Position numbers and translations under genes: made by a program
Assembly: GCA_045657405.1 (NCBI GenBank)
Contig: JAZOTB010000002.1
Span: 32,523 to 96,522, forward strand
Length of the DNA: 64,000 bases
Direction of reading: 5' to 3'
DNA from: Candidatus Enterousia sp.
GTDB lineage: Bacteria; Pseudomonadota; Alphaproteobacteria; Rs-D84
The notes under the pieces: model-generated
Database searches by the model: none
The model's input: the letters and a program-made list of their open reading frames with translations, nothing else
What the model was told of the DNA's origin: nothing
Part shown: positions 1 to 64,000 of the stretch, piece after piece
Layout of the letters: each line of letters starts with the position of its first letter
Numbering within the stretch: the stretch's first letter is position 1

Positions 1-1660
1 CTTTTGGTGTTTCTGCGTTTGCTTTGACTGTCAAAGTTTTGATTTCATCAACCCATTTCATCAATGTACCAAAGTTACCCGTTAATTCAACAGACACTGT
101 TGGAATCTGACCAGCAATGATTTGACCTTTTGCACCATCAATAGATACCCAATCACCTTCGTGGATAACGGTACCATCTGTTGTTTTTAATGTTTTGGCT
201 TCGTAATCAATTTTAATATCAGGAGAACCAGATACGCATGGTGTACCCATACCACGAGCAACCACAGCGGCATGCGATGTCATACCACCACGTGCTGTAA
301 TAACACCTTGGGCTGCGTTCATACCAGCAATATCTTCTGGCGATGTTTCAATACGTATCAACATAACCTTTTTGCCTTCTGACGCCCATTTTTCTGCATC
401 TTCTGCGTTAAACACAGCCTGACCAACAGCAGCACCAGGAGATGCAGGTAAACCTGTTGCGATAATTTTCTTTTCTGCCTTTGGATCCAACATTGGATGC
501 AACAAGTGATCTAACTGTTCTGCACCAACACGCAAAATTGCTTCTTCTTTGGTCAACAAGCCTTCTTCTACCATTTCAACAGCCATACGAACCGCAGCAG
601 CAGCCGTACGTTTACCATTACGGCACTGTAACATCCACAATTTACCATGTTCAATTGTGAATTCCATATCTTGCATATCTTTGTAATGTGTTTCCAATTT
701 TTCACGAACATCACACAATTCTGCATAAACAGATGGCATCGCTTCTTCTAAAGATAGACGACCTGAATCATCCTTGCTCATTGGCTGTGGTGTGCGAATA
801 CCTGCCACAACGTCTTCACCTTGGGCATTAATCAAATATTCACCATAATATTTATTTTCACCCGTTGCAGGGTCACGACTGAAGCATACGCCAGTTGCTG
901 AATCTTCACCAGAATTACCGAATACCATTGCTTGAACATTAACAGCGGTACCCCAATCTGCTGGAATATTGTTCAATTTGCGGTATGTGATTGCCTTTTT
1001 GCTCATCCAAGAGCCGAACACAGCACCAATACCCATTTCCAACTGTTTCCAAGGATCTTGTGGGAAAACTTTACCAATTTTAACACCAATTTCTTTGAAC
1101 TTTTCAACCAAGTCTTTCAAATCATCTGCTGTTAATTCTGTATCCAGTTTATAACCTTTGTCTTCTTTCATGCGTTCCAATGTGTGTTCAAACAGATCAA
1201 TATCTGCGCCCATAACAACTTCGCTGAACATCATGATAAAGCGACGATAAGAATCGTATGCAAAACGTTCGTTACCAGAAATTTTTGCCAATGCTTTTAC
1301 TGTGTCGTCGTTCAACCCCAGATTCAAAACAGTATCCATCATACCCGGCATTGATACGCGTGCGCCAGAACGAACAGATACCAACAATGGATTTTCCAAA
1401 TCAGCAAATTTTTTGCCCATGATTGATTCAACATGTGCGATACCACTGCGTACTTGGTCCATCAAATCAGCTGGATATGTTTGATTATTTGCATAGTAAT
1501 ATACACAAACGTCGGTTGTAACTGTGAAACCTGCTGGAACAGGCAAGCCAACCAAGTTCATTTCGGCCAAATTTGCACCTTTGCCACCCAACAGATTTTT
1601 CATATCTGCCTGACCTTCGGCCTGACCGTTACCGAAAGTATATACCCATTTATTACTCAT
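1..1660 (-). CDS. ppdK: pyruvate, phosphate dikinase, N-terminal ~553 codons (3' end beyond window edge)
   Basis: Open at the window edge, so absent from the ORF track. Reverse translation from ATG 1660..1658 gives MSNKWVYTFGNGQAEGQADMKNLLGGKGANLAEMNLVGLPVPAGFT. Near position 1 it reads ...GNFGTLMKWVDEIKTLTVKANAETPK. Both are PPDK-typical. AGGAG SD at 1670..1666. Confidence 0.9.
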   Translation of the reverse strand, partial: MSNKWVYTFGNGQAEGQADMKNLLGGKGANLAEMNLVGLPVPAGFTVTTDVCVYYYANNQTYPADLMDQVRSGIAHVESIMGKKFADLENPLLVSVRSGARVSMPGMMDTVLNLGLNDDTVKALAKISGNERFAYDSYRRFIMMFSEVVMGADIDLFEHTLERMKEDKGYKLDTELTADDLKDLVEKFKEIGVKIGKVFPQDPWKQLEMGIGAVFGSWMSKKAITYRKLNNIPADWGTAVNVQAMVFGNSGEDSATGVCFSRDPATGENKYYGEYLINAQGEDVVAGIRTPQPMSKDDSGRLSLEEAMPSVYAELCDVREKLETHYKDMQDMEFTIEHGKLWMLQCRNGKRTAAAAVRMAVEMVEEGLLTKEEAILRVGAEQLDHLLHPMLDPKAEKKIIATGLPASPGAAVGQAVFNAEDAEKWASEGKKVMLIRIETSPEDIAGMNAAQGVITARGGMTSHAAVVARGMGTPCVSGSPDIKIDYEAKTLKTTDGTVIHEGDWVSIDGAKGQIIAGQIPTVSVELTGNFGTLMKWVDEIKTLTVKANAETPK

Positions 1661-1723
1661 GGTTTCTCCTTGCGTTTAATTAAAAAATGCGAAGAGATTG
1701 TGGGGCAGATATCGCATAAAAGC

Positions 1724-1757
1724 AAGAAAAAAATCCACAAAATTGTGGATTTTTTTA
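1724..1757. terminator. hairpin ATCCAC-aaaatt-GTGGAT flanked by an A-run and a T-run (bidirectional intrinsic terminator)
   Basis: Inverted repeat 1733..1750 with an A-run upstream and T7 downstream. It lies after the 91-aa ORF on the - strand. Confidence 0.5.
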
Positions 1758-1791
1758 TCTGAACATACCAGAGCGGTCACGAATCGCTTCT

Positions 1792-2067
1792 TCAAGTGGC
1801 ATTTTGATTTTTTTCGCAGTAACCATCGCTGCAATAATACCCAATGCAACATCCAGCAGGACTTACATTACCTTTGTAAAAAACATCACTAACTGTACTT
1901 TGAATCTTCATATTGACGTAAATAACTTCAAAACTTGCCGGCGGATTTATTTGTGACAGCAATTTATTGCCATAAAAAATTTTTATTGGACTAGATTCCG
2001 AACTAATATAAATACGTACCCGTGGAACAATTGTTGCCTTCGTTTTTTTTATCCATTTTACCATCAT
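1792..2067 (-). CDS. hypothetical small protein with Cys-rich C-terminus (GCCIGYYCSDGYCEKN)
   Basis: 91-aa ORF whose ATG (2067..2065) abuts the ptb stop codon (2070..2068). A terminator follows. No family recognised. Confidence 0.35.
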   Translation of the reverse strand: MMVKWIKKTKATIVPRVRIYISSESSPIKIFYGNKLLSQINPPASFEVIYVNMKIQSTVSDVFYKGNVSPAGCCIGYYCSDGYCEKNQNAT

Positions 2068-2967
2068 TTACTTGATTATACTGCACGCGCACGCAATTGA
2101 AAATAACTTTGAAATATCGCCGTCTGAACGTGAATTAATTATCACAGGCGCCTGTGCACCAACAACAATACCACCAAAAATCCAATCACCAAATTGTACC
2201 ATTGCTTTGATAGTATTATTACCAGCCTCTATATTATCAAATAACAATATATCTGCATCACCTTGGATTCGACCATTGTATTGTTTGATTTTTGCGGCAT
2301 CCGCAGACACAGCAATATCAAACGATATCGGACCACTGATAATACAACCTGAAATTTCGCCATTTTCGTTCATTTTTTGCAACACATCTGCATCAACTGT
2401 TGCCTGCATCGCTGGGTTTAGCGTTTCAACAGCACAAAGGGGCGCAACCAACGGATTTTTTATACCTATATGATGTGCAACCGATACTGCATTTTTTACC
2501 AACTGAATCTTCTTATCTAAATCTGGATACGGCACCATTGCAATATCTGTTAAAAATAATTTACGCTGCAATTTTGGTGAATACAGTACAGAAACGTGTG
2601 ATAAAATACCATTTCCACGAATACCCGTTTCACGATTTAATACGGCACGCAAAATATCCGCAGTATGAATTAAACCCTTCATTAAAATATCTGCGCGCCC
2701 AGAACGAATCAATGACACAGCCATCGTTGCGGCACTTAATTCATTTTCACAATGAATAATTTCAAACGAAGATATATCAACCCCGTTTTCATGTGCAACT
2801 GATTTAATTTGTTTTTCGTCACCACACAGAATTGCGTTTATAAACCCCATTTTATGCGCAGTTTGTAATGACAATAAAACATTTGCATCCGTAGCGTTTG
2901 CTACAGATATTGTGCGCATTTTTTCTGGTCGCAAAGATAATAATAATTTTTCAAATTCTGTATTCAT
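2068..2967 (-). CDS. ptb: phosphate butyryltransferase-type phosphate acyltransferase (PTA_PTB family)
   Basis: Track ORF 2068..3042. Start trimmed to ATG 2967 (MNTEFEKLLLSL...) because the longer form overlaps the upstream porin gene. Collinear with clostridial Ptb as I remember it (ILMKGL..TA..LRAVLN, LFLTD.A, AP.VI.SR.D). Confidence 0.8.
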   Translation of the reverse strand: MNTEFEKLLLSLRPEKMRTISVANATDANVLLSLQTAHKMGFINAILCGDEKQIKSVAHENGVDISSFEIIHCENELSAATMAVSLIRSGRADILMKGLIHTADILRAVLNRETGIRGNGILSHVSVLYSPKLQRKLFLTDIAMVPYPDLDKKIQLVKNAVSVAHHIGIKNPLVAPLCAVETLNPAMQATVDADVLQKMNENGEISGCIISGPISFDIAVSADAAKIKQYNGRIQGDADILLFDNIEAGNNTIKAMVQFGDWIFGGIVVGAQAPVIINSRSDGDISKLFSIACACSIIK

Positions 2968-2975
2968 AATAATAC

Positions 2976-4004
2976 CTAGAAAGTTATTCGCAGACCCGCA
3001 GATATAAATGGCGTTTCTGATGTCATGCCACCTGATATCCAACCGTCAATATTTTCACTGTATTTATATCTGAACGATGCAACAACAGTATTATCAATAA
3101 AATCATCAACTTCACCTTGCCAAACACCCGTATCCGATAACATATATGTCAAAGAAACACTATACTTCAAAACATCATAACTAACACCTGTTCCAACAAC
3201 AAAACCGTCAGACACAGCACCAATTGGATCTTGGTCATATATCACACGACCAGACAAACCAAAAATCCAACTATTATACTGTAAATTCATCCCTAATGAC
3301 ATTTGTGCGCGCCAATCTGCAGTAACGCCAGGTGTATATATTTCATTATCAAAATTATTAGGACGATTCATAAAGGACAAGCCTACAGAATATGCGGATT
3401 TTAATTTTCCAGATGATTGGCGTAATTTTAACCCTGCATCAACTGCCCAATCATAATTATCCGTTATACCAGATACAGATACGCCATACTGGGTACCGTT
3501 ATTTGAATTAGAAACAATATTCATGCGCAATGAATTACTGCGACCAGATGTTAAAACAGTATCTGCAATAACAGCGCCATCAGGAATAATTTTTTCATTA
3601 TACAAAGGTCTATCATTTATACGCAAACCGCCAACATCAGGCAACCCAAGCCCCAATTTTCTGGCAATAGAATCTGTAAAACCAACCTCTATACGACCCA
3701 GATTATCAGATTGAACAAATCCAAAAATTTCACGTGAAAAATAACCTTTATCTAGTGCCGCCTTGTCCAAAGCATAAACAAATCCTAGACTTGTATCTTC
3801 AAAAGAAGTATTTGTTATTTGTCCACGAACACGCCAATCACCAATAGACAATGGCGTTTCAATATCCGGATTTATCATACCAACAGTACCATAACCAGTT
3901 ACTTTTAATGAATTTTTTCCTGCATTGTATTCCAATGCATTCGCAATCTGTGGCAGTCCGAACAACAGAACTGACACAATTGATATATTTTTTATCCAAG
4001 CCAT
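2976..4004 (-). CDS. outer-membrane beta-barrel porin-like protein
   Basis: Signal peptide MAWIKNISIVSVLLFGLPQIANA, alternating Gly/Tyr-rich beta-strand pattern, and a C-terminal ...GLRITF ending in Phe (OMP signature). Confidence 0.6.
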   Translation of the reverse strand: MAWIKNISIVSVLLFGLPQIANALEYNAGKNSLKVTGYGTVGMINPDIETPLSIGDWRVRGQITNTSFEDTSLGFVYALDKAALDKGYFSREIFGFVQSDNLGRIEVGFTDSIARKLGLGLPDVGGLRINDRPLYNEKIIPDGAVIADTVLTSGRSNSLRMNIVSNSNNGTQYGVSVSGITDNYDWAVDAGLKLRQSSGKLKSAYSVGLSFMNRPNNFDNEIYTPGVTADWRAQMSLGMNLQYNSWIFGLSGRVIYDQDPIGAVSDGFVVGTGVSYDVLKYSVSLTYMLSDTGVWQGEVDDFIDNTVVASFRYKYSENIDGWISGGMTSETPFISAGLRITF

Positions 4005-4919
4005 TTATTTTTTACCTTCGCTTTCTTTCAAAATTGCATCACGTAATTTATTGTATGCGCGTTCTTCTATTTGACGTACCCGCTCACGCGATATGCCATA
4101 TTTTTGCGACAAAGATTCTAAGGTTGCAACGGGCTGACGCAATTTTCTTGCAACAAGTATTTCACGATCACGTTCAGACATTTTTGCCAAATGTTTTTTC
4201 AACAAATCATACCCACGACGCCTGAATTCTATTTGTTCCAGCGTATCTTCTATTGTATCACGACCATCTGTCATATTTGACAATATATCCGTACCACCGT
4301 CTTCAGAATTTATCGGTGCATTTAATGACAAATCACGCGCACCAACACGCGTTGCCATGCGTGCAACATCTTTTTCTGGCACCTCTAAATAATCAGCAAT
4401 TTGCTTTGTCTGTTCATCAGTTAAATTATTATCCATAATACCCAATGCGCGTTTAGCACGAGATAAATTAAAGAAAACACGCTTTTGATTTGCAGATGTA
4501 CCGATTCGCACAATAGACCAATTATTTAGAATCGTTTCATAAATTTCTGCTTTGATCCAAAACATTGCGTATGTAGAAAACCTAAATCCTTTTTCTGGGT
4601 CAAATTTTTGCAACGCCTGCATTAACCCCATATTACCACTAGCAATCAAATCACCAACTGGAATACCATAGTTCTTGTAATCATACGCAACCGATACAAC
4701 CAAGCGCAAGTGACTGGCTACCAGCTTTTCTGCAGCAACCTGATCTTTATTTTTTGCCCATTGTGTCGCATATTCGTATTCCTGTTCTGCGGTTAACACC
4801 GGAATTTTTTGTACAGTTTGTATGTACTGCGCCAACCCAGACTCGTCATTAACACCACGCGCAGCAATAATGCTGTTATTTTTTGCAACCGGTAAAGCGT
4901 CCTTGATTTCCTTTGTCAT
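4005..4919 (-). CDS. rpoH: RNA polymerase sigma-32 (heat-shock sigma factor)
   Basis: Track ORF 4005..5042. Start trimmed to ATG 4919 (MTKEIKDALP...). Sigma-70 regions 2 to 4 are present, plus an RpoH-box-like NQKRVFFNLSRAKRAL. Confidence 0.85.
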   Translation of the reverse strand: MTKEIKDALPVAKNNSIIAARGVNDESGLAQYIQTVQKIPVLTAEQEYEYATQWAKNKDQVAAEKLVASHLRLVVSVAYDYKNYGIPVGDLIASGNMGLMQALQKFDPEKGFRFSTYAMFWIKAEIYETILNNWSIVRIGTSANQKRVFFNLSRAKRALGIMDNNLTDEQTKQIADYLEVPEKDVARMATRVGARDLSLNAPINSEDGGTDILSNMTDGRDTIEDTLEQIEFRRRGYDLLKKHLAKMSERDREILVARKLRQPVATLESLSQKYGISRERVRQIEERAYNKLRDAILKESEGKK

Positions 4920-4973
4920 ACCTTTTATAGTATAACATAAATAATTAATTATCAAGCACAGGAGAATTTTATT

Positions 4974-5624
4974 ATGGCTACAATGCTGGAAAGAAATAAA
5001 AAAGTAAAAGCGCCACAAAAAACTTACACAGAACATGCACAAGATGCGTTGTATCGCGAAGTATGGGAAGAAGTTAACAATGAAAAAACTTTACAGTTTG
5101 TAAAAAAATACTCACGCCATATTATGGTTGCTGCTATTACAGTTTTGATTATTGCAACAGGATTTCAAATTGGTATCCGTACATATCATGCAAACAAAAT
5201 CGCAACTGCAATTGCATACGAATCGGCAATTGAAAACGTTGATGCAAATGCACTGATTGCATTATCACATAATACATCTGGCGCAACTGCTGATTTGGCT
5301 TTGTTTCAAGCATATTTACTGAACCAAGATATAAAACAGATAGAAGTACTTGCAAACAATGGAAACACAAAAGACTTCCGTGATTTGGCAAAATTACATA
5401 TTATCGGAAATCGCGGTAACGATATGCCTGCAAAAGATGTAGAAAAATACCTGTCTGATTTAACAACAAAAAATTCGCCTTTTTATTATACAGCGATGCT
5501 GACAATTGCACAAAAATACTTATCCGTTGGCGATACAGATAGCGCTAATAAATGGTTGGACAAAATCATAAACGACAAAGATGCACCTGCAACAATATCA
5601 GGAACAGCACAATCTTTGCGTTAA
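4974..5624 (+). CDS. membrane-anchored TPR-like protein (YfgM-like, usual upstream partner of bamB)
   Basis: One N-terminal TM helix (IMVAAITVLIIATGFQIGI) followed by a helical repeat region. AGGAG SD. Sits directly upstream of the BamB-like lipoprotein. Confidence 0.55.
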   Translation: MATMLERNKKVKAPQKTYTEHAQDALYREVWEEVNNEKTLQFVKKYSRHIMVAAITVLIIATGFQIGIRTYHANKIATAIAYESAIENVDANALIALSHNTSGATADLALFQAYLLNQDIKQIEVLANNGNTKDFRDLAKLHIIGNRGNDMPAKDVEKYLSDLTTKNSPFYYTAMLTIAQKYLSVGDTDSANKWLDKIINDKDAPATISGTAQSLR

Positions 5625-5638
5625 GATGGTGAAAAGTT

Positions 5639-6367
5639 ATGCGTAAATATATTATACAAATATTGTGTGTATTGTCTTTGGTTGCATGTGATAAACATGA
5701 CCCTATTTTACCGGGGACACGAACAGCGATTTTTGACACAACACAAATAAATATTAAAAATCAAGACATTGTTGATTTACCAGAATCTGTCATTGTTGTT
5801 GATAACACAAACTGTAAATATACCCAAGACTCATCTAATGTTATATGGAACGGTGAAAAAAAGATATTTAGCGGATTTGCAACACCAAACGCAGTGGCCA
5901 GCCAACAAACCCCTGTATGCAGTGGTAAATATTTGTACGCAGGACTTACAACTGGCGAACTTGTAAAAATCAACCCCGACACTAGACAAATTGTCTGGAT
6001 TGCTGATATTTATCGCGCCAGTAATTTAACAGGTGGCGCAACAATGGTTGATATTATCGCACCTATTATCCCCTATAAAAATTCCGTATTTGCGGGCAGT
6101 TTAGGTGATGCTTTCTGTAAAATAAACGCAACAAACGGCGAAAAGCAGTGGTGTATAAACATCAGTGTTTCTGTACCATTTATTATTACAGAAAAATATG
6201 CTTTTGTTTTAGACACAAATAAAAAACTGTATGCAATCGCAACAAAAAACGGTGACGTTCTTTGGCAATCAGCGGTTGCAAAAACATCTATTCCAACCTA
6301 TGAAAACGGTATTATTTCTGTTGGAAAACAGCAAATAAATGCACAAAATGGAAAAATAATAAAATAA
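5639..6367 (+). CDS. PQQ-like beta-propeller lipoprotein, BamB-like (short, 242 aa)
   Basis: Lipobox LSLVAC. Repeated ...LYA.. / ..V.W.. propeller-blade motifs. Position after the YfgM-like gene. Confidence 0.55.
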   Translation: MRKYIIQILCVLSLVACDKHDPILPGTRTAIFDTTQINIKNQDIVDLPESVIVVDNTNCKYTQDSSNVIWNGEKKIFSGFATPNAVASQQTPVCSGKYLYAGLTTGELVKINPDTRQIVWIADIYRASNLTGGATMVDIIAPIIPYKNSVFAGSLGDAFCKINATNGEKQWCINISVSVPFIITEKYAFVLDTNKKLYAIATKNGDVLWQSAVAKTSIPTYENGIISVGKQQINAQNGKIIK

Positions 6368-6420
6368 AACTGGACAAACGAAAAAATATATTATATTATT
6401 CATCCGCTGAAACAGCAATC

Positions 6421-6497
6421 GGGTGTTTAGCTCAGTTGATTAGAGCATCTCGTTTACACCGAGAGGGTCGGGGGTTTGAGTCCCTCAACACCCACCA
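6421..6497 (+). tRNA. tRNA-Val (anticodon UAC), CCA encoded
   Basis: Cloverleaf read by hand: acceptor GGGTGTT/AACACCC, anticodon stem TCTCG/CGAGA with loop TT-TAC-AC, T-loop GGGGGTTTGAGTCCCTC, 3' ACCA. Confidence 0.9.
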
Positions 6498-6505
6498 CGA
6501 ATTCG

Positions 6506-6527
6506 TCCGCCAAATGGCGGATTTTTA
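6506..6527 (+). terminator. intrinsic terminator after tRNA-Val
   Basis: TCCGCC-aaat-GGCGGA followed by T5. Confidence 0.7.
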
Positions 6528-6543
6528 TTGGGAAAATGCAAAA

Positions 6544-6780
6544 ATGTCAGAAGAAAAAAGAAAAGAATTAAAAGAAGCGTTAAATACTGCATTATTATGC
6601 GGAATTACGTTTATTGTTGTTGGGCATCTACACAGTTATTTTGGTGGCAACACAGCCAAAGCAACACCAGAAAAAACAGCTGTAACAAAAAATATAATCA
6701 AAAACGATTCTATAAAAACCGATTCGATTCCAACACTTAGTTTTATTCAGGAAAATATAAAACAACAAAAAACTAGATAA
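6544..6780 (+). CDS. hypothetical small membrane protein (78 aa)
   Basis: In-frame part of track ORF 6436..6780 that begins after the tRNA and its terminator (MSEEKRKELKEALNTALLCGITFIVVGHL...). One predicted TM helix. No SD seen. A competing basic ORF occupies another frame. Confidence 0.3.
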   Translation: MSEEKRKELKEALNTALLCGITFIVVGHLHSYFGGNTAKATPEKTAVTKNIIKNDSIKTDSIPTLSFIQENIKQQKTR

Positions 6781-6781
6781 A

Positions 6782-6815
6782 AAAACACCGCCTTAATGGG
6801 CGGTTATTATTTTTG
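6782..6815. terminator. hairpin ACCGCC-ttaatg-GGCGGT with T-rich tail
   Basis: Inverted repeat 6787..6804 between convergent genes. Confidence 0.5.
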
Positions 6816-7352
6816 TTTTTCATAAACTAAAGTATCACACTTGCCAACGCATTTTGCCCAACCTGCCATAGGCAAAACATTTGTTAAAATATACCCATTT
6901 CGTTTGGCAAGACTTTCAGACTTAATATTACCTTTGTCTATTTCTAAAATAATTCTGCTGAATCCATATTTGAATAATTCGTTCTCTAGCGCGGCTAGCG
7001 CTTCGCCCATATACCCGTGTCCATTTTCCGATTCAACCAGCCAATACCCAATTTCACAACTTTTTTCTTTGACATTAAAGAAACGAATACGACCAATTAA
7101 ATTACCTTGTTTATAAATACCAAATAATACACATTGGTTTTCTGTAATTTGTTTATATCTGTGGGATAACTTTTGTAACACTTTGTCCACAGAGATTAAT
7201 TCGCCAAAATGCCCCTGCCACGCAGTTAAATAATTACGATTTTTCTCTATTATATCAAAAATAATTTCTGCATTTTCTGATGTAGGTTCTATAATTCGCA
7301 ATTCTAAACGTTGTGTTTTTATTTTTTTTGGAAAATTTGATAATTGCTTCAT
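6807..7352 (-). CDS. GNAT family N-acetyltransferase (RimJ/RimL-like)
   Basis: TQRLELRIIEP... N-terminus and the acetyl-CoA motif region GYWLVESENGHGYMGEALAAL typical of RimJ/RimL-type GNATs. Confidence 0.75.
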   Translation of the reverse strand: MKQLSNFPKKIKTQRLELRIIEPTSENAEIIFDIIEKNRNYLTAWQGHFGELISVDKVLQKLSHRYKQITENQCVLFGIYKQGNLIGRIRFFNVKEKSCEIGYWLVESENGHGYMGEALAALENELFKYGFSRIILEIDKGNIKSESLAKRNGYILTNVLPMAGWAKCVGKCDTLVYEKQK

Positions 7353-7476
7353 ATTCTGATCTTTTAACTACTGTAAATTATAACATATATTTACATCTAT
7401 AAAATTTTTATTTTTGTATTTTTATAAAATATAAATTACAATGTATGCATTACAAAACACAAAAAAGGAAAAAAAA

Positions 7477-8115
7477 ATGAAAAAGCTTGTATCATTATGC
7501 GCTATTTTATCATTGGTATCTGCATGCACAACAGTAAACCCATACACGGGTCAAACCCAGACAGCAAAATCAACATGGGGAACTGCAATTGGTGCAGCCA
7601 CAGGCGCATTGATTGGCAGTACACAAAGCAGCAAGGGCGCATTAATTGGCGGATTGGCTGGCGCAGCTGTTGGCGGTGGTGTCGGTTATTATCTGGATGC
7701 ACAAGCAGCAGAACTGCGCGCAGAATTAGTGTCCACAGGTGTACAAGTTATTGAATCAGATGATAACATTCGTTTAATCATGCCAGGAAACATCACTTTC
7801 AAGACCGATTCTGCCGATATAAACGCATCTTTTTATCCTGTATTAAATTCTGTTGCAAAAGTATTAAATAAATATAGTAACTCAACTGTTTTAGTATCTG
7901 GTCACACAGACAACACAGGTAGCACAGAATACAATATGAACCTGTCAAAAATGCGTGCAGCATCTGTGGCCGCATATTTAGAGGGTCAAGGCGTAAAATC
8001 AAATCGCTTTGAAGTTATTGGGATGGGATATTCAAACCCAATCGCCAGCAACGATACAGCAGCAGGTCGTGAAAAGAACAGACGTGTTGAAATTAAAATT
8101 ATTCCAAACAAATAA
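7477..8115 (+). CDS. OmpA-family lipoprotein with glycine-zipper region
   Basis: Start trimmed to MKKLVSLCAILSLVSAC (lipobox) with an AAGGA SD. Gly-zipper GAATGALIGS...GGLAGAAVGGGVG. C-terminal OmpA-like domain (GHTDNTGSTEYNMNLSKMRAASVAAYL, NRRVEI). Confidence 0.8.
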   Translation: MKKLVSLCAILSLVSACTTVNPYTGQTQTAKSTWGTAIGAATGALIGSTQSSKGALIGGLAGAAVGGGVGYYLDAQAAELRAELVSTGVQVIESDDNIRLIMPGNITFKTDSADINASFYPVLNSVAKVLNKYSNSTVLVSGHTDNTGSTEYNMNLSKMRAASVAAYLEGQGVKSNRFEVIGMGYSNPIASNDTAAGREKNRRVEIKIIPNK

Positions 8116-8141
8116 AAAAACCCCGTTTTGGGGTTTTTTTA
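8114..8141. terminator. bidirectional intrinsic terminator
   Basis: A-run, CCCC-gtttt-GGGG, T7, between convergent genes. Confidence 0.65.
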
Positions 8142-8148
8142 TTTATAT

Positions 8149-8448
8149 TTATTGTGGCATTGGCATACCCGCGGTTGCTTCGCCCATAACTTTATCAATT
8201 AAAACATCTGCCTTTTGTTTTGCATCTTGGATTGCAACCAACACAGTCGCAGATACAGCATCCGCACCCTGTGATAAAACAGATGGATGAATTGTAATTT
8301 TTTGCACATCATATTTACCTGACATATCAACAATACATGCACCGTTGTTTGCAATACCTTTGACCGTTGTCTGTGCCAGTTTTTCTTGGGCAACAGCAAC
8401 TTTATTTTGTAATTCAGCTGCCTGCGCCATTAAACTTTCCATATCCAT
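8149..8448 (-). CDS. ybaB: nucleoid-associated protein YbaB/EbfC
   Basis: 99 aa. The pattern L.QA..LQ......E.L....V.G.A..G...V...G......I.I.P.... is characteristic of YbaB. Confidence 0.85.
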   Translation of the reverse strand: MDMESLMAQAAELQNKVAVAQEKLAQTTVKGIANNGACIVDMSGKYDVQKITIHPSVLSQGADAVSATVLVAIQDAKQKADVLIDKVMGEATAGMPMPQ

Positions 8449-8449
8449 A

Positions 8450-8806
8450 TTATCTCTCCTTTATGTGCAACATTTGTAATGCATTGCGTGGAATATACAA
8501 AGCATCAGACCAAAATTTTGTTAGTTCCAATTTTGGTATTACTTCATTATTCGCATGTATTCTTGCAGACTCAAAATCAGAAAACACCTTCTTATCAGAA
8601 ACCACAGGCATAATTCTTCTTGTTCCTGCTATACTTGTTGACATCCTTGTCATAATGAAATTATATACATTGGTATTCTTGTCTTGTTCAATTACAGGAA
8701 AAAAGTTTGCACACACATAGGCTCTAATACTTGGAACTTCTTGGACTGGGCAACCTAAATAGGCTGCCCATTGTTCATCCGTCCAAGTTATTTGTTCTGG
8801 CTTCAT
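8450..8806 (-). CDS. hypothetical protein (118 aa)
   Basis: ORF with an AAAGGG SD, packed between pnp (stop 8821) and ybaB (1-nt gap). No family recognised. Confidence 0.5.
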   Translation of the reverse strand: MKPEQITWTDEQWAAYLGCPVQEVPSIRAYVCANFFPVIEQDKNTNVYNFIMTRMSTSIAGTRRIMPVVSDKKVFSDFESARIHANNEVIPKLELTKFWSDALYIPRNALQMLHIKER

Positions 8807-8820
8807 TTACCGTACCCTTT

Positions 8821-10983
8821 TTATTTCTTGGTTTCTTCGCCTGTTTTCTGGTCAATACCAACCATAGACATACGTGTTTTACCACGTTTATCTGCACCCA
8901 AGAAACGAACGTAAACAGTATCGCCTTCTTTGATTTTTGTATCTTCAATTTTTGCAATACGTTCGCCAGTGATTTCAGAGATATGAACCATTGCTTCAAA
9001 TCCGTTCATGATTTTTACAAACAAACCAAAGTCTTTCATACCAGATACTGTACCTTTGTAAATTTGTCCAACTTCTGGTTCTGCGACGATATCTTTGATG
9101 CGAGCAATCGCATTATCTGCATCTTCTTTGGAAACCGCCATAATTTTTACAGTACCATCATCTTCCAAATCAATGATTGTATTTGTTTCACGAACCAAAG
9201 CTTGGATAACACTGCCACCCTTGCCGATAACTTCGCGAACTTTGTCCGGATTAATTTTCATTGTATATGTTTGTGGTGCATATTCAGACAATTTTGCACG
9301 AGGCTTTTTAATAGCCTTTTCAATTTTGCCCAAGATATGCATACGGCCATCTTTTGCCTGAGCCAATGCACGTTCCATAATTTCAAATGTGATAGAAGTA
9401 ATTTTAATATCCATTTGTAATGCTGTAACACCTTGGTCTGTACCAGTTACCTTAAAGTCCATATCGCCCAAGTGATCTTCGTCACCCAAAATGTCTGTCA
9501 AAATTGCATAATCATCACCTTCTTTTATCAGCCCCATCGCGATACCTGCAACTGGGCGTTTCATTGGAACACCACCGTCCATCATCGCCAATGTTGCACC
9601 GCATGTCGTTGCCATTGACGAAGAACCGTTTGATTCCAAGATATCAGACACAATACGAATTACATAATCAAATTCGCTGCGTGATGGTACCATTGGATGA
9701 ACAGCACGCCATGCCAAATTACCATGACCAATTTCACGACGACCAGGAGATTTCAAACCTTTGCATTCACCAACAGAATATCCTGGGAAGTTATAATTCA
9801 AAATAAAGTCACGTTCTTCAGCACCATCCAACGATTCAATTGGCAAAGCATCTTTACCACCACCCAATGTCAATGATACCAACGCCTGTGTTTCACCACG
9901 TGTAAACAACGCAGAACCATGTGCGCGTGGCAGTACACCTAATTCAATTTCAATTGGGCGAACTGTTTTATTATCACGACCATCAATACGTGGTTTACCA
10001 GCCAAGATATTGCTACGCATAATACGTGCAGTCAGATTTTCAATAACTTCGTCTGCCCATGATTCCAATGTTGATGTTGCACGTTCAGATTCTGGGAACA
10101 ATTCTGGAATTCGCGCCTTGGCAGCAGCATGAATTGATGCCAATGTTTCCAAGCGAACCAACTTTTCTTTGATTTGCAAAGCAGATTCAATATCACCCGC
10201 AAAACTTTCAAAGTTTTCTTCCATTGTAATTTGTTCTGCTGTCTTTTCTGGTGTTGCCCAACGTTCTTTTCCAGCCTTTTCTGCCAATTCATTAATTGCA
10301 GCAATAACGGATTGTTGTGCATCAAAACCGAATTTAACACCACCTAATACAGTTGCTTCGTCCAATTCACCAATTTCAGATTCAACCATCAATACACCAT
10401 CTTTTGTTGCAGCAACAACCACATCCATTTCTGATTCTTCAACCGCTTTTTTAGATGGATTCAAGATATATTGGCCATCTGCAAAACCAACACGTGCAGC
10501 ACCAATTGGTCCCTGGAAAGGAACGCCACTTAATGCCAATGCTGCTGATGATGCAATCATAGCCAAAATATCAGGCTGATTCTTTTTATCATATGAAAAT
10601 ACCTGTGCAATAATTTGAACTTTGTTCTTGAATGTTTCTGGGAACAAAGGACGAATTGGTCGGTCAATCAAACGAGCAATTAATGTTTCTGCTGTTGATG
10701 CCTTGCCTTCGCGTCTGTCACGCGAACCAGGGATACGACCTGCAGATGCAAATTTTTCTTGATAATCAACAGTTAGCGGAAAGAAATCTTGTCCTTCTAC
10801 TGCTGCTTTTTCTGCACATACAGTTGCTAAAACCATTGTGCCGCCCATTGTTGCTAAAACAGAACCATTTGCCTGTTTTGCCATACGACCTGTTTCTAGG
10901 CGCAATATTTCATCACCATATTGCATTTCAACTGTAACAGGATTATTTAATTTAGCGTCTTTTTTGAATAAGCCAAATACCAT
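8821..10983 (-). CDS. pnp: polyribonucleotide nucleotidyltransferase (PNPase)
   Basis: 720 aa. Two RNase PH-like domains, then KH (INPDKVREVIGKGGSVIQAL) and S1 (GQIYKGTVSGMKDFGLFV) domains. Confidence 0.95.
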   Translation of the reverse strand: MVFGLFKKDAKLNNPVTVEMQYGDEILRLETGRMAKQANGSVLATMGGTMVLATVCAEKAAVEGQDFFPLTVDYQEKFASAGRIPGSRDRREGKASTAETLIARLIDRPIRPLFPETFKNKVQIIAQVFSYDKKNQPDILAMIASSAALALSGVPFQGPIGAARVGFADGQYILNPSKKAVEESEMDVVVAATKDGVLMVESEIGELDEATVLGGVKFGFDAQQSVIAAINELAEKAGKERWATPEKTAEQITMEENFESFAGDIESALQIKEKLVRLETLASIHAAAKARIPELFPESERATSTLESWADEVIENLTARIMRSNILAGKPRIDGRDNKTVRPIEIELGVLPRAHGSALFTRGETQALVSLTLGGGKDALPIESLDGAEERDFILNYNFPGYSVGECKGLKSPGRREIGHGNLAWRAVHPMVPSRSEFDYVIRIVSDILESNGSSSMATTCGATLAMMDGGVPMKRPVAGIAMGLIKEGDDYAILTDILGDEDHLGDMDFKVTGTDQGVTALQMDIKITSITFEIMERALAQAKDGRMHILGKIEKAIKKPRAKLSEYAPQTYTMKINPDKVREVIGKGGSVIQALVRETNTIIDLEDDGTVKIMAVSKEDADNAIARIKDIVAEPEVGQIYKGTVSGMKDFGLFVKIMNGFEAMVHISEITGERIAKIEDTKIKEGDTVYVRFLGADKRGKTRMSMVGIDQKTGEETKK

Positions 10984-11170
10984 TTATTTTCTCCATATTT
11001 TTTCTATTACTTTTTCGCGAAGAAAAATCATTCGTTTCTGTACCCTATGACAGATACACAAAAGAACAATTTCATCTTCGCCCCATGGATTATAAAACAT
11101 ATTTATCGCTTTGCAAATAAAATCAGTATAAATCTATTAAATTTATGCTATAATTAAAGGGTTTTCGGAG

Positions 11171-12943
11171 GTGTCGCCTATGAAATTTCCATCCAGCGTT
11201 TTAGGGTTTTATATTAAGAATTTTTGGCGTTATTGCGGTACCATTGCACTGTTATATTCTGTACTGGCCATAATTGACGTTTTTGGCACAAATTTGTTAC
11301 CTGCATTTGCTTTAAGCGAAACTGTAAATGCTATTGAATCAAATCCAAAAGACATGGTTTTTAACGCTGTTCTTGATGTTGCCATTATCTATTTCATACT
11401 GCGCGGAATTCAATGGTTTGCATCTTTGTTACGTTGGTATGTTTTTGACTCCTTAATCAAATACAAATCATATAATAAAATATCGTCCGATTTATATGAT
11501 TATGTATTTAAGCAAAGCACAGAATTTTATATATCATCAATGCCAGGAAAAATCGCCAGTCAAATTCATCAAATCGCAGAATCATTCTATGAAACAGTTG
11601 AATTAGTATTTGGAACATCTATGGGTGTAATCGCTGCGTTTTGCATATCTGCATCTGGATTATTTGCCATCGGATGGCAATATTTGCTGATAATCACAAT
11701 TGCAGTGGCATTTCGCGTTATATGGGGTGTAATTACTGTTAAAAATGCACTAAAAAAATCAGCCATTTCAGCAGCATCATTGAACACATTACAAGGTCGC
11801 TTATTAGATGCATTGTCTAATTTTCCAGTCGTAAAAATGTTCGCACAAGCAAAATATGAACAAGATTTTGCACAACCTATACGAAAAAAATATCAAAAAG
11901 ATGCATGCAATGCACATTTCTGGTCGCGTTTCTTTTGGGCACCTGGAAATTTAGTTATGGACACAATCTGCTTTACTGCATTTATAATTTTGTCGGGATA
12001 TATGTACACAATTGGCAAATCAACCGTCGCAGAAATTTCCTTTGCTTTGGCAATATTTGTTGCAATCAGTGGCATTGCATTTAATTTGATTATGACTATA
12101 AAAAACTTTACCCAACGTTGGGGAAACGCTGTCGGATCTTATAACGCTTTAATAAAACCAATTTCCGTTCAAGATTGTGAAAATGCAACCGAACTGAATA
12201 TAAAAAACGCAGTCATAGACATAAAAAATCTATCATTTAAATACAATAAAAAATTTATCTTAAAAAACTTTAATTTGAAAATCACAGCAGGTGAAAAAAT
12301 TGGACTGGTCGGACTTAGCGGCGCAGGAAAAACCACACTAGTCAACTTAATTATGCGTATATATGATGTAACCAGCGGTCAAATAACCATAGATAACCAA
12401 GATATAAAATACGTAACTCAAGATTCTTTACGTAAAAATATTGCTTTTATCCCCCAAGAACCAACGATGTTCAACAGAACATTAAACGAAAACATCGCAT
12501 ACAGCAAACCTGATGCCACACAAAGCGAAATTATATCTGCTGCAAAAAACGCATCTGCACACAAGTTTATTTGCGAAACAAACGATGGGTACAATACATT
12601 AGTTGGTGATCGTGGAATAAAACTGTCTGGCGGTCAAAGACAAAGAATAGCAATTGCACGCGCGTTTTTGAAAAACAGCCCTATTCTGATTTTAGACGAA
12701 GCGACCGCTGCACTTGATTCAGAAACCGAAAATATTATTCAAAAATCCTTTCAAAAACTATCCCATAATCGTACGACAATTGTCATCGCACACAGATTAT
12801 CAACACTAAAAAACATGGACAGAATCATTGTCCTGAACAAAGGGAAAATAATAGAAAGTGGTTCACATTATCAACTGCTAAAAAACAAAAAAACATATTC
12901 AAAATTATGGAAAATGCAATTTGGTGGTTTTATACAAGAATAA
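11171..12943 (+). CDS. ABC transporter, fused permease/ATP-binding protein (MsbA-like exporter architecture)
   Basis: N-terminal 6-TM region, then Walker A GLSGAGKTT, signature LSGGQRQR and Walker B ILILDEAT. The track start is GTG 11171; ATG 11180 is an alternative. Confidence 0.85.
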   Translation: MSPMKFPSSVLGFYIKNFWRYCGTIALLYSVLAIIDVFGTNLLPAFALSETVNAIESNPKDMVFNAVLDVAIIYFILRGIQWFASLLRWYVFDSLIKYKSYNKISSDLYDYVFKQSTEFYISSMPGKIASQIHQIAESFYETVELVFGTSMGVIAAFCISASGLFAIGWQYLLIITIAVAFRVIWGVITVKNALKKSAISAASLNTLQGRLLDALSNFPVVKMFAQAKYEQDFAQPIRKKYQKDACNAHFWSRFFWAPGNLVMDTICFTAFIILSGYMYTIGKSTVAEISFALAIFVAISGIAFNLIMTIKNFTQRWGNAVGSYNALIKPISVQDCENATELNIKNAVIDIKNLSFKYNKKFILKNFNLKITAGEKIGLVGLSGAGKTTLVNLIMRIYDVTSGQITIDNQDIKYVTQDSLRKNIAFIPQEPTMFNRTLNENIAYSKPDATQSEIISAAKNASAHKFICETNDGYNTLVGDRGIKLSGGQRQRIAIARAFLKNSPILILDEATAALDSETENIIQKSFQKLSHNRTTIVIAHRLSTLKNMDRIIVLNKGKIIESGSHYQLLKNKKTYSKLWKMQFGGFIQE

Positions 12944-12970
12944 AAAAACGCCCAACTGGGCGTTTTTTTT
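12942..12970. terminator. bidirectional intrinsic terminator
   Basis: A7, CGCC-caactg-GGCG, T8, between convergent genes. Confidence 0.7.
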
Positions 12971-12983
12971 ATAAGACGGATAT

Positions 12984-13991
12984 TTACTGTTCAATATTAT
13001 TGTTTAATTCAACAATCAGATTTTCTAGTCTGGTTGCTGTTTCTGTATCGTTTAATGCAACAGCAATTGCATACGCAGATTCAAGGTCACTGCGTGCAGA
13101 TATTGCATTACCAGATTGTAAATTCAAAGCAGCAGACTTTTCAAAATATCCCATTGCTTTGTTAGACAAAGATTCGCGCGCTTCCATTGTTTGTGCACCT
13201 TGGATTTGTTCCGATATTACACGAACAGCAGAAGAATAGTCATTAATCGCTTCGGCAAATTTACCTAATGCAGTATACGCTTCGGCACGATCTGCATAAA
13301 CAACAGGATCAACTGTTCCTTCTGGTCTAGCCAATGAATTAGTAAAGTCAGCAATAGCACCTTCCCAATTCTTTAACCACAAATTTAACTGTCCACGTTT
13401 CGCATACAAATCACGCATTTGTAATATTGCACTTGGGTTTGTTGCACTTGCAGCCAGCGCATTATTAATATCATTCATTGCAGCATCATAATCTTCTAAT
13501 CTAGAATTTAATAAATAACGATCATAATACGCAACTGGGTTTGCAGGATTTTTGATCAACGCATCATTGTAATCAGACATTGCAGCCGCATAATTACCAG
13601 CTTGCATATATGCTTCGCCACGCAAGATATATGTATCAACAGATGCTACACCTGTGTCAATTGCAGCAGTCAAATCAACAATTGCATCGTCAATATTACC
13701 TGATGCCAGTTTATTTCGACCACTGTCATAATAATCGCCAGACTGTAACAATATTTCTTCTGTGATTTCAATATTAGCAGGTGTTGTTTGTACGTTATGA
13801 CTGCGACCTAAGATATAAAATGTTGCAGCAATAAAGAACAAAATTATAAACCAATATACATATATAGACAACGACCATGGATTAAAACATGGTTTGCTTT
13901 TAGTGTCTTTTATACTTGATTTAGATGCAACAGGACGTACGTTTGCCTGAGTTTTCTTGATATTTGTTTTTTTGACAGATGTTTTTTTCAT
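12984..13991 (-). CDS. membrane-anchored TPR repeat protein
   Basis: Lys-rich N-tail, one TM helix (YVYWFIILFFIAATFYIL), then repeated A..DY..A(L/I)..(N/D)P TPR motifs. Confidence 0.7.
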   Translation of the reverse strand: MKKTSVKKTNIKKTQANVRPVASKSSIKDTKSKPCFNPWSLSIYVYWFIILFFIAATFYILGRSHNVQTTPANIEITEEILLQSGDYYDSGRNKLASGNIDDAIVDLTAAIDTGVASVDTYILRGEAYMQAGNYAAAMSDYNDALIKNPANPVAYYDRYLLNSRLEDYDAAMNDINNALAASATNPSAILQMRDLYAKRGQLNLWLKNWEGAIADFTNSLARPEGTVDPVVYADRAEAYTALGKFAEAINDYSSAVRVISEQIQGAQTMEARESLSNKAMGYFEKSAALNLQSGNAISARSDLESAYAIAVALNDTETATRLENLIVELNNNIEQ

Positions 13992-14020
13992 ATCACGTCT
14001 CCCTTCCTTTTAATGAAATA

Positions 14021-14719
14021 TTAAAGAGATTTTAACATTTCGTCAATTGTTTTCTGTGGAACTGGTAAAATTTTCCCAACGGGTAATTTTTTTAACTTTA
14101 TATTACCAAACGAAACCCGATGTAATTTATGCACAGGACAGCCACACGCAGCCAACACTATTCTTACTTCATTCTTTTTTCCTTCGCATATTGAAACGCG
14201 TAAATTATGTCCACCAATACAATCTATTTTCATTGGCGAATACGATATTCCATCAACAGTAATTCCTTTGCGGGCCATATCAAGACCAGAAAAATCTTTA
14301 CATGAAACAGTTGCAATATATGTGCGTGGAATCTTGGATGATGGCAAAGTTAATTTTCGCGCCAATTCACCATCATTAGTTAGCAATAATAAACCTGTGG
14401 TCTTGAAATCAAGGCGCCCAACATATTTCAAATTCTTATATTCTTCGGGCAAACAATCATAAATTGTTTTACGTCCTTGGGGATCCAAAGTAGTTGTCAT
14501 TGTATTTATGGGTTTGTGAAACATATATAATTGTAAACCATGCTTTTGTTTAATTTGACGACCATTAACTTCTATGACATCAGATTCTTCTACAAAAAAC
14601 ACAGGTGTATTAACTACGTTACCGTTAACACGCACCAACCCAAGAGAAATTAATTCTTCGGCACCACGACGCGATGCGACACCAGAATCTGCAATAACTT
14701 TTGAAATTCTAGTTCCCAT
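14021..14719 (-). CDS. rRNA pseudouridine synthase (RsuA/RluB family)
   Basis: N-terminal S4 domain (ISKVIADSGVASRRGAEELI..G.V.VNG) and catalytic motif GRLDFKTTGLLLLTNDGEL. Confidence 0.85.
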   Translation of the reverse strand: MGTRISKVIADSGVASRRGAEELISLGLVRVNGNVVNTPVFFVEESDVIEVNGRQIKQKHGLQLYMFHKPINTMTTTLDPQGRKTIYDCLPEEYKNLKYVGRLDFKTTGLLLLTNDGELARKLTLPSSKIPRTYIATVSCKDFSGLDMARKGITVDGISYSPMKIDCIGGHNLRVSICEGKKNEVRIVLAACGCPVHKLHRVSFGNIKLKKLPVGKILPVPQKTIDEMLKSL

Positions 14720-15374
14720 TGTTTAACACCTTTGCAACAGCGATAGATGCGGCCAATTCTGCACGCAAAATTGTTTTTCCCAAAGATATACCTATTGCAC
14801 CAGCCTTGTCCAATGCGACAAATTCAGATTCTGAAAAACCACCTTCGGGACCAATCAAAACCGAATCAAAATTTCCAGAATTCAAATTCATTTCCCTACC
14901 ATAAGCCGCACGTTCATCAGCAAAAACAACACCAGATAAACTAAGTTCTGAAAATTTAATCGGATTTTTTATTTCCGGAACTGTATTACGGTTTGACTGC
15001 TCTGACGCCTCTATTACTATTTTTTTCATACGATCCCAATTTATATGATTGGAATTTGTACGCTCTGTAATTACGGGTTGAAAGCATGCAACACCCATTT
15101 GGGTTGCCATATTCAATAAGTCATCTGTTCTTTTTATTGGCGCAAACATTAAAGTAATACTGTTTGATGGATCTGAATGCGCTGTCCGTTCACCAATGAT
15201 TAAATATTTTTTATCGTCTGATAATTGCGCCTTGTATTCATTCCCATCACCAAATACCAAACAACTGTCTGTACGCATAACGCGAGTTAAATAGTGCATA
15301 ACATCACGTTCCAGTAAAATCTGAGCACCCGGCACAATATTTTTACCTATAAAAATTCTTGGAATATTTTTCAT
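14709..15374 (-). CDS. rsmE: 16S rRNA (uracil1498-N3)-methyltransferase
   Basis: RsmE pattern: PRIF........L.....HYL..V.R at the N-terminus and C-terminal IGPEGGFSE.E......G.....LG..ILRAE.A. Confidence 0.8.
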   Translation of the reverse strand: MKNIPRIFIGKNIVPGAQILLERDVMHYLTRVMRTDSCLVFGDGNEYKAQLSDDKKYLIIGERTAHSDPSNSITLMFAPIKRTDDLLNMATQMGVACFQPVITERTNSNHINWDRMKKIVIEASEQSNRNTVPEIKNPIKFSELSLSGVVFADERAAYGREMNLNSGNFDSVLIGPEGGFSESEFVALDKAGAIGISLGKTILRAELAASIAVAKVLNNGN

Positions 15375-15411
15375 ATTTTTATAATTCCTGATTTATAAAT
15401 TACGTTTTTTC

Positions 15412-15420
15412 TGATATAAT
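15412..15420 (+). promoter_or_regulatory. extended -10 element TGATATAAT, 9 nt upstream of the virD4-like ATG
   Basis: TG-a-TATAAT at 15412..15420. No SD between it and ATG 15430. Confidence 0.4.
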
Positions 15421-15429
15421 ATTAACACC

Positions 15430-17670
15430 ATGGCAACTAAATTCAACTTTTTATCAGCATCTGGCAAAGGAAAAGGGTTAAGTATTTTCCGATCCAGCGC
15501 ATACAAAGAACACGAACAAACACCACTAGCGCGTGAATTTTGGTCTATTCGTTGGACTATTTATATTTGGTTAATCGCTGCGCTGATGGTTGCGATGTCT
15601 TTTCCAGTGGAACATATTTGGCGTTACGGGTGGTCACCTGCAACAAAGCAATGGATATCAATATATCTTTATCATGCAATTCATTCTTGTGGCTTATCTG
15701 TTGTCGCAGAAATTCCTTATTGGATTACACGCTGTGTATCACGACCAGATTGGGCATGCATTACACCTTTGTTGCCTATTATTGGATATTATTTTCTGTC
15801 AGATGCAACAATGACAGATGAATTTAATCCGCATTCCAAGGATAAATTTGACGAAAAATCTTCACGCAAGGCAAATGCGGATGACATCAAAAAGATGGGC
15901 GCAGACTATAAAAATAAAGACGGATTATTCAAAGGCTTTATGATGGTGCTTGGACATTTCAAAAACAAACCTTTGAAAATGGATGAAACATTATCTGCAT
16001 TACTGTTGGCACCCGCAGGCACCGGTAAAACACAAGGTGTCGTTATTCCAACAATCTTAGGTTGTGACAATGTTTCTATGATCATCAACGACCCTAAACC
16101 AGAACTAGACAGGGACACATCTGCATATCGTGCAACTGTGGGGCCTGTGTTTATTATGAATTGGGCAGCACGTGACGAACCAGAAAAAGGCATTTATTAC
16201 CCTGCTTGGAACCCATTATCGCCAGAAAATTTGCCAGATAATGCAGAAGAAAAAAGCACTTATATCCAAGTAATAGTTAATTCTATTATTGAAGAAAACG
16301 CCAAAGACCCACACTGGTCAAATACTGCGCGCGCTGCATTAACGGGATTTATAAACTTTATTGTATCCAAAGTTGAACGTGCCAAGGCAAACGACTATTT
16401 CTATCACAGATTAAAAACAGGTACATTTGATTCCCAAGATGCAACTGTATTGATGGATTATTATATGACGATGACATCCGACCCAAATGCATATGCAGCG
16501 ATGTCATTATTGCAACGCGGACAATTAAATATAAATAACTATGTACATGTTGGTACGTGGGGCGGTTTGCCATCAGAATGGCATGGTGGCGAAGCTTCTA
16601 TACCAATGTTCTTGGCATGGTACGTAGAAGGACAAATAAAAGTCGCCAATGAAATAGAAGAACGCAAACGCCAAGGAGATCAAATGGTCATGATGGCCGA
16701 TCCTATGAAGGACTTTTTAACGACTGCAATAAACGAAGCGCGCCTTTATTCTTATGACAATGATGCTATATCTGCTTTGATTAATTTATCTAATACACCA
16801 GACAAAGAACGCGGTTCTGTAATATCAACAATGAACGCAGGGCTGAACATATTCCGTCACCCAGCGGTAAACAAACATACACGACATTCCGATATACACT
16901 TTACAGATGTTCGCGGTATGATTGACCCAACTGACGGAAAAATGAAGCCTATTACTATATATCTATCTATGAACGTTGCAGATGCACCCGCATTTAGCCC
17001 GATTACAAGTATGTTTATTGAATTGCTGTCCAAGTTTTTGATTGCAAACCCACCAGAAAAAATAAACCACGGTCAAAAACTGGGACCTTACCCTGCCCTG
17101 TTCGTATTAGACGAAATGCCAACAATGAATAAACTAGAAGCCATTATCCAAGGGCCTGCGGTCGGACGTGGACAAAAAGTATCATATCTGATTGTCGGTC
17201 AGGACATTAGCCAGATTGCTGAAAAATATGGAGACAAGGCCGCAGATACAATTATTGCAAATACCGCTGCAAAGGTTATCCTTCGCGTAAACGACCCTGC
17301 AACCGCAGAACGATTTACACGAATGATTGGAAAAAAGAAAACCAAGAAAAAAGAAAAAGGCCCAGATGGCAAAGACGTAGAGGTTGAAAAAGAAGAAGAT
17401 TTGTTCAGTCCGATGGACTTAATGACACTACCAAAAGCCAAACAAATTGTGTTGATGCAAGGTTATTACAATCGCCCAATAGAAGCAGATGGCGAATGGC
17501 ATTTTTATCGCAAAAACGCTGTACAAATTGCTTTGAACGACAAAGTAAAAATGGGTCGTGCATCACCAATTCCAGAATATTTAATACCAAAACATCATCG
17601 TGCACTACGATACGAAGGAACACCAAAAGTGTACGACCAAAAAACAAAAAAGATAAAAGAGTTAGCATAA
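15430..17670 (+). CDS. virD4: type IV secretion coupling protein (VirD4/TraG family ATPase)
   Basis: 746 aa. N-terminal TM helices, Walker A LLAPAGTGKTQGVVIPT, Walker B-like ALFVLDEMPTM, Lys/Glu-rich C-terminal segment. The overall TraG/VirD4 layout is present. Confidence 0.8.
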   Translation: MATKFNFLSASGKGKGLSIFRSSAYKEHEQTPLAREFWSIRWTIYIWLIAALMVAMSFPVEHIWRYGWSPATKQWISIYLYHAIHSCGLSVVAEIPYWITRCVSRPDWACITPLLPIIGYYFLSDATMTDEFNPHSKDKFDEKSSRKANADDIKKMGADYKNKDGLFKGFMMVLGHFKNKPLKMDETLSALLLAPAGTGKTQGVVIPTILGCDNVSMIINDPKPELDRDTSAYRATVGPVFIMNWAARDEPEKGIYYPAWNPLSPENLPDNAEEKSTYIQVIVNSIIEENAKDPHWSNTARAALTGFINFIVSKVERAKANDYFYHRLKTGTFDSQDATVLMDYYMTMTSDPNAYAAMSLLQRGQLNINNYVHVGTWGGLPSEWHGGEASIPMFLAWYVEGQIKVANEIEERKRQGDQMVMMADPMKDFLTTAINEARLYSYDNDAISALINLSNTPDKERGSVISTMNAGLNIFRHPAVNKHTRHSDIHFTDVRGMIDPTDGKMKPITIYLSMNVADAPAFSPITSMFIELLSKFLIANPPEKINHGQKLGPYPALFVLDEMPTMNKLEAIIQGPAVGRGQKVSYLIVGQDISQIAEKYGDKAADTIIANTAAKVILRVNDPATAERFTRMIGKKKTKKKEKGPDGKDVEVEKEEDLFSPMDLMTLPKAKQIVLMQGYYNRPIEADGEWHFYRKNAVQIALNDKVKMGRASPIPEYLIPKHHRALRYEGTPKVYDQKTKKIKELA

Positions 17671-17671
17671 T

Positions 17672-17698
17672 AAAAATCCCCAAACTGGGGATTTTTTA
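17672..17698. terminator. bidirectional intrinsic terminator
   Basis: ATCCCC-aaact-GGGGAT with flanking A5 and T6, between convergent virD4 and infC. Confidence 0.7.
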
Positions 17699-18244
17699 TT
17701 TCACAGGCGCAATGATAATTGACTTGGTTCTTTCGTCTGGCTTTGACTTAGATTCCATATTACCCTTGTCACCAACAATTTCCATTACACGCGCAAACAA
17801 CTCTGGTACAGCGTCTTTTCCACGTGCAAGTACTTTCTTGGAACCTTTGGTCATAACAGATATTTTTACCTTGTTACCTTCGCCTAAAAATTCAAATACT
17901 TTTTTTAATTTGATATTCAAATCATTTTCTTCAATAAAAGGCTTTATCCAAACTTCCTTTAATTCCGTTGTTTTTTGATTTTTCTTCGCCTCTGATGCAC
18001 GTTTTTTCTGTTCATACTTGAATTTACCATAATCCATTATTTTTACAATTGGAACAGGCATATTGGCATTCATTTCAACCAAATCAAGCCCATCATCAGA
18101 CGCAATCTGTAACGCCTGAACAATAGGCATAACACCCAAGTTTTGACCATTAGAACTGATTACTTGAACAGTTTTAGCCGTTATACGATTATTCATACGT
18201 GGTCCCATATCACGACGGTTATCACGATTAAATGCAGGTTTAAT
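17696..18244 (-). CDS. infC: translation initiation factor IF-3, probable ATT start
   Basis: Track ORF begins at ATG 18208. The frame stays open up to 18259, and AAGGAG (18256..18251) sits 6 nt before ATT 18244..18242. The extension IKPAFNRDNRRD aligns with the basic N-terminus of IF3. No SD precedes the ATG. Confidence 0.85.
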   Translation of the reverse strand: MKPAFNRDNRRDMGPRMNNRITAKTVQVISSNGQNLGVMPIVQALQIASDDGLDLVEMNANMPVPIVKIMDYGKFKYEQKKRASEAKKNQKTTELKEVWIKPFIEENDLNIKLKKVFEFLGEGNKVKISVMTKGSKKVLARGKDAVPELFARVMEIVGDKGNMESKSKPDERTKSIIIAPVK

Positions 18245-18283
18245 GTTACGCTCCTTTGTTTAGCATGTGGAAATTATTAACAA

Positions 18284-19036
18284 TTATTCCAGATTTTTCA
18301 AGATATTTTGAACATTTTGTAATGCGGCCCAAACATCACGCTTGGCAACCGGTTTTAACAACAAATAGTTTGGATGAAATATTGGTATAAACCTTACACC
18401 ATTTTCCATGTCTATTTGAACCCCATGCGATTTAGCAAGATTAACTCCGCCATATTCTGTTGCAGGTAATGTACCCAAAGACAAAATTACACTTGGTTTT
18501 ATTAAATCTATGGCCTTATCAACAAAAGGACGCGATAAATCTAATTCATCTCGCGATGGTGTACGCCCCCCAGGAGTACGCCAAAATAACATTGGTACAA
18601 TAGATACTTCTTTGCGAGACAAACCAATTGCAGACAGCATCTTGTCCATCAGTTCCCCTGACGCACCACTTAATAAAACACCAGACATATCATCATCTGC
18701 ACCTGGAATATCCGTTAGGATTAATAGTTTTCCATTACCAACATGCGGCAAAACAGTATTAGCAACCGTACTGCGCAATGGATGATTAAATTCACTAATC
18801 ATACGTTTTAACGAATCTATATCCATTGGACGTGCCGCCATTGAACGAACAGTATCAATAGACATCATTTGTGTCGGGGCAATTGGAGGCACAACACAAG
18901 CAGCACTATCAACAGATGGCGCAACACTTGTTTTTTCGTTTTTATCAGCACTTTGTTTTGCTATAACCGTTGGAATTTCTGATAATTCCCACTTGACCCC
19001 AGCCAGCACTAAATCGCGCAACTCACTACTAGACAT
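18284..19036 (-). CDS. uracil-DNA glycosylase superfamily protein (family 4-like) with N-terminal extension
   Basis: Core LLILTDIPGADDD..G.LLSGASGELMDKML and ...HP..LL match the UDG family 4-like fold motifs. There is no obvious Fe-S Cys cluster. Confidence 0.7.
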   Translation of the reverse strand: MSSSELRDLVLAGVKWELSEIPTVIAKQSADKNEKTSVAPSVDSAACVVPPIAPTQMMSIDTVRSMAARPMDIDSLKRMISEFNHPLRSTVANTVLPHVGNGKLLILTDIPGADDDMSGVLLSGASGELMDKMLSAIGLSRKEVSIVPMLFWRTPGGRTPSRDELDLSRPFVDKAIDLIKPSVILSLGTLPATEYGGVNLAKSHGVQIDMENGVRFIPIFHPNYLLLKPVAKRDVWAALQNVQNILKNLE

Positions 19037-19113
19037 ATCTATTTTTCCTTGATTTGCTTTAATTTTTATTATAGACTATAACACGAGCAACAGAAACTCA
19101 AGGGAGTATTTTC

Positions 19114-19527
19114 ATGAAAATTAAAAATTTTGCTTTGTTGGCTGGTATTGCAGGTATGTTGGCTGCATGCGGTGGTTCTATTGTTGAACCTGCTGACTTG
19201 AACGATCAACGCGTTTTCTTTGATTTTAATTCTGCAGAAATCTCAAAGGAAGCTAAGAACAACCTGTTGGGTCAGGCTTTGTATATGAAAAACCACAACG
19301 ATGTTAAAATCCAAATCGCAGGTAACTGTGACGAACGTGGTTCAACAGAATACAACTTGGCATTGGGCGCACGTCGTGCAAATGCAGCAAAAGAAGTTAT
19401 CGTAAATGATGGTATTGATGCAAAACGCATTTCTACAATCTCTTATGGTAAGGAACGCCCATTGGTAAAAGGCACAGGCGAAAAGGTTTGGAAAATGAAC
19501 CGTAACGCAACAACAACTGTAAAATAA
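19114..19527 (+). CDS. pal: peptidoglycan-associated lipoprotein
   Basis: Lipobox LAAC. OmpA-like domain VFFDFNSAEI...GNCDERGSTEYNLALGARRANAAKE. GGGAG SD. Confidence 0.85.
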   Translation: MKIKNFALLAGIAGMLAACGGSIVEPADLNDQRVFFDFNSAEISKEAKNNLLGQALYMKNHNDVKIQIAGNCDERGSTEYNLALGARRANAAKEVIVNDGIDAKRISTISYGKERPLVKGTGEKVWKMNRNATTTVK

Positions 19528-19550
19528 TTCAGTTATTGCGAAAAAATTAA

Positions 19551-19575
19551 CACCCCAGATTGGGGTGTTTTTTTA
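19551..19575 (+). terminator. intrinsic terminator after pal
   Basis: CACCCCA-gat-TGGGGTG followed by T8. Confidence 0.75.
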
Positions 19576-19589
19576 TTCTGTTATTCTAA

Positions 19590-19618
19590 TTGACAAATCG
19601 TATTTTTTGTATTATAAA
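19590..19618 (+). promoter_or_regulatory. sigma-70-type promoter TTGACA-17-TATAAA, 6 nt upstream of the radical SAM ATG
   Basis: -35 at 19590..19595, -10 at 19613..19618, ATG at 19625. No SD, so the mRNA is predicted to be leaderless. Confidence 0.5.
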
Positions 19619-19624
19619 CACTAC

Positions 19625-20626
19625 ATGAAACAAATTAAAAATATCTTTAGCAATATCACTGATTATTTCATGCCAATTGGTGGATACGTCCGCAATTTGA
19701 AATACGTAATAGTATTCAAAACAACACATTGGTGCTGGTACAACTGTCCGCACTGTTGCGAAAACGCAGGCCCACACAGACCCCGCGAATTTATGCCAGA
19801 AAATATTATTAAATACTATGTAAACCAAGCAAACAAAGACCCACGATTTGATAAAAGCGTTGTTTTGACAGGCGGAGAAATCATGGCTTCTTATAAATTC
19901 GGCCCACAAAATTATGTTTCTAATATCATGAAACATATAATGGATTCTGGTATAGGTCTGGACATAAAAACAAATGGCGCATGGGTACGAACTTCGTTAA
20001 AAAAAACTATTATTGATGACATCAAAGATATGGCAGAAAAATATCAAAAAGGCGTATCCTTGTTTCAAATTTCTTTGTCTGTGGATAAATTTCACCAAAA
20101 TTCAATAGAAAATAACCACGAAATCATTCGTGAACTTGCAAAAATCAAAAACAGCAGAGTTCTAGTACACGTATCTGGTTTCAACGACCAAGAAATTATT
20201 ATGAATCAATTTATAAACAAATTAAAAAACGACACCAGTTTGAAAGTTGAATTTTTGCATATGTTATCCGGAAACTCTGCATTTGTACCTGTAATTGCAA
20301 TAAACAATGGTGCGGTCATATTACAACCATCAACAAACGCACAACTATTTAACGGTGGACGTGCTGCCAATTTACCAGACGCAAAACCAATTGAATACCC
20401 ACAATTTAGCATTCTAACAAGTAATCTTCGTATATTAATGGCGTTTGACACGATGGGCAACGTAACATTGGGCGAAAATTCTGGACGCAAAATACACACA
20501 AAATGGCAAAACACAGACGGTACCCCACGTCCGCTGACTGACATACAACGTGATTTAATAAAATCCGCACAATACGAAGAAATTCGCCAACTATTAATTA
20601 ACACAAAAAATATATTTACAAAATAA
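19625..20626 (+). CDS. radical SAM domain protein, function unknown
   Basis: Start trimmed to MKQIKNIF (the track start 19565 lies inside the pal terminator). CX3CX2C motif CWYNCPHC, followed by LTGGE (SAM-binding GGE-like). No SPASM-type C-terminal Cys cluster. Confidence 0.7.
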   Translation: MKQIKNIFSNITDYFMPIGGYVRNLKYVIVFKTTHWCWYNCPHCCENAGPHRPREFMPENIIKYYVNQANKDPRFDKSVVLTGGEIMASYKFGPQNYVSNIMKHIMDSGIGLDIKTNGAWVRTSLKKTIIDDIKDMAEKYQKGVSLFQISLSVDKFHQNSIENNHEIIRELAKIKNSRVLVHVSGFNDQEIIMNQFINKLKNDTSLKVEFLHMLSGNSAFVPVIAINNGAVILQPSTNAQLFNGGRAANLPDAKPIEYPQFSILTSNLRILMAFDTMGNVTLGENSGRKIHTKWQNTDGTPRPLTDIQRDLIKSAQYEEIRQLLINTKNIFTK

Positions 20627-20627
20627 T

Positions 20628-20657
20628 AAAAAAACCGGTAAACACCGGTTTTTTTAA
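20628..20657. terminator. bidirectional intrinsic terminator
   Basis: A-run, ACCGGT-aaac-ACCGGT, T7. Confidence 0.7.
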
Positions 20658-20662
20658 CATTT

Positions 20663-21541
20663 TTATTTAGATAGTTTTTCAACCAACTCAAACAATTGTG
20701 TACGCGTTGAAAAAAACAATGTTATACTACCTGCCCCACCACGACGTTCCGATAGCTTTGCGGGAACACCCAAAACTTTGGATATTTTCTTTTCAATATC
20801 ACGAACTGTTGCAGCATCAATAGTTTTAGACACGTGTTTTTTTGCACCGGATGCACGTGGCGCAGACTTTACCAATTTATCCGTATCAACAACAGATAAT
20901 TTACCTGCAATAATCTTGTGAGCTAATTCTTCTGGATTTTCGGCAACAGCAATTGTACGCGCATGTGATGCACTTAATTCACCCTGCTCCACTAAATTTT
21001 GTACACTATCTGGCAAAGACGTTAATCGCAACATATTACGAATATAACTTTCTGATTTACCAATCAAACGTGAAACATCTGGCAATTCATAATCACAACA
21101 TTCCATTAGTCTTTTATATGCGCTTGCCTCTTCTATTGGATTAAGGTTTTCACGTTGCACATTTTCAATCAACGCAATTTCCATCGCATTGGTATCATCA
21201 ATCGTTTTAACAAGCGCAGGTATTTCAGACAACCCTGCCATCTTTGATGCACGATAACGACGTTCACCCGCAACGATTTCATACAAAAAAGAACCATTTT
21301 TAACACTTCGCAACAATATCGGCTGTAAAACCCCCTTCTCTTTTATAGAAGCTGCCAAATCCGCCAATTCAGAATCTGTAAAAGTTTTACGTGGCTGATC
21401 CGGATTCGTACCAATCTGGTACAACGGTATTTGCTTTACAACGACACGTTCTGTCGGCGTTAACAAAGAAATATCTGGTATAGTACCACGCGCAGACTGC
21501 AAATCAGCCAACCCACGCCCTAATCCAAATTTATTCGCCAT
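20663..21541 (-). CDS. parB: chromosome partitioning protein ParB
   Basis: ParB box GLGRGL; NPDQPRK; EIVAGERRYRASKMAGL; HTH region. Confidence 0.9.
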   Translation of the reverse strand: MANKFGLGRGLADLQSARGTIPDISLLTPTERVVVKQIPLYQIGTNPDQPRKTFTDSELADLAASIKEKGVLQPILLRSVKNGSFLYEIVAGERRYRASKMAGLSEIPALVKTIDDTNAMEIALIENVQRENLNPIEEASAYKRLMECCDYELPDVSRLIGKSESYIRNMLRLTSLPDSVQNLVEQGELSASHARTIAVAENPEELAHKIIAGKLSVVDTDKLVKSAPRASGAKKHVSKTIDAATVRDIEKKISKVLGVPAKLSERRGGAGSITLFFSTRTQLFELVEKLSK

Positions 21542-22313
21542 CTATACCTCCTTCGGTTCTTTGAACAAGTTCTGTTGCAACACGTAAATAAGCCTGTGCA
21601 CCACTGGAATTAAAATCATAAAATAATGCCGGCTTTCCATGACTTGGCGCCTCAGACACACGAACATTACGTGGCACCACAGTTTTGAACACTTTGTCAC
21701 CAAACACAGAACGCACATCATCATCAACAGCACGTGTCACGTTATATCTACGCTCGTACATAGTTAATAAAACACCCAAGATATCTAAACCAGGATTCCA
21801 TTTTTCTTTAACAATAGAAATAGTATCTGTTAATTGTTGAACACCCTCTAGAGCAAAAAACTCACACTGCAACGGAATAACAACACTGTCCGCAGCAGCA
21901 AGAGCGTTTATTGTCAAATACCCCAACGCAGGTGGACAATCTAATAAAACATAATCATAATAATCATCAACCTGTAACAACGCATCACGCAGACGATATT
22001 CACGATTATCCATATCTAACAAATCAATATCTGCACCCGCTAGCGCCTGAGAAGATGGCAACAAATGCAAATTAGGAACCGCAGTAGTCAATATATTATC
22101 CGTGATATTAGCACTACCCATAATAACACCATACGCACTTTGACGATGCGAAGCACGAACAAAGCCAAGCCCTGTGCCCGCATTACCCTGAGGATCTAAA
22201 TCAACCAACAAAACCCGTCTTTTAATTGTAGCCAAAGACGCACCTATATTAATTGCGGTTGTTGTCTTGCCAACACCGCCTTTTTGATTCGCAAACGCAA
22301 TTACTTTTGCCAT
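21531..22313 (-). CDS. parA: chromosome partitioning ATPase ParA (Soj)
   Basis: Deviant Walker A NQKGGVGKTTTAINI; LLVDLDPQGNA; overlaps parB by 11 nt. Confidence 0.9.
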   Translation of the reverse strand: MAKVIAFANQKGGVGKTTTAINIGASLATIKRRVLLVDLDPQGNAGTGLGFVRASHRQSAYGVIMGSANITDNILTTAVPNLHLLPSSQALAGADIDLLDMDNREYRLRDALLQVDDYYDYVLLDCPPALGYLTINALAAADSVVIPLQCEFFALEGVQQLTDTISIVKEKWNPGLDILGVLLTMYERRYNVTRAVDDDVRSVFGDKVFKTVVPRNVRVSEAPSHGKPALFYDFNSSGAQAYLRVATELVQRTEGGIDGE

Positions 22314-22406
22314 TTCCCTTTCCTATTATTAACAATAACAAATATATAAAATCCAAATGATTCGGTCAAGAATTAAAAAACACAATAAAAACAAAACATT
22401 ATTATA

Positions 22407-22422
22407 TATTTCACACGAAATA
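22407..22422. promoter_or_regulatory. parS-like site 1 (TATTTCACACGAAATA)
   Basis: 12/16 match to the canonical TGTTTCACGTGAAACA. Its outer arms TATTTC/GAAATA are palindromic. It sits about 95 bp upstream of parA. Confidence 0.4.
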
Positions 22423-22514
22423 AGACTAAAATCAACAACTAACAAAAACCGGCTTTTACCGGCTTTTTACAACATATACAAACAAAAACAAACAAATAAC
22501 AACAAGTTAACAAA

Positions 22515-22530
22515 TATTTCACATGAAATT
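22515..22530. promoter_or_regulatory. parS-like site 2 (TATTTCACATGAAATT)
   Basis: Core TTTCAC-ATGAAA has one mismatch to the canonical parS core. It shares ATATTTCACA(C/T)GAAAT with site 1 and abuts the rsmG stop codon. Confidence 0.45.
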
Positions 22531-22531
22531 A

Positions 22532-23089
22532 TCACTTAAAACGAACAGCAATTATAAAACCATCACCAGTTTTTGACGGAATCAAATCATATTCAAAACA
22601 ATATTTCTTTTTTGCCTCTGAAACTTCAGCTTCTATTTCCCGGCCTTTTAATAAAAAAAGCCGGTATTTTGTATGTGCAACATAATCCATTATCTTTGTC
22701 AACGACGCAAACGCACGTGCAGTAAAGACATATTTATCGCTTTTTACCGGTAAATGCCGGACAAAATCTTCTACGCGACCATGATAAATCGTCAAATTAC
22801 CCAAGTTTAATTTTTCTTTTACCGCCGATAAAAACGCCACTTTTTTACCAATAGATTCTATACAAGTGACACGCCAACCAAGTATTGCCAAAACAACACC
22901 CGGAAAACCGGCACCACTACCCAAATCTATAATTTCTGCATCTGCAGGCAAAACATCTGCCAACTGTGCCGAATCAGCAATATGACGATTTTGTATATCA
23001 TTTAGTGTGCTGGGCGCAACAAGATTCATACGTTGTGACCACTGACGCAATAAATTTTCATACTCTTGAAATTTGACATTATTATTCAT
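22532..23089 (-). CDS. rsmG: 16S rRNA (guanine527-N7)-methyltransferase
   Basis: RsmG/GidB pattern: HI.DS..L, SAM motif IDLGSGAGFPG, ARA.A.L. Confidence 0.85.
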   Translation of the reverse strand: MNNNVKFQEYENLLRQWSQRMNLVAPSTLNDIQNRHIADSAQLADVLPADAEIIDLGSGAGFPGVVLAILGWRVTCIESIGKKVAFLSAVKEKLNLGNLTIYHGRVEDFVRHLPVKSDKYVFTARAFASLTKIMDYVAHTKYRLFLLKGREIEAEVSEAKKKYCFEYDLIPSKTGDGFIIAVRFK

Positions 23090-23110
23090 AAAGAGTATTC
23101 TATCATAATC

Positions 23111-24730
23111 ATGAGAAAAATTGAACGTTTATTTATTACAACAAGTCTGTTTGCTGTTTTGGCTGTAACAGGTGCGACTGTATGGAAATATACGCACCAA
23201 GAAAACACAAACAAAACATTAACCAGTACACCATCAAATAAATTTGGTGACTTTTTGGCTGCGCAACACGCAATATATGTAAATGATTTTGAAACTGCAA
23301 TCAACCTGACACAGTCATTAAAAGATACGCAGTACACAATTGTTCACAATACTAAAATAATGTCTGAATTTTTAAGTGGCCGCATCCCAACAGATGCAAA
23401 ACTATTAAAAAACGAAAAAACGCTGCCTGCACAATTTATTTATGACGCATATTTGCTACATAATAACAACTGGAAGGAATTGCACAACAGACACAAAACA
23501 GATGAAAGCGCACTGATTTCACCATTTAGAATATGGTCTGCAATTGCAAATGATTGGCGTACAAACACATTTAAGTTTATTGAAAAACTGCCAACAAACG
23601 AATCTTGGCGCGCATTTATACGCGGTCAAATTTATGCAGAAAACGGGCAATTTGATGATGCTGCAAAGCATTTTGAACAGGTAACACCTGATTTTATGAA
23701 CATTAATGATTATTTGTATTTAATGTCTTTTTATACGCATCACGACATGCAAGACAAAGCAGATACATTAAAACAAAAATTCACATCCAAACCATCAGGA
23801 ATGTTTCTAATCGGATACGATAATATACCCGATTGGTCTGTGTATTCCGGATACAAAAATGCACTTGCTTTCAGTTTATTGCAAAATGTATCCCACACAC
23901 AAATATTGATGTATTCTGATTTGGCAATGCTGATGTTACGTTTTGCACAAATAACAGCACCTGATTTTGCAAAAAACATTGATGCCATAGACTATTATTT
24001 AGGTCAATTCTTTTACACAAACATCGGTGATTATCAGAAGCATTTTGATAAAATAGAACCAAAAAGCCCTTTCTATCCATTTGTTGCGCTGCGAAACGCA
24101 GAAAAAACTAACGATATCGCAAAATTAGAATCATCTTTGAAAGAACATCCAATGTTTGTACCTGCGATTAATAAAATTGTTGGTCATCACATAAAAAATG
24201 GCAACAAGCGCGATGCACTGCGAACAATTAACAACGCAATGAAACACAAGAGCTTAGATGAATCGAGCAGGGCGTTTTTTGCAAAAATACGCGCACAAAT
24301 TTATTATTCTTTTGGCGATTTTGATGATGCGCAATCTGATATAAAGTTTGCTTCAGACACAATGCCTGTTGACAAAGAAATCTTAGGCCTGCAAGCCAAG
24401 ATATGGGCGGCACAGAACCGAGAAATAGAAAATGCCTATGACTATGCAATGACTTTGGTTGCAAAAAACCCAAGCGATATCGCTGCATGGGATGTACTGG
24501 GGCGTGTCGTTGCTGTACGCGAGGGTGCTGTCGCAGCACTTGAGGTACTGGAACGAGTAGGGGAAGTATCGCAAACACATTCGCCACTATATTTGCATCT
24601 AGGGGACTTGTATATTGAAGTTGGCGAATATGAAAACGCGCGAAAGGCATATATGCGCGCAATTGATTTATCTGATGATGGATTAATAGTTGTCCCTGAA
24701 ATTGAAAGAAAAATAAGGAAATTAAAATGA
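23111..24730 (+). CDS. membrane-anchored TPR/helical-repeat protein, function unknown
   Basis: Start trimmed to MRKIERLFITTSLFAVLAVTGATVW (signal or anchor). The C-terminal half has clear TPR-like repeats (...GDLYIEVGEYENARKAYMRAIDL). Confidence 0.6.
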   Translation: MRKIERLFITTSLFAVLAVTGATVWKYTHQENTNKTLTSTPSNKFGDFLAAQHAIYVNDFETAINLTQSLKDTQYTIVHNTKIMSEFLSGRIPTDAKLLKNEKTLPAQFIYDAYLLHNNNWKELHNRHKTDESALISPFRIWSAIANDWRTNTFKFIEKLPTNESWRAFIRGQIYAENGQFDDAAKHFEQVTPDFMNINDYLYLMSFYTHHDMQDKADTLKQKFTSKPSGMFLIGYDNIPDWSVYSGYKNALAFSLLQNVSHTQILMYSDLAMLMLRFAQITAPDFAKNIDAIDYYLGQFFYTNIGDYQKHFDKIEPKSPFYPFVALRNAEKTNDIAKLESSLKEHPMFVPAINKIVGHHIKNGNKRDALRTINNAMKHKSLDESSRAFFAKIRAQIYYSFGDFDDAQSDIKFASDTMPVDKEILGLQAKIWAAQNREIENAYDYAMTLVAKNPSDIAAWDVLGRVVAVREGAVAALEVLERVGEVSQTHSPLYLHLGDLYIEVGEYENARKAYMRAIDLSDDGLIVVPEIERKIRKLK

Positions 24731-25590
24731 AAGTAGCCGTTATTGGAGCTGGTGCATGGGGTACCGCACTGGCAATTACTGCGTCACGTGGTGGCACAGA
24801 AACAATATTGTGGTCTTATGATGGTCAATACAAAAAATTTGAAAACGTTGAAAAGCCACAAAATTTATATATTACAAAAAATATAGCAGAAACCAAAGAA
24901 ACCGACGCTTGGCTGATTGTAACACCTTCTGCTTTTTTTCGTGAGACACTAAAAAAAGCACGCGAATTTTATAATGGACAACCAGTTATAATATGCACAA
25001 AAGGTGCAGAATGTTCAACAGGACAGTTTATGTCTGAAATTCTGCAAGACGTATTACCAGAATGTTATGACTTTGGCGTATTATCTGGACCTCAGTTCGC
25101 AGCAGAGGTTGCACAAGGGGTTCCAACTGGTTCAACATTGGCAGGAACACGCAATGCGGTTGTAGCAGGCCAGCAAATACTAAACAAACTGTATCTAGAA
25201 GTAATCTCTGACGTCATAGGAACAGAAATTTGTGGCGTTGGCAAAAATGCGGCCGCACTGATTAGTGGTTATAACTCTGTTATGACACGCGGCGAAAATG
25301 AACGCGCCCTGTTGTTTACACGCGTGTGGAACGACATTGTAAATATAGGTATCGCATCTGGCGCAAATACCGCCACATTTCTAGGTCTTTGCGGCCTTGG
25401 TGATTTATATCTATCTGCAACCAGCCCAACCAGTAGAAATTATTCTGGCGGCATAGCAATCGCAAAAGGACAACCACCAGAAGGAACAGTAGAAGGAATT
25501 CACGCTTTGTGCGGTTTGATAGAACGCGCAAAATCACTTGGGGTTGATGTTCCTATACTGATTGAAATGAAAGAAAAACTAAAAATATAA
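24727..25590 (+). CDS. gpsA: NAD(P)H-dependent glycerol-3-phosphate dehydrogenase
   Basis: MKVAVIGAGAWGTALA Rossmann start; ICTKG; GPQFA.EVA; GLGDL.LT/SATS motif. Short form, 287 aa. Confidence 0.85.
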   Translation: MKVAVIGAGAWGTALAITASRGGTETILWSYDGQYKKFENVEKPQNLYITKNIAETKETDAWLIVTPSAFFRETLKKAREFYNGQPVIICTKGAECSTGQFMSEILQDVLPECYDFGVLSGPQFAAEVAQGVPTGSTLAGTRNAVVAGQQILNKLYLEVISDVIGTEICGVGKNAAALISGYNSVMTRGENERALLFTRVWNDIVNIGIASGANTATFLGLCGLGDLYLSATSPTSRNYSGGIAIAKGQPPEGTVEGIHALCGLIERAKSLGVDVPILIEMKEKLKI

Positions 25591-25596
25591 AACATT

Positions 25597-25624
25597 AAAA
25601 AAAGCCGGTAAATACCGGCTTTTT

Positions 25625-25627
<3 letters not shown>
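25597..25627. terminator. bidirectional intrinsic terminator (GCCGGT-aaat-ACCGGC)
   Basis: A7, 6-bp GC stem, T7. The core is identical to the terminator at 53955..53985. Confidence 0.8.
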
Positions 25628-26677
<1,050 letters not shown>

Positions 26678-26790
26678 TTACCCCACTAAAATATTGATTT
26701 TTTTGAACTATAAATCACGATATGCAAAAAATCAAGGCAGCACGATAAATTTATTTGATTTATATTATATTATGTTATTATATGCCAGAC

Positions 26791-27135
26791 ATGAAACGTA
26801 ATACGATAAAAAAACATTCTGACTTTGTCGCGGGTGAATCTGACCCGATGGCACGTTGTGCTTATTTTCTTGTGCGCGCAAAACCTGCAAAATATCAAGA
26901 CGATGCACGGTATGGATTAATAGTCACAAAAAAAACTTTCAAACATGCAATAGACAGAAATCGTGCCAAACGTATGATACGTGACTGGATTGCGTATAAC
27001 GAGAACATGATGCGTAGTGATTGGGATTATATATTTATTATTAGACGCGATATATTAGATACAGACCGCGAATCTGGTCGTACTGCGATGAAAAAAGCGT
27101 TACAATACCTAAAAAATCAAGAAATTAATGCTTAA
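26791..27135 (+). CDS. rnpA: ribonuclease P protein component
   Basis: Start trimmed to MKRNTIKKHSDF. RNR motif AIDRNRAKRMIR. Overlaps yidD, as is typical. No rpmH is visible upstream. Confidence 0.75.
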   Translation: MKRNTIKKHSDFVAGESDPMARCAYFLVRAKPAKYQDDARYGLIVTKKTFKHAIDRNRAKRMIRDWIAYNENMMRSDWDYIFIIRRDILDTDRESGRTAMKKALQYLKNQEINA

Positions 27136-27346
27136 AAAAATAGCCATTTATCTGATACACTTCTATCAACAAGCAATATCTCCTGTTATTGGGGGCAGGG
27201 CAGCATGTAGGTTTATACCAACATGTAGCGAATATACAAAACAAGCCATTGAAAAATATGGAATTTATCGTGGTTGCGTACTAGGAATAAAACGTATTAG
27301 TAAATGTAGGCCAGGCGGAAAATTCGGATATGACCCTGTGCCTTGA
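27128..27346 (+). CDS. yidD: membrane protein insertion efficiency factor YidD
   Basis: YQ..ISP......CRF.PTCS.Y...AI...G...G......RI.KC.P pattern. Confidence 0.85.
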   Translation: MLKKIAIYLIHFYQQAISPVIGGRAACRFIPTCSEYTKQAIEKYGIYRGCVLGIKRISKCRPGGKFGYDPVP

Positions 27347-27370
27347 CAATGGCTGTTATTGTGATAGAAT
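27343..27370 (+). promoter_or_regulatory. sigma-70-type promoter TTGACA-16-TAGAAT for accBC
   Basis: -35 at 27343..27348 overlaps the yidD stop codon. -10 at 27365..27370. About 45 nt upstream of the accB ATG, which has an AAGGG SD. Confidence 0.5.
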
Positions 27371-27414
27371 TTACTTAATATGCAAGACAGAAAATAAAAC
27401 AAAAAGGGTTAAAA

Positions 27415-27849
27415 ATGTCTTTTCGTGCAACCGTTGAATCTATGTCTAAGATCATGGATGATATGGGGATTACAGAACTGAATTTAGAGCGTCAGTTTTT
27501 ATTTGGTGTATATCGCAAACATATTCATTTATCAAAACAACAGGTTGCAACAACAGTGGCTGTTGCACAATCTGATACAAAACAAGAAAAAACAATTCAA
27601 CAAAACCAAATAAGTGGTCATGCTTTGAAATCACCAATGGTTGGTGTCGTATATTTGGCACCAGAACCAGGCGCAGACACATTTGTTTCTGTTGGCAGTG
27701 CTGTTAAAGTCGGTGACACAGTTGCGCTGGTAGAAGCAATGAAAACATTCAACCCTATCAAATCTGACAAAGATGGCGTTGTCAAAGAAATCTTGGTAAA
27801 AGATGGGGCTGCCGTTGAATTTGACCAATCTTTAGTTGTTATTGAATAA
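27415..27849 (+). CDS. accB: acetyl-CoA carboxylase biotin carboxyl carrier protein
   Basis: C-terminal biotinyl domain with the biotinyl-Lys motif VEAMKTFN.I. 2-nt gap to accC. Confidence 0.85.
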
Positions 27850-27851
27850 TT

Positions 27852-29198
27852 ATGTCACAAATAAAAAAAGTTTTAATTGCAAATCGTGGTGAAATTGCAC
27901 TGCGTGTAATACGTGCATGTCGTGATATGGGCATTCGTACGGTTGCAGTATATTCAACTGCAGACAAAGATGCAATGCATGTTCAATTGGCAGACGAATC
28001 TGTATGTATTGGACCTGCATCCGTAAAAGATTCTTATTTGAATGAATCTGCAATTTTGACGGCTGCATTGCTAACAAATTCTGATGCAATTCATCCAGGA
28101 TATGGCTTTTTATCAGAACGCGCAGACTTTGCACACAAAGTTGAGCAACATGGAATGATTTGGATTGGTCCAAAACCAGAAATGATTTCTAAAATGGGCG
28201 ACAAGGTAAATGCAAAGAAAACTGCTATTGAATGCGGCCTGCCTGTTGTTCCTGGGTCTGACGGCGAATTAAAATCACTAGAAGACGCATTGGATACAGC
28301 AGAAAAAATTGGTTATCCTGTTATGTTAAAAGCGTCTGCAGGTGGTGGTGGACGTGGCATGCGTCCAGTAATGTCAGCAAAAGACATGGAAGAAGCATAT
28401 CAAATTACCAAAAACGAAGCAAAATCCTCATTTGGCGATGATACCTTGTACATGGAAAAATTATTGCTGCACCCAAGACATATTGAATTCCAAGTCCTGG
28501 GCGACATGTATGGTAATGTTGTAATATTTGGTGAACGTGACTGTTCGTTACAAAGACGAAATCAAAAAGTTATGGAAGAATGTCCAGCCGCTGCATTATC
28601 ACAAAAACAACGTGATGATATGATTGAAATCTGTAAATCAGCAGCAAAAAAGATGGGATATACCAATGCCGGAACTTTTGAATTTATGTTTGAAGATGGC
28701 AAGTTTTATTTCTTGGAAATGAATACTCGTTTACAAGTAGAACACCCTGTTACAGAAATGGTTTATGGGGTTGACTTGGTACGCGAACAAATTCGTGTTG
28801 CATCTGGCGAAAAGTTAGGATACACACAATCAAACGTTATTCCAAACGGACATGCAATTGAATTTCGTATAAATGCAGAAGATGCTGAAACATTTATACC
28901 AAATCCTGGAAAAATTACTTTATATGCGCCATCTGGTGGACTGGGGGTACGCGTTGACAGTGCTGTTTATACAGGATATACAATTCCACCAACATATGAT
29001 TCAATGATTGCAAAACTGATTGTTCATGCACAAAATAGACCGGCATGCATCATGCGCGCAACACGTGCATTGGATGAATTTGTCATAGAAGGTGTTAAAA
29101 CAACTATTCCTTTGCAAAAAAAACTGTTGGCAAACAAAGATGTGAAACAGTTAAAATTTGACAATCATTGGTTAGAAGAATTTCTAAAAAAGGATTAA
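27852..29198 (+). CDS. accC: acetyl-CoA carboxylase biotin carboxylase subunit
   Basis: [18 protein letters not shown]; [18 protein letters not shown]; [14 protein letters not shown]. Confidence 0.95.
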
Positions 29199-29226
29199 AA
29201 AAAGCCGGTAAAAACCGGCTTTTTTA
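29197..29226. terminator. bidirectional intrinsic terminator (GCCGGT-aaaa-ACCGGC)
   Basis: A7, 6-bp stem, T6. Confidence 0.8.
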
Positions 29227-29820
29227 TATCAAACACGCTAACGTTGCAGCGGCATTTTTTAACATAAACCAACCAATTCTATAATTTGTCGCATATACCG
29301 TAAACATAAACAATGCTAATATTGCAATAACTAATAAAACGCTGCCACGTTTTCCACGCATACAATATAGCGATATATTATAGAACAAAAACAAAATATA
29401 AATATCAACCAATAAACTGATTACCCATATTGATACACAATTAAATGCCAATGCATTTAATACCAATATCGCAGGATAAATAAAGAAAACAGATGCCAAC
29501 CCCTTGATAGCAATTTCCCAATCACGTTCTCCGCCGGTTATTTCCGATACAAGCATCAGTAATCCACCCATAACAAATAATAACGCAACTGCCAATACGG
29601 GAACAATTATAACAGCCGTAAAAATAGAACCTAATGTTATTGTTGCCCCACCCAGCAATCTGATTAATAAAACCAGCACACCACCCAATAGACCATATAA
29701 GAAAGCCTTTAACATGGATTCTTCTAGATTTCCATCAGCAACAATCTTGGTAAAATAACGTTTTGGATTAACTATTACAGATTTAATATGATTCAATGCA
29801 TTTTTTAATTTTTTCTTCAT
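29224..29820 (-). CDS. Yip1-domain-like integral membrane protein
   Basis: About 5 TM helices after a short soluble N-terminus (NPKRYF...). The topology resembles the Yip1/DUF1282 families. Confidence 0.45.
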   Translation of the reverse strand: MKKKLKNALNHIKSVIVNPKRYFTKIVADGNLEESMLKAFLYGLLGGVLVLLIRLLGGATITLGSIFTAVIIVPVLAVALLFVMGGLLMLVSEITGGERDWEIAIKGLASVFFIYPAILVLNALAFNCVSIWVISLLVDIYILFLFYNISLYCMRGKRGSVLLVIAILALFMFTVYATNYRIGWFMLKNAAATLACLI

Positions 29821-29875
29821 AGATAATACCCCTATTTGATTATTTATATTTTTGCTTTATAATTAAAAAAAATCA

Positions 29876-31228
29876 ATGGAAAAAACAATGATAAAAGTAA
29901 CTATTGCAGGACGTCCTAATACAGGCAAGTCCACATTATTTAACGCCCTGACTGGGACACGTGATGCACTGGTACATGACAGACCTGGTGTTACACGTGA
30001 TACAATTTCAGGAACATTTCGTAATCGTCCGTACACGCTGTATGATACGGCTGGCTTGGAAAGCGCTAAACATGGCATTGCGTTAGATTCTACAAATATG
30101 GCATTTAATGCAATTGAAAATTCAGATGCAGTTTTATTCGTGGTAGATGGACGCACAGGTTTAACAAACGAAGATTTGGATTGGGCTAAAATTGTACGCA
30201 GAAAAACACGCGCACCTGTATTATTATTAGTAAACAAAAGCGAATCGGAAAAACGACTGTCTAATGTACATGATTTTTACAAACTGGGATTTGGTGAACC
30301 TTTACTAATTTCTGCAGAACACAAACGCGGTTTTGATGAAATATACGGCTTCTTGGATAATATCGCAGGTATTAATGATGCAGAAATATCACAAAACACA
30401 CCAGAACATGAAGACAACAAAATAAAAATTGCTGTACTGGGTCAGCCAAACGTTGGCAAATCAACATTTGTTAATCGTGTATTAGGACAACAACGACAAA
30501 TCGTTATGGATGCGCCCGGTGTTACACGCGACACAGTAAAAATACCAACAACGTTCTATGGGCGCGATATTATCTTGATGGATACTGCAGGACTTCGTCG
30601 CAAGGCAGGTGTTACAGACGATGTTGAAACATTATCTGCATTAAAATCTTTGGATGCTATTGAAAAAGCAGATGTTGTTATACTGATGATTGACGCAACT
30701 AAAAACATTGAAAATCAAGCACTGGGAATTGCTGCACGTGTATATAACGCTGGGAAAATTTTATGTGTTGCACTAAACAAATGGGATTTGGTTGAACCAG
30801 AATTACGTGATGAAAAATTATTAAAATTAAAACATCAATTTTCTAATTCTTTTCATCAAATTATCAAACCTATGATTTTAGCCGTATCAGCAGAAACAGG
30901 AACTGGTGTACAAAATATGTTCCGCAGAATATATGAACAGTGGGATATATCTATGGCCCAAGCACCAACAAGTTTAGTTAACAGAATTGTTGAAAAATTG
31001 GTTACAGACAGACACCCACCTTTGTCGCGTCTAAAACGTCCAATGAAGATTAAATTCGCACGACAAACCGGACGTCATCCTATGAAAATAACAATAAATG
31101 TTGGTGGTGCATCTGACATTCCAGAATCATATACACGATATTTACGTCGTGGATTGGCAACCGCCCTAAAGTGGGAACATTTGCCAATTATTATTGATTA
31201 TGAAAAATCAGAAAATCCATATGATTAA
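29876..31228 (+). CDS. der: ribosome biogenesis GTPase Der (EngA)
   Basis: Two tandem GTPase domains (GRPNTGKSTLFN ... DTAG; GQPNVGKSTFVN ... DTAGLRR ... NKWD) plus a KH-like C-terminus. Confidence 0.9.
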   Translation: MEKTMIKVTIAGRPNTGKSTLFNALTGTRDALVHDRPGVTRDTISGTFRNRPYTLYDTAGLESAKHGIALDSTNMAFNAIENSDAVLFVVDGRTGLTNEDLDWAKIVRRKTRAPVLLLVNKSESEKRLSNVHDFYKLGFGEPLLISAEHKRGFDEIYGFLDNIAGINDAEISQNTPEHEDNKIKIAVLGQPNVGKSTFVNRVLGQQRQIVMDAPGVTRDTVKIPTTFYGRDIILMDTAGLRRKAGVTDDVETLSALKSLDAIEKADVVILMIDATKNIENQALGIAARVYNAGKILCVALNKWDLVEPELRDEKLLKLKHQFSNSFHQIIKPMILAVSAETGTGVQNMFRRIYEQWDISMAQAPTSLVNRIVEKLVTDRHPPLSRLKRPMKIKFARQTGRHPMKITINVGGASDIPESYTRYLRRGLATALKWEHLPIIIDYEKSENPYD

Positions 31229-31230
31229 AT

Positions 31231-31253
31231 GCCGGTATTTACCGGCTTTTTTT
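31231..31253 (+). terminator. intrinsic terminator (GCCGGT-attt-ACCGGC)
   Basis: 6-bp stem followed by T7. Confidence 0.8.
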
Positions 31254-31346
31254 ATAACAAACAAAACTATTGCTTGTCTTGCTACTAGTAATTGCGATTA
31301 CAAACATGAAATGATATAATAAGTAGAAGAGCCCGAGAGAGAATAT

Positions 31347-32069
31347 ATGAAAAAAACATCACAAAATATTATTGCACTAAAAAATATTAACAAAAGTTTT
31401 CCCCTAGAACTTGGTGGTGAACAACAAGTTCTGTTTGATATCAACTTTACAATCAAATCTGGTGAATTTGTTGCAATTATGGGGCCAAGTGGTTCAGGAA
31501 AATCTACGTGCATGAATATTATTGGCGCATTAGATACACCTACATCTGGGCTATACGAATTATATGACAAAGACGTAACAGGTTTAACTGCTGATGAATT
31601 GGCGATTATACGAAATGAATATATTGGTTTTGTTTTTCAACAATTTAATCTGCTGTCAAAACGCAGTGTGCTGGACAATGTTATGTTACCATTAATGTAT
31701 CGCGGTCTGCCAATGGAAGAAAGAATCAGTCGTGCACGCGAAATGTTAAAAAGAGTAGGTCTAGAAGATTTTGAGAGTTACCTGCCAACACAATTGTCTG
31801 GTGGTATGAAGCAACGCGTTGCTATTGCGCGCGCATTAGCAGGAAATCCAAAACTTATCTTGGCCGACGAACCAACAGGTGCATTGGACAGTAAAATGGG
31901 TAATGAAATATTAAAATTCTTCAAAAAACTAAACCAAGAGATGGGAATAACTATCGTTATGATTACACATGAATTTGATATCGCAAAATATGCAGACCGA
32001 TTGATTCATATACGCGATGGAAAAATAAATTACGATGGACCAATTCCCAAAGACGACAGAAATTTATAA
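31347..32069 (+). CDS. ABC transporter ATP-binding protein (MacB/LolD family)
   Basis: GPSGSGKST; FVFQQFNLL; LSGGMKQRVAIARAL; ILADEPTGALD. Confidence 0.85.
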   Translation: MKKTSQNIIALKNINKSFPLELGGEQQVLFDINFTIKSGEFVAIMGPSGSGKSTCMNIIGALDTPTSGLYELYDKDVTGLTADELAIIRNEYIGFVFQQFNLLSKRSVLDNVMLPLMYRGLPMEERISRAREMLKRVGLEDFESYLPTQLSGGMKQRVAIARALAGNPKLILADEPTGALDSKMGNEILKFFKKLNQEMGITIVMITHEFDIAKYADRLIHIRDGKINYDGPIPKDDRNL

Positions 32070-32090
32070 TCGGGGCAGGGGGATAAAAAA

Positions 32091-33308
32091 ATGACTTTTA
32101 ATGATATCTTAAAAGAATCTTGGTTATCTATCAGTGGAAACAAAATTCGTTCATTTTTGACTGTATTAGGTATAATAATTGGTGTTATGGCTGTGGTTAT
32201 TATGGTTGCTGTCGGAGAAACAGTGCAAAAATCAATTACAGACCAATTTTCAAGTCTGGGAACAAATACCATCATGATACGCGCTGGCGCAGCACAAACA
32301 GCAGGTGTTAGAACAGGAAACAGACATACACTGACCATACAAGATGCTGAATTTATCGCTAGATTACCCGACGTTATGGCAGTCAGCCCTGTTCAAAACG
32401 GATCTGCACAAGCTATTTATGGAAATAAAAACTGGGGTACATCAATGTTGGGTGTTTATCCTGATTATACGACCGTTCAAAATATAGAAATAGAATATGG
32501 AACTTTTTTTGACACAGCGGCTATTCGCAACGCATCTACGTATGCTGTTATTGGTCCAGAAACAGCCGAAGAACTTGGACTGCCTAAGAATCCTGTGGGT
32601 GAAGTAATTCGCGTACAAAACACACCTTTTGTTGTTATTGGCGTAACAAAAGCCAAGGGCGATTCTGCAATGGGCAGTCAAGACGATATGATTTTAATTC
32701 CAATCACAACATTAAAAAAACGCTTACAAGGCAGCAAATTCCCAAATTCTGTTAATATGATTGCACTAAAACTATTTGCAGAATCGGATAACAACCTGGC
32801 AATTGAACAAATAACTATGTTGTTAAGACAAAGACACAGACTAAAAGAAGATGTGGCTGATGATTTCCAAATTATGGATATGAAACAAGTTATGGAAACA
32901 ATGAATACCGTTACAGGCTACTTAAAATTATTATTAATAGCAATTGCAGCTGTATCATTATTGGTTGGTGCAATCGGTATTATGAATATGATGTTGGTTT
33001 CTGTTGCAGAACGTACGCGTGAAATTGGTATTCGCAAGGCGATTGGTGCACGTGAAAAAATGATTATTATACAATTCTTGTCTGAATCTGTATTGATTTC
33101 TTTTATTGGATCTATGATTGGATTAGTACTAGGTGTCGGTTTATCCCAAGGAGTAGGGCGATTCATATTAGGTTACAACGTACCTTTTAGTATATGGCCT
33201 GTTGTACTGTCTGTATCTGTTGCGGTAATTGTTGGTCTGTCATCGGGTGTTATGCCTGCTATGAAAGCAGCAAAGTTAAATCCAATAGATAGTTTGCGAC
33301 ACGAATAA
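32091..33308 (+). CDS. ABC transporter permease (MacB periplasmic core + FtsX domain)
   Basis: N-terminal TM helix, large periplasmic domain, and a C-terminal FtsX-type 3-TM bundle with ERTREIGIRKAIGA. Confidence 0.85.
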   Translation: MTFNDILKESWLSISGNKIRSFLTVLGIIIGVMAVVIMVAVGETVQKSITDQFSSLGTNTIMIRAGAAQTAGVRTGNRHTLTIQDAEFIARLPDVMAVSPVQNGSAQAIYGNKNWGTSMLGVYPDYTTVQNIEIEYGTFFDTAAIRNASTYAVIGPETAEELGLPKNPVGEVIRVQNTPFVVIGVTKAKGDSAMGSQDDMILIPITTLKKRLQGSKFPNSVNMIALKLFAESDNNLAIEQITMLLRQRHRLKEDVADDFQIMDMKQVMETMNTVTGYLKLLLIAIAAVSLLVGAIGIMNMMLVSVAERTREIGIRKAIGAREKMIIIQFLSESVLISFIGSMIGLVLGVGLSQGVGRFILGYNVPFSIWPVVLSVSVAVIVGLSSGVMPAMKAAKLNPIDSLRHE

Positions 33309-33312
33309 AATT

Positions 33313-33858
33313 TCAGATTTTTCTGATACTAAATTCGCAACCACAATAATTTTGACGATAAAAGTCTGATTCACGATTTATTTGGACACGCAGGCTTTCG
33401 TCCCATGCGATGGGCATATACAGAATATCATCACAAACATTTTGTGCAGATGCGTCAACCTGTGATTGACTTTTGTGACGTGATACACCAAGAACACTTG
33501 CAATCGCATTATATCCATTTTCATGTGCAAATTTTACAGCACGACGAAATCTGTATTCAAAGCATAAACTGCAACGTGCACCACGCTCTGGGGCAGACTC
33601 GTATCCATGTACAACATCACGCCACGCATCATGGTCGTATTCCAAAACAGAATACTTTACCCCCAGTTTTTCACAGTATTTAATTTGTTCCTGCATACGC
33701 TTGGTATATTCAGATTCAGGAAAAACATTAGGATTATAAAACAAGACAACAAAATCAGATATATCATCAATTTTATTTTCTGCCAGTTGTTTTATTGCGC
33801 CTGCACTGCATGGCGCACAACAAGACAATAAAACAAGACGCAGTTTATTATCTGACAT
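33313..33858 (-). CDS. queH: epoxyqueuosine reductase QueH (DUF208)
   Basis: LLSCCAPCS, FYNPN..P..EY, C..C...R and QNYCGC motifs typical of QueH. Confidence 0.8.
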   Translation of the reverse strand: MSDNKLRLVLLSCCAPCSAGAIKQLAENKIDDISDFVVLFYNPNVFPESEYTKRMQEQIKYCEKLGVKYSVLEYDHDAWRDVVHGYESAPERGARCSLCFEYRFRRAVKFAHENGYNAIASVLGVSRHKSQSQVDASAQNVCDDILYMPIAWDESLRVQINRESDFYRQNYCGCEFSIRKI

Positions 33859-34387
33859 TTTGTAACATTTTAGCTAATACTTCTGGAATTTTTCCGGTTG
33901 TTTTTGGATAAACCTGTTTCATATCTTTGTTTACAACAATATCATTATTATCCAATTCATGCCAAAAAACAGTTGTTGAAACAGGAAATACACATGGTTC
34001 AATAGCAGCCAGTTCTTTCATACCAACGCTATATACTGTGTGAATACCCGTCTGAATCGCAGGCACATTTAAATTCATACTATTTATCTTAGGAAAAAAA
34101 TCAAACCTTGGATTACTTCTTTTTATTTTTTTTACATTTGTGATTTCATCAGCAACCCATAATGGTAATTTTTTTGTTTCAACATTATGTGTTTCTAAAA
34201 CAGAATTCATATAGTGACTTTTTATTGTTTTAATAATTTCTATTTTATAAACATTTGCATTGACGGATAAAAGTTTCTTTATATCTTCAATATTTTTGAA
34301 ATTACTTTTTATTGTAAAACCATTAGAATACAAACGCAGCGTCAACGCTTCGTGTACCTCTGTGTTTTCTTTTTTTAATTCGACCAT
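33848..34387 (-). CDS. hypothetical protein (179 aa)
   Basis: ORF between metG and queH on the same strand. Its 3' end overlaps the queH start by 11 nt. No family recognised. Confidence 0.5.
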   Translation of the reverse strand: MVELKKENTEVHEALTLRLYSNGFTIKSNFKNIEDIKKLLSVNANVYKIEIIKTIKSHYMNSVLETHNVETKKLPLWVADEITNVKKIKRSNPRFDFFPKINSMNLNVPAIQTGIHTVYSVGMKELAAIEPCVFPVSTTVFWHELDNNDIVVNKDMKQVYPKTTGKIPEVLAKMLQNVR

Positions 34388-34400
34388 TATCCTATTCCGT

Positions 34401-36395
34401 TTAATCTAATTTATATTCTTCACCGATATTATATTCCGTACCTAATTCAATAATGTTTTTATCGTCACCAGATTGCCCCAGTTCTGATGCGCTGCACATC
34501 ATACCAAACGATTCAACACCTGCGACTGTGCGCTGTGACATTGGCTTTTTCATACCTGGTAATTTTGCCCCAACTGGCGCCAGAACACCACATAAACCAA
34601 CATGTACATTTGGCGCACCACATACAATCTGTACATTTTCACCGGCACCCGTATTTACAGACAGAATATGTAAATCTTCACGTGATGGGTGATTTTTTAC
34701 ATCTACAATTTCTGCAACAATTGGTTTTGGTGTATTATCTGGTTTTTTTACAGTATATTTTTCTGTAATCATCGCAACTGTTTCATCGTCAATACGATTA
34801 AACAAGTTTTCTGGCACAACAAATTCATCACCGTCATTTATACGATGTTCATAAACATTTGGCCACGATAAATCATGTATTGGCTTGAATATGTTTTGCA
34901 TTTTTTCTGCTGCATTTGGAATAACTGGTGCAGATACACGTGCAAACAAATCAATCATCTGCATACATTCATTTAATACAGCACCAGCACCATCCATATC
35001 GCCATTTTTAACCATTGCCCATGGTTCCATTTTGGTCATATATTCATTACCGATTGCATATAATCCACGTAATGCAGCGATTGCATTTCTGAATTCACAC
35101 GCATCCAGCGCAGCAGTCAACGCAGATAGTTTTTCATTTATTTGTGATTCCAACTCTGGATTTTTATCACCCTTGGCAGGAACAATATTACCAAAATTTT
35201 TCTGTGTTAATTTGCAAACACGACTTACAAAATTCCCCAGCATACCGTTCAAATCTTTGTTAACAATATCCGCAAAACGAGATACGGTAAAATCTGTGTC
35301 ATCTGTTTCTGGCGCACTTGCCAACAATGCATAACGCCAACAATCTGCTGGTGCGATTGTAATTGCATCATTCAAGAAAATTCCATTACCTGTTGATTTT
35401 GATACTTTGGCACCTTCAAAATTCAAAAAGTTCATTGCCTTTAACATATCAACTGTTTTCCAGTTATCGTTCATAGCAAGTTCTTGGGATGGAAAGAATA
35501 TAGAATGAAAAGATACATTATCTTTGCCCATAAATTGCGCATAATGAACATCATCACCACCATGCCACCAATCCGCCCAATTTTCATTTGCAGCCTGAGA
35601 TATTGAAACATAACCCCATGGCGCATCAAACCAAACATAAAACACTTTGTTTTCATACCCTGGTTTATTTACAGAAATACCCCATTTCAAATCGCGTGTA
35701 ATTGGGCTGTCACGTAAACCTTCGTCCAACCATTTATTTGCGATTGCCAGTGCTGTTTTTGGCCATCCAATACGTGAATCAATCCATTTGCGCAAGATGT
35801 CTTGCATTGCGCTAGTCTTGAAATACATGTGTTTTGTTTCACGCATTTCAACAGGCGATTCAGGATCAACTGCACTGCGTGGATTAATTAACTGGGCAGG
35901 CTCAAGATTTGCGAAACATTTATCACATTCGTTTCCATATGCATTTTCATAACCGCATTTTGGGCATGTACCAATTACAAATCTGTCTGCCAAGAACTTT
36001 TCTTCTTTGATAGAATAAGGCTGCATAGAAGATTTTTCTTCCAGCATTCCTTGTTCCTGCAAACGCACAAATAATTTTTGAATTAACTTCTCGTGTAATT
36101 TTGTATGTGTACGACCATATAAATCAACAGACAAATTAAAATCTTGAACCGCCTGGACCTGAGGCTTGCGGTACTTTTCCACATATTCTTCAACAGGCAT
36201 ATTTTCTTTGTGCGCGCCAATTTCACTGGCAGTACCATGTTCGTCTGTACCACAAACATACAAAACATCACGACCCATTGCGCGACAAAAACGTGCATAA
36301 ACATCACTTGGTAAATAACAACCAATCAAATGACCAATATGTAGATTATTGTTAACGTATGGTAAAGCAGATGTAATTAAATATTTTTTTGCCAT
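34401..36395 (-). CDS. metG: methionyl-tRNA synthetase with C-terminal tRNA-binding (Trbp111-like) domain
   Basis: ALPYVNNNLHIGH (HIGH); Zn knuckle CPKCGYENAYGNECDKC; KVSKSTGNG (KMSKS); C-terminal ...HPSREDLHILSVNTG...QIVCGAPNV. Confidence 0.95.
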   Translation of the reverse strand: MAKKYLITSALPYVNNNLHIGHLIGCYLPSDVYARFCRAMGRDVLYVCGTDEHGTASEIGAHKENMPVEEYVEKYRKPQVQAVQDFNLSVDLYGRTHTKLHEKLIQKLFVRLQEQGMLEEKSSMQPYSIKEEKFLADRFVIGTCPKCGYENAYGNECDKCFANLEPAQLINPRSAVDPESPVEMRETKHMYFKTSAMQDILRKWIDSRIGWPKTALAIANKWLDEGLRDSPITRDLKWGISVNKPGYENKVFYVWFDAPWGYVSISQAANENWADWWHGGDDVHYAQFMGKDNVSFHSIFFPSQELAMNDNWKTVDMLKAMNFLNFEGAKVSKSTGNGIFLNDAITIAPADCWRYALLASAPETDDTDFTVSRFADIVNKDLNGMLGNFVSRVCKLTQKNFGNIVPAKGDKNPELESQINEKLSALTAALDACEFRNAIAALRGLYAIGNEYMTKMEPWAMVKNGDMDGAGAVLNECMQMIDLFARVSAPVIPNAAEKMQNIFKPIHDLSWPNVYEHRINDGDEFVVPENLFNRIDDETVAMITEKYTVKKPDNTPKPIVAEIVDVKNHPSREDLHILSVNTGAGENVQIVCGAPNVHVGLCGVLAPVGAKLPGMKKPMSQRTVAGVESFGMMCSASELGQSGDDKNIIELGTEYNIGEEYKLD

Positions 36396-36416
36396 TTTAT
36401 TTTTCCCTTTGCCTGT

Positions 36417-36446
36417 ATAAAAAAATAGACGCCAACGGGGCGTCTA
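36417..36446 (-). terminator. intrinsic terminator in the metG 5' leader / after tRNA-Val(GAC)
   Basis: On the - strand: AGACGCC-ccgtt-GGCGTCT followed by aTTTTTTTa, ending about 30 nt before the metG ATG. Confidence 0.7.
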
Positions 36447-36475
36447 AATAAGATTCCCGTTGATTTTTTTCAAAA

Positions 36476-36493
36476 TTAAATTTGCATTCGCAT
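36476..36493 (-). other. mini-ORF MRMQI in the metG leader (possible leader peptide)
   Basis: ATG CGA ATG CAA ATT TAA on the - strand, preceded by AAGGA at 10-nt spacing. It lies 13 nt upstream of CAACGGG (36462..36456), which is complementary to the terminator loop region. Confidence 0.3.
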
Positions 36494-36517
36494 TATTAAT
36501 TCATCCTTCTAAGAACC

Positions 36518-36594
36518 TGGTGGGTGGTATTGGGCTCGAACCAACGACCTTTACGATGTCAACGTAACGCTCTAGCCAACTGAGCTAACCACCC
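36518..36594 (-). tRNA. tRNA-Val (anticodon GAC), CCA encoded
   Basis: The reverse complement folds as a cloverleaf: acceptor GGGTGGT/ACCACCC, anticodon stem TTACG/CGTAA with loop TT-GAC-AT, T-arm GTTGGTTCGAGCCCAAT. Confidence 0.9.
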
Positions 36595-36694
36595 AAAACA
36601 AGACGATTATAACAAAGAAAAACCGAAAAGCAAATATTTATATCAAATATATATGGAAAATAAAAAAAAGATATATTATAGTTCTTCAACAGTT

Positions 36695-36770
36695 GCCGGT
36701 ATAGCTCAGTTGGTAGAGCATCTCATTCGTAATGAGGGGGTCGTAGGTTCAAGTCCTATTACCGGCACCA
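36695..36770 (+). tRNA. tRNA-Thr (anticodon CGU), CCA encoded
   Basis: Acceptor GCCGGTA/TACCGGC, anticodon loop TT-CGT-AA, T-arm GTAGGTTCAAGTCCTAT. Confidence 0.85.
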
Positions 36771-36774
36771 GAAA

Positions 36775-36802
36775 TAAAAATCCCCAAACGGGGATTTTTT
36801 TG
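36775..36802. terminator. bidirectional intrinsic terminator
   Basis: ATCCCC-aaac-GGGGAT with A5 upstream and T7 downstream. Confidence 0.75.
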
Positions 36803-36825
36803 AATATAAATTATGTTTTCAAATA

Positions 36826-37218
36826 TTATTTTATATTGCTTTTGAAACTTTCAACAAAAACAGCCAGTGTTTGTTGTGTTTGTTGTCTGAACATTTCTTT
36901 TTCTTTGTTCACAAATAAATTGTGCATTTTTTTGATGAATTCTACATCTTTAAAAGTTTCTTTTAATACATTATTTTGACTGCCAGATTTAGCTTCAGCA
37001 AATATAACCAAAGCAGTTACTTCTTTGCCATATTCCTTGGTATGGAATACAAAGACATTCTTTTCAAAGCCATTGATTTTCCATTCTTGCTCATCACTAC
37101 CGGCACCCAATGCCCTGACTGTCTTTGATACAGTTTTACCCTTTAAGGCAGTTTTTGTGCAATTGAAAATGTCGTTCTGCATTGCTTTTTTTTCATTTGT
37201 TGTTGAAGCACTTTTCAT
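36826..37218 (-). CDS. hypothetical protein (130 aa)
   Basis: ORF divergent from the ileS leader. No signal peptide and no recognised motif. Confidence 0.45.
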   Translation of the reverse strand: MKSASTTNEKKAMQNDIFNCTKTALKGKTVSKTVRALGAGSDEQEWKINGFEKNVFVFHTKEYGKEVTALVIFAEAKSGSQNNVLKETFKDVEFIKKMHNLFVNKEKEMFRQQTQQTLAVFVESFKSNIK

Positions 37219-37287
37219 ATCATATACCTTTATTCTGCAAATCAGAATAACACAACAATTTTAATTGTCAATTTATTAATACAATGC

Positions 37288-37316
37288 TTGCTTTTTAGTT
37301 TTTTAGCGTGTACAAT
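37288..37316 (+). promoter_or_regulatory. sigma-70-type promoter TTGCTT-17-TACAAT for the ileS leader
   Basis: -35 at 37288..37293, -10 at 37311..37316. The predicted TSS coincides with the leader ATG at 37324. Confidence 0.5.
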
Positions 37317-37323
37317 CCGCCGT

Positions 37324-37356
37324 ATGAAACAAACAACTATAATTATTATTAAATAA
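37324..37356 (+). CDS. putative ileS leader peptide MKQTTIIIIK
   Basis: ATG AAA CAA ACA ACT ATA ATT ATT ATT AAA TAA: four consecutive Ile codons. It lies between the promoter and the terminator, upstream of ileS. Confidence 0.55.
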   Translation: MKQTTIIIIK

Positions 37357-37363
37357 TCGGCAC

Positions 37364-37389
37364 TGCGCTTTGGCGGTGGCTGGGGCGCA
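37364..37389 (+). promoter_or_regulatory. putative antiterminator hairpin of the ileS leader
   Basis: TGCGCTTTGGC (37364..37374) pairs with GCTGGGGCGCA (37379..37389): 11 bp including 4 G-U, with loop GGTG. Its 3' arm contains the terminator 5' arm. Confidence 0.45.
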
Positions 37390-37405
37390 TAGACGCCCCT
37401 TTTTT
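37382..37405 (+). terminator. intrinsic terminator of the ileS leader (attenuator)
   Basis: GGGGCG-cataga-CGCCCC followed by T6. It ends 31 nt before the ileS ATG. Confidence 0.75.
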
Positions 37406-37436
37406 AATGATAAAATGAATACGGAGTATATAAAAT

Positions 37437-40400
37437 ATGACATACCCAAAAACAGACTTGCGCGCGGATTTTCCAACACTAGAACAACAAGTGTTACAAT
37501 ATTGGCGTGAAAACAATACCTTTGATAAAACACTACAAAAAACAAAGCAAGGTCATCCTTTTAATTTCTTTGATGGACCTCCATTTGCAAACGGTATTCC
37601 GCATTGGGGGCATTTGGGTGTAACGGTTGTAAAAGATATGGTGTCGCGCTTTCAAACAATGAACGGTAGATATGTAAACCGTGAACTTGGTTGGGACTGT
37701 CATGGCTTACCCGCAGAAAATTCCGTTGAAAAGAAAGTAGGTAAATCTGCAAAAAACATCGTTGCAGACGATGGCATAGAAGCGTTTTGTAACATGTGCA
37801 AAACAGATGTTATGACATATACAAACGAATGGGATAAATTTATTGAACGTATGGGTCGCTGGGTGAAAATCGGTAACGAATACGGCTATAAAACCATGAA
37901 TAAAAATTATATGGAATCTGTAATGTGGACATTAAAGACATTACATGATAAAGGGCTGTTATACAAAGATTACAGCGTTAATCCATACGATTGGGTCAAT
38001 GGTACTGTTATCTCTAATTCCGAAGCATCCAGTGATTATCGTGAAATAGTTGATGATGCTGTGACTGTTTGGTTTGAATTAGAAAACGGCGACCGTGTTA
38101 TCGCATGGACAACAACACCATGGACATTACCTGCTAACTCTGCTTTGGCAGTGAATCCAAACATGGAATATCTGCGTATGCAAGATATAGATAAAAATGT
38201 TTACGTTGTTGCAAAAAGCAGACTGACTGCATACGAAAAACAATTTGCAAACGCAACAGAAATTGAATGTATCAAGGGTTCGGATTTGGTCGGCAAACAC
38301 TATACACCACTGTTCCCATATTACACAGGACAATCTGATTTATTATTCCAAGTTATACCTGCAGATTATGTATCAGATAGCGATGGTACAGGTATTGTTC
38401 ATATTGCGCCTGCGTACGGTGCCGAAGACTTTTGGGCCGCTAAAAATCTTGATGCAAAATTCCCAGTTTTATTAAATGTTGATGACTATGGAAATTTTGA
38501 TGAAACAGTTGTTGATTTTGCAGGCGAAAACATATTTGTTGCAACACCACGTATTATGGATTGGTTAAAACAAAATGGCAAATTGGTAAAAAAAGAACAA
38601 TATAAACATAGTTATCCTTTTGGTGATCGCAGTAAAGAAAAACTGATTCAGCGCGCAACAGATTCTTGGTATATTGACGTACCAAAAATCAAAGATAAAT
38701 TATTAGCAAATAACGCGACTGTAAATTGGACCAGCGCAGGCGAACGTTTTCGCACATGGATAGAAGGCGCACGCCCTTGGTCAATATCACGCAATCGTTT
38801 CTGGGGTATGCCACTGCCAATTTGGGAAAAAGATGGCGAATTCAAAATATTTGGCTCAATCGCAGAACTGGAAGAATTCTTTGGTGTACCTGTCACAGAT
38901 TTGCATCGCCCAACATTAGATAAATTAACACGTGATGGATGGAAACGTATTCCTGATGTCTTGGACTGTTGGGTAGAAAGCGGTTCTATGCCATGGGCAT
39001 CGTTACATTATCCGTTTGAAAACCAGGATAAGTTTAATACAACTTTCCCTGCGGATTATATTATTGAAGGACAAGACCAAACACGTGGTTGGTTTTATGC
39101 ATTAATGGTACTGGCAACGGCATTGTTTGATAAACCTGCCTTTAAGGCGGTATCTGCAAATGGCATGGTTGTTGATGAAAACAAAAAGAAATATTCTAAA
39201 TCATCAAAGAACTATGTTGACCCAGAACAACAAATTGAACAATATGGCGCAGATGCGGTACGTTTATTCATACTAGGCTCAAACTTTATGAAGGCAGAAC
39301 CTGTATTAATTGATAACGAAGGTAAAGTATTTACAGAAGCGTCAAAAACAATTCAAACACCACTGTGGAATGCGTATCATTTCTTTACACTATATGCAAA
39401 CGCAGGCAATATTGTTGCAAAATATATGACAAATCCAGAAAAACCAATGGATAAATATATATTGGCAGAATTGAATTTGTTAATAGAAAGTGTTACAAAT
39501 TCTTTGTCTGAATATAAACCAGATGCAGCAATCAAAGATATTATCAAATTCTTGGATATATTGAACAACTGGTATATCAGACGTTGTCGTGCACGCATCT
39601 GGAACGAAGAACAAGATGCATTTGATACATTATATACCGTACTGGCTACATTATGTCGTGTATTGTCACCATTCGCACCATTTGTTTCAGAATACATATA
39701 TCGTAATTTAACAAATGAAGAATCTGTTCATTTAACAGATTGGCCAACAGCAGATAAATTTGATAAAAAAATTATTGACGATATGCGTCGCGTACAATCA
39801 ATCGTATCTGTTGGTAATCAACTGCGCGAACAGTATAAATTACGAAATCGTTTGCCATTAAATTCATTAACTATCGCTGGTGTAAACATGCCTGACTATG
39901 CAGATATAATCAAAGACGAACTGAATGTAAAATCAGTTAAATTTGACAACAATATCGCAAGTGTTGCAGATAGTTTTATTTATCTAATTACACCAAAAAT
40001 CGGTGCACGTTTAGGCGGTGCATTAAAGGACATAATTCCATCTGTTAAACGTGGCGAATACAAAATCGTTGGTGATAAATTATTGGCCGCAGGATATGAA
40101 TTAAATGCAGATGAATTTGAAAATCGTTTAACTATCAAAAATGATGTTTCTGGCGCAGCATTACCAGACAACACAGCTGTTGTTGTATTGGATACAGAAT
40201 TAAATGCAGATTTAATTGCAGAAGGCTTAGCAAACGACGCTTTGCGATTTATCCAAAACACACGCAAAACAGCAGGTCTAGATGTTTCTGATCGTATTAT
40301 CCTGACATATAATGCGGATCCTGCAGTCGCAACAGCAATTGAACAATACAAAAAACACATTATGCACGAAGCACTGATTGTTGATATGCAAATCGGTGAT

Positions 40401-40460
40401 GGCGAATATAGCACTGAATTTGAAGGATATAATCTGGCTGTATCTGTCAAAAAAGCATAA
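37437..40460 (+). CDS. ileS: isoleucyl-tRNA synthetase, type 2 (eukaryote-like) form
   Basis: 1007 aa. FNFFDGPPFANGIPHWGHLG (type-2 style HIGH region); KYSKS (KMSKS variant); editing domain; C-terminus lacks the CxxC zinc cluster of type-1 IleRS. GGAG SD at 37423..37426. Confidence 0.95.
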   Translation: MTYPKTDLRADFPTLEQQVLQYWRENNTFDKTLQKTKQGHPFNFFDGPPFANGIPHWGHLGVTVVKDMVSRFQTMNGRYVNRELGWDCHGLPAENSVEKKVGKSAKNIVADDGIEAFCNMCKTDVMTYTNEWDKFIERMGRWVKIGNEYGYKTMNKNYMESVMWTLKTLHDKGLLYKDYSVNPYDWVNGTVISNSEASSDYREIVDDAVTVWFELENGDRVIAWTTTPWTLPANSALAVNPNMEYLRMQDIDKNVYVVAKSRLTAYEKQFANATEIECIKGSDLVGKHYTPLFPYYTGQSDLLFQVIPADYVSDSDGTGIVHIAPAYGAEDFWAAKNLDAKFPVLLNVDDYGNFDETVVDFAGENIFVATPRIMDWLKQNGKLVKKEQYKHSYPFGDRSKEKLIQRATDSWYIDVPKIKDKLLANNATVNWTSAGERFRTWIEGARPWSISRNRFWGMPLPIWEKDGEFKIFGSIAELEEFFGVPVTDLHRPTLDKLTRDGWKRIPDVLDCWVESGSMPWASLHYPFENQDKFNTTFPADYIIEGQDQTRGWFYALMVLATALFDKPAFKAVSANGMVVDENKKKYSKSSKNYVDPEQQIEQYGADAVRLFILGSNFMKAEPVLIDNEGKVFTEASKTIQTPLWNAYHFFTLYANAGNIVAKYMTNPEKPMDKYILAELNLLIESVTNSLSEYKPDAAIKDIIKFLDILNNWYIRRCRARIWNEEQDAFDTLYTVLATLCRVLSPFAPFVSEYIYRNLTNEESVHLTDWPTADKFDKKIIDDMRRVQSIVSVGNQLREQYKLRNRLPLNSLTIAGVNMPDYADIIKDELNVKSVKFDNNIASVADSFIYLITPKIGARLGGALKDIIPSVKRGEYKIVGDKLLAAGYELNADEFENRLTIKNDVSGAALPDNTAVVVLDTELNADLIAEGLANDALRFIQNTRKTAGLDVSDRIILTYNADPAVATAIEQYKKHIMHEALIVDMQIGDGEYSTEFEGYNLAVSVKKA

Positions 40461-40478
40461 TAAAAAAGGGCGTATAAA

Positions 40479-40619
40479 ATGGTATGCACGAACAATATTT
40501 GTCCGTTAAATAAAAATACAAAATGTACAAACGAAATGACATATTGTATTGCACGTAATTTATATACTGTGCAACAACAAATACGCGCATACCATTTATA
40601 TACAATAAACCAAAGGTAG
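40479..40619 (+). CDS. hypothetical small Cys-rich protein (46 aa)
   Basis: Hand-translated: MVCTNNICPLNKNTKCTNEMTYCIARNLYTVQQQIRAYHLYTINQR. AAGGG SD. Begins 18 nt after the ileS stop. Below the ORF-track size cutoff. Confidence 0.35.
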   Translation: MVCTNNICPLNKNTKCTNEMTYCIARNLYTVQQQIRAYHLYTINQR

Positions 40620-40623
40620 TAAC

Positions 40624-41064
40624 ATGAAAAATTACTGTGGTAACATTCAAAAAAACTGTCCGAACAAAACACAAGACGGTGTTTGCAAAGTAGATGGTTA
40701 TCTACCAGAAACATGTACAACTTGTAAATTCCTTGTTGAAACAGATTTTCCAGAAATAGGCTTTCTGATAAAATACGCATACAATATTTATAATGGCACT
40801 AAAAGTGTAATAAATATTTCAAATGGTATTTACGGAACATGGCCTGAAAATTTATATTGTGAACAGATTGAAAAATTCTGTCCGCATCAAACATTGGGTG
40901 GAAAATGTAACAGACGCGAATGTCTGATATACGACCAAAGTTGCCATAGTCAAATAGATTTTAGTAAAGATATTGAACTGATTACACGATTGTTGCAACG
41001 TATTCATATAAAAATAGAAAATCAACAAAAACAAATACAAGAACTGCAACAAAAACTGAAATAA
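40624..41064 (+). CDS. hypothetical Cys-rich protein (146 aa) with two copies of a YC-x6-CP-x7-C motif and a C-terminal coiled coil
   Basis: YCGNIQKNCPNKTQDGVC... and YCEQIEKFCPHQTLGGKC...; C-terminal QKQIQELQQKLK. AAAGG SD. 4-nt gap after the previous small ORF. Confidence 0.5.
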   Translation: MKNYCGNIQKNCPNKTQDGVCKVDGYLPETCTTCKFLVETDFPEIGFLIKYAYNIYNGTKSVINISNGIYGTWPENLYCEQIEKFCPHQTLGGKCNRRECLIYDQSCHSQIDFSKDIELITRLLQRIHIKIENQQKQIQELQQKLK

Positions 41065-41074
41065 AGGATAAAAA

Positions 41075-41194
41075 ATGGCAAAGTATTGCAGAACTTTTTC
41101 ATATAAATGCAGTTATTGTTCTCGTACAGGTGAATGTAATGGCCACGGTATCTGTCGCGACAGTTTTGAAATTAATCCAACACCAGAACAATAA
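41075..41194 (+). CDS. hypothetical small Cys-rich protein (39 aa)
   Basis: Hand-translated: MAKYCRTFSYKCSYCSRTGECNGHGICRDSFEINPTPEQ. AAGGA SD 7 nt upstream. Confidence 0.35.
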   Translation: MAKYCRTFSYKCSYCSRTGECNGHGICRDSFEINPTPEQ

Positions 41195-41283
41195 ATGCTG
41201 ATATTTCATTTTTTATAACAGAAAAAACAAAACGATATGATTATATATCAACTTAGAAAATTAAATAAAGGGATCTAAAACAA

Positions 41284-41931
41284 ATGACACCACAGCAATA
41301 TTTTGATTTGGTTATTCCGACTGTTGATATGTCTATACGGTCAGAATTGTATCACACAAACGAATTTAATTTTGCTGTGGCGGTTATTTTATCTGCCCAG
41401 GCAACCGATAAAAAAGTAAACGAAGTTACACCTGAATTATTTCGCGTTGCGCCAACACCACAAAAAATGCTGGAACTGGGGATTGATGGGTTAAAAGAAC
41501 ATATTCGCGTTATATCTTTCTTTAATAACAAGGCGAAAAACATTATTGCATTGGCGCAAAAATTAGCAGACGAAAATATATCAGATACTTTTTCAGAAAA
41601 ATATCATAATCGCGATACATTAATGACACTTCCTGGAATTGGACAAAAGACAGCAAATGTTGTTTGTAATGTATTGTGGGGTGCGCCAAACATTGGCGTT
41701 GATACACATGTTTTTCGTAATGCACACAGATACGGATGGGTTAAGGAGTCAGATAACACACCTGAAAAAGTAGAAGAAAAGTTATTAAAAACAATCCCAA
41801 AAAAATATCATGCTGTTGTAAATCATGTTATGGTTTTACATGGACGATATGTATGCAGTGCACAACGTCCAAAATGCGAAAACTGTCCTGTGGCGCACAT
41901 TTGCCCACACACAGGAAAACGTACCAATTGA
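41284..41931 (+). CDS. nth: endonuclease III
   Basis: HhH-GPD motif LPGIGQKTANVV...GVDTHV and the C-terminal 4Fe-4S cluster C-x6-C-x2-C-x5-C (CSAQRPKCENCPVAHIC). Confidence 0.9.
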   Translation: MTPQQYFDLVIPTVDMSIRSELYHTNEFNFAVAVILSAQATDKKVNEVTPELFRVAPTPQKMLELGIDGLKEHIRVISFFNNKAKNIIALAQKLADENISDTFSEKYHNRDTLMTLPGIGQKTANVVCNVLWGAPNIGVDTHVFRNAHRYGWVKESDNTPEKVEEKLLKTIPKKYHAVVNHVMVLHGRYVCSAQRPKCENCPVAHICPHTGKRTN

Positions 41932-42040
41932 AAGATTATATAAAATTATATAATATGTATATCACAGACACTGCATGACAAGAAAAGGACTTTCTACAAG
42001 ACCCGAACCCACATCCCTAGGTGCAATGTTTGTTCATAAA

Positions 42041-42066
42041 GAAAGCCGGCAAACACCGGCTTTTTC
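42041..42066. terminator. bidirectional intrinsic terminator
   Basis: GCCGG-caaaca-CCGGC with AAA upstream and T5 downstream. Confidence 0.65.
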
Positions 42067-42479
42067 TATTTTTGTATTTGATATATTTCTGGAAATAAAA
42101 TCTGACCAATTGTTCCACAAATATTTTTATCTTTGCACAGGCCGCACTGTATGTTTTTTGCACAAAGAGAAGAATTATCGCGACTATTTTTTACATTTCT
42201 TTTATTACAACATTTCATCTTTTTTAAACGAATATCTATTGATAATTCACTTTGTATTGGACTTTGTAATTTCATGTCATTATGTAACCAACACTGTGTA
42301 TTATATGAAATAATAATATCGTCTGCACAAGATTGCTTATCTGCTTTTCTTTCTGACAAGGCACTAACCAACTCTAATGCCTTTTCTTTGGCAATATCAT
42401 CACACAATTGTATTTTACCCAGATGAAAGGAAAAATCAGCCTCCATAAAAACCCTTGTGTTTTTTTCTTTGTTATTCAT
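42066..42479 (-). CDS. hypothetical protein (137 aa) with Cys-rich C-terminus
   Basis: AAGAGG SD 6 nt upstream. The C-terminal LCAKNIQCGLCKDKNICGTIGQILFPE resembles the motif of the 40624..41064 protein (YCGNIQKNCPNK...GYLPE). Confidence 0.45.
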   Translation of the reverse strand: MNNKEKNTRVFMEADFSFHLGKIQLCDDIAKEKALELVSALSERKADKQSCADDIIISYNTQCWLHNDMKLQSPIQSELSIDIRLKKMKCCNKRNVKNSRDNSSLCAKNIQCGLCKDKNICGTIGQILFPEIYQIQK

Positions 42480-42551
42480 GATACGCCTCTTTATTATTTT
42501 TGTATAAAAATTATAGTAAATTTGCGATATATGTCAAACTTATATATTTAT

Positions 42552-42580
42552 TTGCGATTGGAGATTTTAGGGACTATAAT
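42552..42580 (+). promoter_or_regulatory. sigma-70-type promoter TTGCGA-17-TATAAT for fabD
   Basis: -35 at 42552..42557, -10 at 42575..42580, about 28 nt before the fabD ATG. Confidence 0.5.
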
Positions 42581-42608
42581 ATAATTAGCAATAAAAAAAA
42601 GGTTATAT

Positions 42609-43484
42609 ATGTCATCTATATTTGTATTCCCAGGTCAAGGTGCGCAAAGCGTTGGCATGGGCAAAGAATTATACGATAATAACGCAGATGCACGTGCAGT
42701 ATTTGATGAAGTTGATGCAGCACTGGGTGAAAAATTATCAGATATTATTTTCAATGGCCCAATGGAAGAATTGACACTGACTGCGAATGTTCAGCCAGCA
42801 ATTATGGCTACATCAATCGCAATGTTACGCGCCAGTGGTGTACAATTACCAGAATATGTCGCTGGACATAGTCTTGGTGAATATACCGCTTTATGCGCAG
42901 CGGGCGCATTATCTGTTGGCGATACCGCAAAACTGTTGCGTACACGTGGCAATGCAATGCAAAGCGCAGTACCTGTTGGCCATGGTTTGACCGCTGTTAT
43001 TTTGGGAATGGAAATTGATGCATTGCGTAAAATTTGTGATGATGCAGGCTGTGATGTTGCAAATGATAACAGTGCAGGTCAGGTTGTAATTTCTGGTGCC
43101 AAAGATGCTGTAGAAACTGCAATGACAATGGCCAAAGAACAAGGGGCAAAACGTGCAATGCCTTTGGCACTGTCTGTACCTGTACATTGTCGTATCCAAC
43201 AACCGGCGGCAGATGCGATGATGATCGCACTAGAAAATGTTGAAATAAACAAACCATCCGTACCATTGATTTCAAACAAAACATGCCAGCCTTTGATAGA
43301 TGTTAAGGAAATCAAAGATGCGCTTGTTTATCAAATGACGCATAGTGTTCGCTGGCGCGAAAGTGTTTTGAATATGGCAGAATTAGGGATTACAGATATG
43401 ATAGAAATTGGCCCAGGTTCTGTTTTAACGGGTCTATGTTCACGTATTACAGATAAAATAACCGCTAAGAAATTGGAGATATAA
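42609..43484 (+). CDS. fabD: malonyl CoA-ACP transacylase
   Basis: FPGQGAQ..GMG; active-site GHSLGEY; 291 aa. Confidence 0.9.
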   Translation: MSSIFVFPGQGAQSVGMGKELYDNNADARAVFDEVDAALGEKLSDIIFNGPMEELTLTANVQPAIMATSIAMLRASGVQLPEYVAGHSLGEYTALCAAGALSVGDTAKLLRTRGNAMQSAVPVGHGLTAVILGMEIDALRKICDDAGCDVANDNSAGQVVISGAKDAVETAMTMAKEQGAKRAMPLALSVPVHCRIQQPAADAMMIALENVEINKPSVPLISNKTCQPLIDVKEIKDALVYQMTHSVRWRESVLNMAELGITDMIEIGPGSVLTGLCSRITDKITAKKLEI

Positions 43485-43485
43485 T

Positions 43486-44214
43486 ATGTTTGATTTAACA
43501 GGACGTGTTGCATTAATCACAGGAGCCACAGGTGGTATCGGTTTACAAATTGCAAAAAAAATGAAACAAGCTGGTGCAACTGTTGTTGTTTCTGGTCGTA
43601 ATATCGCAAAAATGAACGCAGAATTTGATGATGAATACATCAAAATACCTTGCGATTTAGCAACTGGTGGTGGTGCAGAAGAACTGATTATGGAAACAAT
43701 TGAAAAAACCGGCAAGATTGATGTACTAATCAACAACGCAGGTATTACCAAAGACACATTATTAATGCGTATGAGTGACGAACAATTTGAAGATGTTATC
43801 AATACTAATTTGCGTTCTTGTTTCAAAATGTGTCGTGCTGCAATTATGCCTATGATGAAAAACAGATATGGTCGTATTATCAATATGGCATCTATTATCG
43901 GTGTTATCGGCGGTGCAGGTCAGGCAAACTATGCCGCAAGTAAGGGTGGTATGATTGCAATGACTAAATCAATCGCAGCCGAAGTTGCATCACGTGGGAT
44001 AACTGCAAATGCAATCGCACCAGGCTTTATAAAAACACCTATGACAGATGTTTTGCCAGAAGAATTAAAGAAAACTTATTTATCACAAATCCCAGCAGGA
44101 AGATTTGGAGAACCAAAAGATATTGCAAACGCATGTGTTTTCTTGGCCAGTGAAGAGGCATCATATATAAACGGTCAGGTTTTACATATTAACGGTGGTA
44201 TGGGTCGTTTTTAA
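43486..44214 (+). CDS. fabG: 3-oxoacyl-ACP reductase
   Basis: TGATGGIG; NNAGIT; Y..SK catalytic motif (YAASKGG); PGFI.T.M. Confidence 0.9.
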   Translation: MFDLTGRVALITGATGGIGLQIAKKMKQAGATVVVSGRNIAKMNAEFDDEYIKIPCDLATGGGAEELIMETIEKTGKIDVLINNAGITKDTLLMRMSDEQFEDVINTNLRSCFKMCRAAIMPMMKNRYGRIINMASIIGVIGGAGQANYAASKGGMIAMTKSIAAEVASRGITANAIAPGFIKTPMTDVLPEELKKTYLSQIPAGRFGEPKDIANACVFLASEEASYINGQVLHINGGMGRF

Positions 44215-45860
44215 TGCAAAAATTTGATGTTATTGTTATCGGTGGTGGACACGCAGGGGTAGAAGCAGCATCTGCATCTGCACGTCGTGGCGCAAACACT
44301 TTATTATTAACACAAACCATATCTGATTTAGGTGCATTATCTTGTAACCCTAGTATTGGGGGACCTGGTAAATCACAAATGGTTGCAGAAATAACCGCAC
44401 TTGGTGGTGTAATGGGACGCGCTGCAGACAAATCTGGCATTCACTGGCGTACATTAAATGCAACACACGGTGCGGCAACACAGGCTTTACGCGCGCAGAT
44501 TGACCGTGATTTGTATCATAATACAATTGTTGATATTTTATCTGAACAAAAAAATTTGACTGTTATATATGAACCTGTAACAGATTTGGATATAAAAAAT
44601 AAAACTGTAAATAATAAATATTCTGCAAAATCAATTGTTCTGACAACTGGTACTTTTTTGCAAGGCGTTGTAACACGTGGAACAGAAAAAATATCGTCTG
44701 GTCGTCTGCAAGATGATGGTACTTATCAAAATGCAGATAAAAATATTTCAAGTATTTTATCTGAAAATGGTTTCAAAATTTTACGTCTTAAAACAGGTAC
44801 GCCTGCACGAATAAAAAAAGATTCTATTGATTTTTCTGTTTGCGAGATTCAACCTGGTGATAACCCACACGATTGGTTTGCAGATGGTGATAAAAATAAT
44901 AATTATGACAGCGTTTGTTTTATCACACACACGACAGAAAACACACATAATGTTATTCGTGAAAATATAAAAAATGCACCAATGTATAACGGTGATATTG
45001 TTGGTACTGGTCCACGTTATTGCCCAAGTTTAGAAGATAAAGTTATGCGTTTTCCAGAACACACTTCACATCATGTGTTCTTGGAACCCGAAGGTTATAA
45101 CAGCGATTTAATTTATCCAAATGGAATATCTACTAGTTTTGGCAAAGCAGAACAAGATAAATGGATTCGTACAATTCCAGGACTTGAAAACGCACAAATT
45201 GAAAGATATGGATACGCAATTGAATATGATGCAATTGATGCGCGTGCACTGAACGATAAATTACAATCCAAAGATATTCCACACATGTTCTTTGCAGGAC
45301 AAATAAATGGTACATCTGGATACGAAGAAGCGGCCGCCCAAGGTTTGGTCGCGGGCAGCAATGCCGCAGCATATGCATTAGATAAAGAACCATTAATTTT
45401 AGACAGAACAAACGCAATGATTGGCGTATTAATTGATGATATAACAACACTTGGGGTTGATGAACCATACCGTATGTTTACATCACGTTCTGAATATAGA
45501 TTATCATTGCGTTGCGATAACGCAATTGCACGCCTTGGTAAAATTGGTATTGATTTAGGATTAATAACAAATACATGGTATGAAAAAATATTCAACATCA
45601 AAAAAGATATTATTGCAGAAAATGATAAATTCTATGCAGGATACATTGCACGTAACGAACGTGAGATTGCTGCATATAAACGTGATGCAAATTTGAAAAT
45701 ACCAACAAATTTCAAATATGACAATTTACCAGGGTTAACAAACGAACTAATAGAAAAACTTAATTCAACACGTCCTGAAAACATTGCAGATTTATCACGT
45801 ATATCTGGCATGACTCCTGCGGGAATAATGGTTATTCTAAGAAAGATAAAAAACAATTAA
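44214..45860 (+). CDS. mnmG: tRNA uridine 5-carboxymethylaminomethyl modification enzyme MnmG (short, 548 aa)
   Basis: FDVIVIGGGHAGVEAA; SCNPSIGG; GPRYCPSLEDK; C-terminal ISG.TPA. The start overlaps the fabG stop (TAATG). Confidence 0.9.
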   Translation: MQKFDVIVIGGGHAGVEAASASARRGANTLLLTQTISDLGALSCNPSIGGPGKSQMVAEITALGGVMGRAADKSGIHWRTLNATHGAATQALRAQIDRDLYHNTIVDILSEQKNLTVIYEPVTDLDIKNKTVNNKYSAKSIVLTTGTFLQGVVTRGTEKISSGRLQDDGTYQNADKNISSILSENGFKILRLKTGTPARIKKDSIDFSVCEIQPGDNPHDWFADGDKNNNYDSVCFITHTTENTHNVIRENIKNAPMYNGDIVGTGPRYCPSLEDKVMRFPEHTSHHVFLEPEGYNSDLIYPNGISTSFGKAEQDKWIRTIPGLENAQIERYGYAIEYDAIDARALNDKLQSKDIPHMFFAGQINGTSGYEEAAAQGLVAGSNAAAYALDKEPLILDRTNAMIGVLIDDITTLGVDEPYRMFTSRSEYRLSLRCDNAIARLGKIGIDLGLITNTWYEKIFNIKKDIIAENDKFYAGYIARNEREIAAYKRDANLKIPTNFKYDNLPGLTNELIEKLNSTRPENIADLSRISGMTPAGIMVILRKIKNN

Positions 45861-45889
45861 AAAAACCGGCTTTTGCCGGTTTTTTTTAT
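45859..45889. terminator. bidirectional intrinsic terminator (ACCGGC-tttt-GCCGGT)
   Basis: A7, 6-bp stem, T8. Confidence 0.8.
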
Positions 45890-47658
45890 TCTTTTTTTAA
45901 CAAACTTTGTACCGCTAATGGAAAATCGGGTGCATTTGCTAAATAAGAACCAGACACCAACATATTAGCACCCGCATCCCAACATAATTGAGCGTTTTTA
46001 TCATTTATTCCACCATCAACAGATATTACAAATTTCAAACCGTATTTCTTGCGGGTGGCTGCCAGCACAGATATTTTATGTAAACACGATGGTTCAAAAG
46101 ATTGGCCTGCTGCACCTGGGTGTACAGACATAATCATAACTTCGTCTATATCACGTAATACACTTTTTAACAACGATACAGATGATTCTGGATTTAACGC
46201 AATACCAACACGTTTACCAGATGCACGTATAGTTCTTATTGCTGCACGTAGGCCAGATGTATTTGTTGACAATATAATCGTATCAGCACCAGCAGATATC
46301 GCATCTGCAGCCCAAACATTTGGACTTTCTGTCATCAAGTGTACATGTAAATGAGCATTTGTTCTGCTGCGTATTTGGCGTAATTCCTCAATACTGCCTG
46401 CAATTTTATCAACATAAAAACCATCCATGATATCTACATGAATCATTGATATCCCACCAGAATAAAACAAACTATATGTTTCGGGTCTTGACATATCAAA
46501 ACATAATGTACTTGGCAAAATCGGAATAAATTGTGGGCGTTTTGTCGTCTTTTTATGAAATATGCCGCGTATTTTATTTAATCTTTGATTCCATCTTTCG
46601 CGTTTTGCAATATATTTTTCACGATGCGTAGATTCTTCGGACCAAATAAATTCAGATAAACCACGAACTGTTGCATCAATAGACATTAATTCTGTTGTTG
46701 TTGCAAAAGCGTTTTCAATAAAATCACGTAAGCCTGTTATTTCTGCCCCACCACCCGTTAATATAATTTTCGTTGGTTTATATTTTGTAAAATGTGAAAA
46801 ACAACTGTCTTTGATTTTTCCTATGATGTCGGCCAGCATTGGTAATACAACCTCGTTAATATCCGATCTGGAAAAATCATACGCTGTGTCCGCAGGTGTA
46901 AAGCGGTCCATCTGAGTTGGAACTAACGATGAAACAGAAACTTTTATTCTGTCTGCATCTTCCATACTTAAACCAAATTTTTCTGATATAGAACGTGTTA
47001 TATCGGTTCCACCAAGTGCAATTTTTGTATGCCATACCGGTCCACGATCTGTCCAAATTGACGCACTGGTATATTCTGCGCCAAAATCTATAAACATTGT
47101 TGTCTGTTTACGAGTACGATAAACAAAATTTTGAATAAACTGAGGGTCATAAAATCCAATTGGCTGAATACAGGCTTGACGTAAATAATCATAAATTTTA
47201 TCAACACCAGAATACGAATAATATATTACACCAAACGCAGAAATTAACCGTTTATCAACATATCCAATTGGCGATACAACATTACGCGCCATCAATGTAT
47301 CATAACGTAATGGTACGATATGCATTGGGAAAAAACCATCTTCTGATGATATCTGTGATATCTGATTATGAATATCAGAAGAACTAATTTTATGTTCCCC
47401 AGACCAAGCGGTACTTTTTGCCATCATTTCAAAATTAGACGGACCAAGATTACCTGTAATATATGCAGAATCAAAATGTCTGCCCAATTGTTTTTCAAGT
47501 TCATCAACCACTGAATTTACTGCAAAAACAGTATCCGAACTGTCCACTGCAAAAAAAGCAGATTTTTCAATATTTGCACTGCGTACTCGATGCGCAATTC
47601 CACGCACACCATGTGTACCTATATCCAGACACAAAAAAGAAGAATCTAATAAATTCAT
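45886..47658 (-). CDS. ftsA: FtsA-like cell division protein fused in frame to ribulose-phosphate 3-epimerase
   Basis: Residues 1 to about 380: LCLDIGTHGVRG, ILTGGGAEITGLRDFIENAF, then an amphipathic RWNQRLNKIRGIFHKK like the FtsA membrane tail. Residues about 385 to 590: IPILPSTLCFD...IHVDIMDG...HVHLM...MSVHPGAAGQ...SVDGGI, a complete Rpe TIM barrel. No stop codon lies between the two parts. Confidence 0.8.
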   Translation of the reverse strand: MNLLDSSFLCLDIGTHGVRGIAHRVRSANIEKSAFFAVDSSDTVFAVNSVVDELEKQLGRHFDSAYITGNLGPSNFEMMAKSTAWSGEHKISSSDIHNQISQISSEDGFFPMHIVPLRYDTLMARNVVSPIGYVDKRLISAFGVIYYSYSGVDKIYDYLRQACIQPIGFYDPQFIQNFVYRTRKQTTMFIDFGAEYTSASIWTDRGPVWHTKIALGGTDITRSISEKFGLSMEDADRIKVSVSSLVPTQMDRFTPADTAYDFSRSDINEVVLPMLADIIGKIKDSCFSHFTKYKPTKIILTGGGAEITGLRDFIENAFATTTELMSIDATVRGLSEFIWSEESTHREKYIAKRERWNQRLNKIRGIFHKKTTKRPQFIPILPSTLCFDMSRPETYSLFYSGGISMIHVDIMDGFYVDKIAGSIEELRQIRSRTNAHLHVHLMTESPNVWAADAISAGADTIILSTNTSGLRAAIRTIRASGKRVGIALNPESSVSLLKSVLRDIDEVMIMSVHPGAAGQSFEPSCLHKISVLAATRKKYGLKFVISVDGGINDKNAQLCWDAGANMLVSGSYLANAPDFPLAVQSLLKKE

Positions 47659-47664
47659 TTCGTT

Positions 47665-48345
47665 TTATTTTACCAATATACGTGCAGAATCACGCATATC
47701 TATAACATCAATATCTTTGTCCAAGATACCATGGTTTTTGTTTAATGTTATTAATGTTGCAATCGCAGATACCGGGTCTTGTTCTGGCAACATGATTATC
47801 AAACCATCGTTTGTATAAATGTTCCAACGACGATTTTCAATCCATTCCATATAGTCAAGATAACCAACTAAATTATGCGCAGCATTTGTTATTTCTGCAA
47901 TATCGTTTGGTAATTCGCCACGAAAAACAACATGCGATTCATCGCGAACATCTGTTGGTTTATTAACAATTGTGCCGTCTGCTGATAACGGGAAAAAACT
48001 TTGACCATCTGTCCACAATGCAACGGCACGATATAATGATACTTTTACAGAAATATTACCATTTGGCATACGACGGACAGCAGCCTTTTTTATTCCAGGC
48101 ACCTTTAACGCACGATTTTTCAACATGTCTAAATTAACAGAATATGCATTTGTATTTGGTGCAAGTGTGACAATAGAAACCAACGAAGATAAATCTGCAT
48201 CTGTTTTGTCTGCGGATATAGATATATTATGCACCTTGGCTACAGGACCATACCCCATGCTGGACATCGCAATACGTACACAGAAATATATTGCAAATAT
48301 AATTGCAACGACAAAAGACACCCAAAACCAAATTGACTTTTTCAT
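47665..48345 (-). CDS. ftsQ: cell division protein FtsQ
   Basis: N-terminal TM helix, then a POTRA-like region (V..I.I........L.....) and the FtsQ beta domain. Sits directly upstream of ftsA. Confidence 0.75.
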   Translation of the reverse strand: MKKSIWFWVSFVVAIIFAIYFCVRIAMSSMGYGPVAKVHNISISADKTDADLSSLVSIVTLAPNTNAYSVNLDMLKNRALKVPGIKKAAVRRMPNGNISVKVSLYRAVALWTDGQSFFPLSADGTIVNKPTDVRDESHVVFRGELPNDIAEITNAAHNLVGYLDYMEWIENRRWNIYTNDGLIIMLPEQDPVSAIATLITLNKNHGILDKDIDVIDMRDSARILVK

Positions 48346-48352
48346 AAGTATA

Positions 48353-48361
48353 ATTATATCA
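48353..48361 (-). promoter_or_regulatory. extended -10 element TGATATAAT, 7 nt upstream of the ftsQ ATG
   Basis: On the - strand: TG-a-TATAAT, then tatactt, then ATG (48345). No SD. Confidence 0.4.
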
Positions 48362-48384
48362 CAAAAAAACCTGCAATGCAGGTT
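48361..48384 (-). terminator. intrinsic terminator 2 downstream of the Cys-rich protein gene
   Basis: On the - strand: AACCTG-cattg-CAGGTT followed by a T-run. Confidence 0.6.
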
Positions 48385-48390
48385 ATTTTT

Positions 48391-48417
48391 ACAAAAATTA
48401 AACCCGCTTTTGCGGGC
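48391..48417 (-). terminator. intrinsic terminator 1 downstream of the Cys-rich protein gene
   Basis: On the - strand: CCCGC-aaaa-GCGGG followed by TTTAATTTTT. Confidence 0.6.
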
Positions 48418-48423
48418 TTAATT

Positions 48424-50607
48424 TTAATTGTTACTTTCTGGCTTTGTCCAATTACGTATATTCCAGTTTTCATCAGAACCTTTGACATCTGTCATATCAA
48501 CACCCATTGCATTACGCAAGCAATATTCACGTAACTGTACAGATGATGATGCCTTGGTTACATTTGAATCTGTCTGATATTCTGGTTCAAACTTAGACAA
48601 ATCGCCTGTGTATGCACCATTCAAGATTTCATTTAATGTAACAATATTGCGACATGTATTTGTCTTGTAATCTTGAGTATTTTTGCAAGATTCACTGTCT
48701 TGTTCATTAATAACAGCCAAGAATTGTGCATCGCTTGGTGTACAAATCATTTCTTCATAGCAGTGTGGAACGTTTGCCATTTGTGCACAATATGTCTTTA
48801 TACGTGCTGTTGGCCATGTTGGTTCACTGTCTGCTGTTTCTGTATAACAGTCATATATTTCTGTTAAACATTCATTAAAGTTAGACATAGCAGATTGTGC
48901 AGCCGTCAAAATTTGTTCTTTTTCTTCATTTGCAAATTCTAAACGTTTCTGACGTAATGCCTGTTGTGCAGCAACTTTTTGATAACCAATATTTTGTGCA
49001 GCAACACGCAACTGTTCGCCATAAAGATCACAGTCTGCATTTGCATCCAACAAATATTTATTTATGATGCTGCGACGTGCATCAGCAACCGGTCCACGCA
49101 AACTTGAATAAGGATCGCCAGAACTGGTTGTATAACCAAAGCACGCGGCACTGCTGTTAACAGTAGATGTTGTACCACGTTCATTTAATGTAATATTACC
49201 ATCTGAACTGACTTCTACATTAGAGTTATAGTTAAAAGGACAATTTGAAGATTGACCTGTGGCACATTTACCACCAAATGATGCAGGTGAACCACATGCT
49301 TCGTAAATTCCATTAAAACAAGAATCCAGAACACGAGAACATACATTATCGTGTGCATATTCAAATAAATCATATCCCCATGTTGTTGCCAATGTATCTG
49401 CAGATGCATCTGTAGTGTTAAACGCACCACCAATACCAGCCAAATTACCAACAACATTTGAAACATTCTCAAAAGCAGATAAAACATTATCATTATTTTC
49501 TGTCAAAATAGTGATTGTATTATCTTTTGCATCTGCCCATGCTTGTAATGATGCCAAGATGTCAGAACCACTACCATCAATATTTGCAACATCAAATCCA
49601 AAATTATTTCCAGTTGATTTACAATAAGATGGTTGTGGACATGTTTCTGCGCTTTCATAAATACCATGACTGTTGCACCATTGTTTTGCTTCGTCAGATG
49701 TCCAAGAACCTTCTTTGTATGCTTCCTTCCAAGAAACACAATTCATAACCTTTTCTGCATCGGTTAATTTAAAGGCATCAGAAACATCTTTACCTTTGTT
49801 TGCAACCAACAATGCCAATTCACCGGAAACCTTTATCAATTCTTCATTTGCTGTTTCCAATGATGCTTCTGCATCTGCAAATGCCTTGACACGTCCAGCA
49901 CATGCACAACGACGTTGTGCAGCATTACGTGCAGTACAAATTTCATCCATACATGTATAGTAAGATTCCAAACAGTTGCTGTACGCATCGGCTGATATCA
50001 TACCAGTAGAAGAATCAATAATATTTGAATAATTACCTGTGTATAATTTTGTATTCAAATATGAATATGTAGATGTTGATGTAGCCTTGGAACCACGAAT
50101 TGCGCTGCCTTGCAAAGAAATACGTGCATTATTTGCAGCATCTGTTGTCGCAGTTCTAGAACGAACTGTACGTGTACGTGTTGCAGTTGCACGATTTGCA
50201 TTAGTGTTTTGACGTGATACAACATTACGTGTTGCGCCAGCACCGGTGTTACGAGATGTCACAGCATTAGAACGTGGATTAACCGCACTGCGCGATACAA
50301 CATTACGTTTTGCAACATTGCGTATAGGCTGAAGAGAAGATGCAACACTGCGAACTGTGCTACGTGCAACATTTGTACGCTGTGCAGTTTGTTTGTTTCG
50401 TGGGCTGGCACGACCGGTTGTACGTGCATTATTACCAGCACGTTGTGCCTGTGGACCAACGAACATTTCTTCGTCAACAGGTGCAATTGGATCAGCCAAT
50501 ACGGCACGCATTGATAAAAATGTTGAACATACAAAAAACGCACCCGCCAACAAGAAAACTGTACTTACAGCATTCTTTAATGATTCTGCGACTGTTTTGG
50601 TTTTCAT
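48424..50607 (-). CDS. secreted protein with an Arg/Asn/Ser/Thr-rich repeat region and a large Cys-rich domain (727 aa), function unknown
   Basis: Start trimmed to MKTKTVAESLKNAVSTVFLLAGAFFVCSTFLSMRAVLA (signal peptide) with a GGGAGAAG SD. Repeats of the RNVVSR / RS.V.S type follow. The C-terminal ~540 aa contain 24 Cys by my count plus coiled-coil-like stretches. Confidence 0.6.
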   Translation of the reverse strand: MKTKTVAESLKNAVSTVFLLAGAFFVCSTFLSMRAVLADPIAPVDEEMFVGPQAQRAGNNARTTGRASPRNKQTAQRTNVARSTVRSVASSLQPIRNVAKRNVVSRSAVNPRSNAVTSRNTGAGATRNVVSRQNTNANRATATRTRTVRSRTATTDAANNARISLQGSAIRGSKATSTSTYSYLNTKLYTGNYSNIIDSSTGMISADAYSNCLESYYTCMDEICTARNAAQRRCACAGRVKAFADAEASLETANEELIKVSGELALLVANKGKDVSDAFKLTDAEKVMNCVSWKEAYKEGSWTSDEAKQWCNSHGIYESAETCPQPSYCKSTGNNFGFDVANIDGSGSDILASLQAWADAKDNTITILTENNDNVLSAFENVSNVVGNLAGIGGAFNTTDASADTLATTWGYDLFEYAHDNVCSRVLDSCFNGIYEACGSPASFGGKCATGQSSNCPFNYNSNVEVSSDGNITLNERGTTSTVNSSAACFGYTTSSGDPYSSLRGPVADARRSIINKYLLDANADCDLYGEQLRVAAQNIGYQKVAAQQALRQKRLEFANEEKEQILTAAQSAMSNFNECLTEIYDCYTETADSEPTWPTARIKTYCAQMANVPHCYEEMICTPSDAQFLAVINEQDSESCKNTQDYKTNTCRNIVTLNEILNGAYTGDLSKFEPEYQTDSNVTKASSSVQLREYCLRNAMGVDMTDVKGSDENWNIRNWTKPESNN

Positions 50608-50712
50608 AAAACTTCTCCCTGTGTTCTGAGATTCCCCAGAATTCCAACCTTTTAACGCATTATGTACAACATAATACATTCTTAATATATTTGATTATAA
50701 CAATTTTTTATC

Positions 50713-50746
50713 GGTCTGTAAACAACAATTACAGGTCTTTTTTATT
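50713..50746 (+). terminator. orphan terminator-like hairpin in the valS upstream region
   Basis: GGTCTGTAA-caacaa-TTACAGGTC (9 bp including 2 G-U) followed by T6. No + strand gene lies upstream. Confidence 0.4.
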
Positions 50747-50822
50747 ATCGTTTGATGCTTGAAATTTCTTTTTATTTTGATACGATAAGGTGCGAATAAT
50801 TTTAGACAAACAGGATAAAAAC

Positions 50823-53225
50823 ATGAATATTGAACTTGGAAAAAACATCAGTCCACGTGAAATTGAAACAAAAATCCAGGAATTCTGGGATAAAAATGAT
50901 TTCTGGGCAAATAATGTAAATTCAGAAAAAACACCTTTTTGTGTTATGATGCCACCACCAAATGTAACTGGCAATTTACATATGGGACATGCGTTGGACA
51001 ATGTTTTAACAGATATCATGTGTCGCTATAAACGTATGGCTGGTTTTGATGTTTTATGGCAACCAGGTACAGACCACGCATCAATCGCAACACAATTGTT
51101 AGTTGAACGTGACTTGTCAAAACGTGGAATAAATCCAAAAGCATTAACTTTGGATGAAAAATTACAGGCTGCATGGGATTGGACCAAGGAATATGGTGGT
51201 CAAATTATATCACAGTTGCACACTTTGGGGGCAACACCTGTATGGAAACGTGAAAGATTTACAATGGATGCAGGTTTGTCACGAAACGTATTAAAACTGT
51301 TTGTAAAAATGTATAACGAAGGTTTGATTTACCGTGATAAACGACTGGTTAACTGGTGTCCAAAACAACAAACATCTGTTTCCGATTTAGAGATTGAAAC
51401 ACGCGAGGAACACGGCAAGTTTTATTATTTCAATTATCAGTTAACTGATGGCGGTGTAATTGAAATCGCAACAACACGTCCTGAAACATTGTTTGGCGAC
51501 CAAGCGATTGCAGTTCATCCTGAAAACGAAAAATTAAAACACTTGATTGGAAAGAAAGCTATTATCCCTTTAACAAATATTGAAATTCCAATTATTGGTG
51601 ACGAACATGCAGACCCAGAAAAAGGTACAGGCGCGGTAAAAATTACACCTGCGCACGACTTTGATGACTACGAAGTTGGTTTACGTCATAATCTGACACC
51701 TGTTTGCATTTTAACACCTGATGCTAAATTAAATGATAATCCTGTTGTACCAGAAAAATATCGTGGTATGGATAGATATGTTGCACGCAAGGCTATTTTA
51801 GAAGACATAGAAGCAGCAGGTTTATTAGTAAAAGTTGAAGACAAAGTTATTCCAACACCATATTCTGAACGTGGCGGTGTTCCTGTTGAACCATACTTAA
51901 CAGACCAATGGTTTGTTGATGCAGAAAAGTTAGCAATACCTGCAATCAAGGCTGTAGAAGACGGTAAAATTAAGTTCTTGCCTGAACATCGTTATAACTT
52001 GTTTATGTCATGGATGAAAAACATTCGTCCTTGGACAATTTCACGCCAATTATGGTGGGGTCATCAAATTCCTGCATGGTATGATGAACAAGGAAATATT
52101 TATGTTGCAGAAAACGAAGAAGATGCAATCAAATTATCTGGCGGTAAAAAACTAAGACAAGAAACAGATACTTTGGACACATGGTTTTCATCTGGATTAT
52201 GGCCATTTTCAACACTGGGCTGGCCAGAAGATACTGCAGAATTAAAGAAATATTTCCCAACAGAATATTTATGTACAGGTTCTGATCTTATATTCTTCTG
52301 GGTTGCACGTATGATAATGATGTCTATTTACGCAACAGGCGAAGTTCCATTCAAGACTGTTTACATGCATGGTATGGTCGTTGACTCTAAAGGCAAAAAA
52401 ATGTCAAAAAGCAAAGGCAACGGAACAGACCCAATGGATGCAGTAAACAAGTTTGGTGTTGATGCTTTACGTTATTGGATTGCAACTGCACCAATTGGAA
52501 CAAATCTGCCATACATAGAAGATGAAGTTAAACGAGGCTCTAAACTGCTGAATAAACTGTGGAACGCATCAAAGTATGTTTTAATGAATTTAACAGACTT
52601 TGAACCAGAAACAGCACAACAAATTCCTGTATCTGAACGCTTTATAGAAGACAGATGGGTATTAAGTGAATTAAACAAAGCAATTTCAGAAACACGCAAG
52701 AATTTGGATAAGTACTATAATTACAACGCACGCAGTGCTATTGATACATTCTTTTGGGATATATTCTGTGACCAATATTTAGAATTTATCAAAGACCGTT
52801 TCTGGGCACCAGAAAAATACACCGCAGAATCAAAACTGTCTGCACAGTGGACATTGTACACAGTATTACGTGCAATAATTGGTTTGTATGCACCGTTTAT
52901 ACCGTTTTTAACCGAAGAACTGTGGCAAAAGATTTACAAATCAACCGAAGGTGGTGAAACATTACACCTGACAGAATATCCAACTGTAAAATCTGAATAT
53001 AACACAGATGTAGAACAGATGAATATCGCTTTGGATTTGTTAAAAAATGTTCGCGGTATGCGTACAGAACGCAAGGTTGGAAATGGCGCAAAACTGGAAA
53101 CGCTAACTATTCCATCTGAAACACCAGATATATTGCATGGGTTAATTAAATCCGCCGCACGTGCAAACGAAATTATATTAGGTGACACATTAGATTTTGT
53201 TGTTCTACAAAACATCCAAGGATAG
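50823..53225 (+). CDS. valS: valyl-tRNA synthetase
   Basis: Start trimmed to MNIELGKNISPREIE (CAGGA SD). PPPNVTGNLHMGH (HIGH); KMSKSKGN (KMSKS); editing domain. Short form without the long coiled-coil tail. Confidence 0.95.
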   Translation: MNIELGKNISPREIETKIQEFWDKNDFWANNVNSEKTPFCVMMPPPNVTGNLHMGHALDNVLTDIMCRYKRMAGFDVLWQPGTDHASIATQLLVERDLSKRGINPKALTLDEKLQAAWDWTKEYGGQIISQLHTLGATPVWKRERFTMDAGLSRNVLKLFVKMYNEGLIYRDKRLVNWCPKQQTSVSDLEIETREEHGKFYYFNYQLTDGGVIEIATTRPETLFGDQAIAVHPENEKLKHLIGKKAIIPLTNIEIPIIGDEHADPEKGTGAVKITPAHDFDDYEVGLRHNLTPVCILTPDAKLNDNPVVPEKYRGMDRYVARKAILEDIEAAGLLVKVEDKVIPTPYSERGGVPVEPYLTDQWFVDAEKLAIPAIKAVEDGKIKFLPEHRYNLFMSWMKNIRPWTISRQLWWGHQIPAWYDEQGNIYVAENEEDAIKLSGGKKLRQETDTLDTWFSSGLWPFSTLGWPEDTAELKKYFPTEYLCTGSDLIFFWVARMIMMSIYATGEVPFKTVYMHGMVVDSKGKKMSKSKGNGTDPMDAVNKFGVDALRYWIATAPIGTNLPYIEDEVKRGSKLLNKLWNASKYVLMNLTDFEPETAQQIPVSERFIEDRWVLSELNKAISETRKNLDKYYNYNARSAIDTFFWDIFCDQYLEFIKDRFWAPEKYTAESKLSAQWTLYTVLRAIIGLYAPFIPFLTEELWQKIYKSTEGGETLHLTEYPTVKSEYNTDVEQMNIALDLLKNVRGMRTERKVGNGAKLETLTIPSETPDILHGLIKSAARANEIILGDTLDFVVLQNIQG

Positions 53226-53957
53226 ATGATGGTAAAAAAATTAGTAGAAACCAGAATTCTACAAGCGTATCAATGCGATAGATTTGGTTATGTTCGTCCG
53301 TTAATTTTAATGAACGAACTTCAATCTATTGCGGACCGACATGCTGAGATTTTAGGTTGCGGACGAACTTATTGCTTAAAAAACAATATCGGCTGGGTTG
53401 TAATGTACTATCTTGTTGATATTGTTGAATTACCACAAGAAGGCGAAGAACTTACCTTTACTACATGGCCATCATGTCAAGATGCACTGCGTGCAACACG
53501 TGATTTTGAAATTCGCGGTGCAGATGGCAGATTAATGGTACGCGCAACTTCACAGTGGATTTTAATTGATATGACGCATCGCAGACCATTACCGCTGGCA
53601 AACCACTTGTCACCAGACGTTGTAACACCAATACGTTCATACAATTGTGCGTTTGAAAAATTCCCGGATTTTGAAACAAACAAAACCCATATCATGAAAT
53701 GTCGTTTTGATGACATTGATGTTAATCAACATATAAACAATGCTGTTTATGCAGTATGGGCAACAGAAAGTGTCGGATACACATATCGCACACAACATAA
53801 ATTAAAAAAGATTAATATACAATTCAAAAAAGAAGTTAACCCTGATACACCAGAAATTCAAATTGATGTTGCAATTGATGGACTGGTATCACGTCATAAA
53901 ATAAAATCAGGTGATACCGAAAATGCGATTGTAATCTGTCATTGGGAAAAAATATAA
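53226..53957 (+). CDS. acyl-ACP thioesterase
   Basis: Double hot-dog pattern: ...D..G.......L...Q..A..H...LG......L......WV..........P..GE.L....W. The second half carries DID.N.H.NN..Y. Abuts the valS stop. Confidence 0.75.
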   Translation: MMVKKLVETRILQAYQCDRFGYVRPLILMNELQSIADRHAEILGCGRTYCLKNNIGWVVMYYLVDIVELPQEGEELTFTTWPSCQDALRATRDFEIRGADGRLMVRATSQWILIDMTHRRPLPLANHLSPDVVTPIRSYNCAFEKFPDFETNKTHIMKCRFDDIDVNQHINNAVYAVWATESVGYTYRTQHKLKKINIQFKKEVNPDTPEIQIDVAIDGLVSRHKIKSGDTENAIVICHWEKI

Positions 53958-53985
53958 AAAAGCCGGTAAATACCGGCTTTTTTTA
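53955..53985. terminator. bidirectional intrinsic terminator (GCCGGT-aaat-ACCGGC)
   Basis: A6, 6-bp stem, T7. The core is identical to 25597..25627. Confidence 0.8.
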
Positions 53986-55188
53986 TCTTCTTGGACCACC
54001 ACCCATCGGACCATGTGGCATACCATTATTCTTTTTTTGTGGCGTTGCACCAACACGACCAGTTACAACTTTGTCACCAACTTGAATTTCATCAGAAAGA
54101 ATTTCTGTTTCTGTAGCGGTTGATAAACCTTTTTGATATGGAATAAACATCAAATTATCATCACGCAAAATAGCCATATGTGTTTGTGGTGTCGCACCAT
54201 TTGTATTATCTGTAATATTATTAAAATTACGTACTAGAAATGCAGAATTAGATGCTTTCCATACATTTTCACGTTCAGATATGATAATTGTTACAAATGC
54301 TGTCATGCCGGGCATCAAACGTAAATCTGTATTATCAACGTTTATAACAACAGTATATACAACAACGTTTGATGTTGTTGTCGGCGATAAACGAATTTGA
54401 CGAACAACACCTTGGAAAGTTTCTGTTGGGTATGCATCAACAGAAAAGGTTACAACTTGACCTTCTTTGATTACACCAATATCCGCCTCTGATACAGATG
54501 TTTCTATTTGCATTTTTGTTAAATCTTCGGCAATTTCAAATAAATCTGGTGTTTGAAAAGATGCGGCAACAGTTTGTCCAACATCCACTTTACGTGAAAT
54601 AACAGTACCATCTACCGGAGATAAAATTGTTGCATATCCAAGATTTGTTACAGCACGATCATATGTTGATTGTGCACGTTTAACAGACTGTTCTGACTGT
54701 TCGTATTGTGTTTGCGATTGTTCCATTTCTGCACGTGATATCATATCGCCTTCGTATAACATTTTGTTTCTTTTGTATTCATTTTTTGCAAAATTTCTTT
54801 GCGATACAGCACTATCCAAAGAAGCCTTGGCTTCATCAACAGATGCCTGTAATACAGACGGATCAATCGTTAATAAAATATCACCTTTTTTTACTTTGGA
54901 ATTAAAATCTACGTACAGTTTATCAATTGTTCCAGAAACCTGAGAACCAACATTTACAGTATTAACAGGTTGTATTTCACCAGTCGCACTAACAACTTGA
55001 CGTAAATCACCACGTGTAATTTTTATCGTTATATATTCTGTCTTGTCGCTTGATTTTCCAACAAAGTAATATATCGCACCACCGATTAATATTAACAATA
55101 TTAAAACCCACCATTTTTTACGCCATAAAAAACTAAAAAAACGACCGACCAAAGATTTTTTATTTATATTATTTTTCGCCATTTTCAC
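53983..55188 (-). CDS. efflux transporter periplasmic adaptor (HlyD/MacA family)
   Basis: N-terminal TM anchor, lipoyl-like and coiled-coil hairpin regions (QASVDEAKASLDSAVSQRNFAKNEYKRNKML...), beta-barrel and MP domains. Confidence 0.85.
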   Translation of the reverse strand: MKMAKNNINKKSLVGRFFSFLWRKKWWVLILLILIGGAIYYFVGKSSDKTEYITIKITRGDLRQVVSATGEIQPVNTVNVGSQVSGTIDKLYVDFNSKVKKGDILLTIDPSVLQASVDEAKASLDSAVSQRNFAKNEYKRNKMLYEGDMISRAEMEQSQTQYEQSEQSVKRAQSTYDRAVTNLGYATILSPVDGTVISRKVDVGQTVAASFQTPDLFEIAEDLTKMQIETSVSEADIGVIKEGQVVTFSVDAYPTETFQGVVRQIRLSPTTTSNVVVYTVVINVDNTDLRLMPGMTAFVTIIISERENVWKASNSAFLVRNFNNITDNTNGATPQTHMAILRDDNLMFIPYQKGLSTATETEILSDEIQVGDKVVTGRVGATPQKKNNGMPHGPMGGGPRR

Positions 55189-56509
55189 TCTCTCCTTCTA
55201 ATTCTGCCTTGATTTCACCAACCGCTAACGCAACCGCAGCACGTTTCGTAAACAAATCGTATTTAGCCGCATTATTTTGTTTTTGTGCGCTGACTAGTTC
55301 AGATTGTGCAGTTTGCCAATCCAACATTGTTGCACGACCAACTTTATACATACCAGATGTAACACGTTCACTTTCTGTTGCAGATTTCAAAAGTGTTTCT
55401 GTTTGTTTTAATACAATCTGTGCAGTTTTATAATTATGATACGCAGTATATATATCCAATGTTGCATTATCTTGGGTACTGCGTTCTTGTTCAACAGCCC
55501 TGTCATAATTTACAGATGCTGCACGTGCATTATATAAATTTGCAAAACCAGCAAATAATGGCATAGATGCACGAATACCAATGCTGCCACTAATATTATC
55601 TGTTCCTGCATTATAAACTTCTGATGGTCTATCGTTCCAAGATACAGATCCAGATGCGGAAATAGACGGCAAATTACTTAGAAATACGCTGTTACGTCTG
55701 TGCCACGCAGCATCTTTGTTCGCAGTTGCACGCAACAAGTCGGGCCGTGTTTTTTGTGCTTGTTCAAACAATTCATCTAATGACTTTGTATCATCTGCAC
55801 TGCCTATTTCTGATGATAAATCTTCAATTTCTATTTCATAATCCGCAGGGAACGATAACTTTGATAATAATGTACCCTTGATAATTTCACGATTATTTTT
55901 TGCACGTTCTAAATCTAAATCACGACTAGCTAATGTAGTATCTGCACGCAGAACATCTGCACGCGCAACAGAACCCGCATTAAATTTTTTCTGTGCTGTA
56001 TCACGCGCAATTTTTGCAACATCACGTAACATTGTGGCAGATTTAACGTCTGCATCTGCGTTTAACAAAGAATAGTAAGAACCAATTAAACTGTAAATAT
56101 AATTTTGAACCGCTTCATCATAATCAAACCCTGTGGCACGCCATGATGCAGCCGCCTGATTCAAATCAGATAAACGCTTGCCAAAATCAAATATTAAATA
56201 AGATGCCGACAAAGACGCACCATAAGACCAATCACCCCAATCTTGATTACGATAAGGCAAAGATGCATTTGCGCCAACACTAAGACTTGGTAAATAAGAT
56301 GCATATTTTGCATTTTTTGATAATCTAGCAGATTCATATGCTAAATAAGACGCTGTTGTTTGTGGATTTCTGCACAAACCTAATTCTATTATTTCTTGTA
56401 ATGTTAATTTGCCCTCTGGAACAGTTGTACGAGTCATACAATCATCATAAGATGCCCCAAACGCAGAAACCGACAACAAAAATAACGGCAAAAGTGCTAT
56501 TTTTCTCAT
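55169..56509 (-). CDS. TolC-family outer-membrane efflux channel
   Basis: Signal peptide. Two repeats of the L..A....P........A......A.....LP type helical/beta structure. Overlaps the adaptor gene by 20 nt. Confidence 0.85.
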   Translation of the reverse strand: MRKIALLPLFLLSVSAFGASYDDCMTRTTVPEGKLTLQEIIELGLCRNPQTTASYLAYESARLSKNAKYASYLPSLSVGANASLPYRNQDWGDWSYGASLSASYLIFDFGKRLSDLNQAAASWRATGFDYDEAVQNYIYSLIGSYYSLLNADADVKSATMLRDVAKIARDTAQKKFNAGSVARADVLRADTTLASRDLDLERAKNNREIIKGTLLSKLSFPADYEIEIEDLSSEIGSADDTKSLDELFEQAQKTRPDLLRATANKDAAWHRRNSVFLSNLPSISASGSVSWNDRPSEVYNAGTDNISGSIGIRASMPLFAGFANLYNARAASVNYDRAVEQERSTQDNATLDIYTAYHNYKTAQIVLKQTETLLKSATESERVTSGMYKVGRATMLDWQTAQSELVSAQKQNNAAKYDLFTKRAAVALAVGEIKAELEGESENGEK

Positions 56510-56602
56510 ATATTCTCTCTCTTACTTAAATTTATTTTTTATATTACATATTTTTATGTTGAATTACAATTAATTTTTGCTTAATATAGGGTCACTGGTT
56601 CA

Positions 56603-56676
56603 GGCCTGGTGGCAGAGTGGTTATGCAGAGGACTGCAAATCCTTCTATGCCGGTTCGATTCCGACCCAGGCCTCCA
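56603..56676 (+). tRNA. tRNA-Cys (anticodon GCA), CCA encoded
   Basis: Acceptor GGCCTGG/CCAGGCC, anticodon loop CT-GCA-AA, T-arm CCGGTTCGATTCCGA. Confidence 0.85.
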
Positions 56677-56683
56677 AAATAAA

Positions 56684-56711
56684 AAACACCTCTTGCGGGT
56701 GTTTTTTTTTA
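56684..56711 (+). terminator. intrinsic terminator after tRNA-Cys
   Basis: ACACCT-cttgc-GGGTGT followed by T9. Confidence 0.7.
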
Positions 56712-56715
56712 TGTG

Positions 56716-56721
56716 TATGAT
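56716..56721 (+). promoter_or_regulatory. -10-like hexamer TATGAT, 7 nt upstream of the recF ATG
   Basis: TG TATGAT atttgtc ATG. No SD. Sits immediately after the tRNA terminator. Confidence 0.35.
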
Positions 56722-56728
56722 ATTTGTC

Positions 56729-57814
56729 ATGATAAAAATATTAAACCTTACTAATTTTAGAAATCATGAAACATGTCGTATCAACACATACGACAAACAT
56801 AATATTATTATCACAGGGCCAAATGGGGCAGGTAAAACTGCAATACTTGAAGCAATATCTATGTTATCTGGCGAACGTGGTATGCGTGGGGCAACAATGC
56901 CTGATATTTCACGATTTAATGGCGATGGTGGATTCAGTGTATTCGCAACAACAAATTGTGATACTGATGTCTGTGTTTATTTTTCTGCATCTGATGCAAA
57001 TCGTCGTGCAAAAATTGATAACGAAAACGCAAATTTATCCGAATTAGCAAAGCATTTAAGAATAATTTGGATTACACCAAAAGAAGACAGATTATTTATA
57101 GATAGTGCATCTGATAGACGGGCTTTTTTTGATAGATTAACAGCCAGTTTTGATTATTCACATGCCGGCAGATGTGCAAAATTATCTAAGTTATTATCAG
57201 AACGCGCATATGCATTAAAATCAAACGCAGATAAACATTGGTTAGATGCACTGGATACACAAATAGTAGGAACATCTGTTGCAATTTCTGTAGCACGAAT
57301 ACAATATGCTGGCGAATTAAATTACTTTTTAGAACGATGCGCTGTATCTGTTTCTGGAATAATTGAACAAATGTTGATTGATGGAATATCGCCAAGCGAT
57401 ATAGAAAGAAAGTATATGGAATACCTGCGCGAAAATCGTACATTAGTCGGCGACAAAATGATTTTAGATGGACCACACAAATCTGACTTTGGCGTTTTTA
57501 ACAAAGAACTAAATTTACCAGCCAGATTAACAAGTACAGGTCAACAAAAAACTGTGTTGATTGATTTGATACTAGCACACTCAAAACTAGTTTTTACAAA
57601 AACAGGTAAACAGATGTTAATTTTATTGGACGAAGCCGCAGCACATCTGGATGAAAATGCACGTAATAAAATGTTTTTTGAACTAAATAATACAAATGCT
57701 CAAGTCTGGGCCACAGGACTAGACATGGAAATATTCAAAAATATTCCTGATGCAGTATTTGTTTCTTGCCAGAATGGGCATATAAGTAATATAGTATTGT
57801 CGGAGATAAAATAA
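56729..57814 (+). CDS. recF: DNA replication and repair protein RecF
   Basis: Start trimmed to MIKILNLTNFRNH, because the track ORF extends over tRNA-Cys. Walker A GPNGAGKTAILEAI; signature-like SGQQK; Walker B LILLDE. Confidence 0.85.
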   Translation: MIKILNLTNFRNHETCRINTYDKHNIIITGPNGAGKTAILEAISMLSGERGMRGATMPDISRFNGDGGFSVFATTNCDTDVCVYFSASDANRRAKIDNENANLSELAKHLRIIWITPKEDRLFIDSASDRRAFFDRLTASFDYSHAGRCAKLSKLLSERAYALKSNADKHWLDALDTQIVGTSVAISVARIQYAGELNYFLERCAVSVSGIIEQMLIDGISPSDIERKYMEYLRENRTLVGDKMILDGPHKSDFGVFNKELNLPARLTSTGQQKTVLIDLILAHSKLVFTKTGKQMLILLDEAAAHLDENARNKMFFELNNTNAQVWATGLDMEIFKNIPDAVFVSCQNGHISNIVLSEIK

Positions 57815-57815
57815 A

Positions 57816-58280
57816 ATGGCACGAATTGATTATCAAGCATTGTTGGATGCTGCATTAAAATCTATTGTAAAAGACGCTTTGATACACGCACAGTTTAATG
57901 GTCTGGGTGATGGAACACACTTTTTTATCACTTTTCGCACACGTGCACCCGGTGTTGTTTTACCTGATTTTTTACGCCTTAGATATCAAGATCAAATGAC
58001 AATTGTTTTACAATATTCATATAATAATCTGCATGTATCTGACAAAGAATTTGGTGTACAACTAACTTTTGACGGAAGACCATTTTTTATTCGTGTACCA
58101 TTTTCTGCATTAGTTGAATTCAAAGATCCATCTGTTGACTTTATGATATCTTTCAAGCCTAAATCACAGGTACAGGCAGCAGATAACGATATGGAATTAC
58201 CACTTGATGAAAAACCAGATACTGTCCCAGACCCAGGACGTGTTGTATCACTGGATGAATTCAGAAAAAATAGAAAATAA
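57816..58280 (+). CDS. sspB: ClpXP adaptor SspB (alphaproteobacterial type)
   Basis: HFFITFRTRAPGV...MTIVLQY.Y..L.V....F.V.L.F.G......VPFSAL..F.DPSV.F closely follows the Caulobacter SspB-alpha pattern as I remember it. Confidence 0.7.
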   Translation: MARIDYQALLDAALKSIVKDALIHAQFNGLGDGTHFFITFRTRAPGVVLPDFLRLRYQDQMTIVLQYSYNNLHVSDKEFGVQLTFDGRPFFIRVPFSALVEFKDPSVDFMISFKPKSQVQAADNDMELPLDEKPDTVPDPGRVVSLDEFRKNRK

Positions 58281-58310
58281 AAAAAGTCGGCTTTTACCGG
58301 CTTTTTTTAA
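58281..58310. terminator. bidirectional intrinsic terminator
   Basis: A6, GTCGG-ctttta-CCGGC, T7. Confidence 0.65.
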
Positions 58311-58315
58311 TATTT

Positions 58316-60619
58316 TTATTTATCACGTATTGTTGCATTACATTTCTTTTCAACAGAATTTATAACGGCAGATTGGATTTGTTGCAAATCTAAATCTGAC
58401 ATATTTTCACGCGGTTCTATTGTTATTGTAAATGCAATAGATTTGTTTCCATCAGACATATCAAAAGAATCAAACACAACAACTTTTGTTATGCGACTGT
58501 CCGCACTTTGTGCAACAGATGTTAATTTTTCCGCTGGTGTATTGTTATCTACAATAAACGCAAAATCACGTGTTATTGGTTGAAACTCAGATAATATTGG
58601 CTGCTTGCCACCACGTTTAGTTGGCAAGTTTTGAATATCATCAACAATCGCAATAACAACATTTGTTTTTATACGTAATTTTTTCGCAACCGATGGATGT
58701 AGTTCACCAAATTCTGCAACTTTCTTTTTGCCTTGGTACAATGCGCCATATCTGTATGGATGTGCCCATTTTGGTACATCTTCTGTTGATACTGTGAAAC
58801 GTTGGCCTTGCATTAATGCAATTAAGTCTGATTTTACATCATATATATCAACTTCGCGGTTACGATGCATCCAATGCTTTGGTGCAGTATTACCAGTACG
58901 TACGATACAAACAGATGTGTGTTGCTGTGTTGGTGCATCGCCATCAAACACAGTTCCTAATTCAAATAAATTCAAATCAGGATATCCACGTTTTTCATTA
59001 TGAGATACAGCAATCAAAAGATTTCCTAGTAATCCATTTCTTGCAGTATTCAAATCTACTATTATAGGATTTGCAATTTTGATAATAGGTTTATCTGATA
59101 TTACTTCCTCTATAACAGAATTACCAAAACCAAATGTCACAGCCTCATTTAATCCACGATTTGCCAAACTCTGTTTTATTTCCAAATCAATATCTTTATG
59201 CACTGTATTTTCAATACTTTTTGGCATTTCTTTTATACCGATTTTTTCATAACCATATATACGAATTAAATCTGCAACTATTGTTTCTGGAATATTTACA
59301 TCAACACGTGATGTGTGTGGTACAACAATCCAATCAGACTTAGAATCATCAATCGTGTAGCCCAGCGCAACCAAGATATCATGTTGTGATTTCGCATCAA
59401 TATCAACACCTGTCTTTTTCAAGAAGTACGATGGGTTATATTTAATCTGAACATTTGGAGCATTATCTGTTCCCGCTGCAAATGTACCAACAATTTTACC
59501 ACCACATGCAAATATAATAATATCAGCCGCACGCATCGCTGCAATACCTGTTATTGTTGGATCAATTCCGCGTTCATATCTGTAAGAAGAATCAGTTGAT
59601 ACACCTAATCTTTTTGCAGTTTTACGAACAGATACAGAATCAAAATACGCAGATTCCAATATTATATTTTTTGTATTTTCTGTAAATGAACCACGTTTAC
59701 CACCAATAACACCAGCCAGTGCCAAAATACCAGACGCGTCTGCAATTACCATATCAGTATCTGTCAATTCATGTTCATTATCAAACAAGTCTGTAAATTT
59801 TTCGCCTGTTTTTGCCATACGCACAATAATATCGCCATTGATTTGGTCTGCATCAAAACAATGCATTGGTTGTGCCATATCATAACAAATATAATTTGTT
59901 GTATCCACAGGTGCATTTTTTGGATTTATACCAATCGCAGCAAGTCTGGATGCGATTTCCTTGTTGCTTTTATTTACAGTAATACCATGAATTTCAACTA
60001 ATTTATACGCACCGCATTTATCTGTATTTAATACAACCTTGCGATTACCAGAAATGTTTTCAAATGTTTTATCAGATGGAACTATATATGTTCCCAAACC
60101 CGCTGCTGATAAATCACGTGCAATACCACGAACAGACAAATAGTCTGGTCTGTTCGGTGTAATACCCGCATCAAAAACAGTCTTGGATTCAATAACAGGC
60201 GAACCAATTTTTGTATATTCTGGTAATTCAATAATACCACTGTGATCATCACTGATTCCCAATTCTTTGCCAGAACACATCATACCGTCTGATAACACAC
60301 CACGTAATTTTCCAGACTGAATTTCATGACCTCCAATTACACAACCTGGGGTCGCCAAAGCAGATATTAAACCCACACGTGCGTTTGGTGCGCCACATAC
60401 AACCTGACGCATGGTGCCAGAACCATCATCAACTTGCAAAACGTGCAAGTGATCACTGTTTTCATGTGGCTTGCATTCAACAATTTTTGCAGCAATCGGT
60501 GATATTGGCGATTGCAAATCTTCTACTTCCAATCCAATACGAGTCAATGTATCAGATACAGTTTGCGCATCGGCATCTGTATTTAAATAATCTTTTAACC
60601 AATCATAAGTCCATTTCAT
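58316..60619 (-). CDS. pheT: phenylalanyl-tRNA synthetase beta subunit
   Basis: MKWTYDWLKDYL start; tRNA-binding OB domain (KPHENSDHLHVLQVDDG...VVCGAPN); B3/4, B5 and FDX-ACB domains. Confidence 0.95.
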   Translation of the reverse strand: MKWTYDWLKDYLNTDADAQTVSDTLTRIGLEVEDLQSPISPIAAKIVECKPHENSDHLHVLQVDDGSGTMRQVVCGAPNARVGLISALATPGCVIGGHEIQSGKLRGVLSDGMMCSGKELGISDDHSGIIELPEYTKIGSPVIESKTVFDAGITPNRPDYLSVRGIARDLSAAGLGTYIVPSDKTFENISGNRKVVLNTDKCGAYKLVEIHGITVNKSNKEIASRLAAIGINPKNAPVDTTNYICYDMAQPMHCFDADQINGDIIVRMAKTGEKFTDLFDNEHELTDTDMVIADASGILALAGVIGGKRGSFTENTKNIILESAYFDSVSVRKTAKRLGVSTDSSYRYERGIDPTITGIAAMRAADIIIFACGGKIVGTFAAGTDNAPNVQIKYNPSYFLKKTGVDIDAKSQHDILVALGYTIDDSKSDWIVVPHTSRVDVNIPETIVADLIRIYGYEKIGIKEMPKSIENTVHKDIDLEIKQSLANRGLNEAVTFGFGNSVIEEVISDKPIIKIANPIIVDLNTARNGLLGNLLIAVSHNEKRGYPDLNLFELGTVFDGDAPTQQHTSVCIVRTGNTAPKHWMHRNREVDIYDVKSDLIALMQGQRFTVSTEDVPKWAHPYRYGALYQGKKKVAEFGELHPSVAKKLRIKTNVVIAIVDDIQNLPTKRGGKQPILSEFQPITRDFAFIVDNNTPAEKLTSVAQSADSRITKVVVFDSFDMSDGNKSIAFTITIEPRENMSDLDLQQIQSAVINSVEKKCNATIRDK

Positions 60620-60635
60620 AATTTATACCCCCGTA

Positions 60636-61589
60636 TTAGAATCCAGCCGACTTTAACCAACGAACATCAGAATCCGTAAAAGCACGTATATCAGTTAATC
60701 CATATTTGACCATAACCAAACGTGCCCAACCAAAACCAAATGCAAACCCTTGATATTCATCTGGGTTAACACCACAATTACGCAATACATTTGGATGAAC
60801 CATACCACCACACAACAATTCCATCCATTTGTCGCCAAACTTCATATCAATTTCAATAGATGGTTCTGTGAACGGAAAATAAGATGGACGTATGCGCAAT
60901 TCAACATCATCTTTTTCAAAAAAACGGGATGCAAAAGTTCTCATTGTTGCCAACATATCTGATAAATTTATACCTTTTTCAATTTTATCAACATATAGAC
61001 CTTCTATTTGACCAAACATTGCCGAATGAGTTGCATCTAATTCTTTACGATAACATTGACCAACTGTAAACATTTTAATTGGAACGCCGTTTTTCTCCAT
61101 TGCACGAACCTGAACCGCAGATGTTTGCGTACGCAAAACATTTCCGTTTGGTAAAAAGAAAGTGTCTTGCATATCACGTGCAGGATGATGCATCGGTGTA
61201 TTTAATGCAGTAAAGTTATGCCAATCATCTTCTATTTCTGGGCCAGTCATAAACGTATAACCCAAAGATTCAAAAATATTAACCACTTCTTTGAAACTTT
61301 GTGTCAATGGATGTAATGTACCACGGTTTTCTGGTTCTGGATTTAGCGATACATCCAGTTTCTGTTTTTGCAACCCTGCTATCAAAACTGCGTTTTCTAT
61401 TTCTAATTGACGCGTTTTGAATAATTCACGTAATGTTTGATTTTCCAGATTTAATGCTGCGCGTGCATCATTATCCAGATTTTTCATTTCTTTTAATTTT
61501 GCAGTCATTGTACCATTTTTACCAAATGTATCTGTGTACAAGATTTGCAATTCTTCTAGTGTATTTATATTTTTTATTTTTTCTTGCAT
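60636..61589 (-). CDS. pheS: phenylalanyl-tRNA synthetase alpha subunit
   Basis: Class II motifs: HPLTQ..., FRTQTSAVQVR-type (LRTQTSAVQVR), GQCYRKE, GFAFGFGWARL. Confidence 0.95.
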   Translation of the reverse strand: MQEKIKNINTLEELQILYTDTFGKNGTMTAKLKEMKNLDNDARAALNLENQTLRELFKTRQLEIENAVLIAGLQKQKLDVSLNPEPENRGTLHPLTQSFKEVVNIFESLGYTFMTGPEIEDDWHNFTALNTPMHHPARDMQDTFFLPNGNVLRTQTSAVQVRAMEKNGVPIKMFTVGQCYRKELDATHSAMFGQIEGLYVDKIEKGINLSDMLATMRTFASRFFEKDDVELRIRPSYFPFTEPSIEIDMKFGDKWMELLCGGMVHPNVLRNCGVNPDEYQGFAFGFGWARLVMVKYGLTDIRAFTDSDVRWLKSAGF

Positions 61590-61617
61590 AACTATTACCT
61601 TAAACTAAATCGCTTTC

Positions 61618-61642
61618 AAAACAAAAGCCGTCATCTGACGGC
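61618..61642 (-). terminator. intrinsic terminator between rplT and pheS
   Basis: On the - strand: GCCGTC-agat-GACGGC followed by TTTTGTTTT. Located 29 nt upstream of the pheS ATG. Confidence 0.65.
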
Positions 61643-61679
61643 TTTTATTATTACAAAAGATATACCTGCCGACAAGGTA

Positions 61680-62048
61680 TTATTTAGATTCGGCAGAAAT
61701 AAATCGTTTTGCTGTTTCAACCAATTGGGCAAAGTTTGCATCGCCTGCGTATGCCATTTCGGCCAAAACCTTGCGGTCCAGTGCGACGCCTGCTTTCTTT
61801 AATCCATTCATAAATTGGCTGTATGTCATACCATTTGCACGTACAGCAGCATTAATACGAACAATCCACAAAGAGCGGAATTCGCGTTTTTTAACGCGAC
61901 GATCGCGATAAGCATACTGTCCTGCTTTTTCTGTTTTTTCGCGTGCAGCACGATATGTGGAATGATGACGGCCCAAATAACCCTTGGCGCGCGCCAAAAT
62001 CTTGTTATGTTTTTGTTTTACGGTTGTTCCGCGTTTTACTCTTGCCAT
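61680..62048 (-). CDS. rplT: 50S ribosomal protein L20
   Basis: [24 protein letters not shown]... Confidence 0.95.
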
Positions 62049-62066
62049 GACTTGTTACCCCCTTGC

Positions 62067-62270
62067 TTATTTCAAACCATATGGGGCCAGGATTTTTGCC
62101 TGTCCAACCATGTTATCGTTCAAATACTGTGGTTTTGCACCTGCTTTGTTTGCACGAGCAGATTTTTTACGCAACAGTTTTTTATGAGAGTTACGTGCAA
62201 CACGGATTTTACCAGTTGCAGTCATAGATGCACGCTTTTTCAAGTATGACTTTGTCTTTAATTTTGGCAT
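62067..62270 (-). CDS. rpmI: 50S ribosomal protein L35
   Basis: Start trimmed to MPKLKTKSYLKKRASMTATGKI with an AAAGAGGA SD. The track start lies 14 codons further upstream. Confidence 0.9.
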   Translation of the reverse strand: MPKLKTKSYLKKRASMTATGKIRVARNSHKKLLRKKSARANKAGAKPQYLNDNMVGQAKILAPYGLK

Positions 62271-62410
62271 TTTATATCCTCTTTTTTTAGATTTTTTTAT
62301 GTCTGATGGCAATGCCTTGCCACTTTGACTGGTATCATTGTGGCATAAATAAAGGAAAAATCAAGTTTTTATTGAATATCCTATTTTTTCAGATTAAAGT
62401 TAGGAAACAA

Positions 62411-63235
62411 ATGAGCCAGACAAAAATATCTTCCAAAATCTATCCTTTAATAAAGGCGGTTGCATCGGCCGCTGTTTTGCCTGTGCTGTTTATATATGTC
62501 ATGATTGCAAAGCCTGATTATAAACTGATGAACGCTATGTCACATGTTGTTGTACCTGTGGCGCAATGGGTGGGTAACGTTGTTACATGGCCTATTAGGT
62601 TGGTTGGTGGGGTTATTGATAATATCTCTGAAATTTCAAATCTGCGTGCAGAAAACGAAGAACTGCGGGCAAGATTAGACGAAGCGCTGGCAACAAAAAA
62701 TTTATGTGATATCACAATATCAGAAAATAAAAAACTTAAACGAGAATTAAATATAATTAGTTCTCAGCCACGCGATACAATTATTGCAGACGTTATTCAT
62801 GATAATACTGCACTGGGACATAATACATTTATTATTAATCGTGGTGCAGCCGATAATATTGAACAAGGCATGGTTGTTACAACAACAGATTTACAAATGG
62901 TCGGTATTATTATAGATGTTTCTGTGAACTTTTCGCGTGTGCGTGCATTAACTGATTCAGACACAAATATCGCTGTTCGTGTTGTAGGTTCAGAAGTTTA
63001 TGGATTTATGACAGGCAATGGTTCAAAATTTACAAATATTGGATTTTTTAGTGACCCTGAATTCCAATCAACATCCGGCATTAAATTAGTAACAAGTAAC
63101 ATTTCTGGTGTTTTACCAAATGGTTTATTTGTCGGAGAAATTATAAATGATACAGATATTGACGTTATACAAATAAATGAAATATCGCGCGTTATGGTAT
63201 TAAAATTTGATACAGATAAAAATGAGTACAGATGA
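62411..63235 (+). CDS. mreC: rod shape-determining protein MreC
   Basis: Start trimmed to MSQTKISSKI (AGGAAA SD). TM helix, coiled coil (NLRAENEELRARLDEA), beta-barrel domains with G.VV....G..G.I. Confidence 0.85.
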   Translation: MSQTKISSKIYPLIKAVASAAVLPVLFIYVMIAKPDYKLMNAMSHVVVPVAQWVGNVVTWPIRLVGGVIDNISEISNLRAENEELRARLDEALATKNLCDITISENKKLKRELNIISSQPRDTIIADVIHDNTALGHNTFIINRGAADNIEQGMVVTTTDLQMVGIIIDVSVNFSRVRALTDSDTNIAVRVVGSEVYGFMTGNGSKFTNIGFFSDPEFQSTSGIKLVTSNISGVLPNGLFVGEIINDTDIDVIQINEISRVMVLKFDTDKNEYR

Positions 63236-63687
63236 AAGAAAGTTTTATAAAAATTTTACAAAACTCTTTTCCTTTTCTATTAACAGTGGCATTGTGGCGC
63301 CTGTCTGTACCCTTTTGGAATCCTGCTGGAATTTTAGCAATAATACCTATATTTTTTTGTTCTTTTGTAAAGCCTGTTAATTGGTTTAGTTTATTTTCTA
63401 TTTTCATGTGTTTTGTTATTGATTATAAATTTGAGACTGTTTGTTTTTGGGTTGCAATATATTGTTTGTTTTATGCAATAAATAGTTTTCAAAATATAAT
63501 TGATATTACCCGTATGGAATTAAATGGTATTTTTGCTTTTTTAATATTTTTTGGGTTGTCTATTTTAATCCAAGTTTTTGTAAATATTAATTTTATTACT
63601 TTCTTGCGTGGGATATGGATGATTTTATGGACATCTGTATTATATATGCCAATAACAACATTAATAAAAAAGGTACAAAATGATTGA
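63232..63687 (+). CDS. mreD: rod shape-determining protein MreD (by position and topology)
   Basis: Polytopic 151-aa membrane protein. Overlaps the mreC stop by 4 nt and the PBP2 start by 8 nt. Confidence 0.6.
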   Translation: MKESFIKILQNSFPFLLTVALWRLSVPFWNPAGILAIIPIFFCSFVKPVNWFSLFSIFMCFVIDYKFETVCFWVAIYCLFYAINSFQNIIDITRMELNGIFAFLIFFGLSILIQVFVNINFITFLRGIWMILWTSVLYMPITTLIKKVQND

Positions 63688-64000
63688 CACAGAAGTTTCT
63701 CGTACCTTTGACAGACGCAGTGCATTGTTTTTAACCGGTGGTGTAATACTTACATCTGTATTAGTTATGCGTATGCTACAAATGCAATTATTTAATTACC
63801 AAGATTACAAGAAAAAAAGTGAAAATAACTCTTTTCGTATTCAGATAATAACGCCGGAACGTGGAAAAATCTTATCACATGATAACAAGCCAATTTCACG
63901 TGATATTCCAATATATCGTATTTATATAATTCCAGAAGAAGCAGATGATATAGAAAAACTTTTACAAATTGTTGCACAAGATTTGAATTTGAAAACCAAG
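63680..64000 (+). CDS. mrdA: penicillin-binding protein 2 (elongasome transpeptidase), N-terminal 107 codons, runs off the window
   Basis: Hand-translated: MIDTEVSRTFDRRSALFLTGGVILTSVLVMRMLQMQLFNYQDYKKKSENNSFRIQIITPERGKILSHDNKPISRD... This is the typical PBP2 N-terminus (Y...SE.N......I...RG.I.D..G). Absent from the track because it is open at the edge. Confidence 0.8.
   Translation, partial: MIDTEVSRTFDRRSALFLTGGVILTSVLVMRMLQMQLFNYQDYKKKSENNSFRIQIITPERGKILSHDNKPISRDIPIYRIYIIPEEADDIEKLLQIVAQDLNLKTK

Follow-up and report, generated by a model that had tools for sequence, protein, structure and literature searches.

We analyzed a window of 64,000 nt, meaning the whole stretch of DNA considered here, from an uncultured gut alphaproteobacterium of the Candidatus Enterousia group, in which the isoleucyl-tRNA synthetase gene ileS is preceded by a compact leader. 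The features of this locus are listed below with their positions in the window; functional names given to the leader's parts are putative.

36695–36770, + strand: tRNA-Thr(CGU) gene (ARAGORN and Rfam)
37288–37293, + strand: TTGCTT, predicted -35 box of the leader promoter
37311–37316, + strand: TACAAT, predicted -10 box of the leader promoter, 17 nt after the -35 box
37324–37356, + strand: leader upstream open reading frame (uORF), MKQTTIIIIK plus stop, 10 sense codons
37339–37350, + strand: putative regulatory Ile codons ATA ATT ATT ATT (majority fraction 0.97 in the alignment of relatives)
37359–37380, + strand: helix H1, putative anti-antiterminator (37361–66 with 37373–78, plus g37359–c37380), present in the minimum free energy (MFE) fold
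37364–37389, + strand: helix AT, putative antiterminator (37364–74 with 37379–89; 11 bp, 4 of them G·U, loop GGUG)
37382–37399, + strand: helix T, predicted terminator hairpin GGGGCG-cauaga-CGCCCC (-11.4 kcal/mol)
37400–37405, + strand: T6 tract of the predicted intrinsic terminator
37423–37426, + strand: GGAG, Shine-Dalgarno sequence of ileS (ACGGAG kept in most relatives)
37437–40460, + strand: ileS, the putative regulated gene, 1007 aa (Pfam tRNA-synt_1, Anticodon_1 and DUF5915)

The ileS product is predicted to be a type-2-like IleRS. The original prediction, drawn from the letters of the window, had placed the two promoter boxes (7 nt from the second to the uORF), the uORF and its translation, the hairpin with its T6 tract, and the Shine-Dalgarno sequence and ATG of ileS exactly where we find them. 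To put these features in context, we compared the window with 79 related ileS loci from GTDB genomes, whose IleRS proteins are 72–93% identical and which, together with the window, provide 77 distinct leader sequences.

The helix T and T6 tract form the only + strand terminator-like site within 36400–38000. Since the neighboring upstream gene (36826–37218) lies on the strand opposite to ileS, this terminator cannot be that of an upstream + strand gene, and we rejected that assignment; the tRNA-Thr gene, for its part, has its own hairpin at 36776–99. In the window, this terminator-like hairpin and the inserted minus-strand ORF split the tRNA-Thr gene from the leader. Most related loci have the same tRNA-Thr upstream of the leader on the same strand, and tRNA-Thr(CGU) appears to be the ancestral upstream partner of the ileS leader. 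At 22 of the 80 loci, the uORF begins 9–20 nt past tRNA-Thr and has no promoter of its own. No other terminator lies between the tRNA gene and the leader element at these 22 loci, so T would also have to end the tRNA-Thr transcripts there.

Of the 57 loci with their own leader promoter, 48 have TTGnnn-17 nt-TAnnnT. The -10 box lies 7–10 nt before the uORF start codon in all 48 scorable loci, and from this spacing the leader mRNA is predicted to be effectively leaderless or to have a 5' UTR of 1–2 nt. The uORF has no Shine-Dalgarno sequence, and its predicted translation would rest on leaderless or A-rich-leader initiation. Downstream, the U tract is separated from the ileS ATG by 31 nt in the window and by ~30 nt in relatives. 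The original prediction saw no convincing promoter in this gap, and we agree: the sole match, ATGATA-18-TAAAAT (37407–36), ends at the ATG and is unconserved, and we rejected it. With no room after the terminator, ileS is thus predicted to have no promoter of its own.

The uORF in the window reads ATG AAA CAA ACA ACT ATA ATT ATT ATT AAA TAA, and its pattern, M-x4-I(3-5)-x-stop and usually M-x4-IIII-x-stop, recurs in all 79 related loci. Its length is 10 codons in 76 of the 80 sequences and 9 codons in the other 4, the stop is TAA in 78, and every one of the 80 uORFs contains 3–5 consecutive Ile codons (or V-I-I-I). The distance from the ATG to the Ile run differs among sequences in steps of 3 nt, with start, frame and stop preserved, and in every sequence the Ile run is followed by exactly one codon before the stop. 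Within the Ile run, the alignment has 2, 1 and 24 non-majority cells at codon positions 1, 2 and 3, respectively; the third-position changes are all to A, C or T, which still encode Ile, and never to G. In comparison, codons 2–5 of the uORF vary freely, with 65, 51 and 79 non-majority cells at the three positions. Since the Ile run has changed almost exclusively at synonymous third positions while codons 2–5 vary freely, the run appears to be read as codons.

Four Ile codons in so short an ORF had been called unlikely to arise by chance, and the first of them had been described as a rare-type ATA codon. The latter description fails, as ATA makes up 30% of the Ile codons in the long ORFs of the window. 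The former is only moderately strong when argued from the single window: ATHATHATHATH occurs 14 times on both strands compared to 5.2 expected, and 7 of 51 window genes are preceded by a short ORF with a run of at least 3 identical residues, although ileS is the only one of the 51 with an ATG-started run of 4 identical residues upstream. (A candidate uORF upstream of 19625, MNRNATTTVK, was discarded because it is actually the C-terminal end of an OmpA-family gene.) What we consider decisive against chance is conservation, with the uORF and the predicted structure both present in 79/79 related loci.

The order of elements is also kept in these relatives: uORF, a spacer of 8–10 nt from the uORF stop to the AT core, the H1/AT/T helices, a T run and ileS, with the core GCGCUUUGGCGGUGGCUGGGGCGC and the terminator found in the window and in all 79 related loci. 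The T run is 5–8 nt long in 79 of the 80 sequences. A covariance model of the element gave one match per ileS locus and no other match in 875 kb, including upstream of other genes. When the whole window was scanned with Rfam at gathering scores, only tRNAs were returned, and none of the amino-acid leader families (His, Leu, Thr, Trp and others) matched the leader by covariance model. The only Rfam match near the leader was caiA RNA at 19.9 bits (E = 4.1), compared to a gathering score of 55.5. The absence of T-box features noted in the original prediction was borne out, with no T-box match up to E 10 in 36000–38500. These Rfam scans rule out a T-box or other described RNA family as the identity of the leader.

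The original prediction had set two alternative structures against each other; both are real in our folds, and a third helix, H1, had been missed. The pairing of 37364–74 with 37379–89 that it had pointed out has an energy of about -16 to -16.7 kcal/mol in the window, and it sequesters the 5' arm of the terminator as claimed: nucleotides 37382–87 are common to AT and T, making the two helices mutually exclusive. Before the terminator 3' arm is made, AT is the MFE structure in 82% of sequences, and the RNAalifold consensus structure is AT (its foot). In the alignment of relatives, AT cells are paired in 92.9% of cases, compared to 32–57% with slid partners, while T cells are paired in 91.1%, compared to 50–74% with slid partners. 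All relatives are predicted to form a hairpin of the H1 type, with a mean energy of about -11 kcal/mol, and in 75% of sequences it is more stable than in dinucleotide-shuffled versions. The 5' arm of H1 aligns poorly, and alignment-based covariation for this helix did not exceed that of controls. H1 may also act as an RNA polymerase pause hairpin, with a pause predicted near 37390. In the MFE fold, the Ile run additionally pairs over a long distance with the A/U-rich tail past the U tract, which we set aside as trivial A/U complementarity.

Compensatory stem changes, which the original prediction had proposed looking for, were found in both competing helices. AT carries a GC to AU compensatory pair, and T occurs in the compensatory variants GGGGUGC/GCACCC and GGGCGU/ACGCCC. 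Three sequences (L019, L031 and L049) have a triple change that keeps AT and T both paired: A replaces G in the AT 5' arm, U replaces C in the shared arm, and A replaces G in the T 3' arm; since these sequences form one clade, the change counts as a single evolutionary event. In the L003 group, the shared C to U, giving a G·U pair in AT, occurs together with G to A in T. Covariation is sparse and the alignment statistics for T and AT are weak because the core is nearly invariant, and they are further weakened by the GCACCC variants, whose T 3' arm MAFFT misaligns.

We then modeled how the balance among the three helices depends on the leading edge of a ribosome on the uORF. Energies are medians over the 77 sequences, edges are counted from the first nucleotide of the stop codon, and barriers were computed with findpath, ignoring pseudoknotted intermediates and transcription kinetics. 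With no ribosome contact, H1 has an energy of -11.4 kcal/mol, the barrier from H1 to AT is 14.0 kcal/mol, and H1+T is favored over AT by 5.9 kcal/mol. At edges of +6 to +10, which correspond to an A site occupied by the last Ile codon or by codon 10, H1 weakens to between -7.5 and -3.5 kcal/mol and the barrier to AT falls to 10.0 and then 6.1 kcal/mol, while AT holds at -15.8 kcal/mol and equals or beats H1+T. At edges of +12 to +14, where the ribosome is at the stop, AT itself drops to -10.2 and then -5.3 kcal/mol, and the barrier from AT to T is 5.1 and then 3.8 kcal/mol. The equilibrium terminator probability across these three states runs from 0.76 to 0.42 to 0.95. This terminator/antiterminator/terminator profile, at edges up to +3, +6 to +10 and +12 to +14, respectively, is also seen with the window alone.

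Bacterial ribosome profiling and toeprinting place the footprint boundary at the first nucleotide of the A site plus 12. The Ile codons are located 5' of H1 and not within it, and with this footprint the ribosome reaches H1, at its base, only when it is stalled on the fourth Ile codon. The original prediction held that a ribosome stalled on the Ile codons would leave the antiterminator intact and that one reaching the UAA would allow the terminator to form. Our fold models retain this logic for the last codon and for the stop but not for the whole run: AT is predicted to be favored only by a stall on the last Ile codon, or perhaps the last two, and stalls on Ile codons 1–3 are predicted to lead to termination. 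Since the outcome flips within about 4–6 nt of edge position, the model is sensitive to the assumed footprint (A-site +12 to +14), and a ribosome that unwinds only to about A-site +8 would have hardly any effect on the helices.

With the parts of the leader, their conservation, the codon-type constraint acting in the Ile run, and the relative energies and mutual exclusion of the helices established in silico, we think it likely that the leader is a ribosome-mediated transcription attenuator that sets ileS transcription by the supply of charged tRNA-Ile. The uORF, its codon pattern, the spacing, the mutually exclusive helices, the lack of promoter room and the lack of an Rfam family all support this assignment. 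We infer that the uORF is translated, that T terminates and that the response has the following direction. Transcription would start at the uORF AUG or 1–2 nt before it or, in many relatives, would enter the leader from the upstream tRNA-Thr gene instead. H1 would fold first as RNA polymerase advances, and if it were undisturbed, T would fold and polymerase would stop at the U tract, about 31 nt short of ileS. The outcome would be set by where the leading edge of the ribosome lies on the uORF while the terminator region is being transcribed. When Ile-tRNA is scarce, the ribosome would be held on the last Ile codon, with the base of H1 melted and the GCGC foot of AT free; AT would then form and sequester the T 5' arm, allowing polymerase to read into ileS. 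When Ile-tRNA is plentiful, the ribosome would be two codons further, at the UAA, and would cover the AT 5' foot, such that the weakened AT would be displaced by the T 3' arm and transcription would terminate. H1 would thereby make both the absence of a ribosome and a stall on an early Ile codon terminating states.

In a reversed reading, the leader would work by translation-coupled antitermination, resembling pyrBI: a ribosome that has moved past the Ile codons to codon 10 or the stop would melt H1, allow AT to form and cause readthrough, while a stalled or absent ribosome would permit termination. If the edge lay only at A-site +9 or +10, a ribosome at the stop codon would free the RNA from 37364–65 onward, where AT dominates (terminator probability 0.10). 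The AT maximum in the equilibrium profile does fall at edges of +9 to +11, and the terminating outcome predicted for stalls on Ile codons 1–3 fits this scheme as well. At A-site nucleotide 1 plus 12, however, most sequences are predicted to terminate when the ribosome is at the stop codon (P 0.82–0.95), and a leader sensing translation in general would need no conserved run of cognate codons. The reversed response would also lower IleRS when Ile-tRNA is scarce, a destabilizing positive feedback, and to our knowledge it would run contrary to every characterized aminoacyl-tRNA synthetase control that senses cognate tRNA (T-box, pheST). We consider this reading very unlikely. A simpler view, that T is a leaky, unregulated terminator belonging to tRNA-Thr or insulating a low constitutive ileS, with the short ORF being no sensor, draws on the 22 of 80 loci in which the element sits directly 3' of tRNA-Thr with no other terminator between, and on the fact that, in a genome this AT-rich, it is not unusual for a gene to be preceded by a short ORF containing a residue run. 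It leaves unexplained an invariant Ile run that varies only synonymously, the fixed one-codon distance to the stop with the 8–10 nt spacer, and a conserved AT that overlaps T with coordinated substitutions. Moreover, the whole element is kept in the 57 loci where, as in the window, the leader has a separate promoter and tRNA-Thr a terminator of its own. On this evidence, an unregulated terminator is very unlikely.

The same codon-like variation bears on whether something other than a ribosome could read the leader, such as uncharged tRNA-Ile, IleRS itself (as for E. coli thrS) or an attenuation protein that binds AUU triplets. TRAP-like proteins recognize triplet-repeat sites, and AUA AUU AUU AUU superficially resembles such sites. 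In Firmicutes and Actinobacteria, control of ileS by T-boxes is also documented (PMC1262725). Variation that keeps frame, start and stop would, however, not be needed for a binding site. The T-box scan was negative up to E 10, the ~80 nt from AUG to U tract are too short for a Stem I, specifier loop and T-box antiterminator, and a GAU resembling an Ile anticodon is absent from both the H1 loop (GCUUUG) and the AT loop (GGUG). A trans-acting reader is the reading we hold to be most improbable, and attenuation by a ribosome translating the Ile codons is the one we favor.

If it operates as proposed, this leader would provide a concrete predicted ileS switch for widespread uncultured gut Alphaproteobacteria, and a compact one, comprising about 80 nt and a 10-codon leaderless sensor ORF. 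Given its tight geometry, in which a two-codon shift is predicted to flip the outcome, it would be a good minimal model for how ribosome position directs RNA folding. The arrangement with tRNA-Thr suggests that tRNA and synthetase genes can have a common transcription unit and terminator. For annotation pipelines, the element marks a small ORF that is currently missed.

Elsewhere in the window, metG is preceded by a Met-codon uORF, M(K)RM, plus a terminator; this leader has an AUG at codon 3 and a conserved CGA codon. In other lineages that diverged deeply, ileS likewise has an Ile-rich uORF upstream, with IIIP-stop leaders in one distant lineage. Sister elements are indicated on metG and on distant-lineage ileS, and they are absent from Rfam. 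We tentatively raise the possibility, which we rate below even chances, that the ileS leader is one of a set of undescribed attenuators with tiny cognate-codon uORFs, tRNA-fused or leaderless, on class I synthetase genes of host-associated Alphaproteobacteria; the ileS IIII, metG M(K)RM and distant IIIP-stop leaders may be members. If this were true, such leaders would typically be fused 3' of a non-cognate tRNA gene or be leaderless, with the ribosome entry site created by tRNA processing or by transcription initiation, and the tRNA gene and the switch would share a single terminator. With AUA kept in first place, one leader would be able to track both tRNA-Ile isoacceptors, namely the lysidine-modified tRNA-Ile for AUA and the major tRNA-Ile for AUU/AUC.

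In well-studied bacteria, known modes of synthetase control include T-boxes in Gram-positives, a leader peptide for pheST and autoregulation for thrS. Enterobacterial ilv and thr leaders contain Ile codons. The ileS T-boxes of Firmicutes and Actinobacteria, many of which act through an antiterminator/terminator choice (PMC1262725), have the gene and the proposed physiological signal, tRNA-Ile charging, in common with the leader described here. Their sensor, in contrast, is uncharged tRNA bound to a leader of at least about 200 nt rather than a translating ribosome.

The original prediction knew of no described Ile leader for ileS. This is somewhat too strong, as literature searches for an Ile-codon leader on ileS yielded one mention: in Caulobacter crescentus, an ileS leader CDS (CCNA_03934) and a trpS leader CDS are small ORFs that ribosome profiling showed to be translated and for which a regulatory role has been suggested (PMC4117421). 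In the available text of that report, the ileS leader CDS serves only as a control, and its sequence, Ile content, structure and mechanism are not given (PMC4117421). The likeness to our leader is one of description, a small ORF upstream of ileS in an alphaproteobacterium. Since Caulobacter ileS spans 969 codons by its coordinates, compared to the 1007-aa DUF5915-bearing enzyme in the window, the Caulobacter IleRS may be of a different type.

Leaderless initiation has an alphaproteobacterial parallel in Sinorhizobium meliloti trpL, whose small RNA rnTrpL begins with the AUG of the leader ORF (PMC10117765). Like the ileS leader, trpL has its cognate codons a few codons before the stop, and its attenuation is ribosome-dependent, as proposed for ileS. 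It differs in regulating the biosynthetic trpE(G) through Trp codons, whereas the ileS leader precedes a synthetase gene and uses Ile codons; trans functions of the released RNA and peptide are a feature of the S. meliloti system. The predicted Streptomyces leuS and trpS attenuators, which also precede synthetase genes (PMC1262725), and the enterobacterial ilvL, ivbL and thrL leaders likewise combine an antiterminator and a terminator with a leader peptide in which cognate codons form a run. All of these belong to other genes and other phyla, have longer peptides and have no sequence similarity to the ileS leader.

A close counterpart in anatomy is E. coli pheST, whose pheM attenuator consists of a short uORF rich in cognate codons, alternative helices and a Rho-independent terminator. 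The ileS leader is likewise laid out as a leader-peptide attenuator, with a cognate-codon uORF, alternative helices and a predicted Rho-independent terminator before the synthetase gene. In the window itself, pheS has a terminator-like hairpin after rplT but no Phe-rich uORF upstream. The E. coli system concerns another amino acid and another enzyme class, and its leader has no sequence relationship to that of ileS. The ileS uORF has 10 codons compared to 14 in pheM and is leaderless or fed from a tRNA gene, whereas pheM has a Shine-Dalgarno sequence; the regulatory codons lie 5' of helix 1 in the ileS leader and inside helix 1 in pheST. Among synthetase attenuators, pheST is the precedent and leuS and trpS are predicted cases in Streptomyces (PMC1262725), and the ileS leader very probably belongs to the same mechanistic class, the classical leader-peptide attenuation already known for pheST.

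Re-reading of the window sequence bore out all coordinates of the original prediction, which had proposed that a short leader ORF (uORF) with a run of Ile codons places the IleRS gene, ileS, under leader-peptide attenuation. The ileS leader comprises the following features.

37288-93 and 37311-16, + strand: predicted leader promoter boxes TTGCTT and TACAAT, 17 nt apart, then 7 nt to the uORF
37324-56, + strand: uORF MKQTTIIIIK-stop (ATG AAA CAA ACA ACT ATA ATT ATT ATT AAA TAA)
37361-66 with 37373-78, plus g37359-c37380, + strand: putative anti-antiterminator helix (H1) of the MFE fold
37364-74 with 37379-89, + strand: predicted antiterminator helix (AT), 11 bp, 4 of them G.U, GGUG loop
37382-87 with 37394-99, then T6 at 37400-05, + strand: GC hairpin of the predicted terminator (T)
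37423-26, + strand: ileS Shine-Dalgarno sequence GGAG
37437, + strand: ATG of ileS (1007 aa)

The 11-bp alternative pairing exists as proposed, with a computed energy of about -16 to -16.7 kcal/mol. Folding of 37324-37410 (z = -2.97 versus shuffles) extended the proposal, in that the MFE structure adds H1, a previously missed hairpin that is compatible with T and incompatible with AT. The hairpin at 37382-99 with its T6 is the sole + strand terminator-like site within 36400-38000. That T ends an upstream + strand gene was ruled out: the upstream gene (36826-37218) is on the minus strand, which places T in a divergent promoter region. The encoded IleRS carries tRNA-synt_1, Anticodon_1 and DUF5915 domains (Pfam), it is most closely related to MAG proteins bearing the label Alphaproteobacteria bacterium, and the G+C content of the window is 36%.

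Scanning GTDB species genomes for relatives gave 80 loci with IleRS 72-93% identical, many titled Candidatus Enterousia; the sources are human, ruminant and bird gut. In 79 of the 80, to which the leader comparison is confined, it was possible to place the ileS N-terminus, and all 79 have the same upstream arrangement, with the Ile run, the helices and the terminator kept. Counting the window, the uORF has 10 sense codons in 76/80 sequences and 9 in 4/80; it starts with ATG, except for GTG in two, and stops with TAA in 78. Four variable residues precede the Ile run, which is IIII in most sequences (III in one, IIIII in one, VIII in two), and exactly one codon lies between the run and the stop (AAA in 67, AGA in 9, others in 4). 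A variable spacer of 8-10 nt then separates the stop from a nearly invariant core, GCGCUUUGGCGGUGGCUGGGGCGC, followed by the terminator 3' arm and, in 79/80, a T run of 5-8 nt. Majority fractions were 0.99 for the stop, 0.97 for the Ile run, 0.91 for the core, 0.79 for codons 2-5 and 0.64 for the spacer. A covariance model built from the leader alignment matched each ileS locus once and gave no further hit in 875 kb (window plus loci). It is this conservation that supplies the real evidence against a chance arrangement. In the window by itself the improbability is slight: ATHATHATHATH is present 14 times versus 5.2 expected, and residue runs are found in short upstream ORFs of 7 of its 51 genes. 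In one relative (L026:3893-3990), an insertion of ~90 nt that contains repeated CAAAGTTCA motifs separates the attenuator U tract from the ileS Shine-Dalgarno sequence.

When non-majority cells were tallied by codon position across 77 distinct leader sequences, those in the Ile run numbered 2/1/24 at positions 1/2/3, and the third-position changes replaced T by C or A, never by G, so all of these codons still encode Ile. The corresponding tally for codons 2-5 was 65/51/79, without positional bias, indicating that this part of the peptide is not constrained, and the distance from the ATG to the Ile run varies by multiples of 3 nt. This is the variation that selection on decoding would predict, and not the variation that an RNA or protein binding site would. 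ATA opens the run in 77/80 sequences and, in a divergent subgroup, also closes it. Although ATA had been described as a rare-type codon, it accounts for 30% of Ile codons here and is not rare. Since ATA is decoded by a separate, lysidine-modified tRNA-Ile, the leader may monitor both tRNA-Ile isoacceptors.

The helices are supported by pairing across the alignment. Standard pairs fill 92.9% of AT cells, versus 32-57% after sliding the 3' partners by 1-3 columns, and 91.1% of T cells, versus 50-74% in slid controls; the RNAalifold consensus on the full alignment is the foot of AT. Covariation is sparse because each base of the almost invariant core serves two pairings, as would be expected. One AT pair changes from GC to AU in three sequences (L019, L031 and L049), where three substitutions, one each in the AT 5' arm (G to A; GCGC to GCAC), the shared arm (C to U; GGGGCGC to GGGGUGC) and the T 3' arm (G to A; GCGCC to GCACC), keep both AT and T paired; these loci are nearest neighbours, so the triple change counts as one event. 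In the L003 group, the shared C is replaced by U, which pairs as G.U in AT and, with a matching G to A, as U-A in T; apical AT pairs vary compatibly (GGC...GCU to GGCA...UGCC or GCC...GGC). H1 is predicted in every sequence (mean about -11 kcal/mol) and in 75% of sequences its stability exceeds that of dinucleotide shuffles; its covariation in the leader alignment was not above controls. Before the T 3' arm is made, AT is the MFE structure in 82% of sequences and leads H1 by 3.8 kcal/mol (median); with T available, H1+T leads AT by a median of 6.3 kcal/mol.

We then modelled the ribosome by masking the RNA up to its leading edge and refolding.

Modelled states of the ileS leader. Medians in kcal/mol over 77 sequences; edge positions are counted from the first nt of the uORF stop, conversion to codons assumes edge = A-site nt 1 + 12, and barriers ignore pseudoknotted pathways and polymerase kinetics.
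No contact or edge <=+3 (Ile 1-3 in A site): H1 -11.4 (-11.0 at +3); AT -15.8; barriers H1 to AT 14.0 (13.4 at +3), AT to T 10.6; (H1+T) minus AT -5.9 (-5.1 at +3); predicted termination
Edge +6, +8, +10 (Ile 4 or codon 10 in A site): H1 -7.5, -6.2, -3.5; AT -15.8, -15.8, -15.3; barriers H1 to AT 10.0, 8.4, 6.1, AT to T 10.6, 10.5, 10.3; (H1+T) minus AT -1.7, +0.2, +1.5; predicted readthrough
Edge +12, +14 (stop codon in A site): H1 -3.4, -2.6; AT -10.2, -5.3; barriers H1 to AT 5.8, 3.5, AT to T 5.1, 3.8; (H1+T) minus AT -2.9, -7.0; predicted termination

The equilibrium terminator probability ran from 0.76 to 0.42 at +9 to +10 and then to 0.82-0.95, and the window sequence modelled alone followed the same three-state course. 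In the model, the leader has the classical three-state logic of superattenuation, relief and termination, which would account for the invariant single codon between Ile run and stop and for the 8-10 nt spacer. These outcomes agree with the proposal that stalling gives readthrough and arrival at the stop gives termination, except that, of the Ile codons, just the last lies where a stall would have this effect. By analogy with the trp paradigm, H1 might also serve as a pause hairpin synchronising polymerase and ribosome.

Taken together, these data make it likely that the ileS leader is an Ile-tRNA-sensing, ribosome-mediated attenuator, and the original reading is supported computationally in a refined, three-helix, last-codon form. 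The modelled outcome presupposes a footprint of A-site +12 to +14; were the effective edge only +9 or +10, the geometry would allow the inverse, translation-coupled logic, which is physiologically implausible and which we consider very unlikely. It is highly improbable that the hairpin and U tract form a plain leaky terminator, which would leave the codon-type constraint, the fixed spacing and the conserved antiterminator unexplained. T-box or factor-mediated control seems extremely improbable, as it would not explain the preserved frame and no T-box model matched, either at E up to 10 in 36000-38500 or at gathering score in the whole window, in keeping with the earlier remark that no T-box features are visible.

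Attenuation at ileS would act on transcripts of two kinds. A promoter of its own is predicted ahead of the leader in 57 loci, 48 of which have TTGnnn, exactly 17 nt and TAnnnT, with 7-10 nt from its end to the start codon, so that the leader mRNA is predicted to be leaderless or to have a 5' UTR of 1-2 nt. In the 22 loci without a leader promoter, the uORF begins 9-20 nt past the CCA end of a tRNA-Thr(CGU) gene, after an A-rich linker without a Shine-Dalgarno sequence; there, tRNA, leader and ileS probably form one transcription unit, with T shared with the tRNA transcript. Most loci have a tRNA-Thr gene upstream in the same orientation (around 3790-3900 in L012-L080). The window has an insertion at this place.

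36695-36770, + strand: tRNA-Thr(CGU), followed by its own hairpin
36826-37218, minus strand: 130-aa ORF inserted between tRNA-Thr and leader, without a Pfam match
37271-37244, minus strand: promoter-like site of this ORF, TTGACA-16-TATTCT

The ancestral order was presumably tRNA-Thr, leader, ileS, an arrangement in which the attenuator's terminator would also end tRNA transcripts.

A second candidate leader precedes metG (MetRS) in the window.

36396-36517, minus strand: metG leader region, with tRNA-Val(GAC) ahead of the uORF on the same strand
36493-36476, minus strand: 5-codon uORF ATG CGA ATG CAA ATT TAA (MRMQI-stop), with conserved ATGCGAATG
36462-56 (CAACGGG) with 36439-33 (CCCGTTG), minus strand: possible antiterminator, overlapping the terminator
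36446-36426, then T7 at 36425-19, minus strand: terminator, ~25 nt upstream of the metG ATG (36395)
34401-36395, minus strand: metG (Pfam tRNA-synt_1g, E = 1.7e-135)

An M(K)RM uORF with the same helices was present in 32/63 metG upstream regions from metagenomes, at MetRS identities down to about 52%. The terminator shows compensatory changes in 6/7 pairs, the antiterminator is 88% paired versus 29-66% in slid controls, the spacer from uORF stop to putative antiterminator is 13-17 nt, and Rfam gave no match to the leader. Judging by their upstream regions, not all synthetase genes in the window have leaders: valS (50823-53225) has, in the upstream stretch 50760-50825, a plain promoter (TTGAAA-17-TACGAT), a 5' UTR of ~30 nt and no leader. 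The rplT-pheS interval (61589-61680, minus) has a terminator-like hairpin (61642-61618, minus; GCCGTC-agat-GACGGC + TTTTGTTTT) and no Phe-rich uORF, unlike E. coli pheM. Elsewhere in the window, 15430-17670 (+) encodes a type IV secretion coupling protein of the VirD4/TraG family (T4SS-DNA_transf, TraG-D_C, TrwB), which may mark a conjugative or T4SS region.

Further from the window, its IleRS shares 50% identity with the nearest 50%-identity cluster representative and only about 42% with the next ones. Among nine distinct type-2 ileS loci (44-48% identical), four (L157, L159, L160, L163) have a plain promoter, a short UTR and no leader, and in four the uORF ends with IIIP-stop or IIP-stop (MKRFFRPYIPFIIIP; MCSFIQNINIIIIP, of which L165 has a close variant, MCNFIQNINIIIIP; MCSFNIHIISIIIP; MKLNFQISNIFNIIP); the uORF of L167 is MKKFTNNFAHQPINSNIISAII. 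With ileS at 1201, the Ile-rich leaders lie at L158:1050-1200, L161:1050-1140, L162:1035-1130 and L164:1050-1140, and also in L165 and L167; Rfam gave no match among those searched. In the IIIP/IIP-stop leaders, a small hairpin, AUCCCC-UAG-GGGGAU, would be made from the final Ile and Pro codons together with the stop, which lies in its loop, and a U-rich tract follows. Candidate Ile-rich leaders on ileS recur with different RNA architectures.

The mechanism is a textbook one, established for the synthetase operon pheST of E. coli, and we claim no new mechanism for the ileS leader; what is new is which gene is regulated and in which lineage, the minimal design, either leaderless or fused to a tRNA, and the existence of sister elements on metG and distant ileS genes, all directly testable. 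Predictions of leader-peptide attenuation exist for Streptomyces trpS and leuS, and ileS is under T-box control in Firmicutes and Actinobacteria (PMC1262725). The statement that no Ile-leader attenuator for ileS had been described held in a full-text literature search, which found no Ile-codon attenuator on ileS, with the reservation that Caulobacter ribosome profiling names an "ileS leader CDS (CCNA_03934)" alongside a trpS leader and suggests regulatory roles, mentioning the ileS leader CDS without sequence or mechanism (PMC4117421). The S. meliloti trpL attenuator RNA is leaderless (PMC10117765), as the ileS leader with its own promoter is predicted to be, or nearly so.

Follow-up and report, generated by a model that had tools for sequence, protein, structure and literature searches.

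Comparative sequence evidence for a lineage-restricted family of small four-cysteine proteins encoded between ileS and nth in Candidatus Enterousia

Comparison across related loci identifies the four-cysteine units encoded between ileS and nth as a real, fast-evolving and lineage-restricted family of small proteins. The unit is about 65 aa long and carries four invariant cysteines in the arrangement Y-C1-x(6-13)-C2(P)-x8-C3-x(5-14)-C4, with G-x preceding C3; a short beta strand and then an amphipathic helix lie downstream of the cysteine region, and the residue following C2 is not always proline, since CA, CS and CL variants occur. It occurs either in a two-unit protein (137-161 aa) or in a single-unit protein (67-76 aa). 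We think it probable that these are soluble cytoplasmic metal-binding mini-proteins, holding zinc or an Fe-S centre, that are co-expressed with isoleucyl-tRNA synthetase (IleRS) and endonuclease III (Endo III). The analysed DNA, hereafter the window, is a stretch of 64,000 nucleotides from a Candidatus Enterousia-like gut alphaproteobacterium of the order Rs-D84, whose genomes measure about 0.9 Mb; reduced genomes with about 90% coding sequence are characteristic of the genus (PMC12306168), and the unit genes have been retained in them, a point in favour of this reading.

The features discussed below are the following.

1792..2067, minus strand: 91-aa ORF with a Cys-rich tail, of putative coding status
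37437..40460, plus strand: ileS, type-2 isoleucyl-tRNA synthetase of 1007 aa, first in a presumed operon
40479..40619, plus strand: 46-aa ORF, a basic four-Cys mini-protein (pI 9.1) supported by conserved clusters
40624..41064, plus strand: 146-aa two-unit ORF, supported by homologs, internal duplication, an AF2 model and dN/dS
40624-40818, within the preceding ORF: N unit, approximately residues 1-65
40840-41064, within the same ORF: C unit and long helix, approximately residues 73-146
41075..41194, plus strand: 39-aa ORF, covering the Cys region at the 5' end of a disrupted single-unit paralog of 67 aa
41195..41278, plus strand: decayed 3' end of that 67-aa gene, recognised by aligning the DNA with intact copies at loci L015, L016, L021 and L023
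41284..41931, plus strand: nth, endonuclease III of 215 aa, last in the presumed operon
42040..42065, plus strand: hairpin resembling an intrinsic terminator, situated where nth and the 137-aa gene converge
42066..42479, minus strand: 137-aa ORF, a Cys-rich orphan convergent with nth and with a family of its own

The unit family and its locus

The coordinates, lengths and sequences that the preliminary description gave for the 46-, 146-, 39-, 137- and 91-aa ORFs are all correct, except that the 91-aa ORF lies on the minus strand, which had gone unmentioned. Its observation of two motif copies inside the 146-aa protein is borne out: profiles of the N and C units align with an hhalign probability of 96.1% (E 3.5e-9), and the single-unit family aligns with the units at 94.5% (E 8e-8). 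Homologs of the 146-aa protein are 34-97% identical to it, and its eight cysteines, four per unit in the pattern Y-C-x6-C(P)-x8-C-x(5-14)-C followed by a short strand and a helix, are invariant family-wide. These comparisons identify the 146-aa ORF as a real gene formed by tandem duplication of the unit. The two-unit profile also recovered a 70-aa single unit (P0028).

How far does the family extend among the cysteine-rich ORFs of the window? A unit HMM built without any window sequence was run on all 1843 six-frame ORFs, and it retrieved the 146-aa ORF with E 5e-36 and, second best in the window, the 39-aa ORF with E 1.3e-4, a score matched by none of 1000 composition-matched shuffles. The proposal that all five ORFs form a common family holds for these two and fails for the remainder, the 46-aa ORF scoring E 1.0, the 91-aa ORF E 15 and the 137-aa ORF being absent from the match list. 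A search in six frames with the originally proposed expression, C-x(4-6)-C-P-x(6-8)-C, returns five distinct sites against 1.5 expected, three of them within 40485-40908; the C-P pair is absent from the 39-, 137- and 91-aa ORFs, and the 46-aa family does not conserve its proline. For three of the five ORFs linked with the 146-aa protein, having a loose cysteine motif in common did not amount to belonging to its family.

The AF2 model of the 146-aa protein (pLDDT 79.7, pTM 0.75) was obtained after adding six further homologs to an input of nine sequences that had yielded an unusable pLDDT of 46. Each unit is predicted as a strand, Cys loops, a strand and a helix, the loops being modelled with lower confidence (block pLDDT 56-79). 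Helices are predicted at residues 43-56 and 115-145, the latter in agreement with the helical tail noticed earlier. Foldseek returned no fold match with E below 1 from PDB or BFVD. The earlier failure to place the motif in a known family is also borne out: in searches extended to E 10, no Pfam or NCBIfam model reaches threshold for the unit family (the best stray match is zf-C3H1, E 0.016, in one of 15 members), PADLOC gives no hits, and searches of PHROGs (E 0.075 or worse) and of PDB sequence profiles yield noise only. A Kyte-Doolittle scan finds neither a signal peptide nor a membrane segment, the maximal 15-residue mean being at most 0.8 in every protein and no N-terminus being hydrophobic; the small Cys proteins have a pI of about 8-9. 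The best reading of these sequence properties is that the unit proteins are soluble and cytoplasmic.

The surroundings of the cassette are conventional. Orthologs of ileS match the Pfam models tRNA-synt_1, Anticodon_1 and DUF5915, and the window ileS is 80-88% identical to those at related loci; nth matches HhH-GPD and EndIII_4Fe-2S as well as TIGR01083 (E 1e-60), and has its own Fe-S loop, C-x6-C-x2-C-x5-C. As described earlier, each of the three tandem ORFs that follow ileS is preceded, 7-12 nt upstream, by an AAGG-type Shine-Dalgarno sequence, and no terminator separates them from ileS: the plus strand has just two terminator-like sites, at 37382-37399 before ileS and at 42040-42065 after nth, with none in between. 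The Rfam search of 36000-43000 found two tRNAs and no other structured RNA. The unit-gene cassette is co-oriented with both flanking genes, and to judge from spacing only, ileS, the small genes and nth may share a single transcript.

We compared 24 fetched loci spanning the ileS-nth junction, together with partial loci. Each of the 24 carries one or more intact unit genes at the junction, seven architectures being represented, and at these and the partial loci alike the unit genes lie between the two core genes on the same strand; beyond the ileS-nth pair the gene content varies. The last unit gene sits just upstream of nth (in the window and one relative a remnant takes that place) and in most loci abuts or overlaps its start, as in L001 (6420/6421) and L002 (6644/6644). 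The taxonomic range is narrow. A search of 1.84 billion representative proteins gave only 10 family hits, a metagenome-contig scan with the two-unit alignment found nothing, and all genome-derived loci with a named organism belong to Ca. Enterousia or to unclassified alphaproteobacterial gut MAGs.

Conservation of the reading frames and dN/dS, proposed earlier as a check on the small ORFs, argue for their being genes. The unit genes have dN/dS of 0.16-0.59, compared with 0.05-0.12 in ileS and nth, and therefore appear to be under purifying but relaxed selection. The window two-unit protein is only about 40% identical to its counterparts in sister lineages, against 85-93% for the ileS and nth of those lineages; this divergence, the high dN/dS and the repeated pseudogenisation described below show that constraint on the unit proteins is weak, and they are also compatible with a role that is non-essential or conflict-related.

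Neighbouring cysteine-rich reading frames

The 39-aa ORF had been listed as the third of the tandem ORFs. DNA alignment indicates that it is no gene of its own but what truncation has left of a 67-aa paralog (MAKYC...RKLNKEF), orthologs of which are intact in L015-L024. The first in-frame lesion is a CAA to TAA change at 41192-41194; a second premature TAA follows at 41216-41218 in the decayed 3' part, where the frame is intact and the ancestral stop at 41276-41278 is retained. Nonsense mutations have thus removed the helix and left the Cys part only, and 'pseudogene fragment' is the appropriate annotation for the ORF. The intact 67-aa gene shows third-position bias (14/6/22 variable columns per codon position, p = 0.01). 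In L010, a 98.5% identical strain, the same paralog instead carries a 13-nt deletion in the region of this 3' part, and in L014 just nine codons of it are left. The single-unit gene has been disrupted in three different ways, only ever alongside a two-unit gene, and loci that lack the two-unit gene have it intact (L021-L027).

The 46-aa ORF, in contrast, is by the comparative evidence a real gene, of a family separate from the unit proteins. Its product has the pattern C-x4-C-x7-C-x6-C followed by a conserved RAYHLY tail, and the family comprises six protein clusters in which every member is exactly 46 aa long, 57-100% identical and equipped with four invariant cysteines; one cluster (P0032) is 100% identical to the window product, for which an exact look-up returned no record. 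In the window's clade the gene is invariably the first after ileS. Its dN/dS is 0.21-0.67, and its variable columns favour the third codon position only weakly (13/14/22, p = 0.23). The warning that the small ORFs would escape standard annotation does not apply to this one, which is already called as a gene in public NCBI, JGI and ENA records. Could it be a minimised unit? The two look alike by eye in their order of elements (Cys loops, then an I-x-R-x-L-Y helix start), and the profile and shuffle tests do not support the likeness: hhalign against unit profiles gives 0.25% and 0.4%, the aligned stretch being an 8-residue helix start, and four family members compared with their own shuffles on the unit HMM give p = 0.02, 0.10, 0.27 and 0.27. 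The motif likeness whose distinctness from background had been put in question thus exceeds it for the 39-aa ORF and not for the 46-aa family, and descent of the 46-aa protein from a unit is retained as a doubtful possibility.

The family had further been thought to flank nth on both sides, on account of the 137-aa ORF. The 137-aa ORF has a family of its own at 58-98% identity, and the gene is always divergent from fabD, including in L011, L012 and L014, where it is apart from nth; the comparison indicates that it is a distinct orphan gene, conserved in its own right, whose linkage is to fabD and not to nth. Its hhalign probability against the unit is 0.1%, and the 'NIQ...LPE echo' of the 146-aa protein noticed in it is attributable to chance. 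The 91-aa ORF, also proposed as a relative, found no support for membership: an exact look-up of its product gave no record of a called gene, and a metagenome-contig scan with it found no relatives.

Possible roles of the unit proteins

What could such proteins do between a translation gene and a repair gene? We infer the putative metal binding from the four invariant cysteines that each unit carries in a cytoplasmic protein, and from that feature only. In the probable case that the unit proteins are metal-binding mini-proteins, the four cysteines of a unit would hold one metal centre, either a structural Zn(II) or an Fe-S cluster, and the helices, long and Q/K-rich at the C-terminus, would mediate oligomerisation or partner binding, with Endo III, IleRS or nucleic acid as candidate partners. 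The small genes would be transcribed together with ileS and nth, and in most loci, judging from spacing only, translation of the last intact unit gene might be coupled to that of nth. The one-unit and two-unit forms may be functionally redundant, so that one can decay while the other is present. Against a metal site stand the cysteine spacing, which has neither the CxxC knuckles of classical zinc ribbons nor the CxxCxxC of ferredoxins, the variable proline after C2, and the failure to find a relative in sequence or fold.

A narrower reading would make the unit proteins dedicated Fe-S proteins that serve the [4Fe-4S] cluster of Endo III as donor, chaperone or redox partner and are translationally coupled to it. 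The contact of a unit gene with the start of nth in most loci fits this, as do the four invariant cysteines, often with C-P, and the cluster-loop spacing C-x6-C-x2-C-x5-C that the 67-aa subfamily happens to match; in E. coli, nth shares a transcript with the Fe-S-rich rsx/rnf genes. The match depends, however, on C15, which is exclusive to the 67-aa subfamily, and the unit is not homologous to the nth cluster loop (hhalign against nth 0.1-0.5%), a result on which its derivation from that loop is rejected. Linkage to ileS is equally strict, and present data do not discriminate Fe-S from Zn. We regard this explanation as unlikely.

A bolder proposal, to which we attach rather little probability, is that the Cys4 proteins represent a new class of metallo-cofactor subunit, obligatorily co-produced with and bound to Endo III or type-2 IleRS, with the one- and two-unit forms as interchangeable stoichiometric variants. 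In one version, the Endo III cluster of these reduced-genome gut Alphaproteobacteria would be delivered, protected or redox-tuned in trans by an Fe-S or Zn module of this kind; in another, the module would replace the zinc domain absent from type-2 IleRS. If they do bind metal and partner either enzyme, they would constitute a new small accessory subunit of a universal DNA-repair or translation enzyme, one that arose in an uncultivated gut lineage with genomes under about 1 Mb, where the genes that are kept tend to matter.

Alternatively, instead of a housekeeping accessory, the cassette might be a selfish or conflict-related insert that turns over quickly at a hotspot between the two core genes, for example a small toxin/antitoxin pair, an anti-phage element or an anti-MGE element. 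The variable content with its seven architectures, the raised dN/dS, the divergence from sister lineages behind well conserved ileS and nth, the repeated pseudogenisation and the truncated or frameshifted metagenome variants (P0022, P0029, P0030) are all compatible with this scenario. Yet the occupants are all homologous units save the 46-aa gene, with no changing unrelated cargo; at least one unit gene is always retained, tightly packed and in the orientation of the flanking core genes; integrase, repeats and tRNA are all absent from the junction, and so are matches to PADLOC and PHROGs. A selfish insert consequently seems improbable.

The idea that the small ORFs encode secreted disulfide-rich peptides or RiPP precursors, raised in the preliminary description, is very improbable: their high cysteine content and small size (46 aa is within the RiPP-precursor range) are outweighed by the lack of a signal peptide or hydrophobic segment, by the N-terminal Cys region and conserved C-terminal tail of the 46-aa protein, the reverse of the usual leader-core order, and by the absence of a maturase, protease or ABC exporter between ileS and nth at every locus. 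That ORFs and motif are chance products of AT-rich sequence is hardly credible, even though the 46-, 137- and 91-aa likenesses to the unit are no better than chance and codon-usage log-odds (28 long training genes), which did not clearly separate nth either, separate no small ORF from out-of-frame ORFs; the 146-, 46- and 137-aa ORFs have conserved full-length homologs, invariant cysteines and dN/dS below 1, the 39-aa ORF lines up nucleotide by nucleotide with 67-aa genes that are intact, and chance origin is refuted for these four by the comparative data.

Comparison with known systems

The closest general analogues of the unit proteins are DksA/TraR-type zinc fingers and zinc-ribbon mini-proteins, which are likewise small, soluble and cytoplasmic, with four cysteines per module beside a long helix; many small C4 zinc-binding proteins of this kind exert their effect through a larger enzyme or a nucleic acid to which they bind. 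The unit differs in that its Cys region precedes the helix, that its fold has no PDB match, and that its invariant cysteines, which match no Pfam model at threshold, include no conserved CxxC pair of the kind found in a classical C4 zinc ribbon or finger. The ferredoxin motif CxxCxxCxxxCP is absent from the unit family. RiPP precursors are a poor parallel, the neighbours being ileS and nth at every locus and the Cys region N-terminal.

The Endo III/MutY cluster loop shares its C-x6-C-x2-C-x5-C spacing with the 67-/39-aa subfamily (YCRTFSYKCSYCSRTGEC), which is encoded immediately upstream of nth. Family-wide, however, the cysteines are spaced x6-13, x8 and x5-14, and the subfamily match makes use of an extra cysteine; on this comparison the resemblance is a coincidence and not a sign of membership. 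Type-1 bacterial IleRS carries, fused to the enzyme, a C-terminal zinc-binding domain with two Cys4 sites made of CxxC pairs, so that there, as with the unit proteins, Cys4 sites are linked to isoleucyl-tRNA synthetase. The window IleRS we take to be type 2 (DUF5915 C-terminus), without the type-1 zinc domain. None of the searches revealed sequence similarity between the unit proteins and that domain, and in many bacteria type-2 IleRS has no such extra protein.

With lineage-specific orphan (DUF-type) proteins the units share their lack of annotation and their narrow taxonomic range. Unlike most orphans, they combine a fixed operon position between housekeeping genes with modular repeats and the birth and death of paralogs: unit duplication, paralog redundancy and repeated pseudogenisation all occur within one genus and at one fixed locus, which makes the family a compact example of small-protein evolution.

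The unit family and its setting

The Cys4 unit proteins are a real, lineage-restricted and modular family locked between ileS and nth, the genes of isoleucyl-tRNA synthetase and endonuclease III (Endo III), and the window carries in addition a dead single-unit paralog and an unrelated 46-aa mini-protein with four cysteines. All ORFs of the preliminary description are found in the window with the sequences quoted there:

37437-40460, + strand, ileS
40479-40619, + strand, 46-aa ORF, first of three tandem ORFs after ileS
40624-41064, + strand, 146-aa ORF, second tandem ORF
41075-41194, + strand, 39-aa ORF, third tandem ORF
41284-41931, + strand, nth, with its ATG at 41284
42066-42479, - strand, 137-aa ORF, convergent with nth
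1792-2067, - strand, 91-aa ORF

The spacers from ileS through the 46-, 146- and 39-aa ORFs measure 18, 4 and 10 nt, and each tandem ORF has, as described, its own ribosome-binding site of the AAGG type. Terminator-like hairpins on the + strand occur only before ileS (37382-37399) and after nth (42040-42065), in agreement with the reported absence of a terminator between ileS and the tandem ORFs; given this distribution, a single transcription unit seems to run from ileS through the small ORFs to nth.

Full-length homologs (34-97% identity) identify the 146-aa ORF as a genuine gene, and it is built from two copies of one unit. The homologs keep eight invariant cysteines, four per half, and the duplication perceived earlier is recovered by separate N-half and C-half profiles, whose mutual match has 96.1% probability (E 3.5e-9). 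The unit follows the pattern Y-C1-x6-C2(P)-x8-C3-x(5-14)-C4, with G-x ahead of C3, and C4 is followed by a short V/I-x-V/L strand and an amphipathic helix, whose sequence is GFLIKYLYxI in the N-terminal copy and ELITRLLQxxH in the C-terminal one. The AlphaFold2 model, which rose from pLDDT 46 with 9 sequences to a mean of 79.7 with 15 (pTM 0.75), predicts strand, cysteine loops, strand and helix in each unit, the helices spanning residues 43-56 and 115-145.

Relatives of the 146-aa protein are confined to animal-gut MAGs labelled Candidatus Enterousia or unclassified Alphaproteobacteria, and HMMER, run exhaustively with a profile against 1.84 billion representative proteins, returned only 10 matches to the family. 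Enterousia belongs to the uncultured order Rs-D84, with genomes mostly below 1 Mb and about 90% coding (PMC12306168). The closest cluster to the window's protein, P0023, is 65% identical. Against its sister lineages L014 (1436-1903) and L015 (2653-3120), identity falls to 40-42% (dN about 0.58), compared with 85-93% for the neighbouring ileS and nth; this suggests that the protein either diverged very fast or was replaced by a divergent allele. Values of dN/dS point to purifying but relaxed selection on the unit genes, at 0.16-0.59 (two-unit gene) and 0.16-0.38 (67-aa single-unit gene) beside 0.05-0.12 for nth and 0.07-0.11 for ileS.

Three metagenomic two-unit relatives (P0022, P0029, P0030) have an intact first unit and an unrelated C-terminal half. 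In P0036, a relative of the 46-aa protein, AKWQTYARATY replaces SQQQIRTYHLY, resembling a compensated frameshift. Each of the four variants reflects either a further natural disruption or an error of assembly.

Arrangements of the junction and decay of the single-unit gene

Across the window and the full set of 29 fetched loci of relatives (L001-L029), scans with profiles of the unit, the 46-aa protein, nth and ileS reveal seven gene arrangements.

Gene arrangements between ileS and nth (2U, two-unit gene; 1U, single-unit gene; ψ1U, disrupted 1U; 46, 46-aa gene)
ileS-2U-nth: L001, L028
ileS-2U-1U-nth: L002-L005, L007-L009
ileS-1U-2U-nth: L006
ileS-1U-nth: L025, L026
ileS-46-2U-1U-nth: L015-L020
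ileS-46-1U-nth: L021-L024
ileS-46-2U-ψ1U-nth: window, L014

Three partial loci fit this scheme (L010, ileS-46-2U-ψ1U-nth type; L027, 1U-nth; L029, ileS-2U), and no junction-spanning locus lacks an intact unit gene. The outer neighbours of the pair vary (S15/truB/mutS, sspB/SMC, a MreB-family gene or fabD), and the conserved block is therefore ileS, cassette and nth.

What is the 39-aa ORF? Single-unit genes of 67-76 aa adjoin the two-unit gene in relatives, and their family shows a match of 94.5% probability (E 8e-8) to the units that make up the two-unit protein. In the window's clade this gene encodes 67 aa (MAKYC...RKLNKEF; L015-L024), and the window aligns with it base for base apart from two differences, both premature stops:

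41192-41194, + strand, CAA to TAA, codon 40
41216-41218, + strand, GAA to TAA, codon 48
41276-41278, + strand, ancestral stop, just ahead of the nth ATG

On this DNA alignment the 39-aa ORF is evidently the stump of a single-unit paralog; its proposed link to the family holds, its standing as a gene does not. The strain at L010, 98.5% identical, has lost 13 nt at this position and differs further by four nucleotides, causing three amino-acid changes, and L014 retains only nine codons; together with the window's stops this makes three independent lesions. All three lesioned genomes still hold the two-unit gene, and loci without it (L021-L027) have an intact single-unit gene.

At L023 (2654-2857) and L024 (576-779) the 67-aa gene is intact, has a GTG start and is absent from the public gene calls; standard annotation thus tends to miss this gene and not the 46-aa ORF. 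The 67/39-aa subfamily also displays the Endo III cluster spacing, C-x6-C-x2-C-x5-C. We treat this likeness to the cluster loop as coincidence: it depends on an extra, subfamily-specific cysteine, and profile comparison of the unit proteins with nth finds no similarity.

Neighbouring orphans and the ileS leader

The preliminary description, which had linked all five small ORFs in one family, holds in part. The family's location directly after ileS is retained; the members proposed outside the ileS-nth interval, and the 46-aa ORF, fall away. The latter is a real gene of its own, always first after ileS in the window's clade (ileS identity 87-94% within, 80-86% to other loci). Its family comprises six protein clusters, each of exactly 46 aa and 57-100% identical, with four invariant cysteines and a conserved RAYHLY tail. 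Its dN/dS is 0.21-0.67, and with little third-position bias (13/14/22 variable columns, p = 0.23) the coding case leans mainly on fixed length, invariant cysteines and fixed position. No relation to the unit is detected by hhalign (0.25% and 0.4%) or the unit HMM (E 1.0 for the window's ORF), the scores of family members do not rise above those of composition-matched shuffles (p = 0.02, 0.10, 0.27, 0.27), and the supposedly shared C-P reads C-A in one of the clusters.

The 137-aa ORF is one of a separate family of conserved orphan proteins (135-147 aa, 58-98% identical; conserved cysteines 26, 51, 90, 91, 106, 112 and 115, CC-x14-C-x5-C-x2-C), for which we found no known family or function. 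Kinship with the 146-aa protein is contradicted by hhalign against the unit (0.1%), by the variability of its fourth 'motif' cysteine (NICG) within its own family, and by its genomic position, always divergent from fabD-fabG-mnmG even where nth lies elsewhere. The 91-aa ORF starts directly after the stop of a 324-aa ORF (2068-3042, - strand). A 130-aa ORF (36826-37218, - strand), divergent from ileS and without a match in Pfam or NCBIfam, is another fast-evolving orphan, since its 131-aa counterpart in L014, identically placed, shows 50% identity over 120 aa.

The ileS leader (37340-37405, + strand; directly upstream of the ATG at 37437) hardly varies among 9 loci with ileS proteins that diverge by as much as about 20%. 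Its sequence, CAATAATTATTATTAAATAA...GCGCTTTGGCGGTGGCTGGGGCGC-loop-GCGCC-TTTTTT, can fold into two mutually exclusive hairpins, one with an 11-bp stem (UGCGCUUUGGC/GCUGGGGCGCA) and the other a terminator (GGGGCGC/GCGCC) followed by a U-run. It looks like a transcription attenuator over ileS and the downstream genes; Rfam holds no match, and the stems are invariant, so that covariation speaks neither for nor against the hairpins.

Possible role of the unit proteins

Each unit may coordinate a single metal centre, Zn or Fe-S, by way of its four cysteines, and the helices might serve oligomerisation or the binding of a partner. Single- and two-unit forms would be redundant, and their expression would be coupled to ileS and nth. 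A helper dedicated to the Fe-S cluster of Endo III is an unlikely alternative, though the last unit gene usually adjoins or overlaps the nth start codon. Less probable again is a conflict-related or selfish insert. Secreted or RiPP peptides are very improbable: with no hydrophobic segment, the small proteins are unlikely to leave the cell by the usual routes, and disulfides would not be expected in the cytoplasm. Chance ORFs, the faintest prospect, concern only the 91-aa ORF, rejected as a family member (unit HMM E 15) and without any record or relative found. Pfam, NCBIfam, PHROG and PADLOC contain no family matching any of the small proteins, PDB sequence profiles yield only noise, and Foldseek finds no fold match in PDB or BFVD. 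The unit family is new as a family, while its general kind is familiar, that of small cysteine-rich putative metal-binding proteins.

Follow-up and report, generated by a model that had tools for sequence, protein, structure and literature searches.

An in-frame fusion of a divergent FtsA-like domain with a ribulose-phosphate 3-epimerase barrel in Candidatus Enterousia and its relatives

The 64,000-nucleotide stretch of Candidatus Enterousia sp. DNA that was analysed (the window) contains, on the minus strand at positions 45886..47658, an ATG-started open reading frame of 590 codons plus a stop codon. The gene directly upstream (47665..48345, minus strand) is ftsQ, as indicated by a match to the Pfam family FtsQ_DivIB_C (41 bits against a cut-off of 21, E = 3e-10) with a weak match to POTRA_1, and 6 nt separate its stop codon from the ATG of the 590-residue protein. 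The two genes are predicted to form one operon, of which the second is the last gene. A bidirectional intrinsic terminator (45859..45886; a 12-bp stem flanked on either side by A and T tracts) is common to this gene and the convergent mnmG, which lies downstream on the opposite strand, and separates the two. The gene order agrees with an earlier note on this DNA, which had placed the frame immediately downstream of ftsQ, with mnmG next on the other strand and no ftsZ following. In the window, a tblastn search with an E. coli FtsZ query (an approximate sequence) gave no credible match, the weak matches falling in ileS and accC; ftsZ was found within ±10 kb of the gene in none of 56 complete related loci, and a tblastn search over 80 related loci also found nothing. 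ftsQ lies directly upstream in all 56 of these loci, with its stop codon often overlapping the start codon of the following gene, and also in the distant relatives L082–L087.

The 590-residue protein consists of an FtsA-like domain, a segment made up of a cationic amphipathic helix and a polybasic linker (residues 343–379) and a ribulose-phosphate 3-epimerase (Rpe) barrel. The earlier note had described this in-frame combination, an FtsA-type protein joined to a complete Rpe, and it is borne out by Pfam, NCBIfam, profile comparison with the PDB and an AlphaFold model searched with Foldseek; all of the motifs quoted in that note are present. The N-terminal domain (residues 1–341; 46636..47658, minus strand) was assigned by Pfam, a PDB profile and Foldseek as a divergent FtsA-like actin fold. 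It scores 41.7 bits against Pfam FtsA (PF14450; gathering score 31.8), and a profile of the N-terminal half matches FtsA in the PDB with an E value of 2e-27 over residues 10–324. Foldseek aligns the model with FtsA chains over ∼375–390 columns at TM-scores of 0.67–0.76, most of them 0.70–0.76. Phosphate-1 (Asp12, in the DIGT motif at residues 12–15), phosphate-2 (Asp191, Gly193 and Thr197) and the adenosine motif (Gly302–Gly304, within ILTGGGAEITGL at residues 299–310) can all be located, and Gly69, Asp95, His113, Pro116, Asp171 and Gly302 are invariant in 18 divergent fusions. The identification as FtsA made from the sequence at first reading therefore stands as far as the Pfam family and the FtsA fold are concerned and falls short at the level of the equivalog: the domain reaches only 64.3 bits against TIGR01174 (cut-off 175.85) and 19.9 bits against PRK09472 (cut-off 409). 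Because the score is so far under the TIGR01174 cut-off, 'divergent FtsA-like' is the accurate label. Pfam SHS2_FTSA was not detected in the window protein and is weak in a single relative, P0143. MreB was rejected as an identity for this domain, since its profile match is weaker (2e-11, covering only the C-terminal half of the domain) and the window encodes a canonical MreB elsewhere, at 25625–26674.

In comparison with canonical FtsA (structures 1E4F and 4A2A from T. maritima, 3WQT from S. aureus, 7Q6D from E. coli and 7Q6F from V. maritimus), the domain shares the actin/Hsp70 fold, with an alignment over the full length that includes the region of the 1C subdomain, the phosphate-1 DIGT and adenosine GGG motifs, the position of the gene directly after ftsQ and, in the model, an amphipathic basic helix following the core at the position of the FtsA membrane-targeting helix. 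Unlike canonical FtsA, its core is about 30–40 residues shorter, the membrane-type helix is internal and followed by an enzyme domain of 210 residues, and ftsZ is not adjacent in the 56 loci. The phosphate-2 loop also differs, reading D-x-G-x-x-x-T instead of DIGGGT, with the threonine one position off in the alignment with V. maritimus FtsA. This loop had been called degenerate, which holds for the missing glycine-rich GGG but not for the loop as a whole: Asp191-x-Gly193-x-x-x-Thr197 is kept in Enterousia, including the window protein, so that the motif is only partly degenerate; it is similar to the DxGAETT seen in FtsA/PilM-type relatives in the alignment. Identity of the N-terminal half to FtsAs of canonical length is only 22–27%.

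The core is followed by a long, confidently predicted helix (residues 343–367; 46558..46632, minus strand), the C-terminal part of which is cationic and amphipathic, with a hydrophobic face formed by Tyr349, Trp356, Ile363, Ile366 and Phe367 (the stretch RWNQRLNKIRGIFHKK spans residues 355–370). Among 57 species, the hydrophobic positions are 87–100% conserved and the basic positions 352, 355 and 362 are 70–98% conserved. The helix leads into a polybasic, disordered connector (residues 368–379, HKKTTKRPQFIP; 46522..46557, minus strand), where pLDDT falls below 50 at residues 368–374, and in 57 of the 57 species the most basic 30-mer of the entire protein is centred at residues 358–378, with a net charge of +8 to +12. 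The domain junction at about 46522–46557 falls inside the range of ∼46480..46560 that had been singled out for inspection. For the linker helix, the hydrophobic moment averages 0.67 in the family and is 0.41 on the Eisenberg scale in the window protein, the ordinary surface helices of which reach 0.72; taken by itself it does not tell a membrane helix from others and was dropped, for which reason we use the conserved periodicity and charge instead. On these grounds, helix 343–367 is likely to be the counterpart of the FtsA membrane-targeting helix, now internal; its predicted location between core and barrel accords with the earlier suggestion that the normally C-terminal helix had become internal.

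The C-terminal half (residues 380–590; 45889..46521, minus strand) is a ribulose-phosphate 3-epimerase (β/α)8 barrel according to PF00834, NF004076 and Foldseek. It matches Pfam Ribul_P_3_epim (PF00834) with an E value of 4e-44 and 150.9 bits (cut-off 21.1), so that, as in the case of Pfam FtsA, the domain proposed at first reading exceeds its HMM threshold, and the NCBIfam Rpe subfamily NF004076 with 179.3 bits (cut-off 165); the stricter Rpe equivalog TIGR01163 is not reached (157.5 against 212.6 bits). The Rpe structure 2FLI aligns end to end with this half (3e-38, residues 7–214 of 220), and in the AlphaFold model it superimposes with a TM-score of 0.92 and an r.m.s.d. of 1.4 Å for 211 of 217 residues; the structure prediction that had been proposed as a check thus supports both domains. 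The characteristic motifs are IPILPSTLCFD (378–388), HVDIMDG (407–413), VHLM (439–442), MSVHPGAAGQ (510–519) and VDGG (547–550), and the key residues comprise Ser383, His407, Asp409, Met411, His440, Met442, Met510, PGAAGQ (514–519) and Asp548-Gly549-Gly550. His407, Asp409, His440 and Asp548, which we take to be the metal-ligand and acid/base residues, align with the HxD, HLM and VDGG motifs of 2FLI and 1RPX, so that the His/Asp/His/Asp set reported earlier is indeed in place; together with Met442 they are invariant in the 18 divergent fusions. Of the presumed three methionine positions (442, 411 and 510), Met411 and Met510 occur in the window protein but are not the same in all family members.

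Stand-alone Rpe enzymes (PF00834, TIGR01163; structures 2FLI, 1RPX, 1TQJ and 3OVP) share with the fusion the complete barrel at 34–37% identity, the His/Asp/His/Asp residues, the three methionine positions and the PGxxGQ, DGG and GS phosphate-binding loops. The fusion differs from them in that its Rpe is the C-terminal domain of a 590-residue protein behind a membrane-type helix, in the loss of catalytic residues in two side lineages and in family-specific sequences by the active site (MDGFYVD[KR], PSTLCFDM and PGAAGQ), where MDGFYVD[KR] replaces MDGHFVPN and PGAAGQ replaces PGFGGQ. Because of these near-active-site substitutions and the score under the TIGR01163 cut-off, the substrate specificity could have shifted. 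The Rpe half is apparently catalytically competent, and both halves look functional, given the purifying selection on them and the invariance of the Rpe metal and catalytic residues in the 18 fusions. Rs-D84 genomes are reported to retain the genes of the non-oxidative pentose-phosphate pathway except that for transaldolase (PMC12306168).

The same architecture is found throughout the group. More than 200 protein clusters carry PF14450 together with PF00834 in 584–599 residues; all of the best 120 of 790 matches measure 584–598 residues and have both Pfam domains, and another search gave ∼95 further clusters. At the 50%-identity level the fusion is represented by about 20 clusters, among which identity in the N-terminal half goes down to ∼25%. 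An uninterrupted, single-frame, ATG-started frame of 589–598 residues directly follows ftsQ in the 56 complete loci, which derive from independently assembled species-level genomes of Candidatus Enterousia (order Rs-D84) and allied MAGs sampled from human, ruminant, horse, bird, rabbit and termite, the profile used for this genome scan having been built from a narrower alignment that reaches only the Enterousia-like part of the family. Over this very deep divergence, no split or unfused version occurs among the clusters or the 56 loci. Purifying selection acts on both halves: in the five least-saturated pairs (dS 0.36–1.03), ω lies at 0.04–0.11 in the FtsA half and at 0.03–0.08 in the Rpe half. 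The search of related genomes that had been proposed as a check has therefore returned the same fusion, which on this comparative evidence is shown to have been fixed as a single polypeptide since the ancestor of the Rs-D84/Candidatus Enterousia reduced-genome gut Alphaproteobacteria, and the alignments indicate that nearly every member retains the residues of the Rpe active site. A garbled C-terminus that resembles a local frameshift error is found in P0121 (487 residues), the representative of one cluster.

A small number of members have lost their catalytic residues. P0134 and P0271, from a lineage with 20% GC, do not have the residues equivalent to His407, Asp409 and Asp548, nor do they have the FtsA phosphate and GGG motifs, but their frame is still of full length (589–590 residues). 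This single sequence pair, which has extreme AT bias, gives an ω of 0.21 in the Rpe half against 0.37 in the FtsA half, and conservation is higher in the Rpe half (80%) than in the FtsA half (73%). This hints at a non-catalytic role of the Rpe domain in the 20%-GC lineage, and the moonlighting idea gains some weight because the catalytically dead domain is kept under constraint. P0131, a singleton with nearest relatives at 33% identity, represents a second lineage without the Rpe catalytic residues.

The best explanation as a whole, to which we give slightly better than even credence, is that the gene encodes a bifunctional, membrane-tethered FtsA–Rpe protein in which the barrel also has a structural part. 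The N-terminal domain would be the FtsA of the Rs-D84 lineage, acting together with FtsQ on the inner side of the membrane; since ftsZ is not within 10 kb, the case for a divisome role is made mainly by the linkage to ftsQ and by the fold. The helix and polybasic stretch (residues ∼349–376) would be the former C-terminal membrane-targeting helix of FtsA, which, although now internal, would still lie in the plane of the membrane, with the Rpe barrel hung from it by a short flexible tether and working at the membrane as the ribulose-5-phosphate/xylulose-5-phosphate epimerase of the cell. The fusion would not be purely neutral, since in one lineage the Rpe domain has stayed complete in length and constrained after the loss of its catalytic residues, and the barrel probably makes a structural contribution to the FtsA part as well. 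As stand-alone Rpe enzymes form dimers or hexamers, this contribution would most plausibly be self-association that clusters FtsA on the membrane. Rpe activity, membrane binding, oligomerization, FtsZ binding and septal localization are properties that we infer for the fusion. Of the options offered in the earlier note, that of a true bifunctional or moonlighting protein is thus the one favoured by the conserved frame, the selection on both halves and the constrained lineage with a dead Rpe.

A neutral 'Rosetta-stone' fusion, which we regard as somewhat unlikely, would have arisen by genome reduction: once rpe had come to lie downstream, an ancestral deletion that took out the spacer together with the stop codon of ftsA would have joined two domains that remain independent, with no coupling of division to the pentose-phosphate pathway, and the fusion would persist since splitting it needs a rare, precise event. 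Such a history suits the gene-dense and strongly reduced (0.75–1.0 Mb) Rs-D84/Enterousia genomes (PMC12306168). It also suits the retention by each domain of the catalytic motifs of its own family and the connector, in which, for most of the closer pairs, dN/dS exceeds that of either domain. In the AlphaFold model, moreover, the join is flexible and of low confidence, and a pTM of 0.62 despite a pLDDT of 90.8 suggests that there is no fixed interface between the domains. The absence of split versions among the clusters and the 56 loci argues against neutrality, as does the pair P0134/P0271, since a functionless passenger should decay or shorten rather than remain full-length and in frame at an ω of about 0.2.

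A stronger form of the structural proposal makes the barrel an integral part of the division machinery, either as an oligomerizing module that gathers a weakened FtsA on the membrane or as a sugar-phosphate sensor, with septation physically coupled to pentose-phosphate status; we consider this doubtful. The barrel might also make up for an FtsZ–FtsA partnership that is altered or missing, a suggestion prompted by the fact that ftsZ is never linked to the fusion gene (±10 kb, 56 loci).

It is less probable still that the N-terminal domain is a repurposed scaffold of the PilM/FtsA type that localizes or regulates Rpe, with division carried out by other proteins. The domain misses the TIGR01174 cut-off by a wide margin (64 against 176 bits) and scores about equally with Pfam PilM_2 and Pfam FtsA, one member is named 'pilus assembly protein PilM' at NCBI, ftsZ is never adjacent, and the phosphate-1 and phosphate-2 aspartates are lost in the deep branches P0143, P0144, P0147 and P0134. 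PilM itself (PF11104; 2YCH, 5EOU) belongs to the same superfamily and has a similar, DxGAETT-like phosphate-2 motif. FtsA is nevertheless preferred by both profile (2e-27 against 8e-14) and fold (TM-scores of 0.70–0.76 against 0.57), and its match extends over the full length, whereas that of PilM covers only the C-terminal half of the domain; an identity as PilM was rejected on this weaker, partial match and low TM-score. Unlike PilM, the fusion is linked to ftsQ in every genome, and pilN/O/P/Q-type genes adjoin it neither in the window nor in the loci of relatives that were inspected. A search of representative sequences with the N-terminal half gave no FtsA-like protein of ordinary length that was more closely related, the best protein of canonical length scoring only 66 bits.

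Production of two separate proteins from the fused gene, by internal initiation or by cleavage in the basic linker, seems very improbable. The predicted disorder and the abundance of lysine and arginine would make the linker a typical protease-accessible site, but its conserved amphipathic and polybasic character suggests a function of its own. The junction has neither a Shine–Dalgarno-like sequence nor a start codon, and the first methionine after it, Met389, lies beyond barrel strand β1 and the invariant Pro382-Ser383. In the Rpe region, a search for an internal promoter gave one promoter-like match, and the region is no richer in such matches than shuffled sequence. That the frame is an artefact of sequencing or assembly, or a pseudogene in decay, with a lost stop codon or frameshift, as the earlier note had allowed, is refuted by the continuous frame in 56 independently assembled loci and more than 200 clusters and by the purifying selection (ω of about 0.03–0.11 in the closest pairs), and has a negligible probability.

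In bacteria, the division ring is anchored to the membrane by the conserved protein FtsA, for which a membrane helix at the C-terminus counts as a hallmark. The present family offers an FtsA-type protein in which the membrane-type helix is internal and an enzyme of central metabolism is terminal, an arrangement kept across a whole order. A full-text literature search found no published description of an FtsA–Rpe fusion, in line with the earlier statement that no fusion of FtsA with a pentose-phosphate enzyme was known. Should both halves work, the protein would be a natural case of an enzyme attached to the division machinery; should the barrel be structural, as the lineage with a dead Rpe hints, a cytoskeletal accessory would have been recruited from an enzyme fold. 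Members of the family are named in databases only as 'ribulose-phosphate 3-epimerase' (once as PilM), and genome-based reconstructions may miss FtsA for this reason. The hosts of the fusion are widespread uncultured gut bacteria of humans, livestock, birds and termites.

The 590-aa open reading frame at 45886..47658 (minus strand) is a real, ancient and clade-wide fusion of an FtsA-type domain with a complete ribulose-phosphate 3-epimerase (Rpe) domain: it is a single frame, both domains are supported and it recurs in 56 complete loci of related genomes. The in-frame fusion had been proposed in an earlier note made from the sequence alone, and all motifs quoted in that note are found where it had placed them. 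The fusion is tightly linked to ftsQ, which lies directly upstream with its stop codon 6 nt before the fusion ATG. The next gene was correctly given as mnmG (gidA; 44214-45860, plus strand; 548 aa, matching the 616-position model in two stretches), which is convergent with the fusion gene and separated from it by a bidirectional terminator (45859-45886). The observation that no ftsZ follows holds for the entire 64-kb window, in which neither ftsZ nor a second ftsA-like gene or second rpe was found. A canonical mreB (25625-26674) and mreC are also present in the window.

Pfam matches the C-terminal half strongly to Ribul_P_3_epim (residues 397–573, E 4e-44), and FtsA (PF14450) scores above threshold (41.7 versus 31.8 bits), with PilM_2 scoring about equally. 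With NCBIfam, the C-terminal half scores 179 with the Rpe subfamily model NF004076 (cut-off 165) but stays below the cut-off of the equivalog TIGR01163; for the N-terminal half, the FtsA equivalog TIGR01174 aligns with residues 38–338 at only 64 bits (cut-off 176). The AlphaFold model, with 18 divergent fusions as input (mean pLDDT 90.8, pTM 0.62), consists of an actin-like domain (residues 1–341), a long helix (343–367), a disordered stretch (368–374, pLDDT below 50) and a TIM barrel that starts at residue 380. By Foldseek, the N-terminal domain resembles FtsA of five species with TM scores of 0.67–0.76 (most 0.70–0.76, ∼380 columns) versus 0.57 for PilM, and the C-terminal domain resembles Rpe (2FLI) with a TM score of 0.92 at 1.4 Å. 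A profile of the N-terminal half likewise matches solved FtsAs over nearly their full length (E 2e-27), whereas its matches to PilM (8e-14) and MreB (2e-11) are restricted to the C-terminal half. The phosphate-2 motif, previously called degenerate, does lack the glycine-rich turn, but D-x-G-x-x-x-T is kept throughout the family and is similar to the DxGAETT seen in FtsA/PilM-type proteins aligned with it.

The Rpe half aligns end to end with Rpe of S. pyogenes, and residues His407, Asp409, His440, Met442 and Asp548-Gly549-Gly550 are invariant in the 18 divergent fusions. The family differs from stand-alone Rpe in having PSTLCFDM instead of PSILSADF, MDGFYVD[KR] instead of MDGHFVPN and PGAAGQ instead of PGFGGQ.

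In 57 of 57 species the 30-residue stretch of highest basicity is centred at residues 358–378, with a net charge of +8 to +12 (the best stretch elsewhere in the protein averages +5.3). Hydrophobic residues recur in this linker with helical periodicity (Tyr349 in 100%, Trp356 in 92%, Ile363 in 98%, Ile366 in 87% and Phe367 in 100%) and conserved basic residues are interspersed among them; a K/R-rich tail follows the helix and leads into the invariant F-I-P-I-x-P-S that begins the barrel. FtsA carries its membrane-targeting sequence at the same position. The hydrophobic-moment score of the helix is not distinctive by itself, and we infer from position and residue pattern that the linker binds the membrane, lying in its plane.

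That the missing stop codon is an artefact is ruled out, since the same single frame occurs in 56 complete loci from independent assemblies, in which a shared missing stop cannot arise by accident. These loci were obtained by scanning a single genome for each GTDB species, which gave 58 loci: 56 complete, one ended at residue 526 by the contig end and one containing the Rpe end only. In all 56, both halves lie in one ATG-started, stop-free frame of 589–598 aa with ftsQ directly upstream. Their records carry the names Candidatus Enterousia, 'Alphaproteobacteria bacterium' or 'Rickettsiales bacterium', and the sample hosts are human, cattle, sheep, goat, yak, deer, buffalo, horse, chicken, rabbit and termite. 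Among 5.8 billion proteins there were 790 matches, the best 120 of which are all 584–598 aa long, 70–100% identical and contain both Pfam domains; a second search added ∼95 clusters of equal length and architecture.

An Rpe made by separate initiation is also unlikely, because no start codon or ribosome-binding site was found at the junction in the window sequence and the first methionine past it (Met389) lies beyond strand β1.

The depth of the family was assessed by an exhaustive HMMER search of 1.84 billion cluster representatives with the N-terminal 372 residues. The best full-length matches are ∼540–623 aa long and reach down to ∼25% identity; FtsAs of canonical length (390–440 aa) first appear at 66 bits and 22–27% identity. 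When aligned, the long proteins show one and the same three-part architecture. Distant members also share the genomic setting, with ftsQ upstream and lpxC/lpxK, virB4 and MacB/FtsX ABC transporter genes close by. Neither an unfused nor a split form turned up among the long relatives and loci compared. Judged by sequence, the fusion is thus coextensive with the divergent FtsA-like subfamily. One cluster representative, P0121 (487 aa), shares 55% identity with the window protein up to residue ∼450, after which its C-terminus is unrelated (…PVRIRLYCLQTHPDCAPR…). The break has the look of a frameshift error in a single assembly, not of a natural truncation.

Both halves are under constraint. For the five least-saturated pairs (dS 0.36–1.03), ω by the Nei–Gojobori method is 0.04–0.11 for the FtsA half, 0.03–0.08 for the Rpe half and 0.08–0.66 for the linker. 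The mean pairwise amino-acid identities of these three regions are 52, 69 and 31%, respectively. The Rpe catalytic residues are lost in two side lineages, the singleton P0131 and P0134, which has one relative (P0271, 75% identity). The latter lineage is extremely AT-rich (gene 20% GC, locus ∼25%), with full-length fusions at 10001-11770 in loci L085/L086 and 4001-5773 in L087. Both proteins lack equivalents of His407, Asp409 and Asp548 and the PGxxGQ loop, and in the FtsA half the phosphate-1 Asp, the phosphate-2 Asp and Gly and the GGG motif; both retain a 589–590-aa frame after ftsQ, which makes this type a candidate for a doubly 'dead' scaffold protein. Nevertheless, the dead Rpe half is better conserved than the FtsA half (80 versus 73% identity; ω of 0.21 versus 0.37, for one pair of extreme composition bias). 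With the same caveat, this constraint argues suggestively against a purely neutral fusion and hints at a reason other than catalysis for keeping the barrel.

In the arrangement that we favor, the N-terminal domain would be the FtsA of this lineage and the linker its former membrane-targeting helix, now internal. The barrel, predicted to be active in most members, would probably be the cell's Rpe held at the membrane, and may also contribute structurally, perhaps through self-association. Enterousia (order Rs-D84 in GTDB) has genomes of 0.75–1.0 Mb that lack most biosynthetic pathways, retain MreB, RodA and MrdA as well as the non-oxidative pentose-phosphate genes except transaldolase, and are thought to depend on partner cells (PMC12306168). 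That genome paper does not mention the fusion (PMC12306168), and full-text literature searches gave no description of an FtsA–Rpe fusion. Each domain comes from a well-known family, so what is new is the architectural variant and not the kind of system. The homologs (P0001–P0120 and P0273–P0367) are named 'ribulose-phosphate 3-epimerase', once 'pilus assembly protein PilM' (P0323) and never FtsA, such that FtsA may be scored as absent when these genomes are reconstructed automatically. For cell-division biology the fusion holds moderate to good interest, which would rise if the barrel is structural or regulatory or if these genomes lack a conventional FtsZ–FtsA pairing.

Just upstream of ftsQ, a 751-aa frame (48424-50679, minus strand) has no significant match in Pfam or NCBIfam. 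Its product combines a hydrophobic N-terminal segment with an Asn/Thr/Arg/Ser-rich low-complexity region and a long Cys-rich C-terminal part, and may be secreted or exposed at the surface. Conservation, at 61–78% identity, is limited to a few closely related Enterousia genomes (L001–L003 and L007), where the gene does not always lie beside ftsQ. In many bacteria mnmG, rsmG (gidB), parA and parB are contiguous; here rsmG-parA-parB lie together (20663-23089, minus strand) ∼21 kb from mnmG. An SMC_N/RecF-type gene was called as the longest frame (56609-57814, plus strand) from a GTG at 56609, inside a tRNA-Cys (56603-56676); since its Pfam match starts only at residue 41, the gene probably begins downstream of the tRNA. 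Rs-D84 has been described as without lipid biosynthesis (PMC12306168), whereas the window contains fabD, fabG, accC, an acyl-ACP thioesterase gene and gpsA (42609-44214, 27415-29198, 53226-53957 and 24727-25590), with a probable accB beside accC (27415-27849; a 144-aa frame); this genome therefore retains fatty-acid and phospholipid metabolism at least in part. The window encodes a VirD4/TraG-type coupling protein of type IV secretion at 15430-17670 (plus strand), and distant relatives carry virB4 within 10 kb of the fusion (L081, 1786-4212; L082, 19486-21716), which fits the partner-dependent lifestyle proposed for Rs-D84.
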